Part shown: positions 1 to 64,000 of the stretch, piece by piece | Layout of the letters: every line of letters starts with the position of its first letter | How positions within the stretch are numbered: position 1 is the stretch's first letter | Assembly: GCA_021824345.1 (NCBI GenBank) | Contig: JAKAKW010000006.1 | Location: forward strand, 10,257-74,256 | Length of the DNA: 64,000 bases | Reading direction: 5' to 3' | Origin: a bacterium | GTDB lineage: Bacteria > Patescibacteriota > Minisyncoccia > Phycocordibacterales > UBA9973 | Translations under genes and position numbers: made by a program | Notes under the pieces: generated by a model | The model's input: the letters and a program-made list of their open reading frames with translations, nothing else | What the model was told of the DNA's origin: nothing | Databases searched by the model: none

Positions 1-1580
1 AGTATGTCACTCCTTCTTCGGACATATATGAGCGCGGCACCATTTATTTCACTCAAAAAGACGGAGGACTGGTCACTGCGGCCGTACAGGCGTCGGGATA
101 CAAAATCGCCATCGCCCCGAACAAGCTGAAGGATCCGGAAACGGCATATCAAAAAATTTCACAGATTGTTTCCATCGACAAGGCATCTTTTTTGGACAAA
201 GCCGGAAAGAAAAACGATCCGTATGAAGAGGTTGCCGATCGCTTGACCAGGGAACAAGCAGACGCTGTTTCCGCCCTGGACCTTTCCGGTGTTTCAATAT
301 ACAAGGAAAAGTGGCGCTTCTATCCGGGCAAGGATCTCGCTTCGCACGCTCTGGGCTTTGTGGGATACATTGGAAACGCTCTTGCCGGACGGTACGGGCT
401 TGAAAGGCAGTATGAAAACGTTCTATCTCGGGGGCAGAATAATCCCTATGTCAATTTTTTTGCTGAAGTGTTTTCCGATATAAACAAGACTCTGCTGGGG
501 AAGGGAAACATGCAGGGAGACGTGGTGACCTCCATCGAGCCGGAGGTGCAGGGGTTTCTGGAAAACACTCTCTCCGGCGTGAAAGATAAATACAACGCCA
601 ATTCGGTCGGCGGAATAATCATGAACCCGGAAGACGGATCGATTTATGCCATGGCCGCCAGGCCGGATTTTGATCCAAACAACTTTTCGGACGCGAAAAG
701 CAACAGCGTCTTTTCCGATCCGCTTGTGGAAAGCGTCTTTGAATTCGGTTCAGTGGTGAAGCCCTTGGTCATGGCTGCCGCCCTGGATAAGGGCGTAGTA
801 ACTCCCGAAACTACATATTACGATCCCGGCCACGTTACAGTGGACAGCAAAGTAATTTACAATTTCGACAAAAAAGGCAGGGGCACGGCCAGCATGCAGG
901 AGGTGCTTACCCAGTCCTTGAACACCGGCATGGTGTACGTGGCCGGCAAGCTCGGGCATCAAAACATGCGGGACTATCTTTTGGGATACGACATAGATAA
1001 AAAAACCGGCATTGATCTTCCGAACGAAACAAGCGGTCTCGTTTCCAACTTGAACAGTCCGCGCGATTTGGAATATGCAAACGCCGCCTTCGGACAGGGA
1101 ATCGCTTTTACTCCGGTGGAGCTGGTGCGGGCGCTGTCTTCGCTCATAAACGGGGGAAAGCTGGTGGTTCCGCATCTGGCCAGCGAGATCAAATATGACG
1201 ACGGGCTGACAAAAACAATTGCCTATTCCTCCGGACAGGCGAAGATAAGCAAAGCGACGTCCGAAGAGATAGCCGGAATGATGGTAAAAGTAATGGACCA
1301 GGGGGTGAACAAAAACGATCCCGCCGGCTTGTCGCATTACAGCATAGGGGTAAAGACCGGCACCGCCCAAGTTCCGGATCCTTCAACCGGAGGATATTAT
1401 CCGGACCGGTATATGCATTCTTTCGTCGGATTTTTCCCTGCTTACGATCCGAAATTCATAATCTTTTTATACGCTCGGGATCCGAAAGGGGTGCAATATT
1501 CCGCCGAAACTTGGACTCAGCCGTTTGAAAGCATTGCTAAGTTTCTGATAAACTATTACCAAGTTCCTCCGGACAGGTAA
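1..1580 (+). CDS. Penicillin-binding protein 2 / FtsI-like peptidoglycan transpeptidase (5' partial; frame is open to the window start)
   Basis: Frame 3 is open from nt 3 with no upstream stop. The N-terminal region resembles a PBP dimerisation domain (YKEKWRFYPGKDLASHALGFVGY) and a transpeptidase domain follows (SxxK-like SVVKP, KTGTAQ motif). Confidence 0.85.
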   Translation, partial: YVTPSSDIYERGTIYFTQKDGGLVTAAVQASGYKIAIAPNKLKDPETAYQKISQIVSIDKASFLDKAGKKNDPYEEVADRLTREQADAVSALDLSGVSIYKEKWRFYPGKDLASHALGFVGYIGNALAGRYGLERQYENVLSRGQNNPYVNFFAEVFSDINKTLLGKGNMQGDVVTSIEPEVQGFLENTLSGVKDKYNANSVGGIIMNPEDGSIYAMAARPDFDPNNFSDAKSNSVFSDPLVESVFEFGSVVKPLVMAAALDKGVVTPETTYYDPGHVTVDSKVIYNFDKKGRGTASMQEVLTQSLNTGMVYVAGKLGHQNMRDYLLGYDIDKKTGIDLPNETSGLVSNLNSPRDLEYANAAFGQGIAFTPVELVRALSSLINGGKLVVPHLASEIKYDDGLTKTIAYSSGQAKISKATSEEIAGMMVKVMDQGVNKNDPAGLSHYSIGVKTGTAQVPDPSTGGYYPDRYMHSFVGFFPAYDPKFIIFLYARDPKGVQYSAETWTQPFESIAKFLINYYQVPPDR

Positions 1581-1586
1581 AAAAAA

Positions 1587-2909
1587 ATGAAAGAAATTTT
1601 CAAACATATAATAATGTACATCCTGCAAGCCGAATCAAGGCTGGTTCTTTGGAGGTACAAGCCCAAGGTGGTGGCCATTACCGGCAGCGTGGGCAAGACT
1701 TCCACCAAAGACGCCGTATACTCGGCTCTGTCCGGCATGACCCATGTGCGCAAGAGCGAAAAGAGCTACAACAGCGAATTCGGCCTTCCGCTTACCATTC
1801 TCGGCATGCCGACCGGCTGGAGCAATCCGTTCCTATGGATTGCGAACGTTGCCAAAGGATTGTGGCTTTTCCTCTGGCCGCATCGCTACCCAAAATGGCT
1901 GGTGCTTGAGGCGGGAGTAGGCAAGCCGGGAGACATGAAGCGCACCGCGGGCTGGATCAAGACCGACGCGGTGATCGTCACCGCCATAGGGGAAACGCCG
2001 GTGCACATAGAATTTTTTGAATCCCGCAAACACCTCATTGAAGAGAAGAGCGGGCTTATCAAAACCTTGAAGCCCGACGGAGTTTTGATTTTGAACGCGG
2101 ACGACGAAGCGGTGCTTTCCATGAAAGAAAAAACGAAATGCCGGGTGAAAACTTACGGCTTCGGAGACAAAGCGGAACTCAAAGGTTCCGGCGAAAATAT
2201 TTATTACGACGAAAGCGGAGTGCCCCGCGGAACTCTTTTCCGGGTGGATGAAGAGGGCACCAGTCTTCCGGTGGTAATAGAGGGCGTGTTCGGCAGTAAT
2301 CATGTTTATGCCGCCATGGCCACGCTTGCCCTGGCCAGCGCGCTCGGTTTGAATATGATTGAAACGGCGGACGCTCTCAAGAAATATGATCTTCCTCCGG
2401 GCCGGATGCGGCTCCTCCGAGGGATAAACGGATCGCTTATCATAGACGATACCTACAACTCTTCTCCCTTCGCCTGCAAGGCGTCTCTTGAAACTCTCGG
2501 GCAAGTAAAGACGTCCGGCAGGAGAATCGCGGTTCTCGGGGACATGCTGGAGCTCGGCAAGCATACGGAAGACGAGCACAGAAAAATAGGGGAGATCGCC
2601 CGGGAAAATGCAAATGTTCTTCTTGTGGTGGGACAGAGGGCGGAGAAAATAAAGGAAGGGGCGCTTTCGGCCGGCATGCAGGCGGGGGCAATTGAGCAGT
2701 TTCCGAATTCATACTCCGCCGGAGATTTTTTGAAGACTTTTGTCCAGCCCGGAGACCTGGTTTTGATCAAGGGTTCCCAGGGCATGCGCATGGAGAGGGC
2801 AGTGGCCGCCATTTTGGATGAAAGTACAGGCAGTGACGGCAACGGAGGAAAACAGGACAGAAAAAAACTCCTCGTCCGGCAGGACAAGGAGTGGTTGAGG
2901 AAGAAGTAG
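1587..2909 (+). CDS. murF: UDP-N-acetylmuramoyl-tripeptide--D-alanyl-D-alanine ligase MurF
   Basis: Mur ligase P-loop VVAITGSVGKTSTKD. Length and domain order are typical of MurF, and the gene lies directly downstream of the PBP gene as in dcw clusters. Confidence 0.9.
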   Translation: MKEIFKHIIMYILQAESRLVLWRYKPKVVAITGSVGKTSTKDAVYSALSGMTHVRKSEKSYNSEFGLPLTILGMPTGWSNPFLWIANVAKGLWLFLWPHRYPKWLVLEAGVGKPGDMKRTAGWIKTDAVIVTAIGETPVHIEFFESRKHLIEEKSGLIKTLKPDGVLILNADDEAVLSMKEKTKCRVKTYGFGDKAELKGSGENIYYDESGVPRGTLFRVDEEGTSLPVVIEGVFGSNHVYAAMATLALASALGLNMIETADALKKYDLPPGRMRLLRGINGSLIIDDTYNSSPFACKASLETLGQVKTSGRRIAVLGDMLELGKHTEDEHRKIGEIARENANVLLVVGQRAEKIKEGALSAGMQAGAIEQFPNSYSAGDFLKTFVQPGDLVLIKGSQGMRMERAVAAILDESTGSDGNGGKQDRKKLLVRQDKEWLRKK

Positions 2910-2975
2910 AAAAGGAGAGTAGAAGGTAAAATAAAAAGCGCAGAGGTATCAAGGGATACTTGCGCCGGCATTTGC

Positions 2976-3122
2976 CTAAAGTTTATCAAATTTGTGCAAT
3001 ATCTTTCCTAGGAGATATGAATTTCTCCTGTAAAAAAATTTACGCATCGCAAAGGTGAATAAAAGTATCAAGGATAAACCGATCATTAAAAACAATATGA
3101 GCCCAATGTCTCCAGTCTCCAT
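2976..3122 (-). CDS. Candidate small hydrophobic peptide (48 aa, METGDIGLILFLMIGLSLILLFTFAMRKFFYRR...) at the left edge of the AT-rich island
   Basis: Hand-translated minus-strand ORF with a Shine-Dalgarno-like AGGAAAGGA 8 nt upstream of the ATG and one predicted transmembrane helix. It is below the 60 aa cutoff of the ORF track. Confidence 0.25.
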   Translation of the reverse strand: METGDIGLILFLMIGLSLILLFTFAMRKFFYRRNSYLLGKILHKFDKL

Positions 3123-3222
3123 GACTTTTTCCTTTCCTGTTTATATATTTCTTATCATTATACACAAGTCTTGTATTTTGTCAAGTATTTTCGCTGTTTA
3201 AAAGTAAGCATATAATATCCGT

Positions 3223-3759
3223 ATGACTGAAGAATTTAAATTGCCGTACAAGAGGCCGGAAGAAAAGGATTTGGGCGCTCATGAAATAAAGTGGACATAT
3301 AATAAAAAAGCAAAGGCTGTTTTTTATCTGCGCGATCTTTCGGAAAAAAAGCTTGAGGAAATATATAAGGAATATGCCGATAGCCCCGAGATGAACAAAG
3401 CAATTGATGATTTGCTTGCCATCTGGGAAAAGAATGACGTCTATAAAGAAACTTTGCCGTTGGAGATCGTGAATTTTATGGTAGACCCGCTGTATGAAGA
3501 AGATTACATATCAGCATCGGACAAGTCTGCACTGGAAGCGGCGCTTATAAGACTGCGTAATGCCGAGGAAAGCATAAAAGAATTGCAAAACGGGATATTT
3601 AAAGAAAGGAATTGGTTTGAAACAAAGAATAGAGGAGGTATGTATAACAGAGTTATTGTTTACCTGAAGGCGCAAATCGCCGAAGGGGATATGTATTTAG
3701 TGAGAATAGGCGATATTACTAACAAGATGAAAAGAAGGATCAAAGAATTATCGAAGTAA
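3223..3759 (+). CDS. Hypothetical protein (island cargo)
   Basis: Intact 178 aa ORF in the AT-rich island, with no recognisable motifs. Confidence 0.5.
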   Translation: MTEEFKLPYKRPEEKDLGAHEIKWTYNKKAKAVFYLRDLSEKKLEEIYKEYADSPEMNKAIDDLLAIWEKNDVYKETLPLEIVNFMVDPLYEEDYISASDKSALEAALIRLRNAEESIKELQNGIFKERNWFETKNRGGMYNRVIVYLKAQIAEGDMYLVRIGDITNKMKRRIKELSK

Positions 3760-3988
3760 TTCCTTTACAATTTATTTGGTGACCTTAATGTTACCTAACT
3801 TAAAACTCTATGTAAATACATTCAGAGAATTGGACAAGATTATCTCCAATTTTGAAAAACCTTTAGTTCTCAACACCTTGCACGCTGATGCTCTTCAGAG
3901 ATCTATCCCTTAATGGTATTTAAATACTTCGTTGTTGTATAAACACTGCTATATACTTGTTGAGTAAACTAATGTATAATGAATCCAT

Positions 3989-4246
3989 ATGGGGCAAAAA
4001 ATTGATAAGAAAAAATTAATTGAATATTTGCAAACTAAGTGGAAAAGTCCTTGCCCTCTCTGTGGTGTGGGAAATTGGAATGTCTCTGATGGTGTTTTTG
4101 AATTAAGAGAATTTAATGAAGGCAATATGATTATTGGCGGAACTCCTATTGTTCCAGTGATTCCAATAACGTGCGGTAATTGTGGAAATACTGTATTAAT
4201 AAATGCTATTACAGCAAGATTTATCGGAACAGACAGCAATAAATGA
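3989..4246 (+). CDS. Small zinc-ribbon protein (two CxxC pairs: CPLCG ... CGNCG)
   Basis: 85 aa ORF with CxxC-36-CxxC spacing. Its ATGA stop overlaps the start of the next gene. Confidence 0.5.
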   Translation: MGQKIDKKKLIEYLQTKWKSPCPLCGVGNWNVSDGVFELREFNEGNMIIGGTPIVPVIPITCGNCGNTVLINAITARFIGTDSNK

Positions 4247-4836
4247 ATGGCAATGATATAAAATATTCCCAAGATTTTGAACTTCTCATGCCTCAAAAAC
4301 AGAAGTCCTATCCAATACCTGTTAATGAATGGTCTGTCTTAAAAAGAAAAATAAATAATATTTCAGAAAATGCAAATTTCTGGCATACATCCGGATCAAT
4401 ATTGATTGGTGTTGCAATCCCATCGTTTATCACTGCACTAACAGGATTCAATGAGTTAATATACTGGGGTGCCTTTGCCGTAACTGCTATTGCAGGAGGA
4501 CTTTGTTTTTATTTTGGCGTTGAACAACGCAACGTCCAAAATGAAAAAAAGGAAGATGTTATTGAATATATGGGGGTTATTGAGGAGAGATTCCGTATAA
4601 ATAATGCTTTATTTATAAACTCTGCTATGTATGGTATTGATGATAAATATATTGATATTACTTCCTCATTAAATTCCCATGTAGCTGATAGCAAGTTGTC
4701 AGTTAAAATATGCAATGAACTAGCTGGTGATGACCCTTATCCAGGAAAACAGAAGGAGTTAAAAATTGAATATACATTAGAAGGATTAAGACAGTCCACT
4801 ACTCTCAGCGAAGGCAGTATCCTTAATTTAGGATAA
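4243..4836 (+). CDS. Hypothetical membrane protein (2 predicted TM helices), translationally coupled to the upstream zinc-ribbon ORF
   Basis: 4-nt start/stop overlap with the upstream ORF. Two hydrophobic segments (ILIGVAIPSFITAL, GAFAVTAIAGGLCFYF). Confidence 0.5.
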   Translation: MNGNDIKYSQDFELLMPQKQKSYPIPVNEWSVLKRKINNISENANFWHTSGSILIGVAIPSFITALTGFNELIYWGAFAVTAIAGGLCFYFGVEQRNVQNEKKEDVIEYMGVIEERFRINNALFINSAMYGIDDKYIDITSSLNSHVADSKLSVKICNELAGDDPYPGKQKELKIEYTLEGLRQSTTLSEGSILNLG

Positions 4837-4919
4837 TATCTTCTTTTTTCCAAAAGATATATTGTAATATTTAATTTCTTTCTGTAGACATTCTGTATTA
4901 GATGTTGTAGTATTACAGA

Positions 4920-5570
4920 ATGTCAATAAATAGAGAAGAACTTACTTCCACGTTTTTAAAGATGAGAGATTTGTTTGTTGCTGACCCAACTAATGCCGTA
5001 AGAAGTAAATCTTTCATTACTGCATTTCAAGACTATTGTGAATACGAATTGAGGGCTAGAAATCTAGAAGTAAATGGGTTTCATATAGAAAAGGAATGGA
5101 AAATTGAGGTTGAAAGGGGGAGAGTAGAAGCAGATGTAGGCATCTTTGATAAAGATAATCAACCTGTCTTAATAGTTGATGTCAGAAGCCAAATGAGTTC
5201 TCTTGGAAAGAATTTTAATAACTATATAAGAATGAAAGCAGGAGAAGTTGAGAGTGTGCATAAAAAATACCCCAATTGTGTTGATGGTCTAGTATACATT
5301 CATCAAGCCGGAGATTTAAAAACAAATGGTAACATAAATCCTGTTGGCGTATTTAATTATAGTAATGCTGTAAAACAATTAGGTCTATTGTCGGGGCGTA
5401 AAGATGCCAATGGTCCTGCAAGCCTTTTTGAACAAGTTGCATATTGTATTATAGATTTCAACAGTCCTGCGCCTAAACTGTCCGACATCCATGATGTTCT
5501 TGATCTTCAGTTAGAGAATTTTTTTGATAATCTAGCGGACACACTCAAAGAACGCACAAACATAGATTAA
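4920..5570 (+). CDS. Putative restriction endonuclease partner of the adjacent methyltransferase (hypothetical, 216 aa)
   Basis: Convergent with the N6-adenine methyltransferase and sharing overlapping stop codons with it, inside the AT-rich island. A weak acidic D/E-x-K-like patch (EVERGRVEADVGIFDKD) is present, but no family can be named. Confidence 0.35.
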   Translation: MSINREELTSTFLKMRDLFVADPTNAVRSKSFITAFQDYCEYELRARNLEVNGFHIEKEWKIEVERGRVEADVGIFDKDNQPVLIVDVRSQMSSLGKNFNNYIRMKAGEVESVHKKYPNCVDGLVYIHQAGDLKTNGNINPVGVFNYSNAVKQLGLLSGRKDANGPASLFEQVAYCIIDFNSPAPKLSDIHDVLDLQLENFFDNLADTLKERTNID

Positions 5571-7390
5571 TTTACCAATTGGTATTTCTCAGATAAGAAC
5601 TTGTTGATTTCGTTCTTTTCTCCTAATGCAAGAAGCTTTCTTTTTTCTTCTAATGAGAAGCTTGGAATTGAAAAATTCTTTACATAGTTCTTTGCAAATG
5701 ATTTAAAGCCACCAGAGTAGTTTTTACTCGTCTTTTTAATGTAAAACCACATTAAGTCTGAATTTAAAACTTTTTCTAGTATTCGGAAATCCTCCTGTTT
5801 CTTAGGATAGATTGCATAACCACAGTAAAAAAGAGTTTCTTCTTCTTCAACTACAACAAAAGAAGGTCTGTTACCCATCATTGGCAATATAATTTTCTTA
5901 CCAAAACCATTTAAACCCTGTGTTCTTCCGTAAGCATACCAAGCTTCATACTTCTTTAACCCTTTATCTCTTAGGTCAAGTTCATTTTTTATAGCACACA
6001 AATAATCGTAGGTTTTTGGAAACCTTGATTTTATGTGTGATTCAGGAAGTATTTTTGCTCTACCCTTGTTCCCATATTCATAAGGATATATTATTCTTTC
6101 CTTGTTATTTTTAAGAGTTTCTAAATCCTTAACCTTATTTGGTTTAATTATCTTTTTTGTGAAATCTCGTTCTATTTGATACGTTTTTCCATTATATTCT
6201 TTTAAGAGGTACTTGTTATCATTGTTATCATTTACTAGAAACAAATCATTATTTAAAGTGGCTAATCCGGTTATAAATTTGTCTACATATTTAAATAATG
6301 GTGAACCAGAATTTTCAATTCTGAATATATTTTCAGCATCTTTTTTTGATAAAAATCTCCATTCTTTTTTGCCCAAGAGAAAGTGGTTTAAATTATCAAA
6401 TTTAAGTTTGCTTAGTTCTTTTATTTTTTCTTTTTTATCAACTAAACTGAACTTAATTTCATCAGCTCCTTTTTTATTCAGTATTGTTATGCAAGTATAA
6501 GTTATTGCTCCTTCAAAAATTTGCCATCCATTAAAATCAACTATTTTCTCTAAATATTTGTTTTTGAATATAAATTCACGTACAAGCTGTGCATTAGAGG
6601 ATGTTAAATAAGTGTTTGGAGTTATGAAACCTATTATCCCTGCACTGTGTGTAATATCTACTGCCAATTCAAAAAAGGGAATATACAAATCTACGTTTCC
6701 AAAATTTGCAGTTTCCCATTTTTTAATATTCTGCCTAACACTAAATCTTAAATTTTTTGTTCTAACGTATGGCGGGTTTCCAATAATATAATTGAAACCA
6801 GAAAAAGATGGAATGTGTTTCTTCCAATTGAAATCTAAACTATCGCCTTCAAATATATTGAATTCAAAATCATTATCTTCTCCGCTTGTAATAGCTAACA
6901 AGGATAAAATTATTTTTGTCCTTAAAACACTATTAGGTAAAATATCTACTCCATATATATATTTTTTAAATATTTCTTTAAATGAAAGGTTAAATTTTTT
7001 ATTTAAAAATTTTGATGCCTCAATCAAGAAAGCTCCGCTGCCACATGCAGGATCACATACTGTGCCCAGATCCCTAACGGTTTCTTGAACAATATATGAG
7101 ACCACTCCCGTTGGGGTATAATATGAACCGTTAACCTTTCTATCTTCCTCATTAACATTTAATTCATATAAACCTTCCAATAATTCAATATCAGGAACAA
7201 TTAATCTAGAATCAAACCAGAAGGTAATTCCTTGATTAATATTTCGTTCAATAATTGATTTAATTAGTTTGTTTTTTACTGCCTTTATTCCAGCTTTTTT
7301 AAGAACATTACTTATCACAAAAGTCTCTACATCCTGGAAAGAGTAGCAGGACAATTCTTTACTGATTTTTATAATGGGATAGTCCATCAT
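5567..7390 (-). CDS. N6-adenine-specific DNA methyltransferase (gamma class; type II/IIG-like with C-terminal target-recognition region)
   Basis: AdoMet motif I VCDPACGSGAFL lies upstream of catalytic motif IV GNPPYV, which is the gamma-class order. An extension of about 300 aa follows. Confidence 0.8.
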   Translation of the reverse strand: MMDYPIIKISKELSCYSFQDVETFVISNVLKKAGIKAVKNKLIKSIIERNINQGITFWFDSRLIVPDIELLEGLYELNVNEEDRKVNGSYYTPTGVVSYIVQETVRDLGTVCDPACGSGAFLIEASKFLNKKFNLSFKEIFKKYIYGVDILPNSVLRTKIILSLLAITSGEDNDFEFNIFEGDSLDFNWKKHIPSFSGFNYIIGNPPYVRTKNLRFSVRQNIKKWETANFGNVDLYIPFFELAVDITHSAGIIGFITPNTYLTSSNAQLVREFIFKNKYLEKIVDFNGWQIFEGAITYTCITILNKKGADEIKFSLVDKKEKIKELSKLKFDNLNHFLLGKKEWRFLSKKDAENIFRIENSGSPLFKYVDKFITGLATLNNDLFLVNDNNDNKYLLKEYNGKTYQIERDFTKKIIKPNKVKDLETLKNNKERIIYPYEYGNKGRAKILPESHIKSRFPKTYDYLCAIKNELDLRDKGLKKYEAWYAYGRTQGLNGFGKKIILPMMGNRPSFVVVEEEETLFYCGYAIYPKKQEDFRILEKVLNSDLMWFYIKKTSKNYSGGFKSFAKNYVKNFSIPSFSLEEKRKLLALGEKNEINKFLSEKYQLVN

Positions 7391-7707
7391 ACAGTTAATT
7401 ATAACTTACTTTTCCTAAAATAGTTAACATATTTATATCCTTATTTCTCAACATAATCTGTTTGTTTTTTATAAAGGTATTTTTATATTTAATATAGTTT
7501 TGTTAAGAAATAGCGAACATTCACAATATCTATTAAAAATATGTTGGAAAATAAAGATACTAATAAATAAATGGGCAATTATCATTGTTTTTGGTTTTTG
7601 GGTTAAAAACCAACTTTTCATCAACTTTGTTTATAAGTTTAAACAAAGTTTTTTCTGTGGGCATAAATTTATGGTTTTTTGGTATAAACCATCTTTTCAC
7701 AGAATTC

Positions 7708-7827
7708 CTAGAACCATTTTATACCTACCTTAAAGGCAATGCTTATTACTAAAATTAAAATGGTTACTAAAAGAATCACAATCCAGTTAAATGCGTTTTT
7801 GAATGATTTGTAGTCTTGGTCATCCAT
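7708..7827 (-). CDS. Candidate 39-aa single-TM peptide (MDDQDYKSFKNAFNWIVILLVTILILVISIAFKVGIKWF), possible type I toxin-like small protein
   Basis: Hand-translated minus-strand ORF ending in TAG. A highly structured region with interleaved inverted repeats lies immediately 5' of it on that strand. Confidence 0.2.
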   Translation of the reverse strand: MDDQDYKSFKNAFNWIVILLVTILILVISIAFKVGIKWF

Positions 7828-8080
7828 AATCTTGATTGATTTAGCTGACCAGAAACCAAAAAGCTCCTAGCCAGACATACAGGTTTCCCTGTAAGGCACG
7901 GTCAGTGCAAACTCTGACTAGGAGTTTTTTACCACTGACCGTGTCTCACATTCACCATGCCTCTATTGCTAAAGGTTTAGGCTACTTTGTATTAAATTGT
8001 ATGTAGTGATTTTACCTCTTTTGCTTGTAAAAACAAAGTAGGTTATTTGTTTTCTTGATTATAGCGTGTAGAATAAGGAC

Positions 8081-8794
8081 ATGAAAGGGGTTAATGAAAC
8101 AAAGAAATATAACAATCTGATTGAATCAGGACTGGAACTATTATCAAAAGCCCAAAGCTATATAGATACTTTTGACCACAACAGAGTGTATGGTCCTTCT
8201 GATTTAGAAGAGGTGAGTTCGTCTTTTGACATAGTAGAGGAATATCATAATTGGGTGAAAAGCATAATTAAATTTTATAAGTCAGATGATGATAAAGATA
8301 AGATTCTTACCTCTTTCTTTAAGGAAGTAGATGGTGTTCCTACTTTGGACTGGCTAGAGGATAATCACTATATGGAAGGTGATCCAATGCCAGCTAGTAT
8401 TGCTACTTCAATTCTAACTGAGGGGAAGAAAAAGCTAGAATATATCAGAAAAATATATGGCACAGAAAATGTTGGTAATGATAAGAAAATAATTCTGCTG
8501 GTAAATAAGAAAACAAATGAAATTACAGTGAAGGATAAAAATCATTTAAAGCATTCCTTCCGCAGGACATATGGAATAAACAAACGTCTTGGATATTTAA
8601 TCAAGATATACAAAACTCCAAAGATTGGTGGGGCTGTTTTAGCAGGTACTCCTAAGTTACAAAACATTAGTAAAGAATTGAAGAAAATCAATGCTGACTT
8701 AATGGAAGATTTGGATTTGCAGGATAATGTGATTATGAATGATAACAACTCCGGCTACTACATAAACCCAAAATACATTTTTGAATTTACTTAA
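8081..8794 (+). CDS. Hypothetical protein (island cargo)
   Basis: 237 aa AT-rich ORF with no recognisable motif. Confidence 0.45.
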   Translation: MKGVNETKKYNNLIESGLELLSKAQSYIDTFDHNRVYGPSDLEEVSSSFDIVEEYHNWVKSIIKFYKSDDDKDKILTSFFKEVDGVPTLDWLEDNHYMEGDPMPASIATSILTEGKKKLEYIRKIYGTENVGNDKKIILLVNKKTNEITVKDKNHLKHSFRRTYGINKRLGYLIKIYKTPKIGGAVLAGTPKLQNISKELKKINADLMEDLDLQDNVIMNDNNSGYYINPKYIFEFT

Positions 8795-8927
8795 ACAAGA
8801 TTTCTTAGTAAACCTTTTGTTGTTGTTAACCTAAACTAAACAAACCTTACCTACAAAGGTTTGTTTTCATTTTAACCCTACATAATTATAACTATTTTTG
8901 CGTACTTCTTTTTTCTAAAGTTAGGAT

Positions 8928-9128
8928 GTGAAGCCAGAAATAGAAAAAATAATTGAACTCTTGCAACAGATAGAACCAGAAGCAAGCAAGGAAGAATTAG
9001 AGGCAAAAGCCCAGAATATTTGGGAAATTGCCCTTTTCTTGGTTCAGCTGAAGCTTAGAGAGCACTCTAAACAGCCAAAACCAATGGATTTGAGGACTTT
9101 GCCAGAAAATAGGGGGAATTCACCTTAG
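8928..9128 (+). CDS. Small hypothetical protein upstream of the serine recombinase (possible recombination directionality factor)
   Basis: 66 aa ORF. Its position immediately 5' of the integrase gene is the only argument for the function. Confidence 0.2.
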   Translation: MKPEIEKIIELLQQIEPEASKEELEAKAQNIWEIALFLVQLKLREHSKQPKPMDLRTLPENRGNSP

Positions 9129-9238
9129 TTATGGAAAGTCGTGCTTATAACAAATATTACAAGTTTTCGGATTCTAATTATTAGTAATGAGATTTTGAGA
9201 TTATAAAATTAAGAGGTTTACTTAAAGTAATAAGATAT

Positions 9239-10786
9239 ATGAAGAACAAAAAAAATATTAGCAAGCCCAATAATGACATCATCTACATCAGGGTAAGCTC
9301 AAAAGAACAGATTGAGAATTTTTCTTTGGACAATCAAGAAAAGTTCTGCAGAGAGTTTTGCAGGAGAACTGAACATAATGTATTGGCAGTTTTCAGAGAG
9401 GAAGGAGAATCAGCCAAGACAGCAGCCAGAACTCAACTGCAAAAAATGATAAGGTTTTGTGAGGTAAACAAAAAGCAGGTTGATAGGGTTGTAATTTACA
9501 AGGTAGATAGATTCTTCAGGAATGCTGGAGAGCACCTTGCTCTAAGAGCCACATTAAGAAAATTAAATATTTCTCTTGTGTCCGTTACTGAAGCATTTGA
9601 TGATACTCCAAGTGGCAAACTTCAGGAAACAATGTTGGCAGCCTTTGCCCAATTTGACAATGATGTCCGATCTCAAAGGACATATGAAGGCATGAGAGCA
9701 AGAGCCTTGAAAGGATTATGGCCAAATATTGCACCATGGGGCTATGTTAATACCAAAGATAAGTCAGGCAATAAAATTATTGCACCTCATCCTGAAAGAG
9801 CTCCTGTTGTGAAAATGATTTTTCAGGCTTATGCCACTGGAAAGTATAGTTTTAAGGAAATAGCATCTATGGCAAACAAATCTGGGCAGAAATCAAGGCA
9901 TGGATTGAGAATGAGCAAACAATTGGTTGTAAAAATAATTAAGAACCCAATTTACTATGGAAGAATTGCCATTCAGAAGCTTGATGTTGATGTGCAGGGA
10001 AGCCATGAGCCAATAGTTTCTAAGGAGTTATATGATGAAGCAAACTCTGGCAAAAGAAGTATTCATGGTCGGAAAATGCCCAGGAACAGGGATAGTCCCA
10101 CTTTTCCCTTGCGTGGGATTAAGTGCGGTGGTTGCTACAAAAGCATAACTGGTGGAAAGACCAGAAGTAAAACAGGCAGGTATTATCAATACTATGGCTG
10201 TTTTTGTGGTGATTGTTCCAAAAGGACCGCCATTCCCAAAGAGGATTTTGAGAATGAGTTTACAAAGTTCCTCTTTAAAATTACTCCTAGTGATAAACAC
10301 CTTAATGTATTAGGGGAGGCAATTAAGCTTGCCCACAAGAGTGAATTTAACTACATTCTGAATGAGGAAAAAAGATTGAACAACAGAATGGAGGAATTAA
10401 AGGAAAGGAAGGACAAGCTGTTGGATTTGAGAATTGAAGGGAAAATAAATGATGAAGATTTTACTCCTGCCAATGATAAATTGAAATTACAGATCGGAGA
10501 AGTTGAAAAAGAATTGAGTGAGCTGTCTTCTCCTGAACTTGAAATAGATAATGTGGTTGATTCCGGAATAAGTTTTATAAAGAATTTTCCTTATATATGG
10601 AGAAAACTGCATCCAAAGGATTTGAGAGTTTTAAGAAACCTTCTTTTCATGGGAAATCTTGTTTATCATTATCCAACTATCAAAACCCCTGAAGCATCCT
10701 GTATCTACAAGGTAAAACCTGAATTATTGGATGATAAGAATCGTTTTGTGACCTTACCGGGAATCGAACCCGGATTACTTGCTTGA
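9239..10786 (+). CDS. Large serine recombinase (site-specific integrase/resolvase family)
   Basis: N-terminal resolvase catalytic motif IIYIRVSSKEQ. A recombinase domain, a zinc-ribbon (CGGCYKS...YGCFCGDC) and a C-terminal coiled coil follow. The 515 aa length is typical of large serine recombinases, and the 3' end overlaps tRNA-Glu. Confidence 0.85.
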   Translation: MKNKKNISKPNNDIIYIRVSSKEQIENFSLDNQEKFCREFCRRTEHNVLAVFREEGESAKTAARTQLQKMIRFCEVNKKQVDRVVIYKVDRFFRNAGEHLALRATLRKLNISLVSVTEAFDDTPSGKLQETMLAAFAQFDNDVRSQRTYEGMRARALKGLWPNIAPWGYVNTKDKSGNKIIAPHPERAPVVKMIFQAYATGKYSFKEIASMANKSGQKSRHGLRMSKQLVVKIIKNPIYYGRIAIQKLDVDVQGSHEPIVSKELYDEANSGKRSIHGRKMPRNRDSPTFPLRGIKCGGCYKSITGGKTRSKTGRYYQYYGCFCGDCSKRTAIPKEDFENEFTKFLFKITPSDKHLNVLGEAIKLAHKSEFNYILNEEKRLNNRMEELKERKDKLLDLRIEGKINDEDFTPANDKLKLQIGEVEKELSELSSPELEIDNVVDSGISFIKNFPYIWRKLHPKDLRVLRNLLFMGNLVYHYPTIKTPEASCIYKVKPELLDDKNRFVTLPGIEPGLLA

Positions 10787-10820
10787 GAAGCAAGTGTCCT
10801 AACCGTTAGACGATAAGGCC
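10749..10820 (-). tRNA. tRNA-Glu (anticodon CTC)
   Basis: Cloverleaf folded by hand. The acceptor GGCCTTA/TAAGGTC pairs with a G-T wobble at 2-71 (a D-stem G-T wobble as well). D arm GTCT/GGAC, anticodon stem CTTGC/GCAAG with loop TTCTCAA, T arm CCGGG-TTCGATT-CCCGG. No encoded CCA. Confidence 0.8.
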
Positions 10821-11495
10821 GTCGGGAAAATATTAGCATTTATTTGGACAATAAAAAAGCACGTCAGCCGTCGGGACGTGCAATGAAAATTCATACATAC
10901 AGAACACCTGCCTTGCGCCGCTATCACCACCTCCTTTCACTTTGACGGACGGCTTCAGTGAACTTCAGGTAAAGATTATATTAACAGTAATGAAAGTCAA
11001 GAAAATCTGTTGAAAAATAAAACGGCCCTGAACTAGTGGCATCTAGTCAGGGCTTTAATTATTTGCCACTTAAGTGGCGAGGATACAATACACCCTAAAA
11101 TTTTGTTTTTTCAATTATGTCAGGACAAAACGCTAGGGAGGCTTTGATTCCATTGGGATAGAATCATCACCATTTGAGAAAGTTTTCCAGGGATTGTACT
11201 CGCCCTGAAAGGAGGTGACAGGAACGTACGGAATATAAATCATTCTCACCTCTCAATTTTTAAAATTTTAAAAATAACTTTAATTCTGAGCCCGACTTGT
11301 GTCGAACCTTTTGTTACTCTAGGCAACATAACAGCATTTTATGACGTCTAGCGCCTAGGTTAAGAATGCTTTCCGATTTGCTATTTAGGAAATACTTACT
11401 TTTTTTTATTTTAAAATAACAAGTCAGGCTCGGGTATTACCTTACAACTTCCACAAGAAGTGTCAATACAAACAGTGGAAAACTTCTGAAAGGCA

Positions 11496-11548
11496 AAGGC
11501 CGGCCTCCGACCCAGGTCGGAGGCCGGCCGTCTTTGTTTTCTCTTTTA
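11496..11548. terminator. Bidirectional rho-independent terminator (14-bp GC stem GGCCGGCCTCCGAC/GTCGGAGGCCGGCC, T-run on the plus strand)
   Basis: Perfect hairpin at 11498-11529 followed by GTCTTTGTTTTCTCTTTT. It lies just downstream of the rmuC stop on the minus strand. Confidence 0.6.
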
Positions 11549-11555
11549 ATTTCCG

Positions 11556-12623
11556 CTAATCTTCCGCCTTCGGCTTTTCCAGGGCGATGGAAGACAGCTC
11601 TGGCGAAGAGCCGGCGATTTTAAGAATGTCTTTGTCTATCTTCTTGAGTTCCTTGCCCGAAGCGTTGTAGTGGTTTACCACAGTGCTAAGCGAACTGCCC
11701 AGCTTCCCATGGTATTCGTCATAGGCTTTCAAATGCCGGCCGAGGTCTTCCACTTTCTTGATGATTTCCTTGGCGGACTCTTCTATGTGCAAGGCTTTCA
11801 GTCCCTGAAGCACAGTCTGAAGGTACGCCAAGAAAGAGGTGGGGGAAGTGATGATCACTTTGTATTTGCCGGCAGCGCGCTCTATCAAGCTCTCCGCGTT
11901 TTCTTCGGAGGTGTTTCCCCCGATCTTGTTTATTAAAAGATCGTAGTAAATCGCCTCGTGCGGGATGAACATAAAAGCAAAATCCGTGGTGCCTTGCTGG
12001 GGTTGGACGTATTTTGCCGTCTCGGCAATCCTATTTTTCAAATCGTTTACGAAAACGGTTTCTAGTTTCTTCTTTTCAGCCGGATCGCGTTCCTCTACCA
12101 TACGGTTGTAGTTTTCCAGAGAGAACTTTGAATCAATCGGTATGATTTTGTCTTTCACGAATACCGCGGCGTCCACGATTGTGCCGTCGGGAAATCCGTA
12201 TTGCATCTGATAGCTTCCGGCCGGCAGGACGTTTTTGAGCACCGTCTCCAAGTAATATTCTCCCAGGATTCCGCGCTGTTTGGGATTCTTAAGAATATCT
12301 TGCAGATTCTGCAATTGGTCGGCGAAGGAAATCACTTGCTTGTTTGTCTCGTCCAAGCGAGTAAGGCGCTCGGTGATGTCTCGAATGATTTTGTTGGATT
12401 CAGAAGAATGGAATTTTAGACTCTCGTTCATCTGCTTGCTTGTTTCGCCGATCTTGGAATCAACCGTCCGGGACAAGTCGTTTAATTGCTGGAGGATCAG
12501 TTGCAGGCCGGTGTCATTTTCCGTTTTTCCCGGCGTATTTTTATTGCCAAGAAAAAGCATAACAGCCAGTCCTCCCGCCATTACCGCCAATATTCCTATT
12601 ATTATCCACAACGCCGTTTCCAT
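11556..12623 (-). CDS. rmuC: DNA recombination protein RmuC
   Basis: N-terminal TM anchor (ALWIIIGILAVMAGGLAVMLF), a long coiled coil, and a C-terminal RmuC nuclease-like region (FAFMFIPHEAIYYDL). Confidence 0.8.
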   Translation of the reverse strand: METALWIIIGILAVMAGGLAVMLFLGNKNTPGKTENDTGLQLILQQLNDLSRTVDSKIGETSKQMNESLKFHSSESNKIIRDITERLTRLDETNKQVISFADQLQNLQDILKNPKQRGILGEYYLETVLKNVLPAGSYQMQYGFPDGTIVDAAVFVKDKIIPIDSKFSLENYNRMVEERDPAEKKKLETVFVNDLKNRIAETAKYVQPQQGTTDFAFMFIPHEAIYYDLLINKIGGNTSEENAESLIERAAGKYKVIITSPTSFLAYLQTVLQGLKALHIEESAKEIIKKVEDLGRHLKAYDEYHGKLGSSLSTVVNHYNASGKELKKIDKDILKIAGSSPELSSIALEKPKAED

Positions 12624-12675
12624 TTTTGTTTATTATGACACTTTTTTGAAAGTGGGAAGCCTGGCTTTCCACAGG

Positions 12676-13395
12676 CTATTTTTGCAAATAATGCCGCAGG
12701 GTAAAGATCCAGTCTTCCTCTTCCTGCTCGCTTTTTTCTTTTTCACCCAGGAGCCACTCCAGATACGGCCGGTCGGTTTCTGCCACTTCTTCCATTTTCA
12801 TGCCTCGGTACTTTCCGAAATTCATCCGGCGGAAAATGGAAGGCTGGGAGGAAATCTCAACCATTTTTTGCAAGGCTTCCTCTTCGGACAAGTCATATTG
12901 CTCCATTATTTTCTTGCGCAAGCGCTCAAAAAGTTTTTCCAAAACCAGGACATCGCCCATGGCGTCATGAGCCGTGGCGTCAATGTCAATATCCAAAGCA
13001 TAGCGCAGATATTGCAGTTTGTACTGCGAAAGTTTTTCCTCCGGATCCAGATACCGGGCCACCCGCAGAGTGCAGATGAAGTTCTTCGGCGCGATATCCT
13101 CTTTCTTAATGATCATAAGGTCGAACAAAGCGTTGTGCGCCACAGCTACGGCATTCGGGTCCTCGAATCTTTCCTTGATTTCCGCATATTCATCGCTCTC
13201 CTTGAACGGAATCTTGTCTTCCACCATTTTGTTGGTGATATGATGCACGGCGCTCGCTTCCGGAGGAATGCGGACCGGCGGCTTGTACAGTTCCACAAAG
13301 CTTTCCTTGCCGTCCTTGTACGCCAATTGGCACAGGAAATCCGCTTCGGTATTGCCGGTAGTCTCAGTATCAAAGAAGATTATTTTCGCAGGCAT
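12676..13395 (-). CDS. DEDDh 3'-5' exonuclease domain protein (DnaQ/epsilon-like) with C-terminal extension
   Basis: Exo I motif FFDTETTG, Exo II HNALFDL, and Exo III with HDAMGD. Confidence 0.8.
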   Translation of the reverse strand: MPAKIIFFDTETTGNTEADFLCQLAYKDGKESFVELYKPPVRIPPEASAVHHITNKMVEDKIPFKESDEYAEIKERFEDPNAVAVAHNALFDLMIIKKEDIAPKNFICTLRVARYLDPEEKLSQYKLQYLRYALDIDIDATAHDAMGDVLVLEKLFERLRKKIMEQYDLSEEEALQKMVEISSQPSIFRRMNFGKYRGMKMEEVAETDRPYLEWLLGEKEKSEQEEEDWIFTLRHYLQK

Positions 13396-13415
13396 GGTTA
13401 CATTTTATCACAGTT

Positions 13416-13624
13416 TTGATATACTGGTGGCGGAGGCATGAATAGTTCCTGAGAAAAGCCTTGGTAGGCGCGTCGGCGCCGGACGGAGCAAAAGCAAACT
13501 GCTTTGCTTTTGCTCCGGTTCGGCTTTGCCGAAACTGCCGTTGCGAGTCTCAGACGAGCAGGCAGTAGGCGGAAATTTTTCAGCAGAAAAATTTCGTGCT
13601 TTTCGAGGGAAGCTATTCATGCCT
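13416..13624. repeat. Inverted-repeat element (about 30-bp imperfect terminal inverted repeats) filling the divergent promoter region between the exonuclease and YqeY genes
   Basis: TGGCGGAGGCATGAATAG(TTCCTGAGAAAAG) at 13416-13447 pairs with (CTTTTCGAGGGAAG)CTATTCATGCCTCCGCCA at 13593-13624. Internally there is a perfect 14-bp hairpin GGAGCAAAAGCAAA-CTG-TTTGCTTTTGCTCC and a 10-bp hairpin GAAATTTTTC-AGCAG-GAAAAATTTC. Confidence 0.6.
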
Positions 13625-13639
13625 CCGCCATGTGCATTT

Positions 13640-14089
13640 ATGATTCAAGAAAATATAAAAAACGGAATAAAGGAAGCCATGCTTGCGAAGGATACGGTGC
13701 GTTTGGAAACTCTGCGATTCGTTTCGGCCGCTTTTACCAACGAGTTGGTGGCCAGGGGACGCAAGCCCGACGGAGAGCTTTCGGACGAAGAATCCACGGC
13801 TGTCATCGCGCGCCTCGCCAAGCAAAGAAAAGATTCCATAGAGCAGTTCAAAAAAGGCGGGCGGGATGACTTGGTAAAAGAAGAGGAGGCCCAGCTTTCC
13901 GTCCTGGAAGGATTCCTGCCAAAGATGATGGACGGCGCCGAGATTGAGAAAATCGCCAAAGCGAAAAAAGAAGAGCTCGGACTTTCCGACCCGAAGGATA
14001 AGGGAACCTTGATGAAGGAGCTTATGAAAGAATTGAAAGGCAAGGCCGACGGATCGGCGGTAAAGGCGGCGGTGGACGGGCTTTTTTAA
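13640..14089 (+). CDS. GatB/YqeY domain-containing protein
   Basis: A YqeY-like sequence (IKEAMLAKD...LRFVSAAF...) follows M39 of the tracked ORF. The longer ORF-track start at 13526 runs through an inverted-repeat element. Confidence 0.7.
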   Translation: MIQENIKNGIKEAMLAKDTVRLETLRFVSAAFTNELVARGRKPDGELSDEESTAVIARLAKQRKDSIEQFKKGGRDDLVKEEEAQLSVLEGFLPKMMDGAEIEKIAKAKKEELGLSDPKDKGTLMKELMKELKGKADGSAVKAAVDGLF

Positions 14090-14092
14090 GTT

Positions 14093-14731
14093 ATGCATTC
14101 AGTTGAAATTCTAACCAGACTGGTTGAACATCACGAGGTATGGGCATACATTGTCATATTCCTCGGCCTTGTTTTTGAAGGGGAGGTGGTGGTGATCACT
14201 TCCGGAGTCTTGGCCTATCTTGGAGCTCTGGATTTCACCGCAGCTCTTTTCTTCATTCTGGCAGGCGGATTCACCAAGACATTGTCCTGTTATTACCTCG
14301 GCACTTTGATTCGCAGGAAGTGGCAAGGAAACAAATACATCCGTTACATAGAAAAGCGGGCGCTGTACCTCATGCCGAATTTCGAGCGCAAGCCCTTTTG
14401 GTCAATTTTCATTTCCAAATTCATCAACGGGGTGAACTATATTGTAACCATCTTTTCCGGATACAAGAAGGTGAATTTTAAGACATACCTCAAAGCGGAA
14501 ATATTGTCTACCATAATTTGGGCGCCCCTTCTGCTTTCTTTGGGATATTTTTTCAGCCATACCGCCCTGCGGGTGAGTCGGGATATCAGCCGTTTCTCTT
14601 TTGTAATAATTCTTCTCTTGGCTGCTTTCCTTTTGTTTGATAAGATAGCGGCTGGGCTTTATGAATTTTGGGAATATTTGAAGGACGGCATTTTGGGCAA
14701 CGGGAGCGACGAAAACAATGGAAAAGAATAG
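14093..14731 (+). CDS. DedA/SNARE-associated (TVP38/TMEM64 family) membrane protein
   Basis: Characteristic DedA N-terminal core (VIFLGLVFEGEVVVITSGVLAYLG) and multiple TM segments. Confidence 0.7.
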   Translation: MHSVEILTRLVEHHEVWAYIVIFLGLVFEGEVVVITSGVLAYLGALDFTAALFFILAGGFTKTLSCYYLGTLIRRKWQGNKYIRYIEKRALYLMPNFERKPFWSIFISKFINGVNYIVTIFSGYKKVNFKTYLKAEILSTIIWAPLLLSLGYFFSHTALRVSRDISRFSFVIILLLAAFLLFDKIAAGLYEFWEYLKDGILGNGSDENNGKE

Positions 14732-14754
14732 CGCAAAGCGAAGAAAGCGGGAAT

Positions 14755-14790
14755 GCGGAGGGTTATCCCTGCCTGCCGGCAGGCTCCGCC
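14755..14790. repeat. REP-like hairpin family B (GCGGAGGGTTnnCCCTGCCTGCCGGCAGGC), copy 1
   Basis: Near-identical copy at 40212-40242 and a related palindrome at 26857-26880 (CCCTGGCTGCCGGCAGGCAGGG). All are intergenic and lie 3' of genes. Confidence 0.65.
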
Positions 14791-14806
14791 CTGGACAGAT
14801 TATTAA

Positions 14807-15712
14807 ATGCATTTTATGAATAATACGATCAAAAAAATTATAACCCATAACGGATCCTTCCACGCGGATGATATTTTTTCTTGCGCGGCCGTTTCGCTCA
14901 CGCTTGAAAAGAAGGGGGAAGATTTTGAAATCGTGCGGACCCGCGACGAAGAGGTCATTGCTTCCGGCGACTACGTGTTCGATGTCGGCGGAAAATACGA
15001 CGAAACAATGAATCGATTTGACCACCATCAGCGCGGGGGAGCCGGCAAGCGGGAGAACGGAATTGAATATGCTTCCTTCGGCCTTGTTTGGAAGAAATTC
15101 GGGACAGAACTCTGCGGATCCGCCGAGGCGGCAAAAATGATTGATGAACGCCTGGCGTCTCCCGTAGACGCGTTTGATAACGGCATCGACTTGGTGGAAC
15201 TTAAGCGGGGAGTTTATCCGTACATGATACAGTTCGCCTTCACTGCCATGGAACCGACCTGGCGAGAGAAGGATTTGAACAATGACGATATGTTCAAGAA
15301 AAGCGTGGAAATGGCCAAAATGGTTTTGAAGAGAGAAATAAAGCATGCCCAAGATGCGCTGGAGGCAGACAAGGCGGTTCGAGAAATTTATGAGCACGCG
15401 GAAGACAAGCGCATAATTATTCTGGACAAGGATTATCCTTCCGATTTTCTTGAAAATGATTTCCCCGAATCTTTTTTCGTGGTATATCCGAGAAGCGACG
15501 GCACCTGGGGCGCCAAGACGGTGCGCCCGGAGGCGGACAGCTTCAGGAACCGGAAAGATTTTCCTTCAGCCTGGGCGGGGCTTCGGAACGAGGAAGCCGC
15601 AGAAGCCACCGGGGTGCCCGATGCGATTTTTTGCCACCGGGCGCGCTTCATGGCCGTGGCCAGATCTCGGGAAGGCGCCATAAAGCTGGCGGAGCTGGCG
15701 CTAGAAAGCTAA
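14807..15712 (+). CDS. MYG1/UPF0160 family metal-dependent hydrolase
   Basis: N-terminal THNGSFHADDIFSCA motif diagnostic of the MYG1 family. Confidence 0.75.
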   Translation: MHFMNNTIKKIITHNGSFHADDIFSCAAVSLTLEKKGEDFEIVRTRDEEVIASGDYVFDVGGKYDETMNRFDHHQRGGAGKRENGIEYASFGLVWKKFGTELCGSAEAAKMIDERLASPVDAFDNGIDLVELKRGVYPYMIQFAFTAMEPTWREKDLNNDDMFKKSVEMAKMVLKREIKHAQDALEADKAVREIYEHAEDKRIIILDKDYPSDFLENDFPESFFVVYPRSDGTWGAKTVRPEADSFRNRKDFPSAWAGLRNEEAAEATGVPDAIFCHRARFMAVARSREGAIKLAELALES

Positions 15713-15729
15713 AGTTGGTTCCGGAGCCG

Positions 15730-15748
15730 GTGGGAGGCAAGGCCTCCC
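15730..15748. repeat. REP-like hairpin family A (GTGGGAGGCAAGGCCTCCC), copy 1 of 3
   Basis: Identical 19-mers at 15730-15748 and 31010-31028, with an 18-of-19 match at 43813-43830. Each follows a stop codon. The stem is 7 bp with an AAG loop. Confidence 0.7.
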
Positions 15749-15767
15749 ATCTCACACTGATATAGCA

Positions 15768-16793
15768 ATGGCATTTATTGATGAAATTAAAATACACGCA
15801 GAAGCCGGGCGCGGCGGCGACGGAGTGGTGCGCTGGCGGCATGAAAAATTCATTCCACGAGGGGGACCGGCGGGCGGAGACGGAGGCCGGGGCGGAGATT
15901 TTTACGCCAAGGCGGTACTCGATATAAACGCTCTTGCCCGTTACCATGCCAAAAAAGAATTCTCCGCCGAACGGGGAGAAGACGGACACGGCAAAAGCCT
16001 GCATGGAAAGAAGGGAGACGATTTCTTTTTGGAACTGCCTGTGGGATCGGTGATAACCAATCTGGATACGGAGGAAAAGTGGCAGCTCCTGAATGAAGGA
16101 GAAACGGTCATGCTCTTGCGCGGAGGCTACGGCGGATACGGCAACGAGCATTTCAAAAGCCCTTCCAATACCACTCCTCGCGAGTGGAATCCCGGCAAGG
16201 AAGGAGAAGAAGGAAATTTTTTCATTGAACTTGAACTTTTTGCGGATCTCGGATTGATCGGCCTGCCCAGCGCCGGAAAGTCTTCTCTTTTAAACGCTCT
16301 GACTAAGTCTCGCGCTAAGGTGGGGGATTACGATTTCACAACATTGGATCCGAATCTTGGAGATTTTTACGGTTATATAATTGCCGACATTCCCGGGCTC
16401 ATAGAAGGAGCGAACGAAGGCAAAGGACTGGGAGTGAAATTCCTTCGGCATATACGCCGGACCAAAATGCTGGCGCATTTGGTCTCGTTTGAAAACATGG
16501 CCAAAGGTCCCGGCGGCGCAGCCGGCATGATTAAAGCGTACGAAGACGTGCGCGGAGAACTGGAAAAATATGACAAGAAGCTTGGGCTCGGCGACGACGG
16601 CCTGGCGAAGAAAAGGGAACTGATAATTCTTTCAAAAACGGATACCGTGAAGGGCGAGAAAGAGATAAAAGATGCCGTAAAAAAATTTCAAAAGCTTTGC
16701 CCGGATGTTTTTACCGTTTCCCTTTTTGACGATGAATCGGTAAAGCAACTTTCAGATAAATTTTCTGATATTTTAAAAAAGGCGAAAGTATAG
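15768..16793 (+). CDS. obg: GTPase Obg/CgtA
   Basis: Glycine-rich Obg fold (GGDGGRGGD), G1 motif GLPSAGKSSLLNALT and a DxxG motif. Confidence 0.9.
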   Translation: MAFIDEIKIHAEAGRGGDGVVRWRHEKFIPRGGPAGGDGGRGGDFYAKAVLDINALARYHAKKEFSAERGEDGHGKSLHGKKGDDFFLELPVGSVITNLDTEEKWQLLNEGETVMLLRGGYGGYGNEHFKSPSNTTPREWNPGKEGEEGNFFIELELFADLGLIGLPSAGKSSLLNALTKSRAKVGDYDFTTLDPNLGDFYGYIIADIPGLIEGANEGKGLGVKFLRHIRRTKMLAHLVSFENMAKGPGGAAGMIKAYEDVRGELEKYDKKLGLGDDGLAKKRELIILSKTDTVKGEKEIKDAVKKFQKLCPDVFTVSLFDDESVKQLSDKFSDILKKAKV

Positions 16794-16805
16794 TATCATT
16801 TCTGC

Positions 16806-18236
16806 ATGGACAAGAAATACTACCCGACAATCGGCCTGGAAATTCACGCGGAATTGAAGACTGAAAGCAAGATGTTCTGCTCCTGCAAGAATGATCCGGA
16901 CGAGCGGGAGCCCAACAAAAACATCTGCCCGGTATGCATGGCGCATCCCGGATCCTTGCCGGTGGTCAATAAAAAGGCGGTGGAACACGTGGTGCGGGTA
17001 GGCCTCGCCGTGGACGGCAATATTGCCGACTTCACCGAATTTGACCGCAAGAACTATTTCTACCCCGACATCCCCAAGGGCTATCAAATTTCACAATACA
17101 AATACCCGATTGTCTCCGGCGGAAGATTGGACGGTTTTGACATTACTCGGGTGCACCTGGAAGAAGACACCGCCAACAACAAGCACGACCGCGGAAATTT
17201 TTCCTTGATTGATTTCAACCGGGCAGGAGTTCCGCTCATGGAGCTGGTGACCGAGCCGAATACTTTTGAGAGCGCCGATGATGCCGCAAAGACCGCTTCG
17301 TCCTTTGCCAAGGAGCTTCAGCTTCTTCTGTGGTATCTTGGCGTTTCCGAAGCGAATATGGAGAAAGGAGAGATGCGGGTGGAAGCGAATATTTCTGTTT
17401 CGCCGGAAAAGGGAAAGCTTGGCACAAAAGTGGAAGTAAAGAACCTAAACTCCTTCAAAAGCGCGGAAAGAGCGGTAAAATTTGAACTGGATAGGATGAT
17501 AAAACTCTGGGAGGAAGGGAAGCAGGAAGAAATCGTGCAGGAAACGCGCGGATGGGACGAGGCCAAGCAAAAGACTTTTTCTCAGCGCAAAAAAGAATCC
17601 AGCCACGATTACCGGTATTTCCCCGATCCGGATATTCCCAAGTTCAAGTTACACGAGCTGTTTGATTTGGAAAAAATGAAAAAGGAACTGCCGGAATTGC
17701 CGGCGCAGAAACGCGATAGATATCGCAAGGATTTCGGCATTAAAGACGAGGACATAGAATCATATGTAAACGATCCGGAGCTCGGAAAATGGTTTGAAGA
17801 AGTTGCGGAAATATTGAAAGACAAAAACAAAATAAAAACCGCTTCCAATTACATTACTTCCGATTTTGCCGGATTAAAGAAGGCGGACAGCGGAGTAAAA
17901 ATGCCCGCGGCGGAGAATTTTGCTGAGCTCGCGGAAATGGCATCGTCTGGAGAGATTTCTTCCCGCGGGGCCAAAGATATTCTGGCCATAATTGTAAAAA
18001 AGGACGATTCTCCCAAAAAAATCGCCGAAGAAAAGGGGCTTCTGCAAAAAAACGATCCTGAAGAGCTGAAGAAAATCGCGCAAAAAATTATTGAGGCCAA
18101 TCCAAAAATCGCGGACGATTACAAAGGCGGAAAGCAGAATGCCCTGCAATTCTTGATCGGGCAAGTAATGAAGGAAACCAAGGGCTCCGCCAACCCCGCG
18201 GCGGCTAAACAACTTTTGGAAAGTTTGTTAAAATAA
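16806..18236 (+). CDS. gatB: Asp-tRNA(Asn)/Glu-tRNA(Gln) amidotransferase subunit B
   Basis: Typical GatB N-terminus YYPTIGLEIHAELKTESKMFCSC and a C-terminal YqeY-like tail. Length 476 aa. Confidence 0.9.
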   Translation: MDKKYYPTIGLEIHAELKTESKMFCSCKNDPDEREPNKNICPVCMAHPGSLPVVNKKAVEHVVRVGLAVDGNIADFTEFDRKNYFYPDIPKGYQISQYKYPIVSGGRLDGFDITRVHLEEDTANNKHDRGNFSLIDFNRAGVPLMELVTEPNTFESADDAAKTASSFAKELQLLLWYLGVSEANMEKGEMRVEANISVSPEKGKLGTKVEVKNLNSFKSAERAVKFELDRMIKLWEEGKQEEIVQETRGWDEAKQKTFSQRKKESSHDYRYFPDPDIPKFKLHELFDLEKMKKELPELPAQKRDRYRKDFGIKDEDIESYVNDPELGKWFEEVAEILKDKNKIKTASNYITSDFAGLKKADSGVKMPAAENFAELAEMASSGEISSRGAKDILAIIVKKDDSPKKIAEEKGLLQKNDPEELKKIAQKIIEANPKIADDYKGGKQNALQFLIGQVMKETKGSANPAAAKQLLESLLK

Positions 18237-18240
18237 AAGG

Positions 18241-19131
18241 ATGAAAACTCTTAGAGAATGCATCAAAGAAGCCGAAGAGAAGAAAGTCGCCATCGGCCAT
18301 TTCAATATATCAAATCTTGAGGCATTGCACGGCATTTACGCCGCCACCAAGCAGGTGTCCGAGCTTGCCGGTTATCAAGTGCCGGTGATTATCGGCCTCT
18401 CTGAGGGCGAGGAAGAATTTGTGGGCAGGCATGAAGCGGAAGCGCTCATTGCGGAGATAAGGGAAAATGATAATTATCCCATCTTTGTAAACGCGGATCA
18501 TCATCACAGTTTCGAGAGATTTAAAGAAAGCATTGATGCGGGCTATGACATGGCCATTATTGATGAAGTAAAGCTTTCCATTGAGGAAAATGCGGCCATC
18601 GTAAAGCAGTGCGTGGCATATGCAAAGGAAAAATCCAAGGAAGATAATCGCGATATCTTGGTGGAAGCGGAACTCGGCTTCATAGGTTCGTCTTCCAAGA
18701 TCAGGGACAAAATTCCCGAAGGCGTGAGCGAAGCAACAATGACCAAGCCCGAGGATGCCAAACATTTTGTGCAAGCCACCGGCATAGATCTTCTTGCTCC
18801 CTCGGTAGGTAATGTGCACGGCATGGTGAAAGGAGGCAATCCGAAATTGCATCCGGATAGGATAAAGGAAATAAAAGAAGCGGCAGGTGTGCCTCTTGTT
18901 CTTCACGGCGGTTCCGGCATTGCCGATGAGGATTTCACCGAGGCCATTGCGGCCGGCATCAGCGTGATTCACATAAATACCGAGATCAGGGTGGCGTACC
19001 ACGATGCCTTAAAAAAATTCATGGAAGAAAACCCAGACGAAACAACCCCATATCGCTTTCTTCAGCCCGGCGTAGAAGCCATTCAGAAGGTGGTGTTTGC
19101 GCGCATGAAGCTTTTCAATAACATGAAGTAA
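18241..19131 (+). CDS. fba: Class II fructose-bisphosphate aldolase
   Basis: Class II aldolase motifs (HFNISNLE, LHGGSGI) and metal-binding histidines. Confidence 0.85.
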   Translation: MKTLRECIKEAEEKKVAIGHFNISNLEALHGIYAATKQVSELAGYQVPVIIGLSEGEEEFVGRHEAEALIAEIRENDNYPIFVNADHHHSFERFKESIDAGYDMAIIDEVKLSIEENAAIVKQCVAYAKEKSKEDNRDILVEAELGFIGSSSKIRDKIPEGVSEATMTKPEDAKHFVQATGIDLLAPSVGNVHGMVKGGNPKLHPDRIKEIKEAAGVPLVLHGGSGIADEDFTEAIAAGISVIHINTEIRVAYHDALKKFMEENPDETTPYRFLQPGVEAIQKVVFARMKLFNNMK

Positions 19132-19132
19132 A

Positions 19133-20857
19133 ATGCCGGCGAGCAAGACTCCTAAATTTGACGCGCTGATTGATAAAATTTTGGACGATCTCGTTCAGCA
19201 TGAGCGTGTTTGCGCGGACTGCGGCAAAGAATTCAAAATAGAGGCGGAAGATATTACGTTTCTAAAAATGTTCAGAGTTCCACCTCCGAAACTTTGCCCA
19301 CAGTGCAGGCAAAGGCGTCGGCTTTCTTTCGTAAACTATTCAAATATATATAAACGCAAATGCGATGTGCCCGGACATAGTGAAACAATGATTTCCCAGA
19401 CTGCCCCGGTGATGCCCTGGGTCACATATGACCACGATACTTACTATTCCGATTCCTGGGACCCTTTCTCTTATGGAATGGATATAAAGACAGGCGAGCC
19501 GTTCTTGGGGCAATTCCTTGAACTTTTGAGAGTGGTGCCTCAGCCAGGAGTCCGGCGCGGTTCTGAATCGCCGAACAGCGATTACAGTTTCTACGGGAAG
19601 CATATGAAGGATTGCTATTATGTCTTCGGAGGACGCCGTTCGGAGGACATCATGTACGGCTCGGCAATTTATGACTCAAGACATATAGTTGATTCATATT
19701 TTGTACGAAACGTGGAACTTTCCTACGACAATGTGAGCACAAACAATTGCCACAAATGCAAACATGCGTATTTTTCTTCCGATTGTATTGATTGTGATTT
19801 CATTTATGACTGCCGCAATTGCCAGAATTGTTTCGGGTGCGTGAACCTGCGAAACAAGAACTACTGTTGGTATAATGAACAGCTTTCCAAGGAAGAATTT
19901 GAAAAGAGAAAGAAAGAATCAGGCCTGAGTAGGCGATCATCTTCTATAAAATATTCCAAGGAGTTTTGGAAATTAGTAAAGAATAATCCGGTCAGGGCGT
20001 CCAGAGTGTTTCAGTCGGAAAACGTTTCTGGTAACGATATCAAGCGTTGTCGAGACTGCCGGGATGTTTTTCAGATTGAAGATTCTGAAAATGTCAGGCA
20101 TTCAGGGTTTGTGCTGGTTTTTGTGAAAGATTCCATGGACATGAGCCTAAGCGGGCATGTGGAACGGATTTATGACAGTCAGAATGTCGGTACGACCGAT
20201 GTGAAATTTTCCTTTGGCGTGAAGGGGTCCTCGGAATGTGAATATTCGATGAACCTGAATGATTGCCAAAATTGCTTTGGATGTATTGGATTAAGGAGCG
20301 CCTCGTATAGCATATTTAATAAAAAGTATTCTCCAGAAGAATACTGGAAAAAGCTGGATGACATAAAGTCTGACATGTTGGAGCGAGGAGAATACGGCGA
20401 GTTCTTTTCCATGCCCTTTTCTCCTATGGCGTATAACAGCTCTCTGGCGCATATTCTTTATCCCATGAGTGAAGAAGAAGCGAAAAAACGCGGGCTGTAT
20501 TGGCAGGAAGAAACAGACGTAGATACGAAAGGACTAAACGCTACAAAGGCGGATGAACTTCCGGACGATATAGCGAATGCGAACGCTGACGTATGTAAAT
20601 TGGCAGTAATCGGGGAAGTTTCAGGCAAGCCGTTTCGGATAACCCAAAGAGAGCTTGAGTTTTATAAGCGGGAAAATGTTCCGCTTCCAACTGATACTCC
20701 ATATCAGAGAATACTGGATAGGTTTGCCATATTGAACAATTTTCAGACATTTTCAGAAAAATGTTTTTCCTGCGGCAAGACAATTGATTCTTCCTATCGC
20801 ATCTCGGAAGGCTGGAAGCCGTATTGTGAGGAATGCTTCAGAGAAGAAGTGTTATAA
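19133..20857 (+). CDS. Cysteine-rich multi-zinc-ribbon protein, paralog 1 of 3 (uncharacterised family)
   Basis: 574 aa. N- and C-terminal CxxC...CPxCR zinc-ribbon-like modules and internal CQNCFGC..LR...Y..N..YS.EE repeats. Clearly paralogous to the ORFs at 40301 and 42058. It starts 2 nt after the fba stop. Confidence 0.6.
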   Translation: MPASKTPKFDALIDKILDDLVQHERVCADCGKEFKIEAEDITFLKMFRVPPPKLCPQCRQRRRLSFVNYSNIYKRKCDVPGHSETMISQTAPVMPWVTYDHDTYYSDSWDPFSYGMDIKTGEPFLGQFLELLRVVPQPGVRRGSESPNSDYSFYGKHMKDCYYVFGGRRSEDIMYGSAIYDSRHIVDSYFVRNVELSYDNVSTNNCHKCKHAYFSSDCIDCDFIYDCRNCQNCFGCVNLRNKNYCWYNEQLSKEEFEKRKKESGLSRRSSSIKYSKEFWKLVKNNPVRASRVFQSENVSGNDIKRCRDCRDVFQIEDSENVRHSGFVLVFVKDSMDMSLSGHVERIYDSQNVGTTDVKFSFGVKGSSECEYSMNLNDCQNCFGCIGLRSASYSIFNKKYSPEEYWKKLDDIKSDMLERGEYGEFFSMPFSPMAYNSSLAHILYPMSEEEAKKRGLYWQEETDVDTKGLNATKADELPDDIANANADVCKLAVIGEVSGKPFRITQRELEFYKRENVPLPTDTPYQRILDRFAILNNFQTFSEKCFSCGKTIDSSYRISEGWKPYCEECFREEVL

Positions 20858-20864
20858 TAAAAGG

Positions 20865-22553
20865 ATGGTAATGAAAGAAGAAATTCAGAAATTTTTCAAA
20901 GGAGAGATAGCGGACGACGAAGAAACCTTAATTAAATATTCCAGAGACGCCAGCTTGTTTATCATCCGACCCAAGCTGGTGCTTTTTCCGCAAGATTCGG
21001 AGGATGTACAGAATCTGGTGAAATGGGTGGGAGACAACAAGAAAAAATATTCGGAGCTTTCCATTACGGCGCGCTGCGCGGGTACGGATATGTCCGGAGG
21101 CGCGATAAATGAGTCATTGATAATAGATTTTACCAAGCACATGAACAAGCTGATTTCAGGCCCAAGCGCTGTCGGTCCCGACGGATATGCCACTATCACA
21201 GTACAGCCCGGAATGTTTTATCGCGATTTTGAAAAGATTACTCTTAAACACGGACTCATCTTGCCGTGCTTTACCGCCTCCAAGAGCTTGAATGCCATGG
21301 GAGGAATGTTCGGTAACAATTCCGCGGGAGAGCGCACTCTCAAATACGGCAAAACCGAAGACTACGTGGCCGGGGCGAAAGTGGTATTTTCCGACGGAGT
21401 GGAAAGGGAAGTAAAGGAGCTTTCCAAAGAAGAATATGCGAAAAAAGCCGGGCAGAAAGATTTTGAAGGAGATGTGTACAGCGGAATCGGCAAGCTCATA
21501 GATGCCAACAAAGAGGAGATCATGAAAGCCAAGCCGAACGTGCACAAGAATTCCGCCGGGTATTATCTCTGGAACGTAGAAAGACCGAACGGGGATTTTG
21601 ATTTGAATCGTGTCCTTATAGGTTCCCAGGGCACGCTTGGCATTGCCACCGAAATCACTTTCAAGATTTTGCCGGTTCCTAAACATACGCGTTTATTAGT
21701 GGTATTTCTTCGGGACATCAGCATATTGCCGGACCTGGTGAACAAAATATTAAAGTACAAGCCGCAAACGCTGGAATTCTACGATGACAAAACTCTGCTT
21801 TTGGTTTTTAAGTATATCTGGAGTTTTGCCAAGCTCTTGGGCATCCAGCATTTTTTCCGGCTCATTGCGAGCTTCTGGCCCGAGGCCTTGATGACACTTC
21901 GGCACGGCTTCCCGCGCATAGTGCTTCTGGTGGAGTTTACCGGCGATACTGTCGAAGTCGCGGACGGCTTGGCGAAAAAAACTATGGAAGAACTAAAAAC
22001 TGTAAAAGGCATCGGTTTCCGTCTGACCAGGAACAAGTTTGAATCCGAGAAATATTGGACCATCAGGCGGCAAGCTTTCAACCTTATCCGTTTTCATCTG
22101 AAAAAGATGAAATCCGAGCCATTCGTGGACGACGTGATTGTACGGCCGGAAAAATTGCCCGAGTTCTATCCGGCTCTTTATAAAATATTGAACGAATACA
22201 AGGGAGAGATGACTTTCGCAGTGGGCGGACATTCCGGAGAAGGGAACATGCATATTTACACCCTGCTTGATCCGAGAGACCCGCATCTGAAGGAGATCGT
22301 GCTCAAAGTTTCAAGCGAAGTGTATTCCTTGGTGGTAAGGCTCGGAGGTTCCATTACCGCCGAGCACAACGACGGCCTGGTGCGCACGCCATTCTTGCCT
22401 GAAATGTACGGAGAAAAAATCATGGCGTTATTCAAGCAAGTAAAGGATATCCTTGATCCGAAAGATATCTTCAATCCCGGCAAAAAAATCGCCGTTCCCG
22501 GCGGTCCGGGCACCAAGGAGTATCTAAAAGCTCATATTGCGGTAGGAAAATAG
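20865..22553 (+). CDS. FAD-linked oxidase (GlcD / D-lactate dehydrogenase-like, FAD_binding_4 family)
   Basis: FAD-binding PCMH-type domain (RCAGTDMSGGAINESLIIDF) and a C-terminal FAD-oxidase domain. The start was moved to the ATG preceded by AAAAGGA, after the upstream stop. Confidence 0.8.
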   Translation: MVMKEEIQKFFKGEIADDEETLIKYSRDASLFIIRPKLVLFPQDSEDVQNLVKWVGDNKKKYSELSITARCAGTDMSGGAINESLIIDFTKHMNKLISGPSAVGPDGYATITVQPGMFYRDFEKITLKHGLILPCFTASKSLNAMGGMFGNNSAGERTLKYGKTEDYVAGAKVVFSDGVEREVKELSKEEYAKKAGQKDFEGDVYSGIGKLIDANKEEIMKAKPNVHKNSAGYYLWNVERPNGDFDLNRVLIGSQGTLGIATEITFKILPVPKHTRLLVVFLRDISILPDLVNKILKYKPQTLEFYDDKTLLLVFKYIWSFAKLLGIQHFFRLIASFWPEALMTLRHGFPRIVLLVEFTGDTVEVADGLAKKTMEELKTVKGIGFRLTRNKFESEKYWTIRRQAFNLIRFHLKKMKSEPFVDDVIVRPEKLPEFYPALYKILNEYKGEMTFAVGGHSGEGNMHIYTLLDPRDPHLKEIVLKVSSEVYSLVVRLGGSITAEHNDGLVRTPFLPEMYGEKIMALFKQVKDILDPKDIFNPGKKIAVPGGPGTKEYLKAHIAVGK

Positions 22554-22740
22554 GCAATAAGGAAGGGCGAATATTTGCCTATGAGCGGGTTGTGAGCGCG
22601 AGCGGGCATGGTTCGAGCGGTAGCGAGAGAGCGAGCGCGAGCCCTCGAGCCGCCTCGCTGGGGCGGCGAGAAAAGCGAAGAGGCAGAATATTTGCCCTGC
22701 CTGCTTTGCATTTCCGGCATTTTCTGCTAGAATGGGCGCT

Positions 22741-23415
22741 ATGTTAGCTATAAAGGCAAAAAGCCGGTCTGCCGGCAAGAAATTGGACGAGCTTCGAGAG
22801 TCGGGAGAAATGCCCGCTGTTTTTTACGGCGCAGGCAAGCCTTCCACCCCGATTTCCGTCAATCTTATTGATTTCAAGAAAATTTGGAAGGAGGCCGGAG
22901 AATCCTCCGCTGTGAAGGTAAGCACCGAGACTGGTGATGTAGACGCCCTGATTCACGAGGTGCAGACTGATCCGGTCACTGACGAGCCTCGGCACGCGGA
23001 TTTTCTGGTTATTGACATGAATAAAAAGATTCAGGTGAATGTTCCGCTTGAATTCGTCGGAGTTTCCGGAGCGGTTAAAAACGGAATCGGAAACATGGTG
23101 AAAGTTTTGCATGAAGTGGAGATTGAAGCTTTGCCAAAAGACCTTCCTCACTCTATTTCCGTGGATATTACCGCGCTTGAGAACGTTAAAGACCAAATTA
23201 CCGTCGAACAGATCAAGCTTCCGGCCGGCGTAACGATGATTACCGATCCGAAAGAAATCGTAGTGGCCGTAACCGAGCAACGCGAAGAGAAAGAAGAGGA
23301 GCCGGCTCCGGATCTGTCTCAAATAGAGGTTGAAAAGAAGGGCAAGCAGGAGGAAGAAGGCGGCGAAGGAGAATCAGCGAAGGGTGATTCCGCCTCTTCT
23401 GAGGAAAAGAAATAA
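22741..23415 (+). CDS. rplY: 50S ribosomal protein L25 / general stress protein Ctc
   Basis: MLAIKAKSRSAGKKLDELRESGEMPAVFYG matches the L25/Ctc N-terminus, with an acidic C-terminal tail. The start is placed 7 nt after an extended -10 box TGCTAGAAT. Confidence 0.8.
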   Translation: MLAIKAKSRSAGKKLDELRESGEMPAVFYGAGKPSTPISVNLIDFKKIWKEAGESSAVKVSTETGDVDALIHEVQTDPVTDEPRHADFLVIDMNKKIQVNVPLEFVGVSGAVKNGIGNMVKVLHEVEIEALPKDLPHSISVDITALENVKDQITVEQIKLPAGVTMITDPKEIVVAVTEQREEKEEEPAPDLSQIEVEKKGKQEEEGGEGESAKGDSASSEEKK

Positions 23416-23457
23416 TATTGCCTTCCGTTATATCTATATATGCTATAATGTCTTAGC

Positions 23458-24852
23458 ATGAAAAAGACGGCTTCCTTTGTTATTGCTTTCATGTTGGCAG
23501 TTTCCTTTTTTGCTCTACCCCAAGACACGAGAGCTGCTTTTGATTGCATGACTCTCACTCCCTCGTCCTCCCAGGCAAACAAGGATTATTGCAAACAGGA
23601 ACTTGCCGTCATTGAAGCCCAATTGCAGGAACTTCTTGCAAAGCAGGCGGCTCAGCAGAAGCAAACAGGCACTCTTGCGGGAGACGTGAGCTATTTGACC
23701 AGCCAGATAAACGCCTTAAAAAAGAAAATCCAGGCTCGGTCTTTGGCAATAGCCCAATTGCAGGTTTCCATTTCGGAGAAAAACAGCACCATCAAATCTC
23801 TTTCCGACAAGATAGACAGAGAACATGAATATCTGGCAGAGCTACTGCGCGATACGAACGAATTTGATCAGAAAGGCATGGTAGACATACTGCTTTCTTC
23901 CGGAAGCATTTCCAATTTTTACCAGGATCTCCAGTCGTATACCTCCATCAAGCAAGCCATCCAAAATTCCATTGATCTGATAAACGGGACAAAGACGGAA
24001 ACGGAGTCTCAAAAGCAAAGCCTCCAACAAAAACAAAATGCGGAAACGGATGCCAAGGCAGAATTGGTGAGCGCCCAGAGCCAAGTCGCCAAAAGCGAGG
24101 CGGACAAGCGCGCGCTTCTGGCCATCAGCCAGCAGAAGCAGAATGAATATGAAAAGCTGGCCGCCGAGAAGCGGGCCCAAGCGGAGAGGATTCGCGCCGC
24201 GCTGTTTCCTCTCGCCGGCACTTCCACAAAAATAGACTTCGGCACGGCCTTGCAGTATGCCACTGAAGCTCAGAGGCTTACCGGCATAGACCCGGCGTTT
24301 CTTTTGGCAATTCTTACCCAGGAAAGCAATCTCGGAGCAAACGTGGGGCAATGCTATCTTACTCACACGGACGGCCCGATGGCCGGCTACGGAGCGAATA
24401 TTAATTCCGGAAAAGTTTGGCCGAACTTGATGAAGGCCTCCAGGGATGTTCAGCCATTCTTGGATATTACTTCCAAGCTTGGTATTGATCCGCTGAAAAC
24501 CCCGGTGTCTTGCCCGATAGCCGGAGTAGCCGGATACGGAGGCGCCATGGGGCCGGCTCAATTTATCCCGTCCACCTGGGCGCTGTTTGTGGGCCGGTTG
24601 AAAAATCTTTTGGGATATGACGCGGACCCGTGGAGGCCGCGGGACGCGTTTATGGCTTCAGCCCTTTACCTAACCGATCTTGGGGCAATCGGTTCAAGCC
24701 AGTCCGCGCAAAATCGCGCCGCCTGCCGATATTACGGTTCGGGAGGGTCCAGCTGTTCTTATTCCCGGAGCGTAGCCAGCCTGAAGAGCGGAATCCAGGC
24801 CAATATAGATTATATTAACCAATACGGGGCCGCGCCTTCAAATAAGTCATAA
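23458..24852 (+). CDS. Secreted coiled-coil protein with C-terminal lytic-transglycosylase-like (SLT/lysozyme-like) domain
   Basis: Signal peptide MKKTASFVIAFMLAVSFFALPQDTRA and a coiled coil of about 200 aa. The C-terminal domain has E-S (ILTQESNLG), GPAQF..PSTW and AxxYYGSGG motifs, resembling family 1 lytic transglycosylases. Confidence 0.5.
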   Translation: MKKTASFVIAFMLAVSFFALPQDTRAAFDCMTLTPSSSQANKDYCKQELAVIEAQLQELLAKQAAQQKQTGTLAGDVSYLTSQINALKKKIQARSLAIAQLQVSISEKNSTIKSLSDKIDREHEYLAELLRDTNEFDQKGMVDILLSSGSISNFYQDLQSYTSIKQAIQNSIDLINGTKTETESQKQSLQQKQNAETDAKAELVSAQSQVAKSEADKRALLAISQQKQNEYEKLAAEKRAQAERIRAALFPLAGTSTKIDFGTALQYATEAQRLTGIDPAFLLAILTQESNLGANVGQCYLTHTDGPMAGYGANINSGKVWPNLMKASRDVQPFLDITSKLGIDPLKTPVSCPIAGVAGYGGAMGPAQFIPSTWALFVGRLKNLLGYDADPWRPRDAFMASALYLTDLGAIGSSQSAQNRAACRYYGSGGSSCSYSRSVASLKSGIQANIDYINQYGAAPSNKS

Positions 24853-24889
24853 ATTTGCAAAAAAGTCGCAAATGGGTTAATATGCACGC

Positions 24890-25120
24890 ATGAAAAAAGA
24901 TATCCATCCGAAATACAATCTGAAAGCTAAAGCGACCTGCGCCTGTGGAGCCGTTTTTGAAGTCGGCTCCACTATGCCGGATATTCACGTGGAAATCTGC
25001 AGCCAGTGCCATCCTTTCTATACGGGAAATGAAAAGGTGATGGATACGGCCGGACGCGTTGAGCGCTTCAAGAAGCGCCAGGCTGCCGCCGTAAAAGCCA
25101 AGACTAAAGTAAAGAAATAG
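24890..25120 (+). CDS. rpmE: 50S ribosomal protein L31
   Basis: MKKDIHPKY...CxCG...[10 protein letters not shown] is the canonical L31 sequence. Confidence 0.9.
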
Positions 25121-25129
25121 GGAAATGCA

Positions 25130-25165
25130 AAAGGCAGGACAAGCATTCTGCCTTTTCGCTTTCCT
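25130..25165 (+). terminator. Rho-independent terminator after rpmE
   Basis: Hairpin GGCAG-N10-CTGCC followed by TTTTCG. Confidence 0.45.
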
Positions 25166-25306
25166 CGGCCGTCCCGGCGAGACGGCCTCAGGGATGCGGC
25201 CTGCGCTCTTTCGCTACGCGAAAACCGTGCCCGCTTCGGCCCCATAACCCGCTCAAAGGCAAATGCTTGTCCCGCCCAAAGCGTTAGAATGGTATAATTT
25301 TAAATC

Positions 25307-26269
25307 ATGGACTTAGACGAGCTGAAAAAGAATCATAAGACGAGCTATCTGGCGGAAATGCTGGAGAATTTGGCGCGCAAGGAAGAGGAAGTGCGGGAGA
25401 TGATGGAAGGGGATGACGACCTTCATGAATTGGCTTCTCAGGAGCTGAAATCTTTGCAGGCAGAGCGCGAGAGCATAGAAAAGCAAGTGAGTGATATTCT
25501 TGAGAAAGAAAACGAGGAAGAAGAATTTCCGAATGAAATAGTCATGGAAGTGCGGGCCGGTGCTGGCGGAGACGAAGCCTCGCTTTTCGCCTGGGAGATT
25601 GCGCATATGTACGAAAAGTATGCGGACAGCCAGGGATGGCAGTGGAAAGTAGACTACGAATCCAAGAATGAGATAGGCGGATACAAGGAGGCCAGCTTTG
25701 AGATAAAAGGCAAAGACGTGTACAAAAAGATGCGCTATGAAACGGGAGTGCATCGGGTGCAGAGAGTGCCAGCTACGGAAAAAAACGGCCGGGTGCATAC
25801 TTCCACCGCCTCGGTGGCGGTTCTGCCTATCCGTAAAAAAGTTAAATTTGAAATCAATCCGGCTGACATTGAAATTGAATATTCGCGTTCAGGAGGGAAG
25901 GGCGGGCAGAATGTAAACAAAGTGGAAACGGCCGTGCGCTTGATTCACAAGCCCACCGGTTTGGACGTTCGTTCCACTAACGAGCGCAGCCAGAACGCCA
26001 ACCGCGAAAAGGCCATGATGATTCTGACCGCCAAACTTCAGCAGATAAAAGAGGAAGAAGAGGCGAAGAAATATGCCGGCGAGCGCAAGGAACAGATAGG
26101 CACCGGCGACCGCTCCGAAAAAATCCGTACATACAATTTTCCGCAGGACCGCCTTACAGACCACCGGATTAAAATGTCCTGGCATAATCTGCCTAAAATA
26201 ATGGAAGGGGAGATTGACGATATAATTGAAGCCTTGGAATCGGGAAAGACAGGTTCAGAGGAAGAATAA
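25307..26269 (+). CDS. prfA: Peptide chain release factor 1
   Basis: GGQ motif ([16 protein letters not shown]) and a PAT tripeptide (RVQRVPATE), as in RF1 rather than RF2. Confidence 0.85.
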
Positions 26270-26450
26270 ATCCAAAAACATTGCTTTTTATTTCATTTGT
26301 GTTATCATTTGCCCCGTAGTTTCTCAATAGGCTTAATGTTAGATTGTGAGTTTGGTTTACCGGGCAAACAATTGATTCAAGCGGCGCGAGTATCTACAGT
26401 TTATCAATAGTTTTTGCCCGATTTTTTTGAAAACGGGAGAAAATAAAAAT

Positions 26451-26768
26451 ATGGCTACTAAGCTATATGTGGGAGGAATTCCCTACAACACGCAGGAGGA
26501 CTCTTTGAAAGAGTACTTCAGCCAGGCCGGAAATGTCGTTTCCGCCGTCATTATCATGGACAAGATGTCCGGACGCTCCAAGGGTTTCGGTTTCGTAGAA
26601 ATGGAAACCAAAGAGGAAGCTGACAAGGCCATTGAAATGTTCAATGATAAGGAATTCGAGGGACGCAAGCTGACGGTCAACGTCGCCCGTCCTATGGAGC
26701 CTCGTCCGGCCAGATCCGGATACGGTTCCGGCAACGGAAACGGCTACGGTGGCGGCAGGGAATACTAA
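26451..26768 (+). CDS. RRM-type RNA-binding protein (glycine-rich C-terminus)
   Basis: RNP-2 KLYVGGI and RNP-1 KGFGFVEM motifs, with a GYGGG tail. Confidence 0.8.
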   Translation: MATKLYVGGIPYNTQEDSLKEYFSQAGNVVSAVIIMDKMSGRSKGFGFVEMETKEEADKAIEMFNDKEFEGRKLTVNVARPMEPRPARSGYGSGNGNGYGGGREY

Positions 26769-26787
26769 ATTTCGCCTGTTTCCAAAA

Positions 26788-26820
26788 ACAAAAAATCCCC
26801 TTCGGGGGATTTTTTGTTTG
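26788..26820 (+). terminator. Rho-independent terminator
   Basis: AAAAAATCCCCTTCGGGGGATTTTTTGTTTG is a perfect stem with a T-run. Confidence 0.8.
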
Positions 26821-26900
26821 CCCGCGCAGACATTTTCTGGTATATTTTTCAGTGTTTCCCTGGCTGCCGGCAGGCAGGGAACGCTGTCCTTAGTTGATAA

Positions 26901-26972
26901 GCGTGTGTAGTTCAGTGGTAGAACGCTGTCCTGATAAGACAGAGGTCCTTGGTCCGATTCCAAGCACACGCA
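26901..26972 (+). tRNA. tRNA-Ile (anticodon GAT)
   Basis: Acceptor GCGTGTG/CACACGC, anticodon stem-loop CTGTC-CTGATAA-GACAG, T loop TCCGATT. Confidence 0.85.
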
Positions 26973-27048
26973 CATTTGCATAAGTAAATATTTTCCTTTA
27001 TACTATGCGCATAAAGCCTTTTCTGGCTTTGTTTTCGTGGAGGACAAC

Positions 27049-27360
27049 ATGAACAATCAAGGCAAGGGGGGTCCCTGGTGGAGAGAGGCCGCTTTTCTTT
27101 TTAGCGAAATTTCCGCCTGGATTGTGTTTCCCATAGTTGCGGCCCTTGTGGCCGGGAAAGCCCTTGATGCCAAATATGGCACATCGCCCTGGCTGTTCAT
27201 AACAATGGCGGCTTTTGGTTTCTTAATTACCGCCTACGGGATAGTGCGGTCGGTAAAAAAATATTCCAGCATATCAAAGATAAAGAAAGAAGACTGGAAG
27301 ATGCTTAAGAAAATCCCGAAGGAAGATTCCGACACTGAACAAGAAAAAAAGAGCATATGA
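27049..27360 (+). CDS. AtpI/AtpZ-like small membrane protein preceding the ATP synthase operon
   Basis: Two TM helices. The gene sits immediately upstream of and overlapping atpB, and GGAGGA lies 6 nt before the ATG. Confidence 0.5.
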   Translation: MNNQGKGGPWWREAAFLFSEISAWIVFPIVAALVAGKALDAKYGTSPWLFITMAAFGFLITAYGIVRSVKKYSSISKIKKEDWKMLKKIPKEDSDTEQEKKSI

Positions 27361-28217
27361 ATTTTATCCAAGAAATAAGCCTGTTTGCCGAACCGGTTGC
27401 GCATATAGGAAAATATGTGATCACCAACTCCATGCTGTCCAGCTGGCTGGCCGTGATTATCATCGTCGCGCTGTCTCTTGTTTTACGTTCAAAAATTAAT
27501 GAAATTCCCCGCGGAATCCAGAATCTTTTTGAAATGATAGTGGAAAGCTCGCTTTCTCTCATTGACCAGGTTACGGGAAGCCGAAAGCTCTCGGAAAAAG
27601 TTTTTCCCATAGCCCTTCCGCTTTTCCTTTTTATACTCTTAAACAATTGGATCGGCCTTTTGCCGTTGGGCTGGATGGGCCAAGTTGAGCATGTAAAGGA
27701 GGGTTTTGCCTTCATTCCGTATCTGCGCGGCGGCTCGGCCGACGTGAATACTACAATCGCCCTGGCTGTGATGTCCGTGGTGGCTGCCAACCTATTCGGA
27801 GTGCTTTCCATCGGCATTTGGAAAGTGTTCAACAAGTATGTTAATATCAAGGTGCTTAGCACTATCCCAAGCAAGATAAAAAAGGATCTGACCGTGATTA
27901 TCGTGGCCCCGATCACTTTTTTCGTGGGATTGATTGAAATAATAGGAGAGATCGCCAAAATGGTTTCCCTGGCTTTCCGTCTTTTCGGAAACATTTTTGC
28001 CGGAGAAGTGCTTTTGGCGTCCATGGCGGCTCTTATCCCGTATCTGGTGCCCGTGCCCTTCGTTTTCCTGGAGCTTCTTATGACCTCTATCCAAGCCTTG
28101 ATTTTTGCCATGCTGGTTGTGGTATACTTTACGATTTCCTCAAGCGAGCACGGAGAAGAGACGGAAGAAATCAGAGAAGAGCAAGAGGAAATCAGAGAAG
28201 AGCTGTCATCGGCATAA
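27357..28217 (+). CDS. atpB: ATP synthase F0 subunit a
   Basis: Conserved Arg-containing helix FRLFGNIFAGEVLL, multiple TM segments, and position in the operon. Confidence 0.9.
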   Translation: MNFIQEISLFAEPVAHIGKYVITNSMLSSWLAVIIIVALSLVLRSKINEIPRGIQNLFEMIVESSLSLIDQVTGSRKLSEKVFPIALPLFLFILLNNWIGLLPLGWMGQVEHVKEGFAFIPYLRGGSADVNTTIALAVMSVVAANLFGVLSIGIWKVFNKYVNIKVLSTIPSKIKKDLTVIIVAPITFFVGLIEIIGEIAKMVSLAFRLFGNIFAGEVLLASMAALIPYLVPVPFVFLELLMTSIQALIFAMLVVVYFTISSSEHGEETEEIREEQEEIREELSSA

Positions 28218-28331
28218 AAGGCATAAGGGGACGGAGGGCAACCCTCCGCCAAGAAAAATGACGAATTCAAACGAAACAATGCAAAGGTCAATATTATCAG
28301 CCACCTCGCGCCAAAGCGAGAGTTAACATAA

Positions 28332-28547
<216 letters not shown>

Positions 28548-28613
28548 TTGGATGCTGGGGATTAGGTTCCAGAATACTGGAACCTAGAACCCAGTACCTA
28601 AAGCAAAAAAGGC

Positions 28614-29105
28614 ATGGATTCAATAATTTCAACATTTCACATAGACGTAAAGACGCTGATAACCCAAGCGGTCAATTTCAGCATTGTGCTCGTGGTCCTA
28701 TACATGTTCGCCTTGAAGCCCATTCAGAAAATCATGCGCGAACGCACGGCCAAGATAGAGAAAGGCATTGAGGACGCGAAAAAGAACGAAGAGATGCTCA
28801 GGAAGAGCAAAGAAGATTACGATCAATCCATGGCCAAGGCCAAGGCGGAAGCGAACGATCTGCTTAAGGACATGAAGAAGGAGGTTTCGGAAAAGCGTTC
28901 AGCCATGCTGGAAGATGCCAAAACGGAAGTGGCTGCCGCGATAGCCGCAGGAAAACAGAGCTTGGAAAGCGAAAAGCAGAAAATGCTTTCCGATGCCAAA
29001 AAAGAGCTGGCGGCCCTCGCCATCCAGGTTACGGAAAAGGTTTTGGGAGAAAAAGTGGACGCTTCATACCAAGAGAAGGCGGCCAAGGAAGTAAGCAAGA
29101 TATGA
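28614..29105 (+). CDS. atpF: ATP synthase F0 subunit b
   Basis: N-terminal TM then a long charged helix, and operon position. Confidence 0.85.
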   Translation: MDSIISTFHIDVKTLITQAVNFSIVLVVLYMFALKPIQKIMRERTAKIEKGIEDAKKNEEMLRKSKEDYDQSMAKAKAEANDLLKDMKKEVSEKRSAMLEDAKTEVAAAIAAGKQSLESEKQKMLSDAKKELAALAIQVTEKVLGEKVDASYQEKAAKEVSKI

Positions 29106-29497
29106 AAAAAGTTGAATCATACAGCGACATAGCGGAAGCCATTTTGGAAAGCGCCAGAGGAAAAGGAACGGAAGGGGCGCGCAGCGTCGCGCGTTTCCTG
29201 GCCAAAAAAGGCTTGCTTCGAGAGTCGGAAAATATTCTGGCAGAGGCGGAAAAAATAGAGAACAGGAAAGAAGGCAAGGTCCCGGCAAAACTTTTTTCTC
29301 CCCATGCGCCGTCTACGCATTTAAAGCACGAGCTTTCGGAAATGCTCCGCAAGCGATATTCCGCCAAAGAAATTGAATGGCATGAATTTCTTGACCCCGC
29401 CTTGCTCGGAGGATTCAGGATTGAGGCCGAAGGGGAAGTGATAGACGCCACCATAAAAGGAAAAATTAAAAAATTACAAGCATATTTAACAAATTAA
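29102..29497 (+). CDS. atpH: ATP synthase F1 delta subunit (short form, 131 aa)
   Basis: Operon position and an OSCP-like C-terminus ([25 protein letters not shown]). Confidence 0.7.
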
Positions 29498-29501
29498 AAA
29501 G

Positions 29502-31001
29502 ATGAGCACCATCGTAGAAAATTTAAGAAAAGAGATAGAGGGATTCAAGGCGGAACTTCGGGCGGAAAAGGTAGGGCATGTGCTGGAAGTATTTGACGGC
29601 ATCGCTCTCGTTTCGGGACTTTCCGACGTTCGATCCTCGGAAATGATCGAATTTTCCGGCGGAGAAATGGGAGTGGCGCTCAATCTTGAAGAAGACACTG
29701 TGGGGGTGATCATCCTCGGCGATTTTTCCAAAATCAAAGAGGGCGACGAAGTGCGGGGTACGGGCAGAATTTTGGAAGTGCCCGTATCAGAGGCTTTCCT
29801 GGGAAGAACGGTAAATCCGCTTGGAGAGCCGGTGGATGGAAAAGGAACAATTAAATCTGAAAAGGCTTACCCCATTGAACGCATCGCCCCCGGAGTCATT
29901 ACCCGCCAGGGAGTTTCAGAACCGGTGGCCACCGGCATAAAAGTGATAGATGCGATCATACCGATCGGCCGCGGGCAGCGCGAACTTATCATAGGGGATC
30001 GCCAGACGGGCAAAACCGCAATCGCCATAGATACCATATTGAACCAGAAAGGGCAGAACATGATTTGCGTATATGTTTCCATAGGACAAAAAGATTCCAA
30101 ACTGCGAAAGATTGAAAACAGACTGCAGGAAGGAGGAGCCATGGAATACACGGTAATCGTAAAGGCGTCCGCCTCTGAAGCGGCTTCACTGACCTATATT
30201 GCTCCGTATGCCGGAGTTTCCATAGCAGAATATTTCATGGATCAGGGCAAAGATGTACTCATCATTTACGATGACCTTTCCAAGCACGCCGTGGCTTATC
30301 GCGAAATTTCCCTGCTTCTGCGAAGACCGCCCGGCCGCGAGGCGTATCCGGGAGATGTTTTTTATCTTCACTCCAGGCTCTTGGAGCGCGCCTGCCGAAG
30401 GAACAAGGAATACGGAGGAGGTTCCATCACCGCCCTGCCGATAATCGAGACTCAAGCCGGCGACGTTTCCGCTTACATTCCGACCAACGTGATTTCCATC
30501 ACCGACGGACAGATATTCTTGGAGACTGATCTTTTTTATAAAGGCATTCGACCGGCAGTAAACGTCGGACTTTCCGTTTCCCGTGTCGGCTCTTCCGCTC
30601 AGATCAAAGCCATGAAAAAAGTTGCCGGGACTTTGAAATTGGACCTGGCCCAATACCGTGAATTGGAAGCTTTCGCTCAATTCGGTTCCGACCTGGACGA
30701 GGCCACCAAGGTGCAACTGGAAAGGGGAAAACGCTCCATTGAAGTACTAAAACAACCCCAGTATCAGCCGGTTCGCATGGACAGGGAAGTGATCGCCATT
30801 TATGCGCTTTCCAAAGGGTACATGGATGACGTCCCCGTTGAGAAAGTGCGCGAATTCGAAGAAGGATTGCTTGATTATGCGGATACCAACGCCAAAGGCT
30901 TTCTGAAGGAAATTCAGACGGAAAAAATGTGGACCGACAAAGGCGAGGCGGAGCTGAAGCAGGCGATTGAGGAGTATAAAAAAATATTTCTTGCGAAGTA
31001 G
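29502..31001 (+). CDS. atpA: ATP synthase F1 alpha subunit
   Basis: Walker A GDRQTGKT and alpha-specific motifs. Confidence 0.95.
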
Positions 31002-31062
31002 GCAGCAGAGTGGGAGGCAAGGCCTCCCGCTAAATGAAAATGTGGCATAATAAATAATTCAA

Positions 31063-32007
31063 ATGGCAGGAACAAAAGAGATTAAAAGGAGAATAAAAAG
31101 CATTGGCAACATCAAGAAAATTACAAAAGCGATGGAGCTGGTGGCTGCCGCCAAAATGAAGAAGGCTGTATCCAATGCCCTGGCCTCCCGCCTGTACGCC
31201 GAATATTCTTGGGAGATACTTTCTTCCATCGGACGGAACGTGGAAAACATTGAACACCCGCTTTTCAATGAGCGCGAAGTAAAAAATGTTCTCCTGATAT
31301 TGATTACCTCCAATCGCGGCTTGTGCGGAGCGTACAATGCCCAAGTGGGCAAAAGCGCCGTTGCATTTCTCAAAAACGCGGAAAGCGATTACCCCGGAGC
31401 TTCTTTGAGCCTTATTACAGTGGGAAAGAAAGGGGAAAGCCTTTTTCGCCGGCTCGGCAAAAATATTGTGGCAAGTTTCCCGGATATGCCGGATAACGTA
31501 ACTCTTCGGGACATTCTTCCCATTTCAAGCCTTGTTCTTGAGGAATACGCCAAGGAAAACTACGACCGCGTGGCGGTGGCGTACACTGATTTTGTGTCTC
31601 CCTTGGTTCAACGGCCAAACATAAAACAAATTGCGCCCGTTTCCAGAAAAGAGCTCAAGGAACTGCTTCAAACTATCGGCGAAGAGAAAAGCAAGATAAA
31701 GTTGCATAACGGCAACGGTAACGGCGAGGCAAAGGCTTCTGTCCAAAAAACGGACTACCTTTTTGAAGGAGATCAGAATGCGCTTATAAGCTCCCTGGCG
31801 GAAAAGCTTCTGCGCATGCAGGTTTACCAAGTGATGCTTGAGTCCAGAGCTTCGGAACAGTCGGCCAGAATGGTGGCAATGAAAAACGCAACCGACGCGG
31901 CCGGAGAAATGATTGAAGATTTCACTTTGGTGTTCAACAAAGCCCGCCAGGCCGGAATTACCCGCGAGATTTCAGAAATATCCGCGGGCATGGCCAGCGT
32001 AAATTAA
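31063..32007 (+). CDS. atpG: ATP synthase F1 gamma subunit
   Basis: N-terminus IKRRIKSIGNIKKITKAMELVAAAKM and C-terminal helix. Confidence 0.9.
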   Translation: MAGTKEIKRRIKSIGNIKKITKAMELVAAAKMKKAVSNALASRLYAEYSWEILSSIGRNVENIEHPLFNEREVKNVLLILITSNRGLCGAYNAQVGKSAVAFLKNAESDYPGASLSLITVGKKGESLFRRLGKNIVASFPDMPDNVTLRDILPISSLVLEEYAKENYDRVAVAYTDFVSPLVQRPNIKQIAPVSRKELKELLQTIGEEKSKIKLHNGNGNGEAKASVQKTDYLFEGDQNALISSLAEKLLRMQVYQVMLESRASEQSARMVAMKNATDAAGEMIEDFTLVFNKARQAGITREISEISAGMASVN

Positions 32008-32026
32008 CAGAATTAATTATTAGTAA

Positions 32027-33397
<1,371 letters not shown>

Positions 33398-33405
33398 AAT
33401 TCTTT

Positions 33406-33522
33406 TTGGGGTCTGCGACATTCTTCTCTCCGGGCACGGGATTTTCCCTGCTGGGAAAATCCCTGAAGTTCTCGCGCCGTCGCGCTCGAAACCCCCTCCG
33501 ATAAGAATGTCGCAGACCCCAA
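33406..33522. repeat. MITE-like element with perfect 20-bp terminal inverted repeats in the atpD-atpC spacer
   Basis: TTGGGGTCTGCGACATTCTT at 33406-33425 pairs with AAGAATGTCGCAGACCCCAA at 33503-33522. The interior holds a second palindrome, GGGATTTTCCC/GGGAAAATCCC. Confidence 0.65.
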
Positions 33523-33543
33523 ACGAGTTTTCAATTAAATATT

Positions 33544-33987
33544 ATGAAAAAGTTAAAACTAAAAGTCATCACTCCTGAAAAACTGATTCTTGAGGAAGAG
33601 GTTGATCAGGTAAGTTTGCCCACCACCATGGGAGAAATTACCGTTTTGCCTGATCACGTTCCGCTTATCGCGAATCTCGCTTCGGGAGACATCGTGGCCG
33701 TGTCCGGCGGCGAGCACGTACCTATGGCCGTGGCCGGAGGATTTATTGAAGTAAAGAAAGGCGAAAGCGGAGAAACAAACGTGGCCGTTTTGGCCGATTT
33801 TGCCGAGCAAGTTGCGGAATTGACAGAGGAAGCCGTTGAAAAGGCAAAGGCTCGAGCCGAGGACTTGCGGAAAAAAATGGAGAACAAGGAAACTGTAGAC
33901 TTTGAACACTTCACCGCCGAGCTTGAAAAAACTCTCACTCGCATAAAAATCGCCGACAAGTGGCGGACCAGAAAATATAGAAAGTAG
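33544..33987 (+). CDS. atpC: ATP synthase F1 epsilon subunit
   Basis: Beta-sandwich N-terminus (KLKVITPEKLILEEEVDQVSLPTTMGEITVLPDHVPL) and helical C-terminus. Confidence 0.85.
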   Translation: MKKLKLKVITPEKLILEEEVDQVSLPTTMGEITVLPDHVPLIANLASGDIVAVSGGEHVPMAVAGGFIEVKKGESGETNVAVLADFAEQVAELTEEAVEKAKARAEDLRKKMENKETVDFEHFTAELEKTLTRIKIADKWRTRKYRK

Positions 33988-33988
33988 A

Positions 33989-34684
33989 ATGTCGAAATTT
34001 TACGTTATAGCGACGCCGATAGGGAATCTGGGAGATATCACATATCGGGCGATTGAAACGCTCAAAAGCGTGGATTTGGTGCTTTGCGAGGATACGAGGG
34101 TTACCAAGAAACTTTTAGATAGATACGGCATAAAAGTGCCGACTATGAGCTATCACGCTCAGAGCAAGCTTTCCAAGACGGAAAAGATTTTTGAATTGCT
34201 TGGTGATGAAAAAAACTTGGCATTAGTATCAGATGCCGGTACGCCCGGGATTTCGGACCCGGGGGTTTTGCTTGTTTCAAAAATAAAGGAAAAGTTTGGC
34301 GGGGAATCTGAAGGCTCCGGCGAAGAGGTGCAGATAATTCCAATACCCGGCGCAACCGCGTTCGTTACGGCACTTTCGGCTTCAGGATTGCCCACCCATG
34401 AATTCACATTCCTGGGTTTTTTGCCGCATAAAAAAGGAAGGGAGACATTGTTCAAAGAGATTGCGGAAGCGAAGCGAACAATGGTATTTTACGAATCTCC
34501 GCACCGCATTATGAAAACATTGGAATCTTTGCAAAAATTCTGCCCGGATAAAAAGGTGTGCCTTGCCCGCGAGCTCACAAAAATTTATGAAGAATTCAAA
34601 ACCGGCTCGCCTGCGGAAATTTTCGAGTATCTAAAAAATAATTCTGAAAAGCAAAGGGGAGAATTTACCATCATTGTAGCTTGA
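33989..34684 (+). CDS. rsmI: 16S rRNA (cytidine1402-2'-O)-methyltransferase RsmI (tetrapyrrole-methylase fold)
   Basis: YVIATPIGNLGDITYRAIETLKSVDLVLCEDTRVT is the canonical RsmI N-terminus. Confidence 0.85.
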   Translation: MSKFYVIATPIGNLGDITYRAIETLKSVDLVLCEDTRVTKKLLDRYGIKVPTMSYHAQSKLSKTEKIFELLGDEKNLALVSDAGTPGISDPGVLLVSKIKEKFGGESEGSGEEVQIIPIPGATAFVTALSASGLPTHEFTFLGFLPHKKGRETLFKEIAEAKRTMVFYESPHRIMKTLESLQKFCPDKKVCLARELTKIYEEFKTGSPAEIFEYLKNNSEKQRGEFTIIVA

Positions 34685-34690
34685 TGTCTG

Positions 34691-34711
34691 GGGCGGAGGG
34701 TAATCCTCCGC
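34691..34711. repeat. REP-like hairpin family C (GGCGGAGGGTAATCCTCCGCC)
   Basis: Perfect 8-bp stem. A related copy GGACGGAGGGCAACCCTCCGCC at 28229-28250 follows atpB. This copy lies between the convergent rsmI and priA genes. Confidence 0.6.
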
Positions 34712-34730
34712 CGTTCGCGTTTTTTGTCAA

Positions 34731-36722
34731 TTAAAGCAAATCCTCCGGGTCAACATTGACGGTATAGTCCGGCGGAAGAGCGAGCAAGCGGAAAAGCAGG
34801 CCTTGATCCAGCGTCGCGTTTGGCACTAGCTCCGGCAAAGACCAGCTTTCAGGGCGCAATTTTATGAGCGCATTTGTCATATACTTGTCCTTCACTTTTG
34901 GCACGAATCCGCTGAAAATTTCCGGTTGGTATCCCAGGAAAGTGTCACCCAAAATTTTTCTGGCGTCGGCAGTTTTCCTCTTGTCCCCGGCATAGCTTAC
35001 CTTGATGAATCTTCGATACGGCGGATATCCCAGGTTCATGCGTTCGTCAAGCTCGTTGCGCACGAATTCCGCCAGGTTGTCGCTTCGCACAGCTCGCATC
35101 TCCGGGGAATCTTCGTTTTTTGTTTCTATGATCAATGTTTTTTCTGTTTTGGACATTATCGATACCAAAAGCTGGATGATTTTTTCGCTCATTCTGAAGT
35201 TCGGGATGCTCCATAAGGAATCAAATGAGGCGATGATGGACGCCGGCACCGAATTGTTCAGGTAGAAAAGCGCTAGTTCTGTTCCGACGAGTATGGCTCC
35301 CTTGCTCTCCTCAAATTCCTTCGCAGTTTTTTCCGCCTGCTTGCCCGTTTTTACCGTTTCCCTGTCCAGCTTGAATATTTTTACCCGTTTCTTCTTTCCC
35401 CCGAAAATATTGCGGAGTTCTTCTTCCACAGTATCTGTCCCGATGCCGAGCGGCGCCAGATTCCATCCACCGCAATTCGGACATACTGTATCCGGGCTCT
35501 TTTCGCTCCGGCAGCGATTGCATACAAACATTCGCTTGTTTCCGCTTTTTGAAACGTACAGTACCACCGGAGAAAGGCAGTGATCGCAAGAAAGGGATTC
35601 ACCGCAGTCCCGGCAGACGGTAAATGTGGCCAAGCCTTTTCTCAGGGAAAAAACGAAGACATTTTTTCCATGTTCAACGGACTCTTTTATTTGTCTGACG
35701 CTTCTATCCGAAAGGATTCTGAATTTTGCGCCCGCCGCCGCGCCTGATGAATTTTCTTCTGTATCGGCGCCATCCTTCCTTTCGCCCCTTTGGGAAATGA
35801 CCAAATCTCCTTCAAAATTTGTGCGAAAAGACAAGGGGCGGATTTCCGTCCAGCCGGTAACCTCCTTCTTTGCGATGCTTTCAAATCGAAGCATGGAATC
35901 TCCCAAAATGAATTTGGCCCCGGCTTTTCCCGCGAATATTTCGGCAAATATGCGCATATCTAGATAGGGTCTTGCCAGAGTTTTGTAAGCCGTACTGTTT
36001 TCATGTTCCACCACAATTGCGCCTAGGCGCGGAATGGGCACGGACAAATATGGTGCTGTGCCGAAAATCAAAAGGGGATGGCTTGAGGAAACAATTTTTT
36101 CGTAATTTTCCAGCAATTTTTTCGGCTTTGCTCCTCCGTGCATGGAAAAGGAGAATTTCTCAATGCCGCGCGAAAGGAAAGAAGAAAAAATTTCAATGTC
36201 CCGCTCTGTGGGCAAGCAGATAAAAACAGACTTCTTTTCGGCAAAGGAGCTCCGCACCATATTCTTGTAAAAGGAAATCCTGTCATCAAACGGCGCCTGG
36301 AATATCATTTTTTCCGGCCGGATATTTTGAGAACTATCCGGCTTGTCGGCGTTTTCGGGACTTTTCCCGATTTTTGCCAAGGCATCGTAGTTTTCCCGAA
36401 AAATGGCTGGAAGAAGAGCGGCCGCAACGGAACTTTTGCGCGAAGCGAAGTATTCGGCAGATCGAAAAACGGCATTTAAAAATTCTTCCCGCCACACCGA
36501 GGGTCCCTTGTCTTCGGTTATTTTTTTCAGATTGAATGCCGCCCCCTTCAGGCCCGCTTTCAGAATACTTGCCTCCTCTACGGATACTGCCAGGCTCAGA
36601 GCCTTCTTGCCTCTTATGGGCGTTTCAACGATATTCCCGACCGCGATATTTTTTGAGGTGAAATATGTCAAATCGTCCCGGAACATGCCTTTTTTGAGCG
36701 GAATTACGGTGACGATTTTCAT
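34731..36722 (-). CDS. priA: Primosomal protein N' (PriA)-like helicase, apparently lacking a canonical Walker A motif
   Basis: N-terminal 3'-DNA-binding domain, motif Ia-like FICLPTERD, motif II-like VVEHENS, and the PriA Cys-rich zinc region (CRDCGESLSCDHC...CNRCRS...CPNCGG). No GxGKT motif was found. Confidence 0.65.
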   Translation of the reverse strand: MKIVTVIPLKKGMFRDDLTYFTSKNIAVGNIVETPIRGKKALSLAVSVEEASILKAGLKGAAFNLKKITEDKGPSVWREEFLNAVFRSAEYFASRKSSVAAALLPAIFRENYDALAKIGKSPENADKPDSSQNIRPEKMIFQAPFDDRISFYKNMVRSSFAEKKSVFICLPTERDIEIFSSFLSRGIEKFSFSMHGGAKPKKLLENYEKIVSSSHPLLIFGTAPYLSVPIPRLGAIVVEHENSTAYKTLARPYLDMRIFAEIFAGKAGAKFILGDSMLRFESIAKKEVTGWTEIRPLSFRTNFEGDLVISQRGERKDGADTEENSSGAAAGAKFRILSDRSVRQIKESVEHGKNVFVFSLRKGLATFTVCRDCGESLSCDHCLSPVVLYVSKSGNKRMFVCNRCRSEKSPDTVCPNCGGWNLAPLGIGTDTVEEELRNIFGGKKKRVKIFKLDRETVKTGKQAEKTAKEFEESKGAILVGTELALFYLNNSVPASIIASFDSLWSIPNFRMSEKIIQLLVSIMSKTEKTLIIETKNEDSPEMRAVRSDNLAEFVRNELDERMNLGYPPYRRFIKVSYAGDKRKTADARKILGDTFLGYQPEIFSGFVPKVKDKYMTNALIKLRPESWSLPELVPNATLDQGLLFRLLALPPDYTVNVDPEDLL

Positions 36723-36759
36723 GCTTTTATTTTAACACATTTGTGCTATATTACTTCCG

Positions 36760-37773
36760 ATGGGAATTTTTTCCAGAAAATTGGGAATTGATCTCGGCAC
36801 AGCCAACACGCTGGTTTTTTTGCCGGGAAAGGGGATAGTGCTCAATGAGCCCTCGGTGGTCGCCGTATCGGAGCAAGGAAACAAGATTTTGGCCATAGGA
36901 GTGGAAGCCAAGGACATGATAGGCAAGACGCCGGAGGCCATTATCACTTACCGGCCCATGAAGGACGGAGTTATCGCCGATTACAGGGTAACCCAGGCCA
37001 TGCTCCACTATTTCATCAATAAATCTCTCGGGAAATTCAATTTAATGAAGCCGGACGTGATGGTTTCAGTGCCCGCCGGAGTAACTTCCACGGAGCGCAG
37101 GGCGGTGGTTGAAGCGGCCATCAGAGCGGGAGCAAGAAACGCCTACGTGGTAAAAGAGCCGATTCTGGCCGCCATAGGTGCGGGTATTCCAATTTACGAA
37201 TCAAAAGGATACATGGTGGTGGACATTGGCGGGGGTACCACGGATGTGGCGGTCATATCCCTGGGAGGAATCGTGTCCTCTACGTCTGTAAAATGCGCTG
37301 GCAACAAGATTGACCAAGCTATTGCCGATTACATAAAGAAAACTTTCAATCTTGCCATAGGCGAACGCACTGCGGAAGAAGTGAAGATTAAAATAGGCGC
37401 GGCTGTTCCCCTTGAAGAAGAACTGCGGGTCACAATCAAAGGCCGAGATTTCATTCAAGGACTTCCGCGTTCCGCCCAAGTCGGCACCAATGAAATAGTG
37501 AAAGCGATTGACGTGGAACTCCGACAGATCATCAAGGCCATCAAGGACGTTTTGGCTGAAACACCGCCCGAATTGGCATCGGACATCATGGACTACGGCA
37601 TAATTATGACCGGAGGATCATCTCAGTTGCGGAACCTTACCGATCTCGTCTACAGGCGCACCGGGGTAAAGGCCTCCTTGGCCGAAGACCCGCTTTTCTG
37701 CGTGGCAAAGGGCACCGGCATCGCCTTGGAGCATCTGGATGTTTACAAGAAGGCAATCTTGAGCAAAAAATGA
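36760..37773 (+). CDS. mreB: Rod shape-determining protein MreB
   Basis: Actin-fold phosphate-1 motif GIDLGTANTLVF, and DIGGGTTD. Confidence 0.9.
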   Translation: MGIFSRKLGIDLGTANTLVFLPGKGIVLNEPSVVAVSEQGNKILAIGVEAKDMIGKTPEAIITYRPMKDGVIADYRVTQAMLHYFINKSLGKFNLMKPDVMVSVPAGVTSTERRAVVEAAIRAGARNAYVVKEPILAAIGAGIPIYESKGYMVVDIGGGTTDVAVISLGGIVSSTSVKCAGNKIDQAIADYIKKTFNLAIGERTAEEVKIKIGAAVPLEEELRVTIKGRDFIQGLPRSAQVGTNEIVKAIDVELRQIIKAIKDVLAETPPELASDIMDYGIIMTGGSSQLRNLTDLVYRRTGVKASLAEDPLFCVAKGTGIALEHLDVYKKAILSKK

Positions 37774-38480
37774 GCATCAGGGATAACCTGGACAAAGAGA
37801 ATTTGCACCACGCGTACCTCATTGAAGGCGGAAAGGAAGAAGCGTCGGTTGAAATATTGGAATGGCTGGAGGAAGCAGGAATCGAAACCAGGGGCAATCC
37901 GGACTTTGTTCGCATCTCCTTGGACAGCCTAAAAATTGAAGACGCATTTAATCTGCGAGAAATGGCGTCCGAGAAAAGCTTCTCGGGAGGAAAAAAAATT
38001 TTTTTGCTCTCCGTCAATTCCATTACCGGAGATGCGCAAGGAATACTGCTCAAAGCCTTTGAAGACCCGGCTGCGGACACCCACTTTTTTATGATCGTGC
38101 CGGATGCTTCGGCGCTGTTTCCGACCCTGCTTTCAAGGTTTTACGTAATTTCAGGAAGAGAAAACGGAAGTTCTTCCCTGGGTAATGCGGAAAAAAAAGA
38201 GGCAGAGGAATTTTTGGCCATGCGCCCCGCCCAAAGGATAGATTTTTTGAAGGAATTTTTAAAGGAAGAGGATAACGAGGACGAGGAATCTGCCGATTCT
38301 TCCCGAGCGCGCGCCGGCAGGTTTTTGAATGTTCTTGAGACGGTGCTTCATAAAAAACTCAGTCCGGAAACGGCGCCGGTCTTTGAACGCATATTCAGCG
38401 TCAGGCAATATCTGCGCATGCCGGGATCTTCGGTAAAAAATCTTATGGAATCCGTAGCCTTGGCTATACCAAAACAGTGA
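37770..38480 (+). CDS. holB: DNA polymerase III delta' subunit-like (HolB, short form)
   Basis: AAA+ clamp-loader-like HAYLIEG, LLKAFEDP, and a Sensor-1-like region TLLSRF. Confidence 0.5.
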   Translation: MSIRDNLDKENLHHAYLIEGGKEEASVEILEWLEEAGIETRGNPDFVRISLDSLKIEDAFNLREMASEKSFSGGKKIFLLSVNSITGDAQGILLKAFEDPAADTHFFMIVPDASALFPTLLSRFYVISGRENGSSSLGNAEKKEAEEFLAMRPAQRIDFLKEFLKEEDNEDEESADSSRARAGRFLNVLETVLHKKLSPETAPVFERIFSVRQYLRMPGSSVKNLMESVALAIPKQ

Positions 38481-38503
38481 TTTTTCTGGTACAATAGGGC
38501 TAT

Positions 38504-39055
38504 ATGCAATACAATTTTTCATCCTTTAAGGAAAAGCTTAAAAAAGTTGAAGAGTTTCTGGCGAAAGAATATCGCGAGCTTAATATCGGCCGGGCGTCTC
38601 CGGCGGTGCTGGACGGCGTCTTTATTAATTCATATGGATCCAAAGTTCCGCTTAAAAATTCCGCTTCCATAGCCATCGAGAATCCAAAAACCCTGCGGGT
38701 TATTCCCTGGGACAAAAACCAGATTAAAGACATTGAAAAAGCCATAGTTGCTTCCAATCTCGGTCTCTCAACGGCGGCGGACGATGCGGGTATTCGTATA
38801 ATTTTCCCTCAGCTGACTTCCGAGAGCCGGGAAAAACTGATTAAGGTGCTGAAAGAAAAGCTGGAAGAGGCGCGCATAACAGCCAGGCGAGAACGTGAAG
38901 AAGTATGGGACGACATTCAAAAAATGGAAAAAGAAGGAAAACTTACCGAGGACGAGAAATTCAAAGCAAAAGACGATTTACAAGAACTTATGGACGAGAC
39001 AAACAGTAAATTGGAGGAAATTTTCGCAAAAAAAGAAAAAGAAGCTAGAGGATGA
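38504..39055 (+). CDS. frr: Ribosome recycling factor
   Basis: RRF motifs (LNIGRASP, RVIPWDKNQIKDIEKAI, LTEDE). Confidence 0.9.
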   Translation: MQYNFSSFKEKLKKVEEFLAKEYRELNIGRASPAVLDGVFINSYGSKVPLKNSASIAIENPKTLRVIPWDKNQIKDIEKAIVASNLGLSTAADDAGIRIIFPQLTSESREKLIKVLKEKLEEARITARREREEVWDDIQKMEKEGKLTEDEKFKAKDDLQELMDETNSKLEEIFAKKEKEARG

Positions 39056-39061
39056 TAGAAA

Positions 39062-40177
39062 ATGAGCGTAATAATATTTTTTATCATACTAATAGTCCTT
39101 GTCCTTGCCCACGAATTCGGGCATTTTTCCGCCGCTAAGGGATTCGGCATCCGGGTGGACGAATTCGGATTCGGTTTTCCGCCGAAGCTTTTCGGCAAAA
39201 AATTCAAGGGCGGGGAGACGGAATATTCAGTCAACCTTCTTCCATTCGGCGGATTCGTAAAGATATACGGGGAGAATCCGGACGAAGAAAATACCAGCGG
39301 CCCCGACGGCGCTCGAAGCATGGTAAACAAGCCGAAGTGGAAACAGGCCATAGTGCTTTTTGCCGGCGTGTTTGCAAACTTTGCCCTTGCCTGGCTCCTT
39401 TTTTCCATTTGTCTTATGTCCGGCCTGCCCGCCTCGGCCGGCAGCGCGCCGGACGGATACAAGCTGAGCGATTCCTCACTGGTGGTCATGTCAGTACTTC
39501 CAGGTTCTCCTGCAGAAAAGGCCGGGTTGGCCCAGGGAGACAAAATACTTTCTCTCAAAAGCGATCTTCCTTACGGACGGACAGACGTGCTGTCTGAAGT
39601 CAGCCCTGAAGGTTTGAAAGCTTTCATTATTTCCCACAAAGATGACCAGATTAAGATCGGTTACACCAACGAAGGCGTTTTAAAAGAGGTTACCGTAACT
39701 CCGGCACCGGATATTGTGGGAGGAAATCCGGGAATCGGCATAAGCATGGATGAGATAGGAGTGATAAAGCTTCCTTTTTTTCCGGCGCTATGGGCCGGGC
39801 TTAGGCTTGATTGGAGCACCGCTTCTGCCACAGCCGTCGGCCTTTATAATCTGATTGCAAATAGCATAGCCGGACACGGCAATTTTTCTTCGGTGGCCGG
39901 GCCGGTCGGGCTGGTGAATATAGTGGGGGAAGCTTATCGTTTCGGCTTTGTGTACTTATTGTCCTTCACCGCCCTTATTTCCGTGAATCTGGCAATTATA
40001 AACCTCGCGCCTTTTCCCGCCTTGGACGGAGGACGCTTGCTGTTCCTTTTGGTTGAAAAGATAAAAGGCTCAAGATTGAATCCTAAATTCGCCAATGCGG
40101 CCAATATGATCGGCTTTGCTCTGATCATTATATTGATGCTGGTAGTGACATATCACGACATAGTTCGCTTAATGTAA
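39062..40177 (+). CDS. rseP: RIP metalloprotease RseP (site-2 protease, M50 family with PDZ domain)
   Basis: HEFGHF zinc motif in the first TM helix, a PDZ-like region (GSPAEKAGLAQGDKIL) and LDGG near the C-terminus. Confidence 0.9.
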   Translation: MSVIIFFIILIVLVLAHEFGHFSAAKGFGIRVDEFGFGFPPKLFGKKFKGGETEYSVNLLPFGGFVKIYGENPDEENTSGPDGARSMVNKPKWKQAIVLFAGVFANFALAWLLFSICLMSGLPASAGSAPDGYKLSDSSLVVMSVLPGSPAEKAGLAQGDKILSLKSDLPYGRTDVLSEVSPEGLKAFIISHKDDQIKIGYTNEGVLKEVTVTPAPDIVGGNPGIGISMDEIGVIKLPFFPALWAGLRLDWSTASATAVGLYNLIANSIAGHGNFSSVAGPVGLVNIVGEAYRFGFVYLLSFTALISVNLAIINLAPFPALDGGRLLFLLVEKIKGSRLNPKFANAANMIGFALIIILMLVVTYHDIVRLM

Positions 40178-40300
40178 GCCGAGGAGACAGGGTTTGAAGC
40201 ACTGAGTAGTGGGCGGAGGGTTGCCCCTGCCTGCCGGCAGGCAAGGCTGACAGGCAGGCTCTGCCCTAGATTTTTTCGATGGGCGTGGTACTATTTAAAC

Positions 40301-42055
40301 ATGACGACAGAAACCCAGCAATGCCAGAATTGTAAAAATGATTTCACCATTGAACCGGAAGACTTCGGTTTCTACGAAAAAATCAAAGTGCCTCCGCCCA
40401 CTTGGTGCCCGGAGTGTCGCTTGGTTCGACGCTTGATCTGGCGCAATGAGCGCGAGCTGTATAAAAGAAAATGCTCAATGTGCGGGAAGGACATGATTTC
40501 CATTTGCGGTCCATTTAATACTTCGACTGTATATTGCAAAGATTGCTGGTGGAGCGACAAATGGGATCCGATGTCGTACGGTGCTGAATATGATTTTGGA
40601 AAAGATTTTTTTACTCAATTCCAAGACCTCATGAGAAAAGTTCCCTTAATTAGCCTGTTCACCGGGGGAACGCAAGTGAACTCAGATTATACGAACTTTA
40701 CTGCCAGTAACCGGGACAGTTATTTGGTTTTTGGCGGAAATGAAAATGAACAAGTGACTTATGCCAAGAATGCCTCATATTCAAAAAACTCCTCAGATAT
40801 TTTGAGCGGGGATAAGCTGGAATTATGCTATGAGGACATTGAATGTATTAATTCTTACCGTCTATCTTTTAGCCGGCAATGCGAGAATTGTACGGACTCC
40901 GTCTTTCTTTTTGACTGCAGAAACTGCCAAAACTGTTTTGCCTGCGTCAATTTGCGCAACAAAAGTTATTGCATTTGGAACACGCAGTACAGTAGAGAAG
41001 ACTACCTGAGAAAGATAGAGGAAATGAAACTGGGCAGCAATTCGTCGCTGCAGAAAACAAAGGCGCAATTTAAGGATTTTTCAGAAAAGGCAATTTGCAA
41101 ATATGCGCATATGCTGAACACAAAAGGCTCAACGGGCAACAATCAGGAAAATACCAGGAATTGCAGATCGTGCTTTGACGTGTTCGGCGACGGGTCGGAG
41201 AACAGCAAATATTCCCATTATGTAGTCAAAGGGATAAGCGATTCTTATGATAATTATGGCGTGAAAAGGGCTGAAAGGGTATATGAGACTATTGCCATAG
41301 GATTCGAAATGAACGAGAATTCCGATTATTATTTTGATTTTTTCGTAAAAGGGTGCAGCCGGGCATATTATTCCAGCAACTGCATATCCTGCGACGATAT
41401 ATTCGGATGCGCCAATTTGCGGAAAAAGCAATATTGCATTTTAAATCGCCAGTATTCCAAAGAAGAGTACGAAGCACTTTTGCCGAAAATAATAAAGCAG
41501 ATGGGCGATATGCCCTATACGGACAAGACAGGGAAAGTATATAGATTTGGCGAATTTTTCCCTCCTGAATTTTCTCCTTTTGCGTACAACGAGGCTATCG
41601 TGCAGGAATATTTTCCACTGGACGAAAAGAGAGCGAGTGAACGTGGTTTTGCCTGGAGAAAAAGAGAGGAGCGTGATTATAAGATTGACATTGAATATGA
41701 AAAGCTCCCTGACGACATAAAAGATTCTGCCGACGATATTGCCGGCAAAGTTATTGAATGCGCACACAAAGGAGAGTGTGATGAGCAATGTACGGAAGCG
41801 TTTAAGATTCTTCCCAAAGAACTAGTCTTTTATAGACAAATTGGTGTTCCATTGCCGCGTCTTTGCCCTAATTGCCGGCATTACGAAAGACAGAAGCAAA
41901 GGAATCCTATGAGGCTTTGGCATCGCTCCTGCATGTGTGACAAGCAGAATCATGGTCACCAAGGTGCTTGCCCCAACATTTTTGAGACCAGCTATGCTCC
42001 CGAACGGCCCGAAAAAATATATTGCGAAGAGTGCTACAACAAAGAGGTATATTAG
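40301..42055 (+). CDS. Cysteine-rich multi-zinc-ribbon protein, paralog 2 of 3 (uncharacterised family)
   Basis: 584 aa, same architecture as the ORFs at 19133 and 42058. The termini are nearly identical in motif (QCQNCKxxFxIxPEDFxFYEKIKVPPPTWCPECR ... PLPxLCPNCRxYER...EKIYCEECYNKEVY). Confidence 0.6.
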   Translation: MTTETQQCQNCKNDFTIEPEDFGFYEKIKVPPPTWCPECRLVRRLIWRNERELYKRKCSMCGKDMISICGPFNTSTVYCKDCWWSDKWDPMSYGAEYDFGKDFFTQFQDLMRKVPLISLFTGGTQVNSDYTNFTASNRDSYLVFGGNENEQVTYAKNASYSKNSSDILSGDKLELCYEDIECINSYRLSFSRQCENCTDSVFLFDCRNCQNCFACVNLRNKSYCIWNTQYSREDYLRKIEEMKLGSNSSLQKTKAQFKDFSEKAICKYAHMLNTKGSTGNNQENTRNCRSCFDVFGDGSENSKYSHYVVKGISDSYDNYGVKRAERVYETIAIGFEMNENSDYYFDFFVKGCSRAYYSSNCISCDDIFGCANLRKKQYCILNRQYSKEEYEALLPKIIKQMGDMPYTDKTGKVYRFGEFFPPEFSPFAYNEAIVQEYFPLDEKRASERGFAWRKREERDYKIDIEYEKLPDDIKDSADDIAGKVIECAHKGECDEQCTEAFKILPKELVFYRQIGVPLPRLCPNCRHYERQKQRNPMRLWHRSCMCDKQNHGHQGACPNIFETSYAPERPEKIYCEECYNKEVY

Positions 42056-42057
42056 CC

Positions 42058-43797
42058 ATGCCGCCCGAGACCAAACAATGCCAAAATTGCAAGGGGAGCT
42101 TCATCATTGACCCCGAAGATTTCTCATTTTACGAAAAAATCAAAGTGCCTCCGCCGACATGGTGTCCGGAATGCCGGATGCAAAGGCGATTGCGATTCAG
42201 AAATGAAAGAGAATTGTATCACTTTACTTGCGGACTCTGCGGGAAGAGGGGTATTTCAATGTACAAACCGGAATCTCCCTTTCCCATATATTGCGTGAAC
42301 TGCTGGTATTCTGACAAATGGGATGAGCTCTCTTGCGGTGCGGATTATGATTTTTCCAAGCCATTTTTTGAACAAATGAACGATCTGTTTAAAAAAGTTC
42401 CGCGAGCCAATATTTTTCTGAGGAATATAGTGAACGGGGAATATTCAAACATCAACGGAGAAAGTAAAAACGTGTATCTTACGTATTCGGCCAACGGATC
42501 GGAAAATGCGTATTACTCCAAAGCCGTAGATAAATCCAAAGGCGTTTTTGATTGTTTGAATACCGTAAGCTGCGGAAACTGCTACGAAGTCGTACGCGGA
42601 GAAAATAATTACAACTGCAGCTTTTTGACTTTGTCTCGCAATTGCATAGACTCTTCTTTTCTTTACGATTGCTCGGATTGCAGCAACTGCTTTTTATGCG
42701 CTGGATTGTGCAGTAAGAAATTCTGCATTGAAAACAAGCAATATTCCGAATCTGAATATAACGACAAGGTGAAGCACATGAATACGAGAAGCAGGGCAGG
42801 AGTAAAAAAAGTTAAAGAAAAGTGGACAGAACTTATTCTTAAGTTTCCGCATAGATACGCATATATAATGCGGTCTGTGAACAGCACCGGGGACGATTTG
42901 GAAGGCGATAAAAATGTAAAATTATCTTTTGAAATATATAACAGCGAAAATACCAAGTTCCTCCTTCGATGCTTTGGAGCCAAGGATTCATACGACGGAA
43001 ATAATATTGCGAACTCCGAAATGGTGTACGAGTTTGCGGGCGGGGGCGCGAATGACAGCTCGCGCCTCTTGTTCTCCAGCAATGGAATAAAAAACCTAAG
43101 AAATGCCGAATATACAGATTACTGTTTCTCTTCTTCAGACGTATTCGGCGGAATATCCTTAAGAGGGAAGAAATATTGCATTTTGAACAGGCAATATTCA
43201 GAGCAAGAATACAAAAGATTGCTGCCGAAGGTGATTCAGCACATGAATAACATGCCGTACAAAGACGCAAGCGGGAATGTTTACAAATACGGGGAATTTT
43301 TCCCGCCTGAACTTTCTACGTTTTGTTACAACGAGTCTTTAGCTCAGGAGTATTTCACTTTAACCAAAGATGAAGCGGAAAAACGCGGATATTCATGGAA
43401 GGACAGGGAAGAGAGAAATCTTGACATTAATATCAAATACGAAGATATCCCGGATGATATCAAGAATGTGAATGAAGAAATTGTCGGCAAGGTCATTGAA
43501 TGCGGGCACAGGGGCGCATGCAATGAAAGATGTACAGGGGCTTTCAAAATAATCCAAGAAGAATTTTACTTTTATATAAAAGCTGGAATTCCTTTGCCTG
43601 GCCTCTGCCCTAATTGCCGGTATTATGAAAGGCTAAAACAAAAAAACCCTATAAAGCTCTGGCACAGGGCATGCATGTGCGAAAACATGAGTCATGGCCA
43701 CAAGGAAAAATGCCAGAACGAGTTTGAGACTCCATATGCCCCTGAGCGGCCCGAAAAAATATATTGCGAAGAGTGCTATAACAAAGAAGTTTATTAG
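42058..43797 (+). CDS. Cysteine-rich multi-zinc-ribbon protein, paralog 3 of 3 (tandem with paralog 2)
   Basis: The ATG lies 2 nt after the stop of paralog 2. The first 60 and last 80 residues are about 70% identical to paralog 2. Confidence 0.6.
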   Translation: MPPETKQCQNCKGSFIIDPEDFSFYEKIKVPPPTWCPECRMQRRLRFRNERELYHFTCGLCGKRGISMYKPESPFPIYCVNCWYSDKWDELSCGADYDFSKPFFEQMNDLFKKVPRANIFLRNIVNGEYSNINGESKNVYLTYSANGSENAYYSKAVDKSKGVFDCLNTVSCGNCYEVVRGENNYNCSFLTLSRNCIDSSFLYDCSDCSNCFLCAGLCSKKFCIENKQYSESEYNDKVKHMNTRSRAGVKKVKEKWTELILKFPHRYAYIMRSVNSTGDDLEGDKNVKLSFEIYNSENTKFLLRCFGAKDSYDGNNIANSEMVYEFAGGGANDSSRLLFSSNGIKNLRNAEYTDYCFSSSDVFGGISLRGKKYCILNRQYSEQEYKRLLPKVIQHMNNMPYKDASGNVYKYGEFFPPELSTFCYNESLAQEYFTLTKDEAEKRGYSWKDREERNLDINIKYEDIPDDIKNVNEEIVGKVIECGHRGACNERCTGAFKIIQEEFYFYIKAGIPLPGLCPNCRYYERLKQKNPIKLWHRACMCENMSHGHKEKCQNEFETPYAPERPEKIYCEECYNKEVY

Positions 43798-43863
43798 ACC
43801 ACACATTAAAAAGTGGGAGGCAAGGCCTCCAGCTTTTGGATATGTGGTAAAATTAATGGCAAT

Positions 43864-44598
43864 ATGAAAACCAAGCTGATTCACGAGGTTCGGGCGGTAA
43901 AAACAAAAAAAGAGCTTGCCAATATCATCAAGGCGCAAAGAATAAGCGAGGAGGTGCTGAAAGATGCTCTTAAGCACTTGCATACAGGCATAAACGAGAA
44001 AGAAATGGAAGCCTTCATTAGGCGCGCCTTTGTCAGGCATAAGGCTCATGTGCTTTCCTTTGAGCCGATTGTGGCCTTTGGCAGGGGAAGCGCCGATATC
44101 CATCACGCGCCCGGCAAATATAAATTAAAATCCGGCGACATTATCATGTTTGATTTCGGCACAACAGTGAACCATTACTGTTCCGACATGACCCGTACAT
44201 ATTTTTGGAGCAAGCCGACCAAGCGGCAGGAAAAAATTTACAAGGCCGTGCTTTTCGCGCAGGAAAAGGCAATAGAGAAAATTGCAAAAGGAGAGAAACG
44301 GGCATGGATAATTGACCGCTCCGCAAGGCAATTTCTTGCAAGCAAGTTCGGCAAGGATAATTTTCGGCACGGTCTCGGACACGGAGTGGGAACGGTAATC
44401 CATGAATGGCCCGGGCTTACCCCAAAGAGCAAAGACATCTTGCCAGTCGGATGCGTTATGACAGTCGAGCCAGGCCTGTATTTCAAGGGCTGGGGCGGAA
44501 TACGCATTGAAGACATGGTTTTGGTGACCAAATCGGGCTGTAAAAACCTCACCAAAAGCTCTAAAACGCTTGAGAATGCAATATTAAATGAGAAATGA
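43864..44598 (+). CDS. M24-family metallopeptidase (Xaa-Pro aminopeptidase / methionine aminopeptidase-like)
   Basis: Pita-bread-fold metal ligand motifs (DFGTTVNHYCSDMTRT, HGLGHGVGTVIHEWP, GIRIEDMV). The start was moved to the ATG downstream of a REP-like hairpin. Confidence 0.75.
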   Translation: MKTKLIHEVRAVKTKKELANIIKAQRISEEVLKDALKHLHTGINEKEMEAFIRRAFVRHKAHVLSFEPIVAFGRGSADIHHAPGKYKLKSGDIIMFDFGTTVNHYCSDMTRTYFWSKPTKRQEKIYKAVLFAQEKAIEKIAKGEKRAWIIDRSARQFLASKFGKDNFRHGLGHGVGTVIHEWPGLTPKSKDILPVGCVMTVEPGLYFKGWGGIRIEDMVLVTKSGCKNLTKSSKTLENAILNEK

Positions 44599-44610
44599 TA
44601 TACTTTCCCC

Positions 44611-45672
44611 ATGTCTAAAAAACGGATCAAGGTGGGCGTGATTTTCGGCGGTAAATCGGCTGAGCACGAGGTGTCCCTGCAGTCCGCACGGAATGTTATA
44701 AACGCGCTGGACAAGAAAAAGTATGAAGTGGTACCCATAGGCATTAGTAAGGACGGAAAATGGTTTTTGGGCGACAGTAGAAAATATCTATTAAACGAAA
44801 GTAATCCAAAACTCATTAGGCTGAATAAATCAAATAAGGAGGTTGTTTTGTTCGGAGAAAGGGCCGGTCCTGCTGGGAGATTGGATGTGGTGTTTCCGGT
44901 GCTTCACGGTCCCTACGGTGAGGACGGAAGCGTGCAAGGCATGCTCAAGCTGGCGGGTATTCCGTTTGTCGGTGCAGGCGTGCTTGGTTCTGCTGTCGGC
45001 ATGGACAAAGATACTGCCAAAAGGCTTTTGCGCGAGGCCGGCATAAATGTCGCCGACTATCTTGTATTTCAGGGCAAAAACAAAATCCGCCCTACTGAGA
45101 TTTATAAGAAACTTGGCAGGCCGGTTTACGTGAAGCCGTCTAACATGGGCTCATCCGTCGGTGTTTCAAAAGCGGAGAATGATGCCGAGCTCCGAAACGC
45201 AACAAAGGAGGCTTTTAAGTTTGATACAAAAATAATTATTGAAGAAGAAATAAAAGGCAGGGAAATTGAATGCTCCGTCTTGGGCAACGAAAAACCGATT
45301 GCCTCCTTGCCGGGCGAGATCATTCCCGATGATGAATTTTACTCTTACGACGCAAAATACATAACTGAAGGAACCCGGCTGGTTGTTCCCGCCAAGCTCT
45401 CAAAGAGCCTTATTAAAAAGGTGCAGAACACTGCCGTCCAGGTCTTCAAAACACTGAACTGCGAGGGCATGGGCCGGGTTGACTTTTTCCTTACCCAAAA
45501 GGGGAAATTGTACGTAAACGAGATTAATACCATTCCGGGTTTTACCAATATCAGCATGTATCCAAAGCTTTGGGAAGCCAGCGGGATTTCTCAACCCGAA
45601 CTTTTTGATAGGCTAATAGGACTTGCCCTGGAAAGGCACAGGAAGGAGAAAAAACTGAAGAGCTCCGTATAG
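44611..45672 (+). CDS. ddl: D-alanine--D-alanine ligase
   Basis: VGVIFGGKSAEHEVSLQSA N-terminus and an ATP-grasp domain (EINTIPGFT). Confidence 0.9.
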   Translation: MSKKRIKVGVIFGGKSAEHEVSLQSARNVINALDKKKYEVVPIGISKDGKWFLGDSRKYLLNESNPKLIRLNKSNKEVVLFGERAGPAGRLDVVFPVLHGPYGEDGSVQGMLKLAGIPFVGAGVLGSAVGMDKDTAKRLLREAGINVADYLVFQGKNKIRPTEIYKKLGRPVYVKPSNMGSSVGVSKAENDAELRNATKEAFKFDTKIIIEEEIKGREIECSVLGNEKPIASLPGEIIPDDEFYSYDAKYITEGTRLVVPAKLSKSLIKKVQNTAVQVFKTLNCEGMGRVDFFLTQKGKLYVNEINTIPGFTNISMYPKLWEASGISQPELFDRLIGLALERHRKEKKLKSSV

Positions 45673-45711
45673 CTTGCAAATTAAAGCGATTTATAGTAAC
45701 TTATATCCATT

Positions 45712-45870
45712 ATGTCACAAGATAGACTTATAAAACTGGCTTGCGGAAACTGCAAGAGAATTAATTATTGGTCAAGCAAAAACAGGAAGACGGTGACCAA
45801 GAAAATAGAGCTCAATAAGTACTGCAAGTGGTGCAAGAAAAGTACCAAACACAAGGAAATTAAGAAATAA
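45712..45870 (+). CDS. rpmG: 50S ribosomal protein L33
   Basis: Hand-translated 52 aa protein MSQDRLIKLACGNCKRINYWSSKNRKTVTKKIELNKYCKWCKKSTKHKEIKK with the L33 zinc ribbon (CxxC...CxxC). It is below the ORF-track cutoff and is followed by a hairpin terminator. Confidence 0.8.
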   Translation: MSQDRLIKLACGNCKRINYWSSKNRKTVTKKIELNKYCKWCKKSTKHKEIKK

Positions 45871-45923
45871 TCCTTGCGCGGACCGTATTTGTGGCGGGTG
45901 TTTCCGCCAAATGTTACAATTGA

Positions 45924-45958
45924 TGTGCGGCAAGCGTTTGCCGCGCGTTCTTTGCATT
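45924..45958 (+). terminator. Rho-independent terminator after rpmG
   Basis: GCGGCAA-GCG-TTGCCGC hairpin followed by GTTCTTTG. Confidence 0.45.
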
Positions 45959-46034
45959 AAAGAGGCATTATTATCAATTTTTGCCTCCTTTACCTCTCCG
46001 GTTTTCCGCTATATGGCGGACCGGAGAGGGGATA

Positions 46035-46105
46035 GGGCGATTAGTTAAGTGGTATAACTTCGGTCTCCAAAACCGATGTCGGGGGTTCGATTCCCTCATC
46101 GCCCG
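46035..46105 (+). tRNA. tRNA-Trp (anticodon CCA)
   Basis: Acceptor GGGCGAT/ATCGCCC, anticodon stem-loop TCGGT-CTCCAAA-ACCGA, T arm GGGGG-TTCGATT-CCCTC, discriminator G. Confidence 0.85.
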
Positions 46106-46974
46106 CCCTTCCATTTTATTTCCTTATCACGTTTGAACCATTGCATCTGCCGCTTGGCGTAGCGCCAGCTTTCGGTTTTGATTTTTGAGAGCATTTCCTC
46201 TCTGCTGATTTTCTTTTGCAGGTATTGCGCCACATACCGGTACTCAAGGCCGAGCTCTTCCAGGCGTCTCCAGGAAAGGCTGTCCTCATGCAGTTTGCGC
46301 ACCTCTGATACCATTCCCTCTTTCATTCTGGCCAAAAGACGCTTTTTAATTTTTCTCTTTAGTTCATTTTCCGGCAATTTCAGGCCTATTTTCATAAACT
46401 CATATTTGGACGCAGGGTTACCCTCCGCCCTAGACGGCAGGGGAGGCACACGGCCCAATTTTTTAGCAATCTCAATGGCTCTCACCAGGCGCACTTTGTT
46501 TTTTGCATCAATATTTTTTGCACGTTTCGGATCTATTTTCCTGAGCAGTTTAAAAAGCTCGTCAGCTCCCTTTTTTTCAAGGAGATTGCGCATGGCCTGA
46601 TTCGGCGGGACCTCGGGAAAAACGATGCCCTTGGTTATAGAATCAATATACAATCCGGTGCCTCCGCAAATTATTGGAGTTTTACCGCGGGCCAAAATTT
46701 TTTTAATGGCTGCCATTGCCAGCTTCTGGTATTGCGCCGCTGTAAACCTGCGTTTCGGGCTCGCAACATCCAAAAGATGGTGCGGCACCCCGCGCATTTC
46801 TTTTTTTGTAATTTTTCCGCTGCCAATATCAAGCCCTTTGTAGACCTGTCTTGAATCGGCCGATACCACTTCTCCGCCGATTTTTCGCGCCATTTTTACC
46901 GCCAAAGCGCTCTTGCCTGCGGCAGTCTGTCCCAGAATGACAATAATTTTTTGCTTATTTGAATAAACGGACAT
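46096..46974 (-). CDS. miaA: tRNA dimethylallyltransferase MiaA
   Basis: P-loop ILGQTAAGKSALAV and IPT family motifs. The 3' end overlaps tRNA-Trp by about 10 nt on the opposite strand. Confidence 0.85.
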   Translation of the reverse strand: MSVYSNKQKIIVILGQTAAGKSALAVKMARKIGGEVVSADSRQVYKGLDIGSGKITKKEMRGVPHHLLDVASPKRRFTAAQYQKLAMAAIKKILARGKTPIICGGTGLYIDSITKGIVFPEVPPNQAMRNLLEKKGADELFKLLRKIDPKRAKNIDAKNKVRLVRAIEIAKKLGRVPPLPSRAEGNPASKYEFMKIGLKLPENELKRKIKKRLLARMKEGMVSEVRKLHEDSLSWRRLEELGLEYRYVAQYLQKKISREEMLSKIKTESWRYAKRQMQWFKRDKEIKWKGGR

Positions 46975-48489
46975 TTATATGCCGCGCAGTATCTTAATAT
47001 CCGCGCCGATTTTATTGAACCGTTCGGCGATTTCCTCGTATCCGCGATTGATCATGTATACGTTTCGAAGCACTGAAGTGCCCGGCGCGGCCAGCATGGC
47101 TATCATAATTACCATGGAGGGCCGAAGAGCCGGCGGACACACCACCTGGGCGGATTTGAAATCCGTTTTTCCGGTAATATACACGCGGTGCGGGTCGGCC
47201 AGGGTGACGTTCGCTCCCAGGCGGGTAAGCTCTGCCAGATATATGGCTCGATTTTCATAAAACCAGTCGTGAATCAAAGTCGTACCCTCCGCCCGAGCGG
47301 CAATGGGAGCAAAAAAAGGTAAATTGTCGATATTTATCCCCGGGAAAGGATTGGCATGCAGTTTTTCCTCCGGCGCTTTTAACTTGCTTGGAAAAATTTC
47401 AAGATCAACCAATTTTGTGCGGTTATTCTTGAAAAGATATTGTTTAAGCACTTTGTATTTCAGCCCCATTTTTTTCAGCTTGTATAATTCCAAGGTCAAA
47501 AAGTCAATCGGGCATCTTCGAATGATCAGATGCGAATCGGTGGCGATTGCGGCTGAAATAAACATCATAGACTCAATCGGATCCTCGCTGTTCCAATATT
47601 CCGCATTCTTTTTAATTTCCTTTAACCCGTGCACTTTTAAGGTGCCGGTGCCTATACCTTCTATTTTCACACCCAGGGTTTCCAAAAAGTAGCAAATCTC
47701 CTGTACCATATAATTTCCGCTGGCGCATTCAATCACCGTTTCGCCCGGCGTCAAAGCGGCGGCCATAAGGACGTTTTCAGTGGCGGTATCCCCGGATTCG
47801 TACATTACAATTCCCGCAGGCTTGATCTTCTCCGCCGAAACCTCATAGCTGTTGTTGGTAGTTCTAATTTTAATGCCCATTTCCTCCAATGCGTACTTGT
47901 GGGCGCTTATTGTGCGCTTTCCCAGCTTGCATCCTTCGGCATGGGGCAAGGAAAAGCTTTTTAAATAGTGCACCAGGGGCCCCATAAACATTATTATTGA
48001 ACGCGTCTTAAGAGAGGATTCCACGTTAATATTTTTCAACTTGAATGCCTTGGGAGGAGTGACTTCTAGGCAGTTCTTGCCGGTCCATTCCACTTTTACT
48101 CCGATGCTTTCCAAAATTTCGATAACTCGGTATACCTCCTCAATATGAGCAATGCCGTGCAAAACGGTTTTCCCGCGGTTAAGAAGGGAAGCGCACAAGA
48201 GTCCCACTGATCCGTTCTTGGAATATGCGGTGGTAATTTCTCCGTGCAGTTTTTTCCCGCCGTTAATTTCAAAATCCAATGATGTTCCGACCGATACCAC
48301 ATTTCTTTCCAGCACTTCGCCCACTTTCTGCAAGATATCCGTGGTGAAGTTCTGCTGGCCCTTTTCCATGCGGGCCACCGCGCTCTGGGAAGTGCCCAAG
48401 GCCCTGGCAAAATCCCCCTGGGTCATGTCCTTGCGTTCGCGCAATTGCTTGATAAAACTGCCTATCTCTTTTTGTGATGAGTTTTTCAT
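46975..48489 (-). CDS. murA: XRE-family HTH domain fused to UDP-N-acetylglucosamine 1-carboxyvinyltransferase (MurA)
   Basis: N-terminal residues about 8-65 form an XRE HTH (IKQLRERKDMTQGDFARALGTSQSAVARMEKGQ). The rest is an EPT-fold MurA (LHGEITTAYSKNGSVGLL..., a candidate active-site Cys in AEGCKLGKRT by inference, and ...RGYEEIAERFNKIGADIKILRG). The reading frame is continuous. Confidence 0.75.
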   Translation of the reverse strand: MKNSSQKEIGSFIKQLRERKDMTQGDFARALGTSQSAVARMEKGQQNFTTDILQKVGEVLERNVVSVGTSLDFEINGGKKLHGEITTAYSKNGSVGLLCASLLNRGKTVLHGIAHIEEVYRVIEILESIGVKVEWTGKNCLEVTPPKAFKLKNINVESSLKTRSIIMFMGPLVHYLKSFSLPHAEGCKLGKRTISAHKYALEEMGIKIRTTNNSYEVSAEKIKPAGIVMYESGDTATENVLMAAALTPGETVIECASGNYMVQEICYFLETLGVKIEGIGTGTLKVHGLKEIKKNAEYWNSEDPIESMMFISAAIATDSHLIIRRCPIDFLTLELYKLKKMGLKYKVLKQYLFKNNRTKLVDLEIFPSKLKAPEEKLHANPFPGINIDNLPFFAPIAARAEGTTLIHDWFYENRAIYLAELTRLGANVTLADPHRVYITGKTDFKSAQVVCPPALRPSMVIMIAMLAAPGTSVLRNVYMINRGYEEIAERFNKIGADIKILRGI

Positions 48490-48547
48490 ATAATATTTCT
48501 TATTGCTAAGAATGGATATTATATATCATATATGATATAATGCAAGT

Positions 48548-49021
48548 ATGAATAGGCCGGACTTTAAAGTTAGTGTGTTTGGAATCATAATCAATGATCA
48601 AGACCAAGTACTTCTGTGCTTGCGAAATGATTATGACGTTTGGAATCTACCCGGAGGCGGGCTCGAAAAAGGTGAAGCACCATGGGAAGGTGTAATCAGG
48701 GAAATAACAGAAGAAACCGGGATAAATGTAAATGTATCTAGACTGGTTGGAGTTTATAGTAAGCCTCAAAAAGATGAAATCGTCTTCATATTTGAATGCA
48801 GTGTTGTTGGTGGTAAATTAACTTTGACTGACGAGGCCCGTGACATTAAATATTTTTCCAAGGAAAAAATACCCTCAAATACAGTTGAAAAACAAGTAGA
48901 ACGAATTAATGATTATTTTAATAGTGCTGTGCTAACACTTAAAAAGCAGACAGGACCCTCGTTCTTGGAAACTATTCAGAAAGATAAATTACCATCTCCT
49001 AAAGAGACGCCCGTTACGTAG
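48548..49021 (+). CDS. NUDIX hydrolase
   Basis: Nudix box LPGGGLEKGEAPWEGVIREITEETGI. Confidence 0.85.
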   Translation: MNRPDFKVSVFGIIINDQDQVLLCLRNDYDVWNLPGGGLEKGEAPWEGVIREITEETGINVNVSRLVGVYSKPQKDEIVFIFECSVVGGKLTLTDEARDIKYFSKEKIPSNTVEKQVERINDYFNSAVLTLKKQTGPSFLETIQKDKLPSPKETPVT

Positions 49022-49059
49022 GATAGTACAATTTTATCATTGATATGCACCATTTAGGT

Positions 49060-49144
49060 GCCGGAGGTGGGACTTGAACCCACAAGAGGTTGCCCTCGCG
49101 CGATTTTGAGTCGCGAATGTTTACCAATTTCATCACTCCGGCCT
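49060..49144 (-). tRNA. tRNA-Leu (anticodon CAA), long variable arm
   Basis: The reverse complement folds with acceptor GCCGGAG/CTCCGGC, anticodon stem-loop CGCGA-CTCAAAA-TCGCG, a 15-nt extra arm, T arm GTGGG-TTCAAGT-CCCAC and discriminator A. Confidence 0.8.
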
Positions 49145-49246
49145 TTCAGCAAACTTTTGCCGCGTTGACGGCAATTCACACATATTACACAGAAATCGCC
49201 CCAAAATCAATTACAAAAAAAGTTTGCGATGTGCTAAAATCAATCC

Positions 49247-50236
49247 ATGTCTAATTTGTATTCAAATTCGATTTTCTGGATTGATACTGACAAGATCAAG
49301 CCGAATCCCTACCAGCCCAGGAGGGATTTTGACGAGGAGCGCCTGCGCGACCTGTCTGATTCAATAAAGCAATACGGAGTACTTCAGCCCCTGACTGTTT
49401 CTCGCTTGGAAATTGCCAAGGAAGACGGAGGGATTTTGGCTGAATACGAATTAATTGCCGGCGAACGCAGATTGCGGGCCGCAAAGATGGCCGGGGTTTC
49501 CCAAGTACCTGTAATAATCCGAGTCGGAGACAGCTCCATGATGAAACTGGAGCTTGCCATACTGGAGAACCTGCAGCGCGAGGATCTGAACGTGGTGGAT
49601 CGCGCCCGCGCTTTTTTCCGCCTTGCCAACGAATTCAAATTCACCCACAACGAGATCGCCAAGAAGCTCGGCCGAAGCAGGGAATACGTTTCAAACTCTC
49701 TCCGCATTCTTGCCTTGCCGGAGGAAATCCTGAATGCAGTTTCTGCCGGAAAAGTCACGGAAGGGCATACCAGGCCATTGCTCATGCTTGCAGATCATCC
49801 TGAAGAGCAAACGGTTCTATTTAAGGAAATACTATACAAGCGAATTACCGTCCGCGAAGCGGAAAGGATTTCCCGCAAGATTGCCACCGACCGGGTGCGC
49901 AAGAAGGAATTCATGCCCGATCCGGAGATTACCGAACTTGAGGGGGAATTTCAGGAAAAGCTCGGTACAAGAGTGCATATCGATAGGAGCGAAATCGGAG
50001 GACAGGTAAAAATTGATTTTTTTTCCACAGAGGATTTGCGCACTATTCTGGAAATGATAAGGAAAACCGAAGAATCAAAAAAGCCTTCCGAAATGCTGGA
50101 TAATCACATAGCAAGGGAATCAGGCCTTAATAACCCCGAAGGAAATCCCGATCAAGAAGCCGCAGAGGATAAGCCCTCCGAACCGCTCGGCCCGGATGAC
50201 TCCGGATTATACGACATATCGAGTTTCAGCATATAG
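49247..50236 (+). CDS. parB: ParB/Spo0J-family partition protein
   Basis: ParB box (IKPNPYQPRRDFDEERLRDLSDSIKQYGVLQPLTV; LIAGERRLRAAKMAG) and HTH. Confidence 0.85.
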   Translation: MSNLYSNSIFWIDTDKIKPNPYQPRRDFDEERLRDLSDSIKQYGVLQPLTVSRLEIAKEDGGILAEYELIAGERRLRAAKMAGVSQVPVIIRVGDSSMMKLELAILENLQREDLNVVDRARAFFRLANEFKFTHNEIAKKLGRSREYVSNSLRILALPEEILNAVSAGKVTEGHTRPLLMLADHPEEQTVLFKEILYKRITVREAERISRKIATDRVRKKEFMPDPEITELEGEFQEKLGTRVHIDRSEIGGQVKIDFFSTEDLRTILEMIRKTEESKKPSEMLDNHIARESGLNNPEGNPDQEAAEDKPSEPLGPDDSGLYDISSFSI

Positions 50237-50243
50237 GCCGGTG

Positions 50244-51758
50244 TTATTTTCCCCGGCCCAAAGATTTTAATTTTGCGAGCAGGCTGTTTTTTTCCAGGTA
50301 AGAGCGCACATGCTTCCGCGCAATATTCGTCCTCGAATGGTCCAGCCACTTGCCGGAAGGGTGAGCGTCCTTTTTTGCGATTATTTCCACGATATCTCCG
50401 TTCTTAAGCTTGGAAAGTATTTGGGACATTTTCCCGTTTATTTTTACCCCGCTTATATGGTCGCCGATGTCGGAATGAATGGCATAGGCGAAATCAACCG
50501 GACTGGAATTTTCCGGCAAGTCTATTACGTCTCCTTTTGGAGTAAAGATGAAAATGCGGTCGCTGAAAAAATCAGTTTTCAAATTTTCAAGGAATTTTTT
50601 CGGCTCCTCGGGCGCGTAATTGAAGGCTTTCAATTCTTCTATCCATTTGAATTTTGATTTTTTATCCAAGGGACTTTTTTTATCGCCTTCTTTGTATGTA
50701 AAATGGGCGGCAATACCATACTCCGCTTCCTGATGCATCTTTTTTGTTTTAATTTGAATTTCGGCTATTCCTCCCGAACCCGTAAAAACGGTGGTATGCA
50801 GGGAACGATATCCGTTAGGCTTAGGAACGGCAATGTAATCCTTTATACGGCCCAAGAGAGGCCGCCACAACGAATGGACTATTCCCAGGATCCTATAGCA
50901 TTCCTCCACTGTATCCACCACAACTCTCAATGCCACGATATCGTATATTTTTTCAATATCCATGTCATGCTTAAGCAGTTTTCTCCAAATACTGTAATTA
51001 TGCTTCAAGCGGTAGGTTATTTCCGCCTTAATCTTGTTAGCCTTCAGTTCTCCCTCGAGCGCGGAGCGGAACTCATTCAGGTTTTTTTCGTAAATCTCCT
51101 TCTTTCCCTTGATAAGTTCCTGAACTTCCGCGTATTCCTTCGGGTATGCGAAGGGGAAAGCGGCATCTTCAAGGTCTCCCTTCAGCCTTCCCATGCCCAA
51201 CCGATCGGCCAAAGGCGCGTATACCTCAATCGCTTCCAAGGCGATTCTTTTGCGTTTGTCCTCACGCACATACTGAAGAGTGCGCAAATTATGCAGGCGG
51301 TCGGCCAGCTTCACCACAACAACCCGGAGATCGTTGGTCATGGCTAAAAAGAATTTTCGCAATGATTCAACATGGCGCTCGTGCCCGCGGTATTTCAGCT
51401 TTCCAAGCTTTGTTACGCCTTCCACTATAAAAGTAATTTCCTCGCCGAAGTTCCGGTCCATTGATTCCTTCGTGACGTTGGCATCTTCCATTACGTCATG
51501 CAAAAGCCCCGCAGATATTGTTTTTGCGTCCATGCCCAGGCGGGCGATGTTTTTTGCGGTTTCAAAAGGGTGAATAAAATACGGCTCGCCGCTCATTCTT
51601 TTTTGCCCTTCGTGAGCCTTTTCAGCGAAGTCATAGGCTTTTGCGATGAGCTTTTTGTCTCTTTCGCTTAGATCGCTGGCCAGGTTTAATATCTCCTGAA
51701 CGTTGGGCATAGTCTGCACATTATAGCATAAACTTAAAGGTGCGAAGATCCGGAACAT
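50244..51758 (-). CDS. rel: Bifunctional (p)ppGpp synthetase/hydrolase Rel/SpoT (HD + synthetase + TGS, short form)
   Basis: HD domain (HDVMED), synthetase domain (RVVVDTVEECYRILGIVHSLWRP) and a TGS-like C-terminus. Confidence 0.85.
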   Translation of the reverse strand: MFRIFAPLSLCYNVQTMPNVQEILNLASDLSERDKKLIAKAYDFAEKAHEGQKRMSGEPYFIHPFETAKNIARLGMDAKTISAGLLHDVMEDANVTKESMDRNFGEEITFIVEGVTKLGKLKYRGHERHVESLRKFFLAMTNDLRVVVVKLADRLHNLRTLQYVREDKRKRIALEAIEVYAPLADRLGMGRLKGDLEDAAFPFAYPKEYAEVQELIKGKKEIYEKNLNEFRSALEGELKANKIKAEITYRLKHNYSIWRKLLKHDMDIEKIYDIVALRVVVDTVEECYRILGIVHSLWRPLLGRIKDYIAVPKPNGYRSLHTTVFTGSGGIAEIQIKTKKMHQEAEYGIAAHFTYKEGDKKSPLDKKSKFKWIEELKAFNYAPEEPKKFLENLKTDFFSDRIFIFTPKGDVIDLPENSSPVDFAYAIHSDIGDHISGVKINGKMSQILSKLKNGDIVEIIAKKDAHPSGKWLDHSRTNIARKHVRSYLEKNSLLAKLKSLGRGK

Positions 51759-51862
51759 TCCCTCGCGGGGTCGCTGTCTGGCCCTGCTGGGCCAGCGCTG
51801 CCTCTCGGCCCGTCGGCCTGCGAGACACCCCGCTCAGGAAGTTCCTGACCTTCGCAATTGAA

Positions 51863-54118
51863 TTACTTGCCTTTCTTGTGAGGATTATGATTCGGGCAGG
51901 CTTTATTGCTGCATCTTTCGGGAATAGTCTTTGTGCCTTCCATCATGAGCGAACCGCACTCGGGGCAGATATTTCCGGTGGGCTTTGCTTTCATTGCGAA
52001 TTTGCAGTCAGGATAGTTGGAACAGGAATAAAAAATTCCAAACCGCCCTCTGCGCTCGGTAATGTCGCCGCTCTTGCATTCCGGACATTGGACCCCGGTT
52101 CTTTTGCGCGCTTCCTCCGCTTCGTCCTTTTTAATAAATTTGCATTTCGGATAACGCGAGCATGATATGAAGGTGCCAGTTCCGTCCCGGCGTTCGCGCA
52201 CGACCAATTTTCCCCCATGTTTTTCTCCGCACTCGGGGCACATTTCCCCGGTTTCCTCCGGTCCTTTAATTTCACTGCCATCCAAGGTCAGCGCTCCGTC
52301 GCAATCCGGATATTTGGAGCACGAATAGAATTTTCCTCCGCGGGACAGCTTGATTATCATCGGACTGCCGCACTTCGGGCATTTAATGTGCTCCGGTGCG
52401 TCGCCGAGATTGGTGGCCTTTTCCAGCTTCTCTTTTGATTTGAGTTCCTTCTGAAAAGGAGTGTAAAAATCGGAAAGCGTTTTTTCATATGCTCGCTCGC
52501 CTCGGGCGATTTCGTCCAACTCGTCCTCCATTTCAGCCGTAAATGTATCGGAAATATACTTTGCAAAGTGATTTTCAAGGAAATCCGAAACCACTTCGCC
52601 GGTATCGGTGGGGAAAAGCGTTCTGCCTTCCTTGCGCACATACTGCCGATCCTCAAGAGTTTTCATAATGGATGCATAGGTGGAGGGGCGTCCTATGCCT
52701 CTTGCTTCAAGTTCTTTCACTAATCCGGCCTCGGTATATCTCCCGGGCGGTTCGGTAAATTTTTCTTCGCTGAATAACTCCAAAAGATTCAAATTTTCGC
52801 CCTCCTTTACCGCCGGCAATTCCACGTCCTCTCCGCGCGCCGCTTTATCCGCGGCAAGCCATCCGGGGAAAATTAGGCGGGAACCATTCGCGACGAAGGG
52901 AGGAATGTCTGGATGACCCTCCGCAATTGCCGAAATTTTTGTTCTTAATAGCCGGGCGTCGGCCATTTGCGAGGAAACGGCTCTTTCCCAGATAAGGCGG
53001 TACAATTTGCGCTGTTCATCCGTTCCGATTTCCTCAATCCTGAAATTGGTGGGGCGGATAGCCTCATGAGCCTCCTGGGCGTTTTTTGATTTGGTTTTGT
53101 AATTTCTCGGCTGCGCATATTCGTCTCCGTATTTTCCTTTTACCAGCGAAATTATCTGCGCCTGCGCAATCGCCGCCAAATTGGTGCTGTCGGTGCGCAT
53201 GTAGGTGATATGGCCGGCTTCGTACAGCTTTTGGGCCACGCGCATGGTTCTGGAAGGGGAGAATCCTAAACGCGAACTGGCGGTCTGTTGCAGGGTGGAA
53301 GTGGTGAAAGGAGCGCGCGGGGAACGTTTTTGCTCGGATTCCTTAACGCTTTCCGCAATCCATTTGCTTGTTCTCCCCATGCTTAGAATTTTTTCAACCA
53401 GTTTTTCATCTCTTGGCTCTTCCGAGCAGGCGAGAACGAGCTGTTTCTTCTTTTCCGTCTCAAAATTTCCCCAAATTTTCCAAAACTTTTCGGGAACAAA
53501 TGCTCGAATCTCGCGTTCGCGCTCCATAATGATACGCAAGGCGGGGGATTGCACGCGGCCGGCAGAAAGGCCGTATCTTACTTTTTTCCATATCAAGCCG
53601 GAAAGATCATATCCCACCAGCCTATCCAAAACCCTTCGGGCCTCCTGCGCTTTGCGCAAATTCGTGTCCACGTCCCTGGGATTTTCCATTGCTTCCGCCA
53701 CCGCCTCTTTTGTAATTTCATTGAATGCAACGCGCTTGATCGGGGCCTTCACTTTTTTGTCATCATGCAGGATGGTCTCAATATGCCAGGCAATGGCCTC
53801 TCCCTCACGATCAGGGTCTGTGGCCAGGTAAATCTCCCTTGCTTTTTCCGCCAGGCCCTTTAGCTCGTGCACCACCTTTTCTTTTCCCTTTGAAATCTCG
53901 TAATGCGGCACAAACCCGGCAGGAATATCTATGGCTTTCTTGTTTGATTTCGGCAAATCACGAATATGTCCCACTGACGCTCGCACGGTAAAATCGTCCG
54001 ATTTTGTTTTGGCCGCGTCTCCGAGATACTTTTCTATTGTCTTCGCTTTTGAGGGCGATTCAACAATCAGTAATTTCATATTCCTCCAAGTATTACACCA
54101 ACATGCGCGATTTGGCAA
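51863..54118 (-). CDS. topA: DNA topoisomerase I with C-terminal zinc ribbons
   Basis: TOPRIM N-terminus MKLLIVESPSKAKTIEKYLG, an active-site Tyr region, and three C4 zinc ribbons (CPKCGS..., CPECGEKH..., CPECKSG..., CPECGSL...). Confidence 0.9.
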   Translation of the reverse strand: MPNRACWCNTWRNMKLLIVESPSKAKTIEKYLGDAAKTKSDDFTVRASVGHIRDLPKSNKKAIDIPAGFVPHYEISKGKEKVVHELKGLAEKAREIYLATDPDREGEAIAWHIETILHDDKKVKAPIKRVAFNEITKEAVAEAMENPRDVDTNLRKAQEARRVLDRLVGYDLSGLIWKKVRYGLSAGRVQSPALRIIMEREREIRAFVPEKFWKIWGNFETEKKKQLVLACSEEPRDEKLVEKILSMGRTSKWIAESVKESEQKRSPRAPFTTSTLQQTASSRLGFSPSRTMRVAQKLYEAGHITYMRTDSTNLAAIAQAQIISLVKGKYGDEYAQPRNYKTKSKNAQEAHEAIRPTNFRIEEIGTDEQRKLYRLIWERAVSSQMADARLLRTKISAIAEGHPDIPPFVANGSRLIFPGWLAADKAARGEDVELPAVKEGENLNLLELFSEEKFTEPPGRYTEAGLVKELEARGIGRPSTYASIMKTLEDRQYVRKEGRTLFPTDTGEVVSDFLENHFAKYISDTFTAEMEDELDEIARGERAYEKTLSDFYTPFQKELKSKEKLEKATNLGDAPEHIKCPKCGSPMIIKLSRGGKFYSCSKYPDCDGALTLDGSEIKGPEETGEMCPECGEKHGGKLVVRERRDGTGTFISCSRYPKCKFIKKDEAEEARKRTGVQCPECKSGDITERRGRFGIFYSCSNYPDCKFAMKAKPTGNICPECGSLMMEGTKTIPERCSNKACPNHNPHKKGK

Positions 54119-54119
54119 A

Positions 54120-54986
54120 TCAGCGCAGGCAAATCATTCCCATTTCTTCCTTTATTATTTCTTTGATTTCCATTGCGGAAAGAATAATGTTTGCTCTGGA
54201 AATATTCCAATTTAATCTCCGGATTATTTCATCGCGCGGCAGGGGTTCATGCAGGATTTCGGCTACGGCCTTTTCCTCGGGAGAGAGATCTGACAACGCC
54301 ATTTTTCGCTTTTCCTCATCGTTGGGACGCTCAAAACCCAATGCTTCCAAAACGTCTTCAGGGCAGGTGACCACGATTGCTCCCTGGCGTATCAGGCGGT
54401 TTGTGCCGGCGAAGCCCGGGGTAAAAATCGGACCCGGAATCGCCAAAAGGTCGCGATTGTATTCAAGAGCGAGATTTGCCGTTATTAATGTTCCGGACCT
54501 TTCCGCCGCTTCAATTACCATCGTAGCCCTAGCCATGCCAGCCATCAATCTGTTTCTTTGCGGAAAGCTCCACATTGTTGCCTGGAAATCCGGTTCAAAC
54601 TCGGACAGGAGACATCCTCCCGCGTCAGCTATCTTATTTATAAGATGGGCATTGTTCTTCGGATAGATGGCGGCGCCTGAAAGCCCTGAGCCTGGGAAGG
54701 CGATTGTACGGAGTCCGGCATTCATCGCCGCCTTATGCGCCGCAATGTCAATGCCTAAGGCAAAACCTGAAACAATTATGATCGGATATCCGCGCAGGCC
54801 GGATATGATCCTTTCACACACCTCTCGGCCGTAGGAAGTAATCCTTCGCGAGCCTACCACGCACAAATATATCCAACTGCGTTCGGCTGGAGGAAGGCTT
54901 CCGATTATCCATAAGTCCTTCGGCGGATCCGGAATTTGCATGAGAGCAGCCGGAAAATCCGCTTTTGCAAGTTTTCTTATTTCCAT
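54120..54986 (-). CDS. dprA: DNA processing protein DprA (Smf)
   Basis: Rossmann-like DprA core (IVSGFALGIDIAAHKAAMNAG...TIAFPGSGL). It is co-oriented with topA, leaving a 1-nt gap. Confidence 0.8.
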   Translation of the reverse strand: MEIRKLAKADFPAALMQIPDPPKDLWIIGSLPPAERSWIYLCVVGSRRITSYGREVCERIISGLRGYPIIIVSGFALGIDIAAHKAAMNAGLRTIAFPGSGLSGAAIYPKNNAHLINKIADAGGCLLSEFEPDFQATMWSFPQRNRLMAGMARATMVIEAAERSGTLITANLALEYNRDLLAIPGPIFTPGFAGTNRLIRQGAIVVTCPEDVLEALGFERPNDEEKRKMALSDLSPEEKAVAEILHEPLPRDEIIRRLNWNISRANIILSAMEIKEIIKEEMGMICLR

Positions 54987-55092
54987 ATTGGCTGACGATA
55001 GAATGCGGCGTCGCGCGCCTGGTTTTGTTATTATACGACAATTAATGTATAATTGCTAATACTTAATGTAGACCGCATTTGCGGGTAAAAAA

Positions 55093-56358
55093 ATGTTGGA
55101 CATAAAATTCATCCGGGAGAACAAGGATATAGTGGCGGCCGGAGCAAAAAAGAAAAAAATCAATATCGACTTGGACAAGCTTATCTCTCTGGACGATGAG
55201 CGCTTGAAGATTATGAAAGAAGTGGAGGAACTGCGCAGTGAAATAAACAAGGTATCAAATGATATCGCTCGCGACCAGGACCCGGCTTTAAAGGTTGAAT
55301 TGATTGAAGAGATGCGTTCGGTTAAGGAGGATATCAAGGCAAAAGAGGAGAAACTTAAAGAGGTAATGGACGAGTGGCACAAACTGATGATTGAAGTGCC
55401 GAATGTGCCGGATGTCTCAGTGCCCGAAGGCGAAGATGACAGCCAGAATGCAGAAGTGCGCAGTTGGGGCGAAAAAACAAAATTTGGCTTTGCCCCAAAG
55501 AGCCATGTTCAGCTGCTGGAAGATCTGGATCTCGGTGATCTTGAGAGAGGTGCAAAAGTTTCCGGCTTCCGCGGCTACTTCATGAAAAACGGCGGAGCGT
55601 TGCTTTTCTTCGCGCTTTGGCAGTTCTTTTTGGATTACTTTGTGGAGAAAGGATATACTCCCGTGATCGTTCCTTCTCTGGTGCGAAAGGAAACGCTGTT
55701 CGGTACGGGTTATCTTCCCCAGGGTGAAGCAGACCTTTACAAGACTCAAGACGGAGATTATTTGGCGGGCACTGCGGAGGTGGCCACGATGTCATATTAT
55801 TCCGGAGAAATTCTTCCAAAAGCCTCATTACCGAAAAAGTTTATCGCGTTTTCTCCCTGCTTTAGGCGAGAGGCGGGAGCGCACGGCAAAGACGTGAAAG
55901 GTATAATCAGAGTGCATGAATTTTTTAAGCTGGAGCAGATTGTGCTCTGTGAAGCCAGCCACGAGCTTTCGGCTAAATTGCATGAAGAAATAACCGCTCA
56001 TGTTGAACATTTGATGCAGGAATTAAAGATACCGTATAGAGTGGTGGCAAATTGCGGAGGAGACTTGGGTCTGGGCCAAGTGAAAAAGTATGATATTGAA
56101 GCCTGGATGCCCTCCGAAGAAAAATACAGGGAAACTCATTCTTCCTCATATTTTCATGATTTCCAAACTCGCCGGCTCAATATTCGCTATAAAGACGATG
56201 ATGGAAAAAACAAATACGTACACTCGCTGAATAATACCGCAGTGGCCACCTCTCGATTGCCGGCCGCTATCCTGGAAAACTACCAGCAGGAAGACGGCAG
56301 AGTTCGCATTCCGGAAGTTTTGCGAAAATACATGGGCAATAAGGAATTTATTGGATAA
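55093..56358 (+). CDS. serS: Seryl-tRNA synthetase
   Basis: N-terminal coiled coil (MLDIKFIREN...) and class II aaRS motifs (FRREAGAHGKDVKGIIRVHEF, GLGQ). Confidence 0.9.
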   Translation: MLDIKFIRENKDIVAAGAKKKKINIDLDKLISLDDERLKIMKEVEELRSEINKVSNDIARDQDPALKVELIEEMRSVKEDIKAKEEKLKEVMDEWHKLMIEVPNVPDVSVPEGEDDSQNAEVRSWGEKTKFGFAPKSHVQLLEDLDLGDLERGAKVSGFRGYFMKNGGALLFFALWQFFLDYFVEKGYTPVIVPSLVRKETLFGTGYLPQGEADLYKTQDGDYLAGTAEVATMSYYSGEILPKASLPKKFIAFSPCFRREAGAHGKDVKGIIRVHEFFKLEQIVLCEASHELSAKLHEEITAHVEHLMQELKIPYRVVANCGGDLGLGQVKKYDIEAWMPSEEKYRETHSSSYFHDFQTRRLNIRYKDDDGKNKYVHSLNNTAVATSRLPAAILENYQQEDGRVRIPEVLRKYMGNKEFIG

Positions 56359-56368
56359 GGACGGCAAT

Positions 56369-57235
56369 ATGAGGAAACGCAATGTCCTAAATTCTCCTCG
56401 TCTCCGACAGGTAAAGAAAAAGAAAAGAAAAATTTTCTGGCTGAAGGTTTTGTTTTTTGCCTTGTTGGCCGGATGCGTTTTATCCGGCATAATACTTCTT
56501 GCGCGCTGGCAGAAGCTAAATATCCAATCCGTACAGGTAATCGGGGCGGATGGCGCTGATGCGTCGGCGCTGAAAGGCGCAGTGGAAAAAGAAATTTCCG
56601 GCGATTACCTCCTATTCCTGCCGAAAGCCAATATTTTTATTTATCCTTCCGGCTCCATTCAAAAGAATTTATCCGATTCCTTTAAGATGTTTAAAGACAT
56701 ATCGCTTAAAATTTCCACCTCGGGAGTTTTGGAGGTTTCGGTTACTCCGCGCAAAGGCGCGTATTTATGGTGCGGAGACATGTTTGCCAACGGCGGCGCA
56801 AATCCATGTTATTTCATGGACGATGGCGGATATATTTTTGAGAAGGCTCCGTATTTTTCCGGCAGCGTATATTTTAAGTTCTACGGAAAGCTTGCCAGAG
56901 ATGAAAGCGATCCGGCCGGCGAGAATTATTTATCCGGAATTTTTTCAAAAATCATTTCCTTCAAAAATACTCTTGACCAGATGAACATCAAACCCATGGC
57001 ATTGCAAGGCATGGATAACGGGGAAATGGAGTTCTTTCTGTATTCTCCCAATTCTTCCTCCTCTCTCCCGCCGGCGGTAATTTTTAATTCTTCATCGGAT
57101 TTTACAAAACTGGCGGAAAACCTGCAGACGGCTCTTTCCACTGAGCCTTTAAAATCCGAATACCGGAAAAAATATGCATCTCTTCAATATATTGACTTGC
57201 GGTACGGAAACAAGGTTTATTATAAGTTCAAATAA
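56369..57235 (+). CDS. Membrane-anchored protein, possibly FtsQ/DivIB-like (POTRA)
   Basis: Basic N-terminus and a single TM helix (VLFFALLAGCVLSGIILLA), followed by an extracytoplasmic domain (LNIQSVQVIGADGA...). The assignment is weak. Confidence 0.35.
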   Translation: MRKRNVLNSPRLRQVKKKKRKIFWLKVLFFALLAGCVLSGIILLARWQKLNIQSVQVIGADGADASALKGAVEKEISGDYLLFLPKANIFIYPSGSIQKNLSDSFKMFKDISLKISTSGVLEVSVTPRKGAYLWCGDMFANGGANPCYFMDDGGYIFEKAPYFSGSVYFKFYGKLARDESDPAGENYLSGIFSKIISFKNTLDQMNIKPMALQGMDNGEMEFFLYSPNSSSSLPPAVIFNSSSDFTKLAENLQTALSTEPLKSEYRKKYASLQYIDLRYGNKVYYKFK

Positions 57236-57244
57236 AGGACAACC

Positions 57245-58222
57245 TTGAATAATTTTTGGCAAAAATTACATAGGCCGTTTTTTGTTTTGGCGCCCATGGC
57301 GGACGTTACAGATTTTGCCTTCAGGAAAATAATAAGCAAATACGGCAAGCCGGATGTATTTTGGACAGAGTTCGTTTCGGCCGACGGTCTGGCGCACCAC
57401 GAAGCCAGAAAAAAACTGCTGATTGACCTGAAATATGAAAAAGGCCAGCATCCTATTGTTGCCCAAATTTTTGGCGGAAAGCCGGAAAATATCCGATCTG
57501 CAGCCAAGCTCTGCGCGGAACTCGGCTTTGACGGCGTGGATATAAATATGGGCTGTCCGGATCGGGCGGTGGAGAAGCAGGGCGCGGGGTGCGGGATGAT
57601 AAAAAGTCCAGAGGTAGCCGGAGAAGTGATCAAGGCGGCCAAAGAGGGGGTGCAAGAAGCGGCCGGCGCAAATGAAAAGGCGATTCCAATTTCGGTAAAA
57701 ACCAGGCTCGGATACAACAAAGTGGAAATGGACTGGATCAGGTTACTTTTAGAACAAAATATCGCCGTGCTCACTGTGCATTTGCGCACCAGGAAGGAAA
57801 TGTCAAAGGTCTCGGCCCACTGGGACTTGATGAAGGATATCGTTGCCATGCGGAATGCATCAGGCAAAAACACTCTCATCATTGGAAATGGAGACGTTGA
57901 AAGTTTGGCTGACGCCAAAAAGAAAGTAAAAGAAACCGGATGCGACGGCATTATGTTCGGCCGGGCCATTTTCGGAAACCCGTGGCTCTTTGCCGGCAAA
58001 AACCCCAATGTAAAGGAAAGGTTGAAGGTGCTTGCGGAACACACTAAGCTTTTTGAAAAAGAATTGGGCAAATACAAGAACTTTTCCATAATGAAAAAGC
58101 ATTTTAAGGCCTACGTGAACGGCTTTGACGGCGCGAAGGAGCTGAGAATGAAATTGATGGAAGCAGAGAATGCAAATGGGGTGAAAAAAATAATTACTGA
58201 TTACCTTAATTGCACCAATTGA
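57245..58222 (+). CDS. dus: tRNA-dihydrouridine synthase
   Basis: Dus signature LAPMADVTDFAFRKI and a TIM-barrel FMN site (INMGCP). Confidence 0.85.
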   Translation: MNNFWQKLHRPFFVLAPMADVTDFAFRKIISKYGKPDVFWTEFVSADGLAHHEARKKLLIDLKYEKGQHPIVAQIFGGKPENIRSAAKLCAELGFDGVDINMGCPDRAVEKQGAGCGMIKSPEVAGEVIKAAKEGVQEAAGANEKAIPISVKTRLGYNKVEMDWIRLLLEQNIAVLTVHLRTRKEMSKVSAHWDLMKDIVAMRNASGKNTLIIGNGDVESLADAKKKVKETGCDGIMFGRAIFGNPWLFAGKNPNVKERLKVLAEHTKLFEKELGKYKNFSIMKKHFKAYVNGFDGAKELRMKLMEAENANGVKKIITDYLNCTN

Positions 58223-58271
58223 CGAGCATAATAAATAATGTTATAAAATCTGCAAAATAACGGAGGTAAAG

Positions 58272-58715
58272 TTGAAAATAAAAGCGAGAAAACTAAGAAA
58301 AATTCTTAGAAGGCTTATAAAGGATGAGAGGAGTTGGATAAATGATATATTAACCAACCACTCCTGCGATCCAATTAGGCTTGCAAGGATTTCCTTTTTA
58401 AGGAAAATTTTATCAAAAAAAAGATTTGGGTATGTAATTATCCCAAACGACGATAAATCAAAAGGACTCCTCGAAGGATTGATAACCCCAGAGGAAGACG
58501 ATGGAATGGACATGGAAGCGAAGTCAATCGTTGCATATGTAATATTAGATTTGTTTCTTTTGTTTGTTTCATATTTGTCATTGATTCTGAAGCCATTTAA
58601 AGATTCAAAATTGATTATTGTCATTTTGACAATAATCTGGACCTTCTTCACGGTGCTTTTTTTAGTTTTTTATTTTCAAGAAGCAATTCGTGTAAGAAAA
58701 AACAAAAAAATTTAA
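58272..58715 (+). CDS. Hypothetical membrane protein (AT-rich ORF, TTG start after GGAGGT)
   Basis: 147 aa with 2 C-terminal TM helices, in a local AT-rich patch. Confidence 0.4.
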   Translation: MKIKARKLRKILRRLIKDERSWINDILTNHSCDPIRLARISFLRKILSKKRFGYVIIPNDDKSKGLLEGLITPEEDDGMDMEAKSIVAYVILDLFLLFVSYLSLILKPFKDSKLIIVILTIIWTFFTVLFLVFYFQEAIRVRKNKKI

Positions 58716-58784
58716 ATTCCGCCTTGGGTATTTCATTATATCCAAGGCATTTCATTTTTTAGCTCCTCGCGCTATAATCCCCGT

Positions 58785-59873
58785 ATGCCAAAGGCAAATA
58801 GCGGCCATAATAGAAACGGCAATGGAAACCACTCTTCCTTGGCCCTTTACCGTAAATACCGTCCGGAAACCTGGAAAGAGGTGCAGGGCCAGAGCCATAT
58901 AACTGACGTTCTGGAAAGCTCCATAAAGCAGGGGAATGTGTCTCATGCATATCTTTTCGTCGGCTCCAGAGGGCTTGGCAAGACCACTATTGCCCGCATC
59001 TTTGCTCGGGAGCTCGGCGTTTCTGAAAACGACACATATGAAATTGACGCGGCTTCCAATCGCGGTATCGATGATATCCGCGAGCTCCGGGACGGAGTGC
59101 GAGTTCTTCCGCTGGAGTCAAAATATAAGGTTTACATAATAGACGAGGTGCACATGCTTTCCAAGGACGCTTGGGGGGCGCTTTTGAAGACTCTTGAGGA
59201 ACCGCCGGCTCATGTCATTTTTATTCTAGCCACTACCGAATTCCATAAAGTACCCGACACAATCATTTCGCGGTGCCAGGTTTTCAATTTCAAGAAGCCT
59301 TCTGAACAGGTATTAAAAAAAATGATCATGGAGGTGGCAAAAAAAGAAGGGTATGAACTGGACGCCGGTTCTGCCGAACTCCTGGCCATTCTCGGAGATG
59401 GATCATTCCGCGATGCGCTCGGAATCCTGCAGAAAGTGCTGAATTTTTCTCAGAGCAAAAAAATAAAGAGGGAAGAGGTGGAAAAAATCACCGGCGCGCC
59501 GAAAACGGAATTGGTAAATGAAATTATTTCCTCTATTGCAGAGAAAAATCTTGAATCAGGAATCTCCGCCGTGCAAAGGGCGTCAGGGGAGGGAATGGAT
59601 ATGAAGCTCTTCACAAAATTGGTTATTCAAAAATTCCGCATGGCTGTAATTCTAAAATACGCTCCTAAATTGGAAAAAGAGCTTGCGGGAGATTTATCGG
59701 AGAATGATCTGCAATTTCTGAAAGGACTTGTGAAGGAGGACAAGACCGGCATGCTCCGTTCTCCTGCCTTGTCTTTGCTATTGGAAGCGTATCAGAACAT
59801 TGATCGAGCCTTCATCCAGGAACTTCCGCTTGAACTGGCGCTTATTAAAATCCTAGGCGAAGAAGAGAAATAA
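58785..59873 (+). CDS. dnaX: DNA polymerase III subunit gamma/tau, short (gamma-like) form
   Basis: AAA+ Walker A GSRGLGKTT, Walker B IIDEVHML and Sensor-1 TTEF. At 362 aa it has no tau C-terminal domains. Confidence 0.85.
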   Translation: MPKANSGHNRNGNGNHSSLALYRKYRPETWKEVQGQSHITDVLESSIKQGNVSHAYLFVGSRGLGKTTIARIFARELGVSENDTYEIDAASNRGIDDIRELRDGVRVLPLESKYKVYIIDEVHMLSKDAWGALLKTLEEPPAHVIFILATTEFHKVPDTIISRCQVFNFKKPSEQVLKKMIMEVAKKEGYELDAGSAELLAILGDGSFRDALGILQKVLNFSQSKKIKREEVEKITGAPKTELVNEIISSIAEKNLESGISAVQRASGEGMDMKLFTKLVIQKFRMAVILKYAPKLEKELAGDLSENDLQFLKGLVKEDKTGMLRSPALSLLLEAYQNIDRAFIQELPLELALIKILGEEEK

Positions 59874-59875
59874 AT

Positions 59876-60736
59876 ATGTCATTCCTATTGCTCACGGCCT
59901 GGGGTGCCACTGTCCTTTTCGGCATAGAGGCAATCATTGAAAAATTGGCCAGCCGGCATATTTTTTCCAACCCCTGGCTTTTCAACTATTTTCTCCGAAT
60001 GTTCGGGGCAGTCGGCATCATAGCCTTGTCCATTTTCTTCGGAGCTGGAATGCCTCACCACTGGAGCTATATTATTCTGGCCGGTATTTTTTCAACGCTT
60101 GGAGGAATTCTATATCTCTTTGCCTTATATAGGCTGGATGTTTCTGTTTTTATACCGCTTTTCAGCTTCAAAACAGTTTTCGCGGTAATTCTCGGCACTG
60201 TCTTTCTGGGCGAAATTCTCATTACCAAGCAATATATGCTTATCGGGGTAATATTTATTTTCGGGTTTTTCGTAAGCGTGGATGAGAATTTTCATTGGAA
60301 ATCTTTTTTTAACAAAAATGTTCTGATTGCTCTTATTGATACTTTATGCTTGGCAATAATGGCGCTGTTTGTAAAGCTGTCTATCGCGGAAACGGGCTAT
60401 TGGGATACTGCTCTATGGATGACCGTGGTGGAGGTGATTCTGCTCCAATTCACTGTCCCGCTTTTTAAAAAGGAGTTTAAAACTGTGAAGCGAGGACATT
60501 ACGGAATCATTGGATTGGTTGCTGTTATCGATCTTGGCGCCGTACTATTGGCAAATGCCGCCTATGGAATAAGCATCAGCATTGCCACGGCCATTATTGC
60601 CGTGCCCGTTTCAATGATTTTCGCCTTTATTTTTTCACGCTACGCGCCGGAGCTTTTGGAAAAGCACACCTTGAAGGTGTATCTGGTTCGCTTTATTTCC
60701 GCCGCTGTCATGATCATCGCGGCGTTGAATCTGTGA
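59876..60736 (+). CDS. DMT-superfamily (EamA-like) transporter
   Basis: Ten hydrophobic segments in a 5+5 arrangement. Confidence 0.4.
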   Translation: MSFLLLTAWGATVLFGIEAIIEKLASRHIFSNPWLFNYFLRMFGAVGIIALSIFFGAGMPHHWSYIILAGIFSTLGGILYLFALYRLDVSVFIPLFSFKTVFAVILGTVFLGEILITKQYMLIGVIFIFGFFVSVDENFHWKSFFNKNVLIALIDTLCLAIMALFVKLSIAETGYWDTALWMTVVEVILLQFTVPLFKKEFKTVKRGHYGIIGLVAVIDLGAVLLANAAYGISISIATAIIAVPVSMIFAFIFSRYAPELLEKHTLKVYLVRFISAAVMIIAALNL

Positions 60737-60800
60737 TATAATATAAGAAAATTATTAATCATTAAGTAGATGGCCTGGAGCTACAGCATAAGTCTGCTTT

Positions 60801-61076
60801 ATGATTTCAAAGAAAGAAGAAAAGAAATTAGCAATCGCATTAAGAAAAGAAGGTAAAACATATTCGGAGATATTGTCTGCTGTACCGGTTTGTAAATCCA
60901 CCTTATCCTTGTGGCTTCAATCTGTGCGTCTCGCGAAGAAGCAAAAACAGAGGATCACTGTGGCAAGAGTAGCCGGGCAGAAAAAGGGCGCAGAGGTAAG
61001 GAGAAGGCAAAGGATTGAAAGACAACAAAAGATTTATGCTGTTTCCAAGCTGGACATTAGTAGTATAACTGCTTAA
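60801..61076 (+). CDS. Small HTH-domain protein (N-terminal part of a possible interrupted homing-endonuclease-like gene)
   Basis: HTH-like segment KTYSEILSAVPVCKSTLSLWLQ. It is in the same frame as the next ORF, separated by a single TAA. Confidence 0.35.
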   Translation: MISKKEEKKLAIALRKEGKTYSEILSAVPVCKSTLSLWLQSVRLAKKQKQRITVARVAGQKKGAEVRRRQRIERQQKIYAVSKLDISSITA

Positions 61077-61088
61077 GAGCTTTTCTTA

Positions 61089-61486
61089 ATGGGCGTTTGT
61101 TTATACTGGGCAGAAGGTTCAAAAGAGAAGAGACAAAAGCCGGGACAAAAATTTGTATTTTGCAATATGGATCCTCGTATGATTCAAATAATGATTGTTT
61201 GGCTTTTGAGAGTGTGCAACATTGATAGAAGTATGATATTCTTCTCCATATATCTTCACGAAAATCATAAGGATAGACTAAAAGAAGTGGAGAAATATTG
61301 GTCGAAAATTACAGGTTTTTCATCGAGTAATTTTAAAAAAACTCTGTGGAAAAAGCACACTACTAAAACAAAAAGGACTAATATATCAGAAAGATATTTC
61401 GGATTATTGCGAATTGAAGTTAAGGCAAGTAATAAACTTGTTAGAAAAATTACCGGTTGGTTTGATGGCATATCTGAAAAAATAAT
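61089..61486 (+). CDS. LAGLIDADG-like single-motif homing endonuclease candidate (ORF as tracked runs on into tRNA-Gln)
   Basis: N-terminal GVCLYWAEGS resembles the LAGLIDADGS motif. Size and basic character resemble I-CreI-type enzymes. The tracked C-terminus (to 61565) is translated from the tRNA-Gln sequence, so the end is unreliable. Confidence 0.3.
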
Positions 61487-61557
61487 TGGGGGATCGTCTA
61501 ACGGCAGGACATCGGGTTTTGGTCCCGAGAATTTAGGTCCGAATCCTAATCCCCCAG
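61487..61557 (+). tRNA. tRNA-Gln (anticodon TTG)
   Basis: U1-A72 acceptor TGGGGGA/TCCCCCA with discriminator G, as in bacterial tRNA-Gln. Anticodon stem-loop TCGGG-TTTTGGT-CCCGA, T arm TTAGG-TCCGAAT-CCTAA. Confidence 0.8.
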
Positions 61558-61591
61558 CAGCCTGAAGAATTTTTTGTTATATAATCAGCTC

Positions 61592-62032
61592 ATGAGGGAA
61601 AACGCAAAAATCGGCAAATCTGGCGACGGCAGGGAAATGCATTATTCCGCAGGAGTTATTATCGTCTGCGACGGCAAATATTTACTGCTTGAAAGGAAAT
61701 ATCCTCCGCCCGGTTTTGCCTGTCCGGCGGGGCATATTGATAAAGGAGAGGAATCAAAAGAAACCGCCTTGCGGGAATTAAGGGAGGAAACCGGCATAGA
61801 ATTGAACGATATTGAATTTATATGCGAGGAAGAAATAAATCCGGACAAAATCTCGCAATGCCAAAATCTTCCCCATTATTGGTATCTTTTCCGCGCTTCG
61901 GTTGATTCAGAAGATGTGACAATTCAACAGGATGAAGTAAAGTCATTTACCTGGCGCACTCCGAAGGAAATGGGGGATATTCAATTGGAAGAAGTATGGA
62001 CGCATTGGTTCAAAAAACTCGGAATAATTTAA
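61592..62032 (+). CDS. NUDIX hydrolase
   Basis: Nudix box PAGHIDKGEESKETALRELREETGIE. The start is placed at the ATG 6 nt after a TATATAAT -10 box. Confidence 0.8.
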   Translation: MRENAKIGKSGDGREMHYSAGVIIVCDGKYLLLERKYPPPGFACPAGHIDKGEESKETALRELREETGIELNDIEFICEEEINPDKISQCQNLPHYWYLFRASVDSEDVTIQQDEVKSFTWRTPKEMGDIQLEEVWTHWFKKLGII

Positions 62033-62064
62033 AGGTAATATGATATATATGATATAATCGTCAT

Positions 62065-62793
62065 ATGCTTAAAGTCCTGTTTGACAATCTATCGGATAAC
62101 GATAAGAACAACGCCATAGCGAATATTATAGAGCACGCGACTCCGCGCTTGGATTTTTTCGTGATGATGATGCTTTCGGTGGCAATGGCCGCTTTCGGCA
62201 TTCTACTCAACAGCGTTGTGATATTGATCGGCAGCATGCTTATTGCGCCGCTTTTGTATCCGGTCCTTTCCCTCGGCCTCGGCATTATCACCGCGGACGG
62301 AAAACTCATGGGCCATTCTTTTTATACAATTTTAAAATCTTCCCTGCTTGCCATCATCGCCAGCTTCGTTATAGGCCTTCTTTTTTCCGGAAGCGGAAGC
62401 GCTGATTTCATACCATATCTCGCCTCCGGCAGTTCGTCGCTTCTAATGTATGTGATAATCGCGGCCATAGCCGGATTCGCCGCCGCATTGGCTGTTGCCA
62501 AGCCATACTTGAACGAAACTTTGCCGGGAGTGGCAATTTCCGTGGCCCTAGTGCCGCCGCTTGCTGTAATGGGAGTCGGACTTTCCACCCTGAAATGGAC
62601 CATGTTTAGCGACGCTCTGCTTATATTTATTGTAAACATTATCGGCATTATGTTTTCTTCCATGATAGTGTTTTCCCTGTTTAAATTTTCAAGAAAGAGA
62701 AAAGTAACAGAGGAAGCTGTGAAGGAGGAGGAAAAAGTGATAAAAAAAGAAAGCAAAGAGAAGGAAATAGGAAAAAATGCCCCCAATAACTGA
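62065..62793 (+). CDS. Integral membrane protein (DUF389-like?)
   Basis: At least five hydrophobic helices and a Lys/Glu-rich C-terminal tail. Confidence 0.4.
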   Translation: MLKVLFDNLSDNDKNNAIANIIEHATPRLDFFVMMMLSVAMAAFGILLNSVVILIGSMLIAPLLYPVLSLGLGIITADGKLMGHSFYTILKSSLLAIIASFVIGLLFSGSGSADFIPYLASGSSSLLMYVIIAAIAGFAAALAVAKPYLNETLPGVAISVALVPPLAVMGVGLSTLKWTMFSDALLIFIVNIIGIMFSSMIVFSLFKFSRKRKVTEEAVKEEEKVIKKESKEKEIGKNAPNN

Positions 62794-63193
62794 AATTGCC
62801 CCGCAGAACAATATTCAATCCCAGAGCCCTGTCGAACAAAAGGTTCCCGGGACTTGTCCCGTGTGCCATTTGCCCGTGCAGTCCTCATATTATTTTTGCC
62901 CAAATTGCGGAGCAAAGCTGAATATGGCTCCGCTTTCCATCACTTCTGCAACCCAGGCTTGGATATATGCGCTCAGTTTTATCCTCCCATGGACGGTTTT
63001 TATTTTTATCAAATGGTGGCCGGGAATAAAATATGCAAAATCGCATGATCCAAAGACAAAGCAAATCGGGCAGATTGCCTGGGCCATTTTGATAATCTCC
63101 ACTCTGGTTACCATTTGGTTTGCCTACGTGTGGACCCAAAATACCATAAAATCCACGATCAACAGCATCAACTCGGATATGAGCCTGCCATAG
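62777..63193 (+). CDS. Zinc-ribbon domain membrane protein
   Basis: CPVCHLP...CPNCGAKL zinc ribbon followed by two TM helices. Confidence 0.5.
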   Translation: MPPITEIAPQNNIQSQSPVEQKVPGTCPVCHLPVQSSYYFCPNCGAKLNMAPLSITSATQAWIYALSFILPWTVFIFIKWWPGIKYAKSHDPKTKQIGQIAWAILIISTLVTIWFAYVWTQNTIKSTINSINSDMSLP

Positions 63194-63214
63194 CGCCGTC
63201 CAAAAAGAAAATCC

Positions 63215-63247
63215 CCGAAACTTAATCGGGGATTTTCGCGCAAATCG
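63215..63247. terminator. Bidirectional rho-independent terminator
   Basis: AAAATCCCCGAAACTTAATCGGGGATTTT. The stem is flanked by A-run and T-run, and lies between convergent genes. Confidence 0.7.
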
Positions 63248-63251
63248 TTCT

Positions 63252-63650
63252 TTACTGTTTTACCGCGGGTGCGGGAGCCTTGCTTCCGGATTGCGCGCCG
63301 GCGGCTGCGCCATTCGGTGTCGTCTGGAAATAATAATAGCCGGGTCCGCGCATCATGCCATAACCTCCGTCTTGCATCATGTTGTAACCGGCCCCATAAC
63401 CGTGCCATCCTCCGTAATCAGCCCTCATGATTCCCACCAGCTGTCCCAGAGCATATCCGGCCCAGAAGATGAGAATAACCACGAGGATTCTCAGGGCTAC
63501 GCCCAAAAGATAGTGATGCCGTCCATAATGGCCCCAGCAGTATCCGTGGCCGTTCATTCCGCCATGATGGCAGCCGGAACCGCACTGTCCGCACTTTTGG
63601 CAACACTGTTCGCAATTGCCGCATTCATCTTTTTTATCCATGTTTTCCAT
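63252..63650 (-). CDS. Cys/His/Gly/Tyr-rich membrane-anchored protein (possible metal-binding)
   Basis: N-terminal CGNCEQCCQKCGQCGSGCHHGG cluster, one TM helix and a GYG-rich tail. A TATAAT box sits 7 nt upstream, and the overlapping plus-strand ORF is unconvincing. Confidence 0.45.
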   Translation of the reverse strand: MENMDKKDECGNCEQCCQKCGQCGSGCHHGGMNGHGYCWGHYGRHHYLLGVALRILVVILIFWAGYALGQLVGIMRADYGGWHGYGAGYNMMQDGGYGMMRGPGYYYFQTTPNGAAAGAQSGSKAPAPAVKQ

Positions 63651-63781
63651 AACTAACTATTATATTTATTCTAATAAATGATTATTAATATTGACCTTGT
63701 CATATCATTATATACCCAACAAAATTGATTGCAGGCAGACGGTGTGGAAACTCAAATTTTTAATCGTGGTATAATATTTCC

Positions 63782-63943
63782 ATGCACAAGATAAAGATTG
63801 AAAACCATATGTTCGGCGGGGGCCTGTGGATGGCAGCATGGCTGTTTACAGTGGGGTACCTCCAGCTTGGATTTTGGCAGGGAGTGCTTGCCGTGCTGGT
63901 TTGGCCATATTTTCTTGGCGTTCATTTTTTCGTTCTTCCATAA
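63782..63943 (+). CDS. Small membrane protein (53 aa)
   Basis: Hand-translated MHKIKIENHMFGGGLWMAAWLFTVGYLQLGFWQGVLAVLVWPYFLGVHFFVLP. An extended -10 box TGGTATAAT lies 6 nt upstream. Confidence 0.35.
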   Translation: MHKIKIENHMFGGGLWMAAWLFTVGYLQLGFWQGVLAVLVWPYFLGVHFFVLP

Positions 63944-64000
63944 CGGCAAAAAAGACACAAAGAAATTCTTGCGCGGATTCGGCTGAACAAGTTATAATGC

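Follow-up and report, generated by a model that had tools for sequence, protein, structure and literature searches.

A probable large serine recombinase element at a tRNA-Glu gene of Candidatus Nomurabacteria, with a predicted attachment site inside its own recombinase gene

The window, i.e. the whole 64,000-nucleotide stretch of DNA that was analysed (positions 10,257 to 74,256 of contig JAKAKW010000006.1), contains an AT-rich region between murF, the final gene of a mraZ-rsmH-ftsL-PBP-murF block, and a tRNA-Glu gene. The features identified in this region, including a large serine recombinase (LSR) gene, are as follows (coordinates are those of the window).

1587–2909, plus strand: murF (Pfam Mur_ligase_M and Mur_ligase_C; synteny), host left flank, outside the element
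2976–3122, minus strand: host small membrane ORF of 48 amino acids, at the same place after murF in related loci L009, L010 and L011; outside the element
3193–3778 (ORF 3223–3759), plus strand: p178 layer, GC 0.37, between the host flank and attL; missing from L011
3779–3787: attL core GTGACCTTA, which repeats the 3′ acceptor end of tRNA-Glu in direct orientation; inferred crossover GA at 3781–3782
3779–3913, plus strand: detached 3′ end of the LSR gene, 44 codons (VTLMLPNLKLYVNTFRELDKIISNFEKPLVLNTLHADALQRSIP) and a stop, in frame with LSR codon 504 and without a conserved start
3989–4246, plus strand: p85, cargo, with CxxC...CxxC motifs and a marginal match to PHROG 4293 (5e-6)
4243–4836, plus strand: p197, cargo, overlapping p85, with predicted membrane helices and a DnaJ-like_C11_C match exactly at the Pfam cut-off
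4920–5570, plus strand: p216, candidate type II restriction endonuclease of 216 amino acids (PADLOC REase_II, 5.8e-11)
5567–7390, minus strand: gamma-class N6-adenine DNA methyltransferase of 607 amino acids (Pfam Eco57I, 2.5e-28; N6_Mtase, 4e-26; TaqI_C)
7860–7983, minus strand: LOOT RNA (Rfam RF03000), 53.8 bits against a gathering threshold of 46.4, model positions 1–121
8081–8794, plus strand: p237, backbone protein, whose C-terminal half is kept at the same position in related loci L016, L024 and L025
8928–9128, plus strand: p66, small ORF directly upstream of the recombinase gene, with homologues at the same position in 15 related loci
9239–10786, plus strand: LSR, integrated isoform, 515 amino acids (Pfam Resolvase PF00239, 4e-33; Recombinase PF07508, 1e-16)
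10748–10756: attR core GTGACCTTA, inferred crossover dinucleotide GA at 10750–10751
10748–10820, minus strand: intact tRNA-Glu(CTC) (ARAGORN; Rfam tRNA, 65.9 bits), putative integration target and B′ arm

Windowed GC showed a fall from 0.48–0.55 outside to 0.25–0.40 between about 2950 and 10750 (murF, 0.535; rest of the window, 0.469), in agreement with an earlier note on this DNA that had described an AT-rich island here. The left limit that it gave for the drop, about 2950, was reproduced, but the right limit was not, as low GC runs on beyond the tRNA gene to about 11,500. The island has a GC of 0.326, compared to 0.47–0.53 in the host, and is lacking from the gap between murF and tRNA-Glu in the closest relative, L011, demonstrating that the island DNA is foreign to its host.

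The product of 9239–10786 is a large serine recombinase with all the hallmarks of this class, as established by its domain content, the invariance of its catalytic residues, its predicted fold and its similarity to solved structures. Sets of 40 and of 102 homologues show no variation at R18 or S20; the zinc-ribbon cysteines C296, C299 and C326 are invariant and C321 is nearly so. The AlphaFold model of the homologue P0139, with pLDDT above 90 over residues 1–489 and long helices at 348–425, matches the structures of the full-length SPbeta, Bxb1 and phiC31 integrases and of LI integrase with E values down to 9e-20, and sequence identity to the solved LSRs is only 14–18%. Residues 1–503 are encoded by the element up to the crossover, residues 504–515 (VTLPGIEPGLLA) are read antisense from the acceptor and T arm of the tRNA-Glu gene, and the stop codon (TGA) falls in the anticodon loop. 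The ORF and the tRNA gene on the opposite strand overlap by 39 nt, an overlap that the earlier note had seen; its description of a classic integrase-next-to-tRNA arrangement falls short, as the attachment site also sits within the recombinase ORF. Among 80 metagenome loci with LSR relatives (32–71% identity), the LSR ORF ended inside a minus-strand tRNA gene in 58 (Glu 46, Arg 6, Ala 3, His 1, Ile 1 and Trp 1), and of the top 150 cluster representatives at least 105 have a C terminus that reads as an antisense tRNA peptide, e.g. GIEP. Targeting of tRNA genes is family-wide for this LSR family.

The earlier note had seen no direct repeat of the tRNA 3′ end at the left junction and had proposed a search for attachment sites. 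The search located both cores, attL at 3779–3787 and attR at 10748–10756, and the two are identical over 9 bp. This layout is common to 11 distinct related elements of 6.1–9.0 kb (12 loci listed), whose shared core always includes TGACC, and the attL architecture of the window was found again in at least 13 related loci. The crossover falls within TGACC, most likely at the GA dinucleotide in GTGACC (tRNA positions 71–72). As reconstructed, attP reads GAATCGTT-N10-AACGAT(A/T)C, a pseudo-palindrome whose 8-bp inverted repeat is perfect in locus L174; its best dyad centre lies between GTG and ACC, with a score of 105 that is barely separated from the next best, 102. The motif GA(A/T)TC(G/A)AA is found at +11 to +19 in B′ and at +16 to +24 in P′, and offsetting B′ against P′ by exactly 5 bp gives the highest identity (59% versus 7–43% at other offsets). 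This putative arrangement is the geometry described for LI integrase, in which the motif lies 5 bp nearer the centre in attB than in attP (PMC3783163). The element was very probably inserted by its own LSR at the extreme 3′ end of tRNA-Glu(CTC), where the tRNA acceptor and T arm would act as the B′ half-site and the segment 3193–3778 would represent the B arm of attB, the predicted sequence of which is CCTTTACAATTTATTTGGTGACCTTACCGGG... The element very probably comprises window positions 3782–10750 (6,969 bp) in the genome of a Candidatus Nomurabacteria bacterium (CPR, uncultivated).

In L011, the MurF of which is 78% identical, murF is followed by a terminator, the small ORF and tRNA-Glu with nothing between, and in L009 tRNA-Glu, rmuC, exonuclease and yqeY onward, the gene order of the window's right flank, come directly after murF. 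The comparison with related genomes that the earlier note had proposed therefore yielded relatives with murF, the small ORF and tRNA-Glu but no island, although not the exact empty site of the species itself. L011 carries tRNA-Glu(TTC) rather than CTC and has a different right flank; its empty site is an analogue of attB and not the true ancestor. The island is present in all 16 contigs with the exact MurF or p178 protein, with no empty site of this species among them, and the proposed check for circular forms revealed no circular or attP junction for this species, so current mobility is not proven. It is possible, if doubtful, that the element is a fixed, non-mobile remnant, i.e. an old integration that is stable in the chromosome of the species and whose recombinase is inactive or domesticated. 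The same location in all 16 contigs, which come from several samples, is consistent with this, as are the score of the window LOOT RNA, which at 53.8 bits is below those of all relatives (72–88 bits), and the P′ arm, which matches the family inverted repeat at only 5/8 positions. However, the LSR ORF is full-length and retains all the residues that are invariant in the family, the attL and attR cores have stayed identical, the frame of the detached tail is still open, the R-M pair is intact, and GC shows no shift toward the host value. The element may still be able to excise.

The detached tail at attL is open and conserved in 13 loci, over 44–50 codons and 5–9 kb upstream of each LSR gene, with dN/dS of 0.25–0.6 for closer pairs; homologous WN-type tails were found in about 20 further cluster representatives, and distant elements with tRNA-Arg as their target have tails at attL as well. 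The tail is fused in frame to the LSR in P0139/L174, on a contig of 8.7 kb that has no tRNA gene. Such fusion in unintegrated-type contigs implies that attP lies inside the LSR gene and that the C-terminal tail is swapped on integration. Before integration, codons 1–503 would run through attP into 44 more codons to give a predicted protein of 547 amino acids. Integration would carry this 44-codon stretch to the opposite end of the element (attL, 3779–3913) and leave the integrated LSR with a 12-residue antisense-tRNA tail. As the attachment site is within the recombinase ORF, the integrated gene would be a shortened form of a longer one, with its tail supplied by the tRNA gene. Examination of the L174 contig did not demonstrate circularity, and in L177 an LSR–tail fusion lies within a chromosomal array, so the fusions may mark junctions between tandem copies and not free elements.

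A further explanation, which we consider unlikely, is that the tail is not a functional protein segment, its constraint acting on the DNA (P′ arm, cargo promoter or operator), and that the database ORFs which read through are artefacts of gene calling. The tail has a pLDDT of about 40 in the P0139 model, i.e. no confident fold, tblastx matches fall in several reading frames and both strands, the pattern expected of DNA-level conservation among close relatives, and dN/dS nears 1 for distant pairs. Substitutions by codon position were 650:537:739, a modest third-position excess. Against this explanation, the frame is open for exactly 44 codons in 9 of the 13 sequences in DNA of about 33% GC, conservation spans about 130 bp, far past the 25-bp half-site, synonymous codon-family switches occur (e.g. 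TTG to CTT), and an amphipathic motif is kept at about 35% LSR identity, at other tRNAs and where the DNA is no longer alignable. Part of the conservation could be at the DNA level. The two LSR isoforms may differ in behaviour, for example if the tail is needed for integration, regulates it or marks the excised state.

The 11 delimited tRNA-Glu elements have a common backbone and varied cargo. The conserved backbone consists of the detached tail, LOOT RNA, p237, p66 and LSR, and the swappable cargo of the R-M pair and two ORFs, p85 and p197, which are not conserved among related elements. The LOOT motif was reported by Weinberg et al. (2017; PMC5737381) and is listed in Rfam as an sRNA without an assigned function. 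The window RNA clears the gathering threshold over the full model. The Rfam model detected LOOT in 12 of 13 related loci; our own covariance model detected it in the window and in 26 related loci that were fetched, some of them duplicates of one sequence. Copies upstream of an LSR gene are always on the minus strand and 0.65–2.4 kb from the LSR start, and the orientation of the window copy points toward the cargo and away from the recombinase block. Judged by sequence, LOOT is a constant component of the elements of the closer clade, fixed in position and orientation in the LSR backbone, and it may be a functional backbone RNA. A literature search found no paper that places LOOT in an LSR element family. 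The p237 protein, whose gene is followed by a terminator-like hairpin at 8838–8866, showed no family match in Pfam, PADLOC or PHROG and no database homologue; p66 likewise matched no family in these three collections and is, by its position, a candidate regulator or directionality factor.

The methyltransferase matches PADLOC MTase_II over its full length (8e-137), with DPACGSG ahead of NPPY and a C-terminal target-recognition domain. It is convergent with p216, with a 4-bp overlap, which bears out the gamma-class methyltransferase and endonuclease pair of the earlier note, and the two are predicted to form a type II R-M system of side-by-side separate genes. The cargo of relatives is also of defence type (DNA methyltransferases, DRT UG13b reverse transcriptases, AAA_15/AAA_21, PycTM effector domain and PIN; Abi-like). 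A prophage or phage satellite instead of a plain integrative island, which the small size, low GC and position beside a tRNA gene might suggest, is very improbable, as searches with Pfam, PHROGs and PADLOC found no capsid, terminase, replication or packaging gene in the window or 12 related elements, and IMG/VR viral contigs gave no match to the attP pattern and, for the LSR, a best match of only 31% identity.

The region is made up of three layers: host DNA to 3192, an unrelated AT-rich segment at 3193–3778, and the LSR element at 3782–10750. The host layer beyond murF (2910–3192) consists of a terminator, the 48-amino-acid membrane ORF and its promoter (TTGACA-16-TATAAT at 3157–3184, minus strand; 12/12 consensus score), and aligns with L011 until homology stops at about 3192. 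The p178 protein of the second layer had no match in Pfam, PADLOC or PHROG and no homologue in any fetched locus. The boundary of about 2950 beside murF and the size of about 7.8 kb proposed in the earlier note therefore do not hold, attL being about 830 bp inside the proposed edge; its core, an LSR-mobilized island beside tRNA-Glu with R-M cargo, survives, whereas its boundaries and repeat claim do not. A single 7.8-kb island from the end of murF to the tRNA gene, formed by a 2-bp crossover without a repeat and with a recombinase that merely abuts the tRNA, would fit the fall in GC from about 2950 and a generic repeat search that gave no long repeat, but it is already contradicted, and highly unlikely, given the island-free relative that aligns over 2910–3192 with its conserved host ORF and promoter, the 9-bp copy of the tRNA end at 3779 followed by a 44-codon recombinase tail kept in at least 13 related elements, and the lack of a p178 counterpart in any related element.

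The window LSR has the domain order of the large serine integrases (LI/A118, Bxb1, phiC31, SPbeta SprA and TP901-1), i.e. catalytic domain, recombinase domain and zinc ribbon with an inserted coiled coil, and shares with them the predicted fold and probably a pseudo-palindromic attP. Large serine integrases of phages and elements mostly insert into protein-coding genes or intergenic DNA, and their att sites are not known to fall within the integrase ORF. In contrast, the target here is a tRNA 3′ end, and attP would lie within the ORF, with 44 codons still to follow. Islander-type islands resemble the window element in insertion at the 3′ part of a tRNA gene, restoration of the tRNA end by the element, a short displaced copy of that end at the far boundary and an integrase gene that adjoins the tRNA gene. 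The Islander paper attributes insertion at tRNA and tmRNA genes to tyrosine integrases (PMC4383910), whereas the sole recombinase in the window element is of the serine type, ruling out an Islander-type island, and the family repeat is only 5–11 bp, just the last acceptor-stem bases.

A gene split by integration is also found in archaeal integration of the SSV1 type, in which attP lies in the integrase gene, the target is a tRNA gene and the gene is parted to opposite ends of the element. All three traits recur in the window element. SSV integrases are tyrosine recombinases, and the split takes off a large part of the enzyme; the window LSR would lose only a 44-residue C-terminal extension, its folded domains as modelled staying together. 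In the mycobacteriophages BPs, Brujita and Charlie, Broussard and colleagues reportedly described in 2013 an integration-dependent immunity in which attP is inside the repressor gene, the integrase is of the tyrosine type, and the part removed from the repressor is said to be a degradation tag. The window element likewise would have attP in a gene, so that the free and integrated proteins differ at the C terminus, but the split gene is that of the recombinase itself and not of a repressor. An attP inside a gene, as in these phages and as predicted here, would mean that a protein of the element itself reports whether it is free or integrated.

The flanks of the serine-recombinase (LSR) island belong to a Candidatus Nomurabacteria (CPR/Patescibacteria) genome, with mraZ-rsmH-ftsL-PBP-murF upstream and rmuC, exonuclease, yqeY, obg and gatB downstream. 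The profile of GC along the window bore out the sharp drop in composition described in the earlier note: GC was 0.48-0.55 up to about 2750, 0.25-0.40 from about 3000 to about 10750, and 0.37-0.43 on to about 11500. The segments and the target gene were as follows:

murF: GC 0.535
2910-3192: GC 0.336
3193-3778: GC 0.374
3779-10747: GC 0.326
10748-10820, minus strand: tRNA-Glu(CTC), intact, found by ARAGORN and Rfam
10821-11555: GC 0.397
Remainder of the window: GC 0.469

Two related loci show how the region is arranged without the island. In L009 (MurF 66% identical), a small membrane ORF on the minus strand separates murF from tRNA-Glu(CTC), beyond which lie one ORF and then rmuC-exonuclease-yqeY. 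In L011, the closest relative (MurF 78% identical), a terminator hairpin and a 46-aa minus-strand ORF come after murF, and a minus-strand tRNA-Glu(TTC) lies 75 bp beyond them. Because its tRNA-Glu is TTC and its right flank differs, L011 is an analogue of the empty site and not its ancestor; look-ups of the exact MurF, RmuC, LSR and p178 proteins returned no island-free contig of the window species. Pairwise alignment of the window with L011 showed that homology covers the end of murF, the hairpin, the small ORF and a TTGACA-N16-TATAAT promoter and ends at about 3192, the exact start of the tRNA in L011. Thus, 2910-3192 is host DNA and the insertion lies between it and the tRNA, which moves the left boundary away from the position beside murF, at about 2950, where the earlier note had placed it. 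A left-end motif near 3190 was also sought in related loci, and gave only promoter-like chance matches, the one in L023 lying inside an ORF.

The tRNA-Glu gene downstream of murF varies across Nomurabacteria in anticodon (TTC or CTC), orientation and neighbours. The copies compared were:

L011: 11569-11641
L009: 11795-11870
L012: 18692-18766
Window: 10748-10820

Rearrangement breakpoints seem to fall at these tRNA-Glu genes, possibly because both isoacceptors are targets of the elements. Between the 5′ side of the tRNA and rmuC, the 735 bp at 10821-11555 (GC 0.40) contain no ORF of at least 50 aa, a 20-nt AT palindrome (11256-11275) and a strong bidirectional terminator (11498-11529), and showed no Rfam match and no similarity to any fetched locus. 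The gene at the equivalent position is one of 222 aa in L009 and GreA-like in L012.

Comparison with 80 metagenome loci containing relatives of the recombinase showed three conserved blocks beyond the recombinase itself, at 3770-3970, 7843-8006 and 8480-9140. The first of these opens in every locus with GTGACC(C/T)TAA, the antisense of the last tRNA bases. The sequence GTGACCTTA was found at 3779-3787 and repeated at 10748-10756, so that the left junction does carry the direct repeat of the tRNA 3′ end, in the form of a 9-bp core, that had been reported as absent. A generic repeat search over 2700-11600 missed this core and returned only chance AT-rich matches. The same attL/attR arrangement was present in 11 distinct related elements of 6.1-9.0 kb (12 loci, two identical in sequence), with a common core of 5-11 bp that always included TGACC. 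In four loci the contig breaks less than 120 bp upstream of the attL site, as expected at a strain-variable junction. Taken together, the repeated core and the layout shared with the 11 related elements place the element at 3782-10750 (6,969 bp). The AT-rich segment to its left, 3193-3778, is a distinct layer containing the p178 ORF (3223-3759) between the host promoter and attL. p178 is absent from the closest relative and had neither a domain match nor a homologue in any fetched related locus or element; the segment may be what is left of an earlier insertion at this tRNA.

The 515-aa ORF at 9239-10786 contains Resolvase and Recombinase domains and overlaps the tRNA by 39 nt, confirming the large serine recombinase whose 3′ end had been seen to lie over an opposite-strand tRNA-Glu; its TGA stop falls in the antisense of the tRNA anticodon loop. 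The catalytic residues R18 and S20 and the zinc-ribbon cysteines are invariant in its homologues. The GTG at 10748 is recombinase codon 504, and the GTG at 3779 starts a 44-codon frame with no conserved start (VTLMLPNLKLYVNTFRELDKIISNFEKPLVLNTLHADALQRSIP, then a stop). This tail frame was open in all 13 loci examined and exactly 44 codons long in nine of them, with a dN/dS of 0.25-0.6 in closer pairs. In the homologue P0139 (543 aa), the recombinase runs in frame through ...KNRW-VTLTIPDSKPFVEFF...IP and then stops. Its contig, L174, is 8.7 kb long, lacks a tRNA and has uniformly low GC. Judged from sequence, P0139 and L174 probably represent the attP configuration, and attP appears to lie inside the recombinase gene. 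L174 is not supported as a circular molecule, as there is no terminal overlap and joining the ends fails to restore the LOOT RNA (Rfam RF03000) cut at its start. LSR-tail fusions also occur within chromosomal arrays, as in P0168/L177, which has the variant core GTGGAC. The AlphaFold model of P0139 is confident at residues 1-489 and matches the full-length SPbeta, Bxb1, phiC31 and LI integrase structures; for the tail it gave no confident prediction and was uninformative.

With attP within the LSR ORF, integration would detach the last 44 codons, and the enzyme would gain a 12-residue tail, VTLPGIEPGLLA, from the tRNA antisense. The predicted attP junction of the window element is GATGATAAGAATCGTTTTGTGACCTTAATGTTACCTAACTTAAAAC and the predicted attB junction is CCTTTACAATTTATTTGGTGACCTTACCGGGAATCGAACCC. 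The junction in L174, GAATCGTT-GGGTGACCCT-AACGATTC, forms an 8-bp inverted repeat without mismatch. Its centre, GTG|ACC, is also the best dyad centre over 12 reconstructed attP sites, by a narrow margin (105 vs 102). The motif GA(A/T)TC(G/A)AA was located at +11 to +19 in the tRNA arm (B′) and at +16 to +24 in the element arm (P′), and B′/P′ identity was maximal at a shift of exactly 5 bp. Both the positions and the 5-bp shift match the published description of the LI integrase zinc-ribbon motif (PMC3783163). At the encoded tRNA end, the predicted pre-integration sequence is GGTCA-CCA and the integrated one GGTCA-CAA; integration would thus strip the encoded CCA end, leaving the tRNA dependent on the CCA-adding enzyme.

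Nearly all of the 120 best homologues end in tail peptides such as VTLPGIEPGLPA, VTLRGIEPRFQP and VTLQRIEL, which are the antisense translation of the tRNA acceptor and T arm. A long ORF ending inside a minus-strand tRNA was found in 58 of the 80 loci, the tRNA being Glu in 46, Arg in six, Ala in three, and His, Ile and Trp in one each. In a profile search over 1.84 billion cluster representatives, all of the 150 matches listed had E < 1e-134; at least 105 of these 150 had tRNA-type tails and about 20 had long tails of the attP form, in which an amphipathic WN-type motif is conserved. In more distant elements at tRNA-Arg and tRNA-Glu (LSR about 35-37% identical), a repeat of 9-11 nt situated 4.1-5.7 kb upstream also bears a homologous tail. 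These tails and the family-wide tRNA-type ends suggest that the split-gene design is old and general in the LSR family.

L027 contains a second LSR (12242-13849, minus strand, 535 aa, 25% identical to that of the window), which runs 13 nt into the 3′ end of tRNA-Ser(cga) (12166-12254), on the other side of the same tRNA-Glu/tRNA-Ser pair. LSRs may generally target tRNA 3′ ends in CPR genomes. Many related elements have an additional gene of 127-139 aa encoding only the Resolvase catalytic domain, between the homologue of the backbone ORF p66 and the full recombinase (L174, 3978-4361; also L015, L021, L027, L028, L030, L031, L032 and L034); the window element lacks it.

The element also contains a structured RNA:

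7866-7983 (3′ end also taken as 7860), minus strand: LOOT RNA, 53.8 bits against an Rfam gathering score of 46.4

With the Rfam model, LOOT was detected in 12 of 13 related loci, the remaining one having no upstream DNA. With a covariance model built from those matches, LOOT was recovered from 26 fetched loci in addition to the window; some of these are duplicates of one sequence, and one match (L062) is weak. Except in L062, the recombinases of these loci are at least 42% identical to that of the window. Without exception, the LOOT copy preceding an LSR is on the minus strand, and its distance from the LSR start is 0.65-2.4 kb. LOOT was missing from three loci of that clade with sufficient upstream DNA, and from the more distant clade. 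It lies at the border between a conserved block (p237-like ORF, p66, sometimes the Resolvase-only gene, LSR) and variable cargo, and is oriented toward the cargo. LOOT as the 5′ leader of one conserved gene was rejected, since the ORFs 3′ of it are not one family. In the window, the LOOT 3′ end (7866 or 7860) is followed after about 33-40 nt by the start of a 39-aa ORF (7708-7827, minus strand; MDDQDYKSFKNAFNWIVILLVTILILVISIAFKVGIKWF) with a single predicted membrane helix. Second LOOT copies (L032, 1433-1546, plus; L033, 735-859, minus; L177, 12618-12740, plus) and, in some cases, second distant recombinase genes were seen beside the main element, which suggests that such elements form tandem or inverted arrays at a single tRNA. 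No open-access publication giving LOOT a function or context was found.

The cargo of the window element consists of a type II R-M pair, p85 and p197. The pair read from sequence in the earlier note was upheld by database matches: a gamma-type N6-adenine methyltransferase of 607 aa is encoded on the minus strand (Pfam Eco57I, N6_Mtase and TaqI_C; PADLOC MTase_II, 8e-137), and the convergent 216-aa ORF matches PADLOC REase_II (5.8e-11). No PHROGs or PADLOC match was obtained for p178, p197, p237 or p66, and no homologue of p237 was detected in an index of 5.8 billion proteins. The 84 non-recombinase ORFs surveyed in 12 elements include five DNA methyltransferases, two DRT UG13b reverse transcriptases and eight small Resolvase-only proteins, as well as AAA_15 and AAA_21 ATPases, Hypoth_Ymh, a PycTM effector domain, PIN, HNH and EndoVII nucleases, and NUDIX; no virion, conjugation or replication genes were seen among them. 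IMG/VR viral contigs yielded no close relative and no attP pattern. The elements look like small defence-gene shuttles.

These results show that the window element is a member of a large, apparently undescribed serine-recombinase family that targets the 3′ end of tRNA-Glu, with a predicted attP within the recombinase gene and LOOT as part of its backbone. The roles proposed for the tail, p66, p237 and LOOT are read from position and conservation. As attP would be inside the gene, the full-length recombinase with its conserved amphipathic tail would be made only from the excised element, and a tail-less, tRNA-tailed isoform from the integrated one; the two might differ in activity or directionality, making the integrase self-sensing. 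LOOT would be a dedicated partner of the recombinase, whether in regulation, in recombination or in maintaining the excised element. The elements would form a previously unrecognized class of small, tRNA-Glu-targeting defence-gene shuttles across CPR bacteria, with relatives that bear the tail but lack LOOT on metagenome contigs from soil, peat and freshwater. That all three hold jointly (a recombinase switched by integration, LOOT as its partner and a new shuttle class) is a tentative proposal that we think rather unlikely to be right in every part.

In textbooks, the integrases that target tRNA genes are tyrosine recombinases. The very large family described here is one of serine integrases, and it is dedicated to tRNA gene 3′ ends, mostly those of tRNA-Glu. 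Searches of open-access papers found nothing on LSRs targeting tRNA-Glu and nothing on a serine integrase gene with attP inside it; prior mention may exist elsewhere, for example in large catalogues of LSR att sites. Because the tRNA target is conserved in most bacteria, the family offers genome engineering a natural set of LSRs with predictable attB sites. An attP within the recombinase ORF, giving two state-specific isoforms, would be a simple, testable mechanism for directionality or copy control, of which we found no earlier description in serine integrases. LOOT gains a genomic home in the backbone of these elements, making its function experimentally approachable. To our knowledge, the mobilome of CPR bacteria is poorly known, and the family documented here moves restriction-modification and other defence genes among their genomes.

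Follow-up and report, generated by a model that had tools for sequence, protein, structure and literature searches.

The gene cys1 belongs to type I, the single-copy branch of a large, uncurated Cys-rich protein family that is confined to Patescibacteria. The place of its sister clade (type II) in a dnaK-dnaJ operon is a better clue to its function than its own place behind fba, which comes from the dense spacing of genes within a single small lineage and not from a link to glycolysis.

Results

A third copy of the family behind fba

The cys1 open reading frame (19133..20857, + strand) starts with ATG and encodes 574 aa, including 26 Cys and 10 His. It lies between fba, encoding class II fructose-bisphosphate aldolase (18241..19131, +; PF01116, E=4.5e-70), and a gene for an FAD-linked oxidase (20871..22553, +; PF01565 and PF02913), which confirmed the reading frame and gene order of the first-pass annotation. 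A single base separates the TAA stop codon of fba (19129-19131) from the ATG at 19133. The oxidase start was placed at ATG 20871 (or 20865), after AAAGGA and 13 (or 7) nt past the cys1 stop at 20857; ATG 20871 is in frame and is the start called on the identical contig, and the TTG at 20784 given in the ORF list was rejected. A protein identical to that of cys1 (P0001) was present on 17 contigs.

Two type II paralogs stand in tandem elsewhere in the 64-kb window (the whole stretch of DNA analyzed): cys2 (40301..42055, +; 584 aa with 36 Cys and an intact set of four terminal fingers) and cys3 (42058..43797, +; 579 aa), whose ATG at 42058 follows the cys2 stop by 2 nt. The cys3 start at TTG 42022 in the ORF list, which would overlap cys2, is unlikely. 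A tblastn search of the window with cys1 recovered both paralogs over their full length (40298-42049, E=7.6e-96; 42073-43791, E=8e-73), and cys1 is thus a real paralog of the tandem pair. Full-length identity to the pair was 33-35% and 30-31%, compared with 49% between cys2 and cys3. The alignment of the three copies, which the first-pass annotation had recommended, mapped the invariant Cys together with many invariant non-Cys columns (129 invariant columns, mostly non-Cys). The similarity is not confined to generic CxxC spacing, because 52 non-Cys positions were at least 85% conserved across 159 members of the family.

The product of cys1 aligned over its full length with the family, shared its non-Cys motifs, and had all eight outer Cys and CQNCFGC twice (residues 230-236 and 378-384), as had been annotated; the second CQNCFGC was better kept in cys1 than in the tandem pair (CDDIFGC and SSDVFGG). 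The divergence previously seen at the WDP motif and the C-terminus was also recovered, with SWDP in cys1, KWDP in cys2, and KWDE in cys3, and with a terminal YCEECFREEVL in cys1 vs. YCEECYNKEVY. The claim that both terminal zinc ribbons are kept held for the outermost sites (C27/C30/C55/C58 and C544/C547/C565/C568), whereas the two inner zinc sites have been lost.

Terminal fingers and central repeats

Members of the family are cytoplasmic, approximately 575 aa long, and consist of a zinc-finger module, repeat A, repeat B, and a second zinc-finger module homologous to the first. As read from their sequences, type I proteins keep the outermost finger alone at either end. The N-terminal zinc finger 1 (19211..19306, +) has the pattern C..C-x24-CPxCR (C27, C30, C55, C58), each Cys being present in 96-99% of the 159 members, and is followed by a basic helix (CRQRRRL); it matched Zn_ribbon_8 and zf_Tbcl weakly, below cutoff in both cases. 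The second N-terminal finger (19361..19441, +) is degenerate: the CxxC-x17-CxxC of the tandem pair has become C-x3-P...D...T in cys1 (C77-DVPGH...YDHDTY; columns C-P-D-T vs. C-C-C-C in cys2 and cys3). The first half of the C-terminal module (20540..20731, +), a homologue of the N-terminal module, contains a finger without any Cys (VIGEVSGKPFRITQRELEFYKRENVPLPTDTPYQR), in which the C..C..CPNC of the tandem pair is replaced by G..S..T..Q (columns G-S-T-Q vs. C-C-C-C). The last finger (20762..20836, +) has the exact form C544-x2-C547-x17-C565-x2-C568, and its four Cys were invariant in 159 of 159 members.

The two central repeats, approximately 120 aa each, occupy 19550..19918 (+; repeat A, residues 140-262) and 20000..20368 (+; repeat B, residues 290-412). 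They end in CRNCQNCFGC-VNLRNKNYC and DCQNCFGC-IGLRSASYS, respectively, each followed by a helix, and matched each other in blastp (E=9e-13, 31% identity); a joint alignment of the two was also built. The N-terminal and C-terminal modules also matched each other (blastp, E=5e-6), and the C-terminal module of cys3 matched the N-terminal modules of all three copies (E=3e-10 to 2e-5).

The AF2 model of full-length cys1 had a pLDDT of 82.5 and a pTM of 0.85; a model of the central domain only was poorer (pLDDT 63.5, pTM 0.38). The models showed a 12-residue strand periodicity, with EEEE--E--E-- repeats in DSSP. Nearly all Foldseek matches of the central-domain model (pLDDT 63.5) were beta-solenoids, none of them significant (all E values at least 0.45). 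The Tenebrio antifreeze protein (1EZG) turned up in both sequence-profile and fold searches, in both cases non-significantly. From low-confidence regions of the models (pLDDT 57-73) and non-significant Foldseek and HMM matches, we infer that repeats A and B may form short-rung beta-solenoids in which the Cys-x2-Cys runs would be mostly core residues. Searches of the PDB returned LIM/CRP proteins alone for the full-length profile (E no better than 0.02, spanning the last finger) and nothing better than E=0.59 for the repeat profile, and no PDB or Foldseek match assigned the family an activity. Neither a membrane-spanning hydrophobic segment nor a signal peptide was found in the family or in the VirD4-like ATPases described below, and a secreted or surface protein was rejected.

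Two clades in Patescibacteria

When clustered at 50% identity, the family gave 4,908, 3,605, and 2,132 clusters with E limits of 1e-3, 1e-10, and 1e-30, respectively; a word-index search gave 2,722 matches. Nearly all of the best-scoring 150 of the 4,908 clusters were 540-600 aa long. At least 532 family loci were present in species-representative genomes, and all credible names belonged to Patescibacteria. Much of bacterial diversity lies in this group, whose lineage-specific proteins for the most part have no assigned function. Profile scans of cys1-3, 38 homologues, and 42 repeat units yielded no family protein above a Pfam or NCBIfam cutoff, and PADLOC and PHROGs scans of cys1-3 yielded nothing above cutoff. 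No description of the family was found in the literature, including searches on the zinc-finger accessions.

Two clades were distinguished. The type I clade, which holds cys1, had 53 members in 52 loci, or approximately one per locus; the type II clade, which holds the tandem pair, had 93 members in 47 loci, and tandem arrays of two to six family copies were seen at some loci. Type II proteins are marked by intact inner fingers (the second N-terminal CxxC-x17-CxxC and the first C-terminal C..C..CPNC), often by a CMC..HGH insert, and by tandem copies. None of these traits applied to cys1, in which the insert was not found when aligned with cys2 and cys3. Both clades occurred in many Patescibacteria lineages, and the split between them is therefore older than the divergence of these lineages. 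The older duplication suggested for cys1 is supported by its separation from the tandem pair into a different clade, each clade spanning many lineages.

The proposed selection on the Cys framework was borne out in part. Mean conservation among the 159 members was 0.70 for Cys and 0.34 for other residues. Outer-finger Cys were conserved in 96-100% of members and those of the first central CxxCxxCxxC in 81-97%, whereas the inner fingers and the other central Cys were variable: all-Cys forms of the second N-terminal and first C-terminal fingers occurred in 34% and approximately 54% of members, respectively. Because Leu, Ile, Val, or Ser stand in place of central Cys in other members, these Cys would be better explained as buried residues of the core than as ligands of a metal.

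A dnaK-dnaJ cassette

Combining Pfam matches with gene orders, the type II genes were placed in a cassette with the order grpE, cutA, a paaX-like regulator (opposite strand), dnaK, a long ATPase, zero to four Cys-rich genes, a short ATPase, and dnaJ. The ATPases matched TrwB_AAD_bind, T4SS-DNA_transf, and HerA. The long ATPase carried TIGR04272/zf_Tbcl_2 (E=3.6e-14), and its finger stretch matched the N-terminal module of cys3 (E=2e-4). CutA1 (divalent-ion tolerance), besides being part of the cassette, was a neighbor in 7 of 79 family-centered loci; GIY-YIG genes were occasional neighbors of the family, and some cassette DnaJ proteins were short and without a zinc domain of their own (L112).

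A VirD4-like ATPase was found within approximately 5 kb in 23 of the 79 family-centered loci, compared with a chance expectation of approximately 2 of 79 based on approximately two such genes per genome (PMC12102498) and an assumed genome size of approximately 1 Mb. Conversely, at least one family gene was present in 61 of 80 ATPase-centered metagenome loci (45 of 52 among those at least 10 kb long), which had been chosen at 80% identity or more to one single ATPase. Type II accounted for 103 of the 111 family genes in these loci and type I for three. In 35 loci the family gene preceded the short ATPase on the same strand, with a median gap of 64 nt between them. In 64 of 68 loci, no more than 400 nt separated dnaJ from the short ATPase. 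Some cassettes had no Cys-rich gene between the ATPases; the link of the ATPases to dnaK and dnaJ was tighter than their link to the Cys-rich genes. Only 6 of 53 type I genes abutted a VirD4-like ATPase, and no VirD4-like ATPase, dnaK, or dnaJ was found near cys1 or anywhere in the 64-kb window.

Discussion

We propose that the family consists of zinc-stabilized adaptors or scaffolds for two soluble orphan VirD4/TraD-like ATPases. Type II proteins are co-encoded with these ATPases between dnaK and dnaJ, and the long ATPase has a CxxC-x17-CxxC finger like theirs. The treble-clef-like terminal fingers with their basic helices may be the binding ends, and the likeliest job would be to present or hold clients, either proteins or nucleic acid-protein complexes, in a remodelling pathway run by the ATPases and Hsp70, with cys1 being a dispersed, simplified form of the type II adaptor. 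We give a family of adaptors that serves both the orphan ATPases and Hsp70 slightly less than an even chance. It reaches type I by homology only, because few type I genes adjoin ATPases.

An extended proposal is unlikely: that the family, including cys1, provides zinc-finger/beta-solenoid adaptors to an unrecognized Hsp70-linked machine, whose two soluble VirD4-like ATPases would have been exapted from conjugation and would remodel proteins or nucleoproteins. If true, such a machine would account for the approximately two orphan coupling-protein genes per genome that the 2025 survey, in its relevant passages, leaves unexplained (PMC12102498). With the order dnaK, long ATPase, Cys-rich genes, short ATPase, dnaJ, the orphan ATPases gain a specific genomic setting that can be tested, together with candidate partners. 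The family itself is large (approximately 4,900 clusters at 50% identity), uniform in length, often present in several copies per genome, and without a curated model.

A metal or redox protein is unlikely, whether as a zinc buffer or store, as an Hsp33-like redox-switch holdase, or as an Fe-S carrier acting through the CxxCxxCxxC runs. In its favor, members have 26-36 Cys each, CutA1 recurs as a neighbor, the sister clade lies inside a heat-shock operon, and small CxxC-x17-CxxC proteins bind zinc by ICP-MS (PMC12704099). The top PDB Foldseek match was the zinc redox-switch domain of Hsp33, but this match was non-significant (E=0.83) and covered 53 columns of the zinc domain only, and an Hsp33 redox-switch chaperone was not adopted. 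Ferredoxin-type 4Fe-4S binding was rejected as the main reading, given that the central CxxCxxCxxC lacks the Pro of the ferredoxin motif (CxxCxxCxxxCP) and its Cys are replaced elsewhere in the family. Also against this reading, two of the four terminal sites can be lost, and the uniform length of 540-600 aa and the 52 conserved non-Cys positions favor a specific fold and partner over bulk metal binding.

It is distinctly unlikely that the proteins bind nucleic acids and assist the VirD4-like ATPases, which would act as DNA translocases (in uptake, segregation, or repair), with the place in a chaperone operon being incidental. This would agree with the treble-clef-like terminal fingers followed by Arg/Lys-rich helices (CRxxRRL..YKRKC), with the TrwB_AAD_bind, T4SS-DNA_transf, and HerA matches of the ATPases, and with the pentapeptide-type beta-solenoids, known DNA mimics, among the non-significant fold matches. 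However, the cassette includes no nuclease, relaxase, or recombinase partner, and, with dnaJ following the short ATPase at 64 of 68 loci, the chaperone context can hardly be incidental.

The first-pass annotation had taken co-transcription with a glycolytic gene as a hint of a housekeeping role. In our estimate there is a small chance that cys1 encodes a housekeeping protein functionally connected to central carbon metabolism, with its translation coupled to that of fba and its expression to that of the FAD-linked oxidase. The three genes are on the same strand with gaps of 1 and 13 nt, no terminator-like site was found on the + strand from obg to L25, and there is no obvious Shine-Dalgarno sequence before the cys1 ATG. 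In addition, the closest orthologues again lie in an obg-gatB-(fba)-Cys-oxidase-L25 block, and type I genes are single-copy and lie among housekeeping genes. However, the synteny comparison that had been recommended placed fba upstream of the family gene at no more than 3 of the 79 related loci (L008, L012, and L025, all with 60-63% identical orthologues), directly abutting in one (L012) and separated by a small winged-helix gene in the other two. The oxidase followed the orthologue in four loci only (L006, L007, L008, and L025), and a 61%-identity orthologue was located between EamA and Maf. Short gaps are routine here (18 of 42 same-strand gene pairs in the window are 15 nt or less apart), most genes, including operon-first genes, have no clear Shine-Dalgarno sequence, and promoter and terminator counts equalled the shuffled expectation. 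Translational coupling was therefore rejected as functional evidence, and a housekeeping role is not supported on this argument; the fba junction is ordinary gene packing and gives no ground for a metabolic interpretation. A core, non-accessory role for cys1 is nevertheless plausible because type I genes are single-copy, widespread, and situated among housekeeping genes.

A conflict or mobile-element family (defence component, phage-derived cargo, or secreted effector) is very improbable: it would explain the variable tandem copy number (arrays of two to six) and agree with the occasional GIY-YIG neighbors and the matches of the ATPases to PADLOC mad8 (E=5.6e-15), weakly to HerA models, and to phrog_5156 (E=1e-64), but the Cys-rich proteins had no PADLOC match, no tblastn match in 50,697 phage genomes, and only a weak match to the functionally unannotated phrog_15341 (cys1 residues 199-397, E=1e-4), signal peptides and membrane segments were lacking in the family and the ATPases, regional GC content equalled the genome background, synteny with core genes was stable, and only 148 of 5,713 Patescibacteria T4CP homologues lie near virB4 according to the survey's relevant passages (PMC12102498). 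A phage or plasmid origin was rejected on the phage search and GC content, and cys1 does not correspond to a known anti-phage or phage protein. A T4SS substrate or effector would depend on a membrane-anchored T4CP for translocation through a T4SS; indirect indications are that the neighboring ATPases have no membrane segment and that most Patescibacteria T4CP homologues lie far from virB4 (PMC12102498).

Relation to described systems

The outer fingers of cys1 resemble zf_Tbcl-type domains (zf_Tbcl, PF13451; zf_Tbcl_2, PF23477; TIGR04272), with the exact CxxC-x17-CxxC spacing at the C-terminus and the pattern C..C-x24-CPxCR at the N-terminus. Zinc binding has been demonstrated for small archaeal proteins with CxxC-x17-CxxC (PMC12704099). 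Some family members reached E=1.9e-7 (zf_Tbcl_2) and 1.2e-4 (zf_Tbcl), and 5 of 38 matched zf_Tbcl_2 or TIGR04272 at E of 0.01 or better. The cys1 product itself scored below the Pfam gathering thresholds for zf_Tbcl (15.1 vs. 24 bits) and Zn_ribbon_8 (PF09723; 17.6 vs. 34.4 bits) and did not match zf_Tbcl_2 or TIGR04272, for which cys3 scored 20 vs. 27 and 15.6 vs. 36 bits. The zf_Tbcl-type fingers are domains or small proteins of approximately 40 aa, whereas in this family they cap a protein of 575 aa with a central stretch of 300 aa that has no curated match.

With the DnaJ CXXCXGXG domain and the Hsp33 switch, the family shares a Cys-rich composition, zinc binding (predicted for the family), and a tie to Hsp70, in its own case through the genomic position of the type II clade. 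CQNCFGC superficially resembles the CxxCxGxG of DnaJ (PF00684), but repeat length and context differ, and PF00684 at E up to 1 matched none of cys1-3, the 38 homologues, or the 42 repeat units, whereas the model did find the DnaJ of a cassette locus (L099). Short-rung beta-solenoids (1EZG, pentapeptide-repeat proteins, and RP2/TBCC) share the 6-residue or 12-residue periodicity and the Cys or hydrophobic residue at every third position. They have no sequence homology to cys1, and the antifreeze protein 1EZG, unlike the family, is secreted and disulfide-bonded.

Orphan VirD4-type coupling proteins have been surveyed in 2,918 Patescibacteria genomes, with 5,713 genes counted, or approximately two per genome; the relevant passages of that survey describe them as far from virB4 and suggest exaptation, and do not mention Cys-rich neighbors or a dnaK-dnaJ context (PMC12102498). 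No description of a dnaK/T4CP operon in Patescibacteria was found in the literature, nor any earlier one of the conserved dnaK-ATPase-Cys-rich-ATPase-dnaJ cassette. The VirD4-type homologues are P-loop ATPases, whereas cys1 has no ATPase motif. They are the family's most frequent and reciprocal genomic partners, and their long form shares its finger.

The cys1 gene and its paralogs

The gene under study, cys1, is an ATG-initiated ORF of 574 aa on the plus strand (19133-20857). A single base separated its start from the TAA stop codon, ending at 19131, of the plus-strand class II fructose-bisphosphate aldolase gene (fba; PF01116, E = 4.5e-70). Downstream on the same strand lay a gene for an FAD-linked oxidase (PF01565 and PF02913); its real start was ATG 20871, as called on the identical public contig and confirmed in frame, so the gap between cys1 and the oxidase gene was 13 nt. 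The tandem paralogs, both on the plus strand, were cys2 (40301-42055, 584 aa) and cys3 (42058-43797, 579 aa), with cys3 starting 2 nt past the cys2 stop. The alternative cys3 start in the ORF listing (TTG 42022) would overlap cys2, and ATG 42058 gave back the conserved N-terminus MPPETKQCQNC; the pair thus abut stop to start, just as fba and cys1 do.

The cys1 protein matched cys2 and cys3 over the full length (tblastn, E = 7.6e-96 and 8e-73). It was 33-35% and 30-31% identical to the two members of the pair, which shared 49% identity with each other. All details quoted for cys1 in the first-pass annotation were present (SWDP vs. KWDP, the C-terminus CEECFREEVL, and two copies of CQNCFGC), and the similarity exceeded CxxC spacing: 52 non-Cys positions were at least 85% conserved among 159 full-length family members. 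None of the three proteins contained a membrane-spanning hydrophobic segment.

Family size and clades

The family is large, uncurated, and specific to Patescibacteria. No Pfam, NCBIfam, or PADLOC model matched the family proteins scanned at cutoff, and weak matches to zf_Tbcl, zf_Tbcl_2, Zn_ribbon_8, and LIM were confined to the termini. A word-indexed search returned 2,722 family matches, each annotated as "hypothetical" and carrying a Patescibacteria or Paceibacterota name. An exhaustive profile search over clusters at 50% identity returned 4,908, 3,605, and 2,132 clusters (E up to 1e-3, 1e-10, and 1e-30, respectively), and nearly all of the 150 best-scoring clusters listed were 540-600 aa long. 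Species-representative genomes held at least 532 family loci, from Nomura-, Giovannoni-, Staskawicz-, Gribaldo-, Morani-, Sungii-, Azam-, Kuenen-, and Jorgensenbacteria, Gracilibacteria, and others. The few family contigs labelled Gammaproteobacteria or Nanoarchaeota were all short MAG contigs, and were probably mis-binned. Literature searches found no published description of the family.

Average-linkage clustering of the 159 members gave two main groups. Type I, to which cys1 belongs (53 members, 52 loci), has degenerate inner fingers and an extra N-terminal helix (TPxFDAxLDxIL); 29 of the 53 members lay beside another family gene. Type II, to which the tandem pair belongs (93 members, 47 loci), often has intact inner fingers, and 79 of its 93 members lay beside another family gene. 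The older duplication suggested earlier was supported because both clades occurred across many lineages, and cys1 is a real, anciently diverged paralog. In some genomes (e.g., locus L011) a type I member lay within a tandem array, which is consistent with an origin of type I by tandem duplication and subsequent dispersal.

Protein architecture and predicted fold

Judged by its sequence, the cys1 protein is an internal pseudo-duplication. Residues 140-262 aligned with residues 290-412 (E = 9e-13, 31% identity), and these repeats and the corresponding units of other members aligned jointly as a single family. Homology also joined the first ~110 residues and the last ~100 (E = 5e-6), and the cys3 C-module matched the N-modules of all three copies (E = 3e-10 to 2e-5). 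These homologies define a modular zinc-finger and repeat architecture with five parts: an N-terminal zinc-finger module, the repeats A and B, a conserved linker (YGEFF...YN), and a C-terminal zinc-finger module.

Each terminal module of the tandem pair carries two Cys4-type sites; cys1 keeps only the outermost of each (C27/C30/C55/C58 and C544/C547/C565/C568, the latter with exact CxxC-x17-CxxC spacing), the inner sites being reduced to C-P-D-T (N-terminal) and G-S-T-Q (C-terminal). The CMC..HGH insert was also absent from cys1. Among the 159 members, Cys conservation was 96-100% in the outer fingers, 81-97% in the first central CxxCxxCxxC, 48-95% in the second central motif, and about 54% in the inner C-terminal finger; all four Cys of the inner N-terminal finger were present in 34%. 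Leu, Ile, Val, or Ser replaced the central Cys in other members, which suggests that these residues are buried in the core and are not metal ligands. We consider it unlikely that the family consists of metal or redox proteins.

The AlphaFold2 model of cys1, built with 38 homologues, was confident overall (pLDDT 82.5, pTM 0.85); the two repeats were less confident (57-73) and had short strands every ~6-12 residues. Foldseek of the full-length model found nothing significant: the best PDB match was the Hsp33 zinc domain (E = 0.83) and the best BFVD match a "putative zinc-ribbon domain protein" (E = 6e-3). A model of the central domain alone was poor (pLDDT 63.5), with a DSSP string of period 12 (EEEE--E--E--). 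Its Foldseek list, nonsignificant throughout, consisted almost entirely of beta-solenoids (SV2C luminal domain, RP2/TBCC, tailspikes, NosD, AlbG, and pectate lyases) and included the Tenebrio antifreeze protein 1EZG. The repeat profile had two matches among PDB sequences, one of them also 1EZG (E = 1.8, compositionally biased).

Association with VirD4-like ATPases and the Hsp70 operon

By genomic position, type II genes were strongly and reciprocally linked to two orphan VirD4-like ATPases of the Hsp70 operon. When all ORFs of 79 family-centred loci were clustered, the single outstanding neighbour was a soluble P-loop ATPase (37 genes in 23 loci); approximately 2 of 79 loci were expected by chance, given ~2 genes per genome and an assumed genome size of ~1 Mb. 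Its matches, all weak, were to TrwB_AAD_bind, T4SS-DNA_transf, TraG-D_C, DUF87/HerA, and the NCBIfam TraD/VirD4 models. The short form (~485 aa) was very conserved (mean column identity 73%). The long form (~700-790 aa) carried a CxxC-x17-CxxC finger recognised by TIGR04272 (E = 3.6e-14); this stretch matched the cys3 N-module (E = 2e-4). Of the long-form proteins inspected, the three longest (L044, L054, and L045) ended in a long, Pro-rich, low-complexity tail. Two ATPases of L044 (983-3349 and 5266-6723) matched phrog_5156, a phage family of unknown function (E = 1e-64 and 1.7e-49), and L044 ATPases also matched the PADLOC model mad8 (E = 5.6e-15). [quoted passage not shown]

In the reciprocal direction, 61 of 80 metagenome loci retrieved around the short ATPase carried at least one family gene (45 of 52 where the locus was at least 10 kb long). 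Type II accounted for 103 of the 111 family genes and type I for 3. The median distance from the end of a family gene to a short ATPase on the same strand was 64 nt (35 loci). The gene order was (rplM-rpsI)-grpE-[Cys]-cutA-paaX-like regulator (opposite strand)-dnaK-long ATPase-Cys x0-4-short ATPase-dnaJ-[Cys], as checked with Pfam on L112 (1053-10700) and L099 (1590-12593) and scored over all loci. Of the 68 loci whose sequence reached far enough, 64 had dnaJ within 400 nt downstream of the short ATPase; dnaK preceded the long ATPase by at most 800 nt in 19 of 29. Two forms of the closing dnaJ occurred, of 218 aa (L112:10044-10700 and L143:11588-12244) and 361 aa (L099:11508-12593); in Pfam, the L112 protein had a DnaJ domain and a partial DnaJ_C without the CXXCXGXG zinc domain, which was present in L099. 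Within the 64-kb window, no dnaK, dnaJ, grpE, or VirD4-like ATPase was found, and the tandem pair was flanked by RRF/RseP and MetAP/Ddl.

We tentatively propose that the family proteins are zinc-stabilised adaptors or scaffolds for the two VirD4-like ATPases. On this model, binding would take place through the terminal fingers, ATPases and adaptors would act in an Hsp70-connected remodelling pathway, and type I would represent a dispersed relative of simplified form. That the proteins are nucleic-acid-binding partners of a DNA translocase accords with the weak coupling-protein matches of the ATPases; set against the neighbouring chaperone genes, we regard it as rather unlikely.

The fba junction

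The gene order on the identical contig was obg, gatB, fba, Cys-rich gene, oxidase, L25, SLT, L31, RF1. The fba junction is lineage-local: fba lay upstream in only 3 of the 79 related loci (L008, L012, and L025), all with orthologues of 60-63% identity. A small gene, missing from the window, was interposed in L008 and L025, and direct abutment was limited to L012 and the window. The oxidase gene followed the orthologue only in L006, L007, L008, and L025, and one orthologue of 61% identity was flanked by EamA and Maf. The interposed L008 ORF (4709-4987, ~92-95 aa) had winged-helix matches (HVO_A0114, HTH_24, and MarR-like); its L025 equivalent (~105 aa) fell outside the same cluster.

Within the window, 18 of 42 same-strand gene pairs were at most 15 nt apart and 11 at most 5 nt, with a coding density of 89%. 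A clear Shine-Dalgarno sequence was missing at most starts, including those of operon-first genes, and promoter-like and terminator-like sites occurred at the frequency expected from shuffled sequence. On this evidence cys1 is probably co-transcribed with fba, as first surmised, but this conveys little about function. A metabolic housekeeping protein tied to fba, argued for by the junction itself and against by its rarity, is improbable.

Phage similarity and other features of the window

Residues 199-397 of cys1 (19727-20323), from the end of repeat A to the end of repeat B, weakly matched phrog_15341 (E = 1e-4), a phage family of unknown function, and tblastn with cys2 found no match in phage genomes; a conflict or mobile-element gene is very improbable.

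Elsewhere, a low-GC island (4000-11000; 29-34% vs. about 47% elsewhere) is probably an integrated mobile element. On its minus strand it encodes an Eco57I/MmeI-like N6-DNA methylase that has a TaqI-like specificity domain (5567-7390), and on its plus strand a large serine recombinase (9239-10786); several of its ORFs matched nothing in Pfam. No Pfam family matched a 663-aa ORF adjoining mreB (34731-36722, minus strand) at E up to 1e-3.

Comparison with known systems

By itself, the third copy beside fba is a modest finding. For Patescibacteria research the family context has real interest, since it opens the question of the orphan coupling proteins to testing. Literature searches found no published description of the dnaK-ATPase-Cys-ATPase-dnaJ cassette and, as far as they go, this cassette, the central repeats, and the full architecture are undescribed. 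The terminal domains are zinc fingers of already-known kinds.

Follow-up and report, generated by a model that had tools for sequence, protein, structure and literature searches.

A large, undescribed family of cysteine-rich, predicted beta-solenoid proteins in Patescibacteria and its gene linkage to VirD4/TraD-like ATPases

A large part of bacterial diversity lies in the Patescibacteria, obligate symbionts with tiny cells and genomes of about 1 Mb. The window analysed in this study, a stretch of 64,000 nucleotides from one such bacterium, carries three related genes for cysteine-rich proteins, which raises the question of what these proteins are and what they may do. All three genes lie on the forward strand. 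Gene A (40301..42055) encodes a full-length family member of 584 amino acids with 36 cysteines, and its product is matched exactly by a protein (P0001) encoded on ENA and NCBI contigs. Gene B (42058..43797; 579 amino acids) is its tandem paralog, and gene C (19133..20857; 574 amino acids) represents a distinct conserved subfamily. The open reading frames lie where a sequence-only reading of this DNA had placed them, and all three products can be aligned end to end as that reading proposed, with 50% identity between A and B and 35% between A and C. Its length range of 574-591 amino acids needed correction at the upper end: the 591 amino acids given for B were counted from a TTG at 42022 inside gene A, and the ATG at 42058 gives 579.

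This ATG lies exactly 2 nt past the TAG of gene A (42053-42055), the spacing that had been noted before. The Shine-Dalgarno sequence AGAGG for gene B sits within the 3' end of gene A, and translational coupling of the two genes is likely. Homologs of B begin at the point matching ATG 42058 (MPxETKxC). One public gene call cuts gene B to 512 amino acids; conservation of the N-terminal module shows that the gene starts at 42058 instead. A scan for promoters and terminators around A and B gave nothing above the shuffled expectation. When the DNA of the three copies is aligned, column identity over the 5' 400 nt averages 72%. The best direct repeat shared by A and B at the DNA level spans 147 nt (70% identity), and no long repeats flanking the copies were found. 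An assembly duplicate or a mobile element was thus ruled out, and the earlier view that the copies differ at the DNA level was upheld. They also sit among core genes, as had been proposed: the fba gene (PF01116) precedes and adjoins gene C, and the M50 peptidase gene rseP precedes gene A, with an M24 peptidase gene also next to the A/B copies.

No known family accounts for these proteins. When A, B, C and 53 family members were compared with Pfam, NCBIfam, PADLOC and PHROGs, only sub-threshold zinc-finger matches were obtained, and sequence and fold searches of the PDB gave no overall match to any solved structure. PDB searches by sequence, with a single sequence and with a profile, yielded only two matches, one to histidine-rich glycoprotein that is due to chance and a weak one of LIM type. 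Nothing on the family was found in the literature on cysteine-rich, zinc-ribbon, tandem or beta-helix proteins of Patescibacteria/Parcubacteria; a survey of type IV secretion systems (PMC12102498) and a study of M. mazei zinc domains (PMC12704099) were the only relevant papers. The sequence-only reading could not assign the proteins, and this holds: the family is undescribed, without annotation, Pfam model or structural relative.

The AlphaFold (AF2) model of gene A (pLDDT 88.6, pTM 0.90), together with profile comparisons, gives the order N-terminal zinc module, solenoid unit 1, solenoid unit 2, linker and C-terminal zinc module. In gene A, the N-terminal zinc module (40301..40570, residues 1-90) is homologous to the C-terminal one (41741..42052, residues 481-584), as had been suspected from the resemblance of the end ribbons (BLASTP E=1e-12; hhalign probability 99.5%, E=7.4e-23). 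Beta-solenoid unit 1 (40667..41029, residues 123-243) carries a Cys-rich cap with C197/C206/C209/C212/C215(/C224); unit 2 (41114..41494, residues 272-398), delimited by the AF2 model, profile comparison and conservation, is capped by C361/C370/C379. The internal motif FGCxNLRxKxYCIxNxQYSxEEY was reported in two copies, and these are the cap motifs at nt 40937-41005 (residues 213-235) and 41402-41470 (residues 368-390). Each unit is closed by its Cys-rich cap, followed by a helix, and the two units are homologous (profile comparison E=2.9e-39). An alpha/beta linker domain (41495..41740, residues 399-480) has no Cys, contains the motif YGEFFPxExSPFAYNE, is modelled with pLDDT >90 and shows conservation peaks at residues 411-430; it matched nothing in any library. 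The domains of gene B are at 42058-42327 (N-terminal zinc), 42424-42783 (unit 1), 42868-43236 (unit 2), 43237-43482 (linker) and 43483-43794 (C-terminal zinc), and those of gene C, in the same order, at 19133-19465, 19562-19924, 20009-20368, 20369-20593 and 20594-20854, all on the forward strand. Gene C has a 21-residue N-terminal extension, and its C-terminal module is without the extra ligands found in A. Two separate internal duplications gave this domain order. The central region, first taken to be of low complexity, instead consists of two homologous, confidently folded units, and the pseudo-twofold architecture proposed for the proteins holds for the related end modules and is otherwise only approximate.

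The proteins contain 26-36 Cys each, and the motifs quoted in the sequence-only reading are all present (N-terminal CxxC...CPxCR, C-terminal CPNCR...YCEECYNKEVY). In gene A, the four cysteines of site 1 (C8/C11/C36/C39) are conserved at 100% across 143 sequences. Site 2, which reads C58-x2-C61-x17-C79-x2-C82 in both A and B, is kept in about 42% of A-like members, and C61, C79 and C82 in 0% of C-like members. The C-terminal site C544/C557/C575/C578 is universal, being 100% conserved in both subfamilies, whereas the extra ligands C487/H489/C493/C497/C522/C525/H527 are 98-100% conserved in A-like members and mostly 0-2% in C-like members (C487 is Cys in 29%, and position 522 is His in 36%). Judged from these sequence patterns, the cysteine sites probably bind zinc. 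The spacing in A and B exactly matches that of the CxxC-x17-CxxC class (TIGR04272, PF23477 zf_Tbcl_2; M. mazei A00184 and A01980), for which zinc binding was shown experimentally by ICP-MS in small M. mazei proteins (PMC12704099). Gene B scores below the cutoffs of both profiles (20.1 bits vs 27 for PF23477; 15.6 vs 36 for TIGR04272), gene A matches neither, and most family members have a degenerate x17 site. At the family's first site, the pattern F-x-I-x3-D-x2-FY...P-x-P-x2-CPxCR typical of zf_Tbcl (PF13451), a probable treble-clef domain, is present; gene C reaches 15.1 bits against a threshold of 24, and 21 of the 53 family members match, all sub-threshold, with a best E of 9e-4. The known examples of these classes are stand-alone domains of about 40 amino acids or small proteins, whereas two binuclear modules cap a 580-amino-acid solenoid protein here. 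The C-terminal module weakly resembles a second LIM finger in the PDB profile search (E=0.35). A LIM domain was rejected, as the observed spacing, C522-x2-C525-x15-H541-x2-C544-x1-C546-x10-C557-x17-C575-x2-C578, departs from the consensus C-x2-C-x16-23-H-x2-C-x2-C-x2-C-x16-21-C-x2-(C/H/D) and no Pfam LIM match was obtained. LIM or PHD-type double zinc fingers of such form are not known in bacteria.

By their sequences, A, B and C are soluble proteins of the cytoplasmic type. Their maximum 19-residue hydropathy is 0.71-0.88, they have no hydrophobic segment, and the first CxxC already starts at residue 8; neither a signal peptide nor a membrane segment was found in the three. In 164 homologs hydropathy stays below 1.6, and these too lack a hydrophobic segment. 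A Sec-secreted, lipoprotein-type or surface protein was ruled out on this basis, which disfavours the secreted or surface factor listed among the earlier suggestions. Of the roles suggested then, a binding scaffold fits best.

The family is very large and restricted to Patescibacteria. It has 7,170 matches in a database clustered at 90% identity and 5,109 clusters at 50%, nearly all of 540-600 amino acids, and every source with an informative name is patescibacterial. No matches were found in the phage collections INPHARED and IMG/VR, and a phage or viral origin was rejected. At least two copies are present in most of 79 family-seeded loci, and tandem arrays reach 10 copies in 17.7 kb; the three copies of the window are real paralogs, and their number, thought conspicuous, is modest for the family. 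Paralogs are 30-50% identical to one another, while the orthologs of each, including those of gene C, share 55-68%. The duplications are ancient, as this divergence shows, and the copies seem functionally differentiated rather than redundant. That so many diverged 1.7-kb copies are kept in genomes of this size implies a function central to Patescibacteria.

A candidate partner emerges from gene order. In related genomes the typical arrangement is dnaK-X1b-FAM(0-3 copies)-X1a-dnaJ, where FAM is a family copy and X1a and X1b are a pair of VirD4/TraD-like ATPases. X1 matches TrwB_AAD_bind, TraG-D_C, T4SS-DNA_transf and DUF87 in Pfam and the TrwB structure 1e9r (E=9e-6), and belongs to the VirD4-like CD1115 family; no membrane anchor was detected in it. 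The ribbon of X1b matches TIGR04272 at 47.8 bits (cutoff 36) and is of the same CxxC-x17-CxxC class as that of the family. Of the 79 family-seeded loci, 29 contain X1, in many cases immediately upstream of a family gene. Conversely, when X1 served as the seed in metagenomes, 62 of 80 loci contained the family, and the share was 52 of 57 for those spanning at least 8 kb. The X1-family gap is below 1.2 kb in 55 X1-seeded loci. The X1-seeded loci come from close relatives (X1a 74-93% identical), so that the counts are phylogenetically non-independent. In 12 of 42 loci with both ATPases, no family copy lies between X1a and X1b. At least three different gene arrangements show the linkage: the dnaK/dnaJ block, X1-cutA-FAM and secDF-c10-c11-c13-X1-FAM. 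A further one is X1-M24 peptidase followed by four FAM copies. Co-occurrence with CysRS, arginase and an AI-2E transporter was interpreted as passive synteny within a single conserved block. Co-encoding with X1 is gene adjacency, which is not interaction. Many family members are in fact physically unlinked to the ATPases, because the window copies are without X1 (no homologs of X1, dnaK, dnaJ, CutA or related genes were found in the window) and orthologs of gene A lie between ftsW and murG. The linkage was therefore out of reach of the sequence-only reading.

On this basis we infer, tentatively and with rather less than even confidence, that the family comprises zinc-stabilised binding proteins that act as clients or adaptors of the X1a/X1b ATPases. 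Zinc at the cysteine sites would hold the thin solenoid rigid, and each paralog would owe its particular binding specificity to its solenoid surfaces. With their conserved terminal zinc modules and linker domain, the proteins may dock onto a shared partner, most likely X1a and X1b as a soluble VirD4/TraD-like hexameric pair. In that case an ATP-driven machine for remodelling or translocation, co-expressed with DnaK, DnaJ and GrpE, would use the family members interchangeably, either as clients or as adaptors that set its specificity. The window copies, all three, would be dispersed members inserted in other housekeeping operons. Conservation is fairly even along the protein, and a pattern of variable surface and conserved docking ends is weakly visible in the sequence. 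A wider proposal is more doubtful: the family and the paired ATPases might form an unrecognised machine widespread in Patescibacteria, in which conjugation-type ATPases were exapted into a grpE-dnaK-dnaJ heat-shock operon and the arrays of zinc-capped paralogs supply exchangeable subunits, as cargo or to set specificity, that serve a new protein-remodelling pathway or else the delivery of a new effector class to hosts. The X1 linkage offers the first concrete, testable partner candidate for about 5,700 "orphan" VirD4-like ATPases (PMC12102498). A role as client, adaptor or secreted cargo, if true, would bear on proteome maintenance or host interaction in these symbionts.

Coupling proteins act as receptors for substrates, and effectors often have their genes next to them, as is established for VirD4 with XVIPCD or BID effectors. 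The family could accordingly be exported cargo, namely effectors recognised by the VirD4-like ATPases and passed to a patescibacterial T4SS for host delivery, with the arrays as a repertoire; we consider this unlikely. As in type IV coupling systems, a VirD4/TraD-like ATPase is encoded directly next to proteins that occur in several copies, lack a signal and have conserved terminal domains in common. The family carries no Sec signal and is present in multiple copies, whose number differs from genome to genome; its linkage to X1 is a property of the family as a whole and not of the window's three copies. The adjacent DnaK and DnaJ could keep cargo secretion-competent. The patescibacterial T4SS has no relaxases and seems to have been repurposed, and Saccharimonadia cannot grow as epibionts without it (PMC12102498). 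However, the X1 ATPases are a soluble, conserved pair without the membrane anchor of true coupling proteins, and, unlike VirD4 with its XVIPCD/BID effectors or TraD/TrwB with a relaxase, they lie inside grpE-dnaK-dnaJ, not in a T4SS or conjugation cluster, and no relaxase is present. Only 148 of the 5,713 VirD4-like coupling proteins in 2,918 Patescibacteria genomes are near virB4, the authors of that survey suggest exaptation of these proteins, and the T4CP was non-essential in Ca. S. epibionticum (PMC12102498). No T4SS genes were found in the window or within 10 kb to either side. The family also has no recognisable secretion signal: its C terminus is a folded zinc ribbon in the AF2 model, not the disordered or charged tail of a classical signal. 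At least four tight Cys4 sites would make poor substrates for an unfolding-dependent channel, and the uniform length and architecture and the ortholog identities look housekeeping-like rather than effector-like.

The placement of many copies, all three of the window included, in unrelated core operons would suit stand-alone zinc-finger regulators or binders of DNA, RNA or protein that work independently of X1, with the ATPase/chaperone adjacency as inherited synteny. This is quite unlikely, as the X1 linkage is found in a number of different gene orders, more than a single inherited block would give, and binding of nucleic acid in particular is disfavoured by a pI of 5.9-7.0 and terminal modules that are not strongly basic (net charge about 0 to +2). 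Still less probable is a metal or redox protein, in which some 30 Cys/His would bind Fe-S clusters or buffer Zn/Cu for storage, chaperoning or redox sensing, with cutA and cysS as related genes. The Cys content, the CxxCxxCxxC run at residues 206-215 of gene A (C206-x2-C209-x2-C212-x2-C215) and the adjacency of CutA1, seen in 7 of 79 family-seeded loci as well as in additional loci seeded with X1, speak for it. Cys, however, amounts to only about 6% of a folded protein of 580 amino acids, unlike metallothioneins; the run has no Pro after it and differs from the ferredoxin signature CxxCxxCxxxCP, no Fer4 match was obtained even at E<=1, and bulk metal buffering hardly explains many diverged paralogs in streamlined genomes. 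A left-handed beta-helix acyltransferase-type enzyme acting on cell-wall precursors, to which the occasional neighbours mraY, ftsW, murG and ddl might point, is scarcely credible, given that the hexapeptide repeat profile (PF00132) gave no match at any threshold, Foldseek probabilities for the model were <=0.15 and no conserved constellation of catalytic His or acidic residues was seen.

The solenoid likeness itself is spread over LpxA, LpxD, GlmU, the Lolium ice-binding protein (3ult) and the antifreeze proteins 1ezg and 1m8n, and extends to the YadA and UspA1 heads and phi29 gp12. It is a generic fold likeness, because it is equal for adhesins, antifreeze proteins and a phage appendage. The family shares no sequence or profile similarity with these beta-solenoid proteins and lacks the hexapeptide signature; it also differs from them in its predicted location, cytoplasmic rather than secreted, in having its solenoid split into two Cys-capped homologous units, and in carrying zinc modules at both ends. 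The fold offers structural biology a new cytoplasmic thin-solenoid design, predicted to be stapled by zinc instead of disulfides or calcium.

The three cysteine-rich paralogs, genes A, B and C, lie on the forward strand of the window, and their open reading frames agree with the earlier placement except for the start of B. Gene A (40301-42055) encodes 584 aa and gene C (19133-20857) 574 aa. The sequence-only reading gave B 591 aa, a figure that relies on an upstream TTG inside A; from the ATG at 42058, which lies 2 nt past the TAG of A and follows an AGAGG within the 3' end of A, the gene runs to 43797 and encodes 579 aa. The public gene call for B (L001:11959-13497; window 42259) starts about 67 codons late, giving 512 aa, and is an annotation error that loses the conserved first zinc site; the same error likely recurs across the family. 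The proteins can be aligned over their whole length (A versus B, 50% identity; A versus C, 35%) and contain all the motifs quoted for them. Because the DNA clearly differs among the copies and no flanking repeats were found around them, A, B and C are true paralogs, and an origin as assembly artefacts or mobile elements is ruled out. About 30 nt are nearly identical in A (40370-40400) and B (42127-42157), TT[C/T]TACGAAAAAATCAAAGTGCCTCCGCC, encoding FYEKIKVPPP, in contrast to about 70% identity elsewhere; the segment may have been locally gene-converted or be under strong constraint.

Profile searches against Pfam, NCBIfam, PADLOC and PHROGs returned no above-threshold match. Weak profile matches covered the N-terminal ribbons only, namely zf_Tbcl (PF13451, sub-threshold in 21 of 53 members), zf_Tbcl_2 (PF23477) and TIGR04272. 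PDB sequence searches gave no match, barring a weak resemblance of the last 45 residues to the second LIM finger (E=0.35), and literature searches found the family (FAM) described nowhere. With neither a confident profile match nor identical DNA copies, the view that the family cannot be assigned holds. FAM is large, with 7,170 matches among 90% clusters and 5,109 clusters at 50% identity (2,238 of those at E<=1e-30), nearly all of 540-600 aa with the same architecture. Informatively named sources are all Patescibacteria of the Parcubacteria type (Nomura-, Paceibacterota, Staskawicz-, Giovannoni-, Jorgensen-, Wolfe-, Kaiser-, Sung-, Niyogi- and Liptonbacteria, Minisyncoccia and RAAC4_OD1_1), and searches of phage genomes and IMG/VR gave no match. 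One contig of 268 kb bears the label Burkholderiales (L029, JAMPXW010000002.1); it holds four FAM copies, X1 (the ATPase gene described below), dnaJ and cysS, arranged in the synteny typical of Patescibacteria, so that mis-binning or mislabelling is more probable than a true occurrence outside Patescibacteria.

An AlphaFold2 model of the A protein from a 143-sequence alignment was confident (pLDDT 88.6, pTM 0.90; an earlier run with 53 sequences gave pLDDT 78.8). Profile-profile comparison found residues 123-243 and 272-398 to be homologous (probability 100%, E=2.9e-39), as are the N-terminal (1-90) and C-terminal (481-584) modules (probability 99.5%, E=7.4e-23; BLASTP E=1e-12), which shows, at the level of sequence profiles, two independent internal duplications. 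From these follows a domain order that opens with a zinc module, continues with solenoid units 1 and 2, each followed by a helix, and closes with the linker domain (399-480; motif YGEFFPxExSPFAYNE) and a second zinc module. The middle, first described as low-complexity, is thus a folded solenoid according to both the model and the profile comparison; other solenoids listed for comparison are the YadA and UspA1 heads and insect antifreeze proteins. A Foldseek structure search gave no match at E<=1e-3. The cysteines C8/C11/C36/C39 and C544/C557/C575/C578 are invariant in both subfamilies, A-like and C-like, which are told apart by Cys pattern. Among the cap cysteines, conservation reaches at least 92% for C197, C206, C212, C215 and C370 and at least 80% for C209 and C361. 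The set C487/H489/C493/C497/C522/C525/H527 is kept in 98-100% of A-like members and largely missing from C-like ones, and among A-like members only about 42% retain the CxxC-x17-CxxC site (C58/C61/C79/C82). We infer that FAM proteins bind zinc, given their ligand geometry and the ICP-MS evidence of zinc binding by this domain class in M. mazei (PMC12704099). They are soluble and of cytoplasmic type; no signal peptide or membrane-like segment was found in A, B, C or 164 homologs, and the pI is 5.9-7.0.

Copy number was counted by tblastn with A, B and C on 79 loci of GTDB species representatives, with 8 kb on either side. Most of these loci hold at least two copies, and the largest arrays hold 10 copies in 17.7 kb (L013), eight (L011), six (L067) and five (L059, L079), with only 30-50% identity to the window proteins. 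Three paralogs in one window had seemed conspicuous; the copies are real, but the tandem pair is modest beside such arrays. Each paralog has its own orthologs (C, 55-68% identity, forming their own group; A, 59-65%), so the paralogs are old and each is conserved in its own right. The syntenic locus rseP-FAM-M24-ddl in a related genome has a single copy, and another A ortholog lies between ftsW and murG with three further copies upstream.

Clustering the neighbours of the 79 loci revealed a second gene family, X1, in 29 of them, in many of these immediately upstream of a FAM gene on the same strand. Its product matches TrwB_AAD_bind (9e-8), TraG-D_C, T4SS-DNA_transf and DUF87 in Pfam, the CD1115 VirD4-like NCBIfam model and the TrwB structure 1e9r (E 9e-6), and is a divergent VirD4/TraD/TrwB-like ATPase; no membrane anchor was found. 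There are two forms, X1a (about 500 aa) and X1b (620-830 aa), the latter consisting of the ATPase, a C-terminal CxxC-x17-CxxC ribbon (TIGR04272, 47.8 bits versus a cutoff of 36) and a long disordered tail. The ribbon is bona fide and above cutoff at L004:2566-4749, L002:5904-7904 and L059:1878-4376. X1b also has an all-alpha domain. Two features of the tail look like docking motifs, namely the short conserved LAxLGIEF and the extreme C terminus, which is conserved as well (EVPEDVLxRILE in some cases). X1a is unusually conserved, with 74-93% identity across metagenomes (L081-L160), which suggests a core function.

In a reciprocal test on JGI metagenomes, FAM was present in 62 of 80 X1-seeded loci, which are interrelated (X1a 74-93% identical), and in 52 of the 57 that span at least 8 kb; the X1-to-FAM gap was below 1.2 kb in 55 loci. 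The canonical order is grpE-[FAM]-cutA-(PaaX-like regulator)-dnaK-X1b-FAM (0-3 copies)-X1a-dnaJ-[FAM], and further recurrent orders are X1-cutA-FAM-FAM-X1, secDF-c10-c11-c13-X1-FAM-FAM, and X1-M24 peptidase followed by four FAM copies. In many Patescibacteria, 3-6 genes (X1b, FAM copies, X1a) are inserted between dnaK and dnaJ (e.g. L087, L090, L136). In its genomic setting FAM is thus coupled both to soluble VirD4-like ATPases and to the operon for DnaK, DnaJ and GrpE, although proximity of genes does not amount to interaction. No X1, dnaK or dnaJ is present in the window. A block of secD/F, c10, c11, c13, X1 and FAM also recurs (L154:4949-7953; L002, L014, L018, L079), in which c10 is a Sigma70_r4+HARE-HTH protein. 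The block also encodes two membrane proteins, the Trp-rich c11 (460 aa, no Pfam match) and c13 (173 aa, single-pass), which could supply the membrane partners that the soluble ATPase lacks. Across 2,918 Patescibacteria genomes, a survey from 2025 found 5,713 VirD4-like coupling proteins, of which only 148 lay near virB4, and suggested their exaptation; a cysteine-rich partner is absent from its account (PMC12102498).

Zinc may staple the thin solenoid, the solenoid surfaces may provide paralog-specific binding, and the conserved terminal modules and linker may dock onto the X1 ATPases, which have the same ribbon class; FAM proteins would therefore serve an ATP-driven machine, itself co-expressed with chaperones, as its clients or specificity adaptors, a reading that we favour tentatively. 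Export as T4SS effectors would fit the logic of coupling proteins and a multi-copy, signal-less family, but it is unlikely given soluble ATPases, the absence of a tail signal, tight zinc folds and housekeeping-like conservation; no T4SS genes lie within 10 kb of either window end. A role as independent zinc-finger regulators or nucleic-acid binders seems somewhat less likely again. At the profile level, FAM fails to qualify as zf_Tbcl/TIGR04272, as LIM, as a hexapeptide transferase or as a ferredoxin. That FAM proteins are metal or redox proteins is improbable, and LbH-type enzymes are the least credible reading of all.

The building blocks, treble-clef or zinc-ribbon modules and a beta-solenoid, are familiar. 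For their combination, and for the Cys-lined, capped, duplicated solenoid, we found no match in profile libraries, solved structures or the literature, nor for the restriction to Patescibacteria, the tandem arrays and the coupling to paired orphan VirD4-like ATPases in a heat-shock operon. Because of this unmatched combination and the failed membership tests, we rate FAM as categorically new, as a family and as a system. The sequence-only reading was essentially right and its finding real and non-artefactual; beyond it, the present analysis has established the domain architecture with confidence, shown how large the family is and identified a specific candidate functional partner.

Elsewhere in the window, a small mobile or defence island (5567-10786) breaks up the core genes. 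On the reverse strand it encodes a type IIG-like restriction-modification protein of 607 aa, a fusion of N6_Mtase/Eco57I type. The island also encodes a large serine recombinase of 515 aa (Resolvase+Recombinase), and several small ORFs without Pfam matches lie between and before these two genes. A 663-aa protein without a Pfam match (34731-36722, reverse strand) lies between a TP_methylase gene and mreB and is conserved at that position in the related genome L164, where it has 651 aa. An unusual 504-aa fusion of N-terminal HTH_3/HTH_31 to an EPSP_synthase fold (MurA/AroA-type; 46975-48489, reverse strand) is also present in L163, and the L164 enzyme has 446 aa and no HTH. The ddl gene of the window is a single 353-aa unit, whereas that downstream of FAM in L164 (10651-13011) encodes 786 aa that comprise a tandem of two complete D-Ala-D-Ala ligase units.
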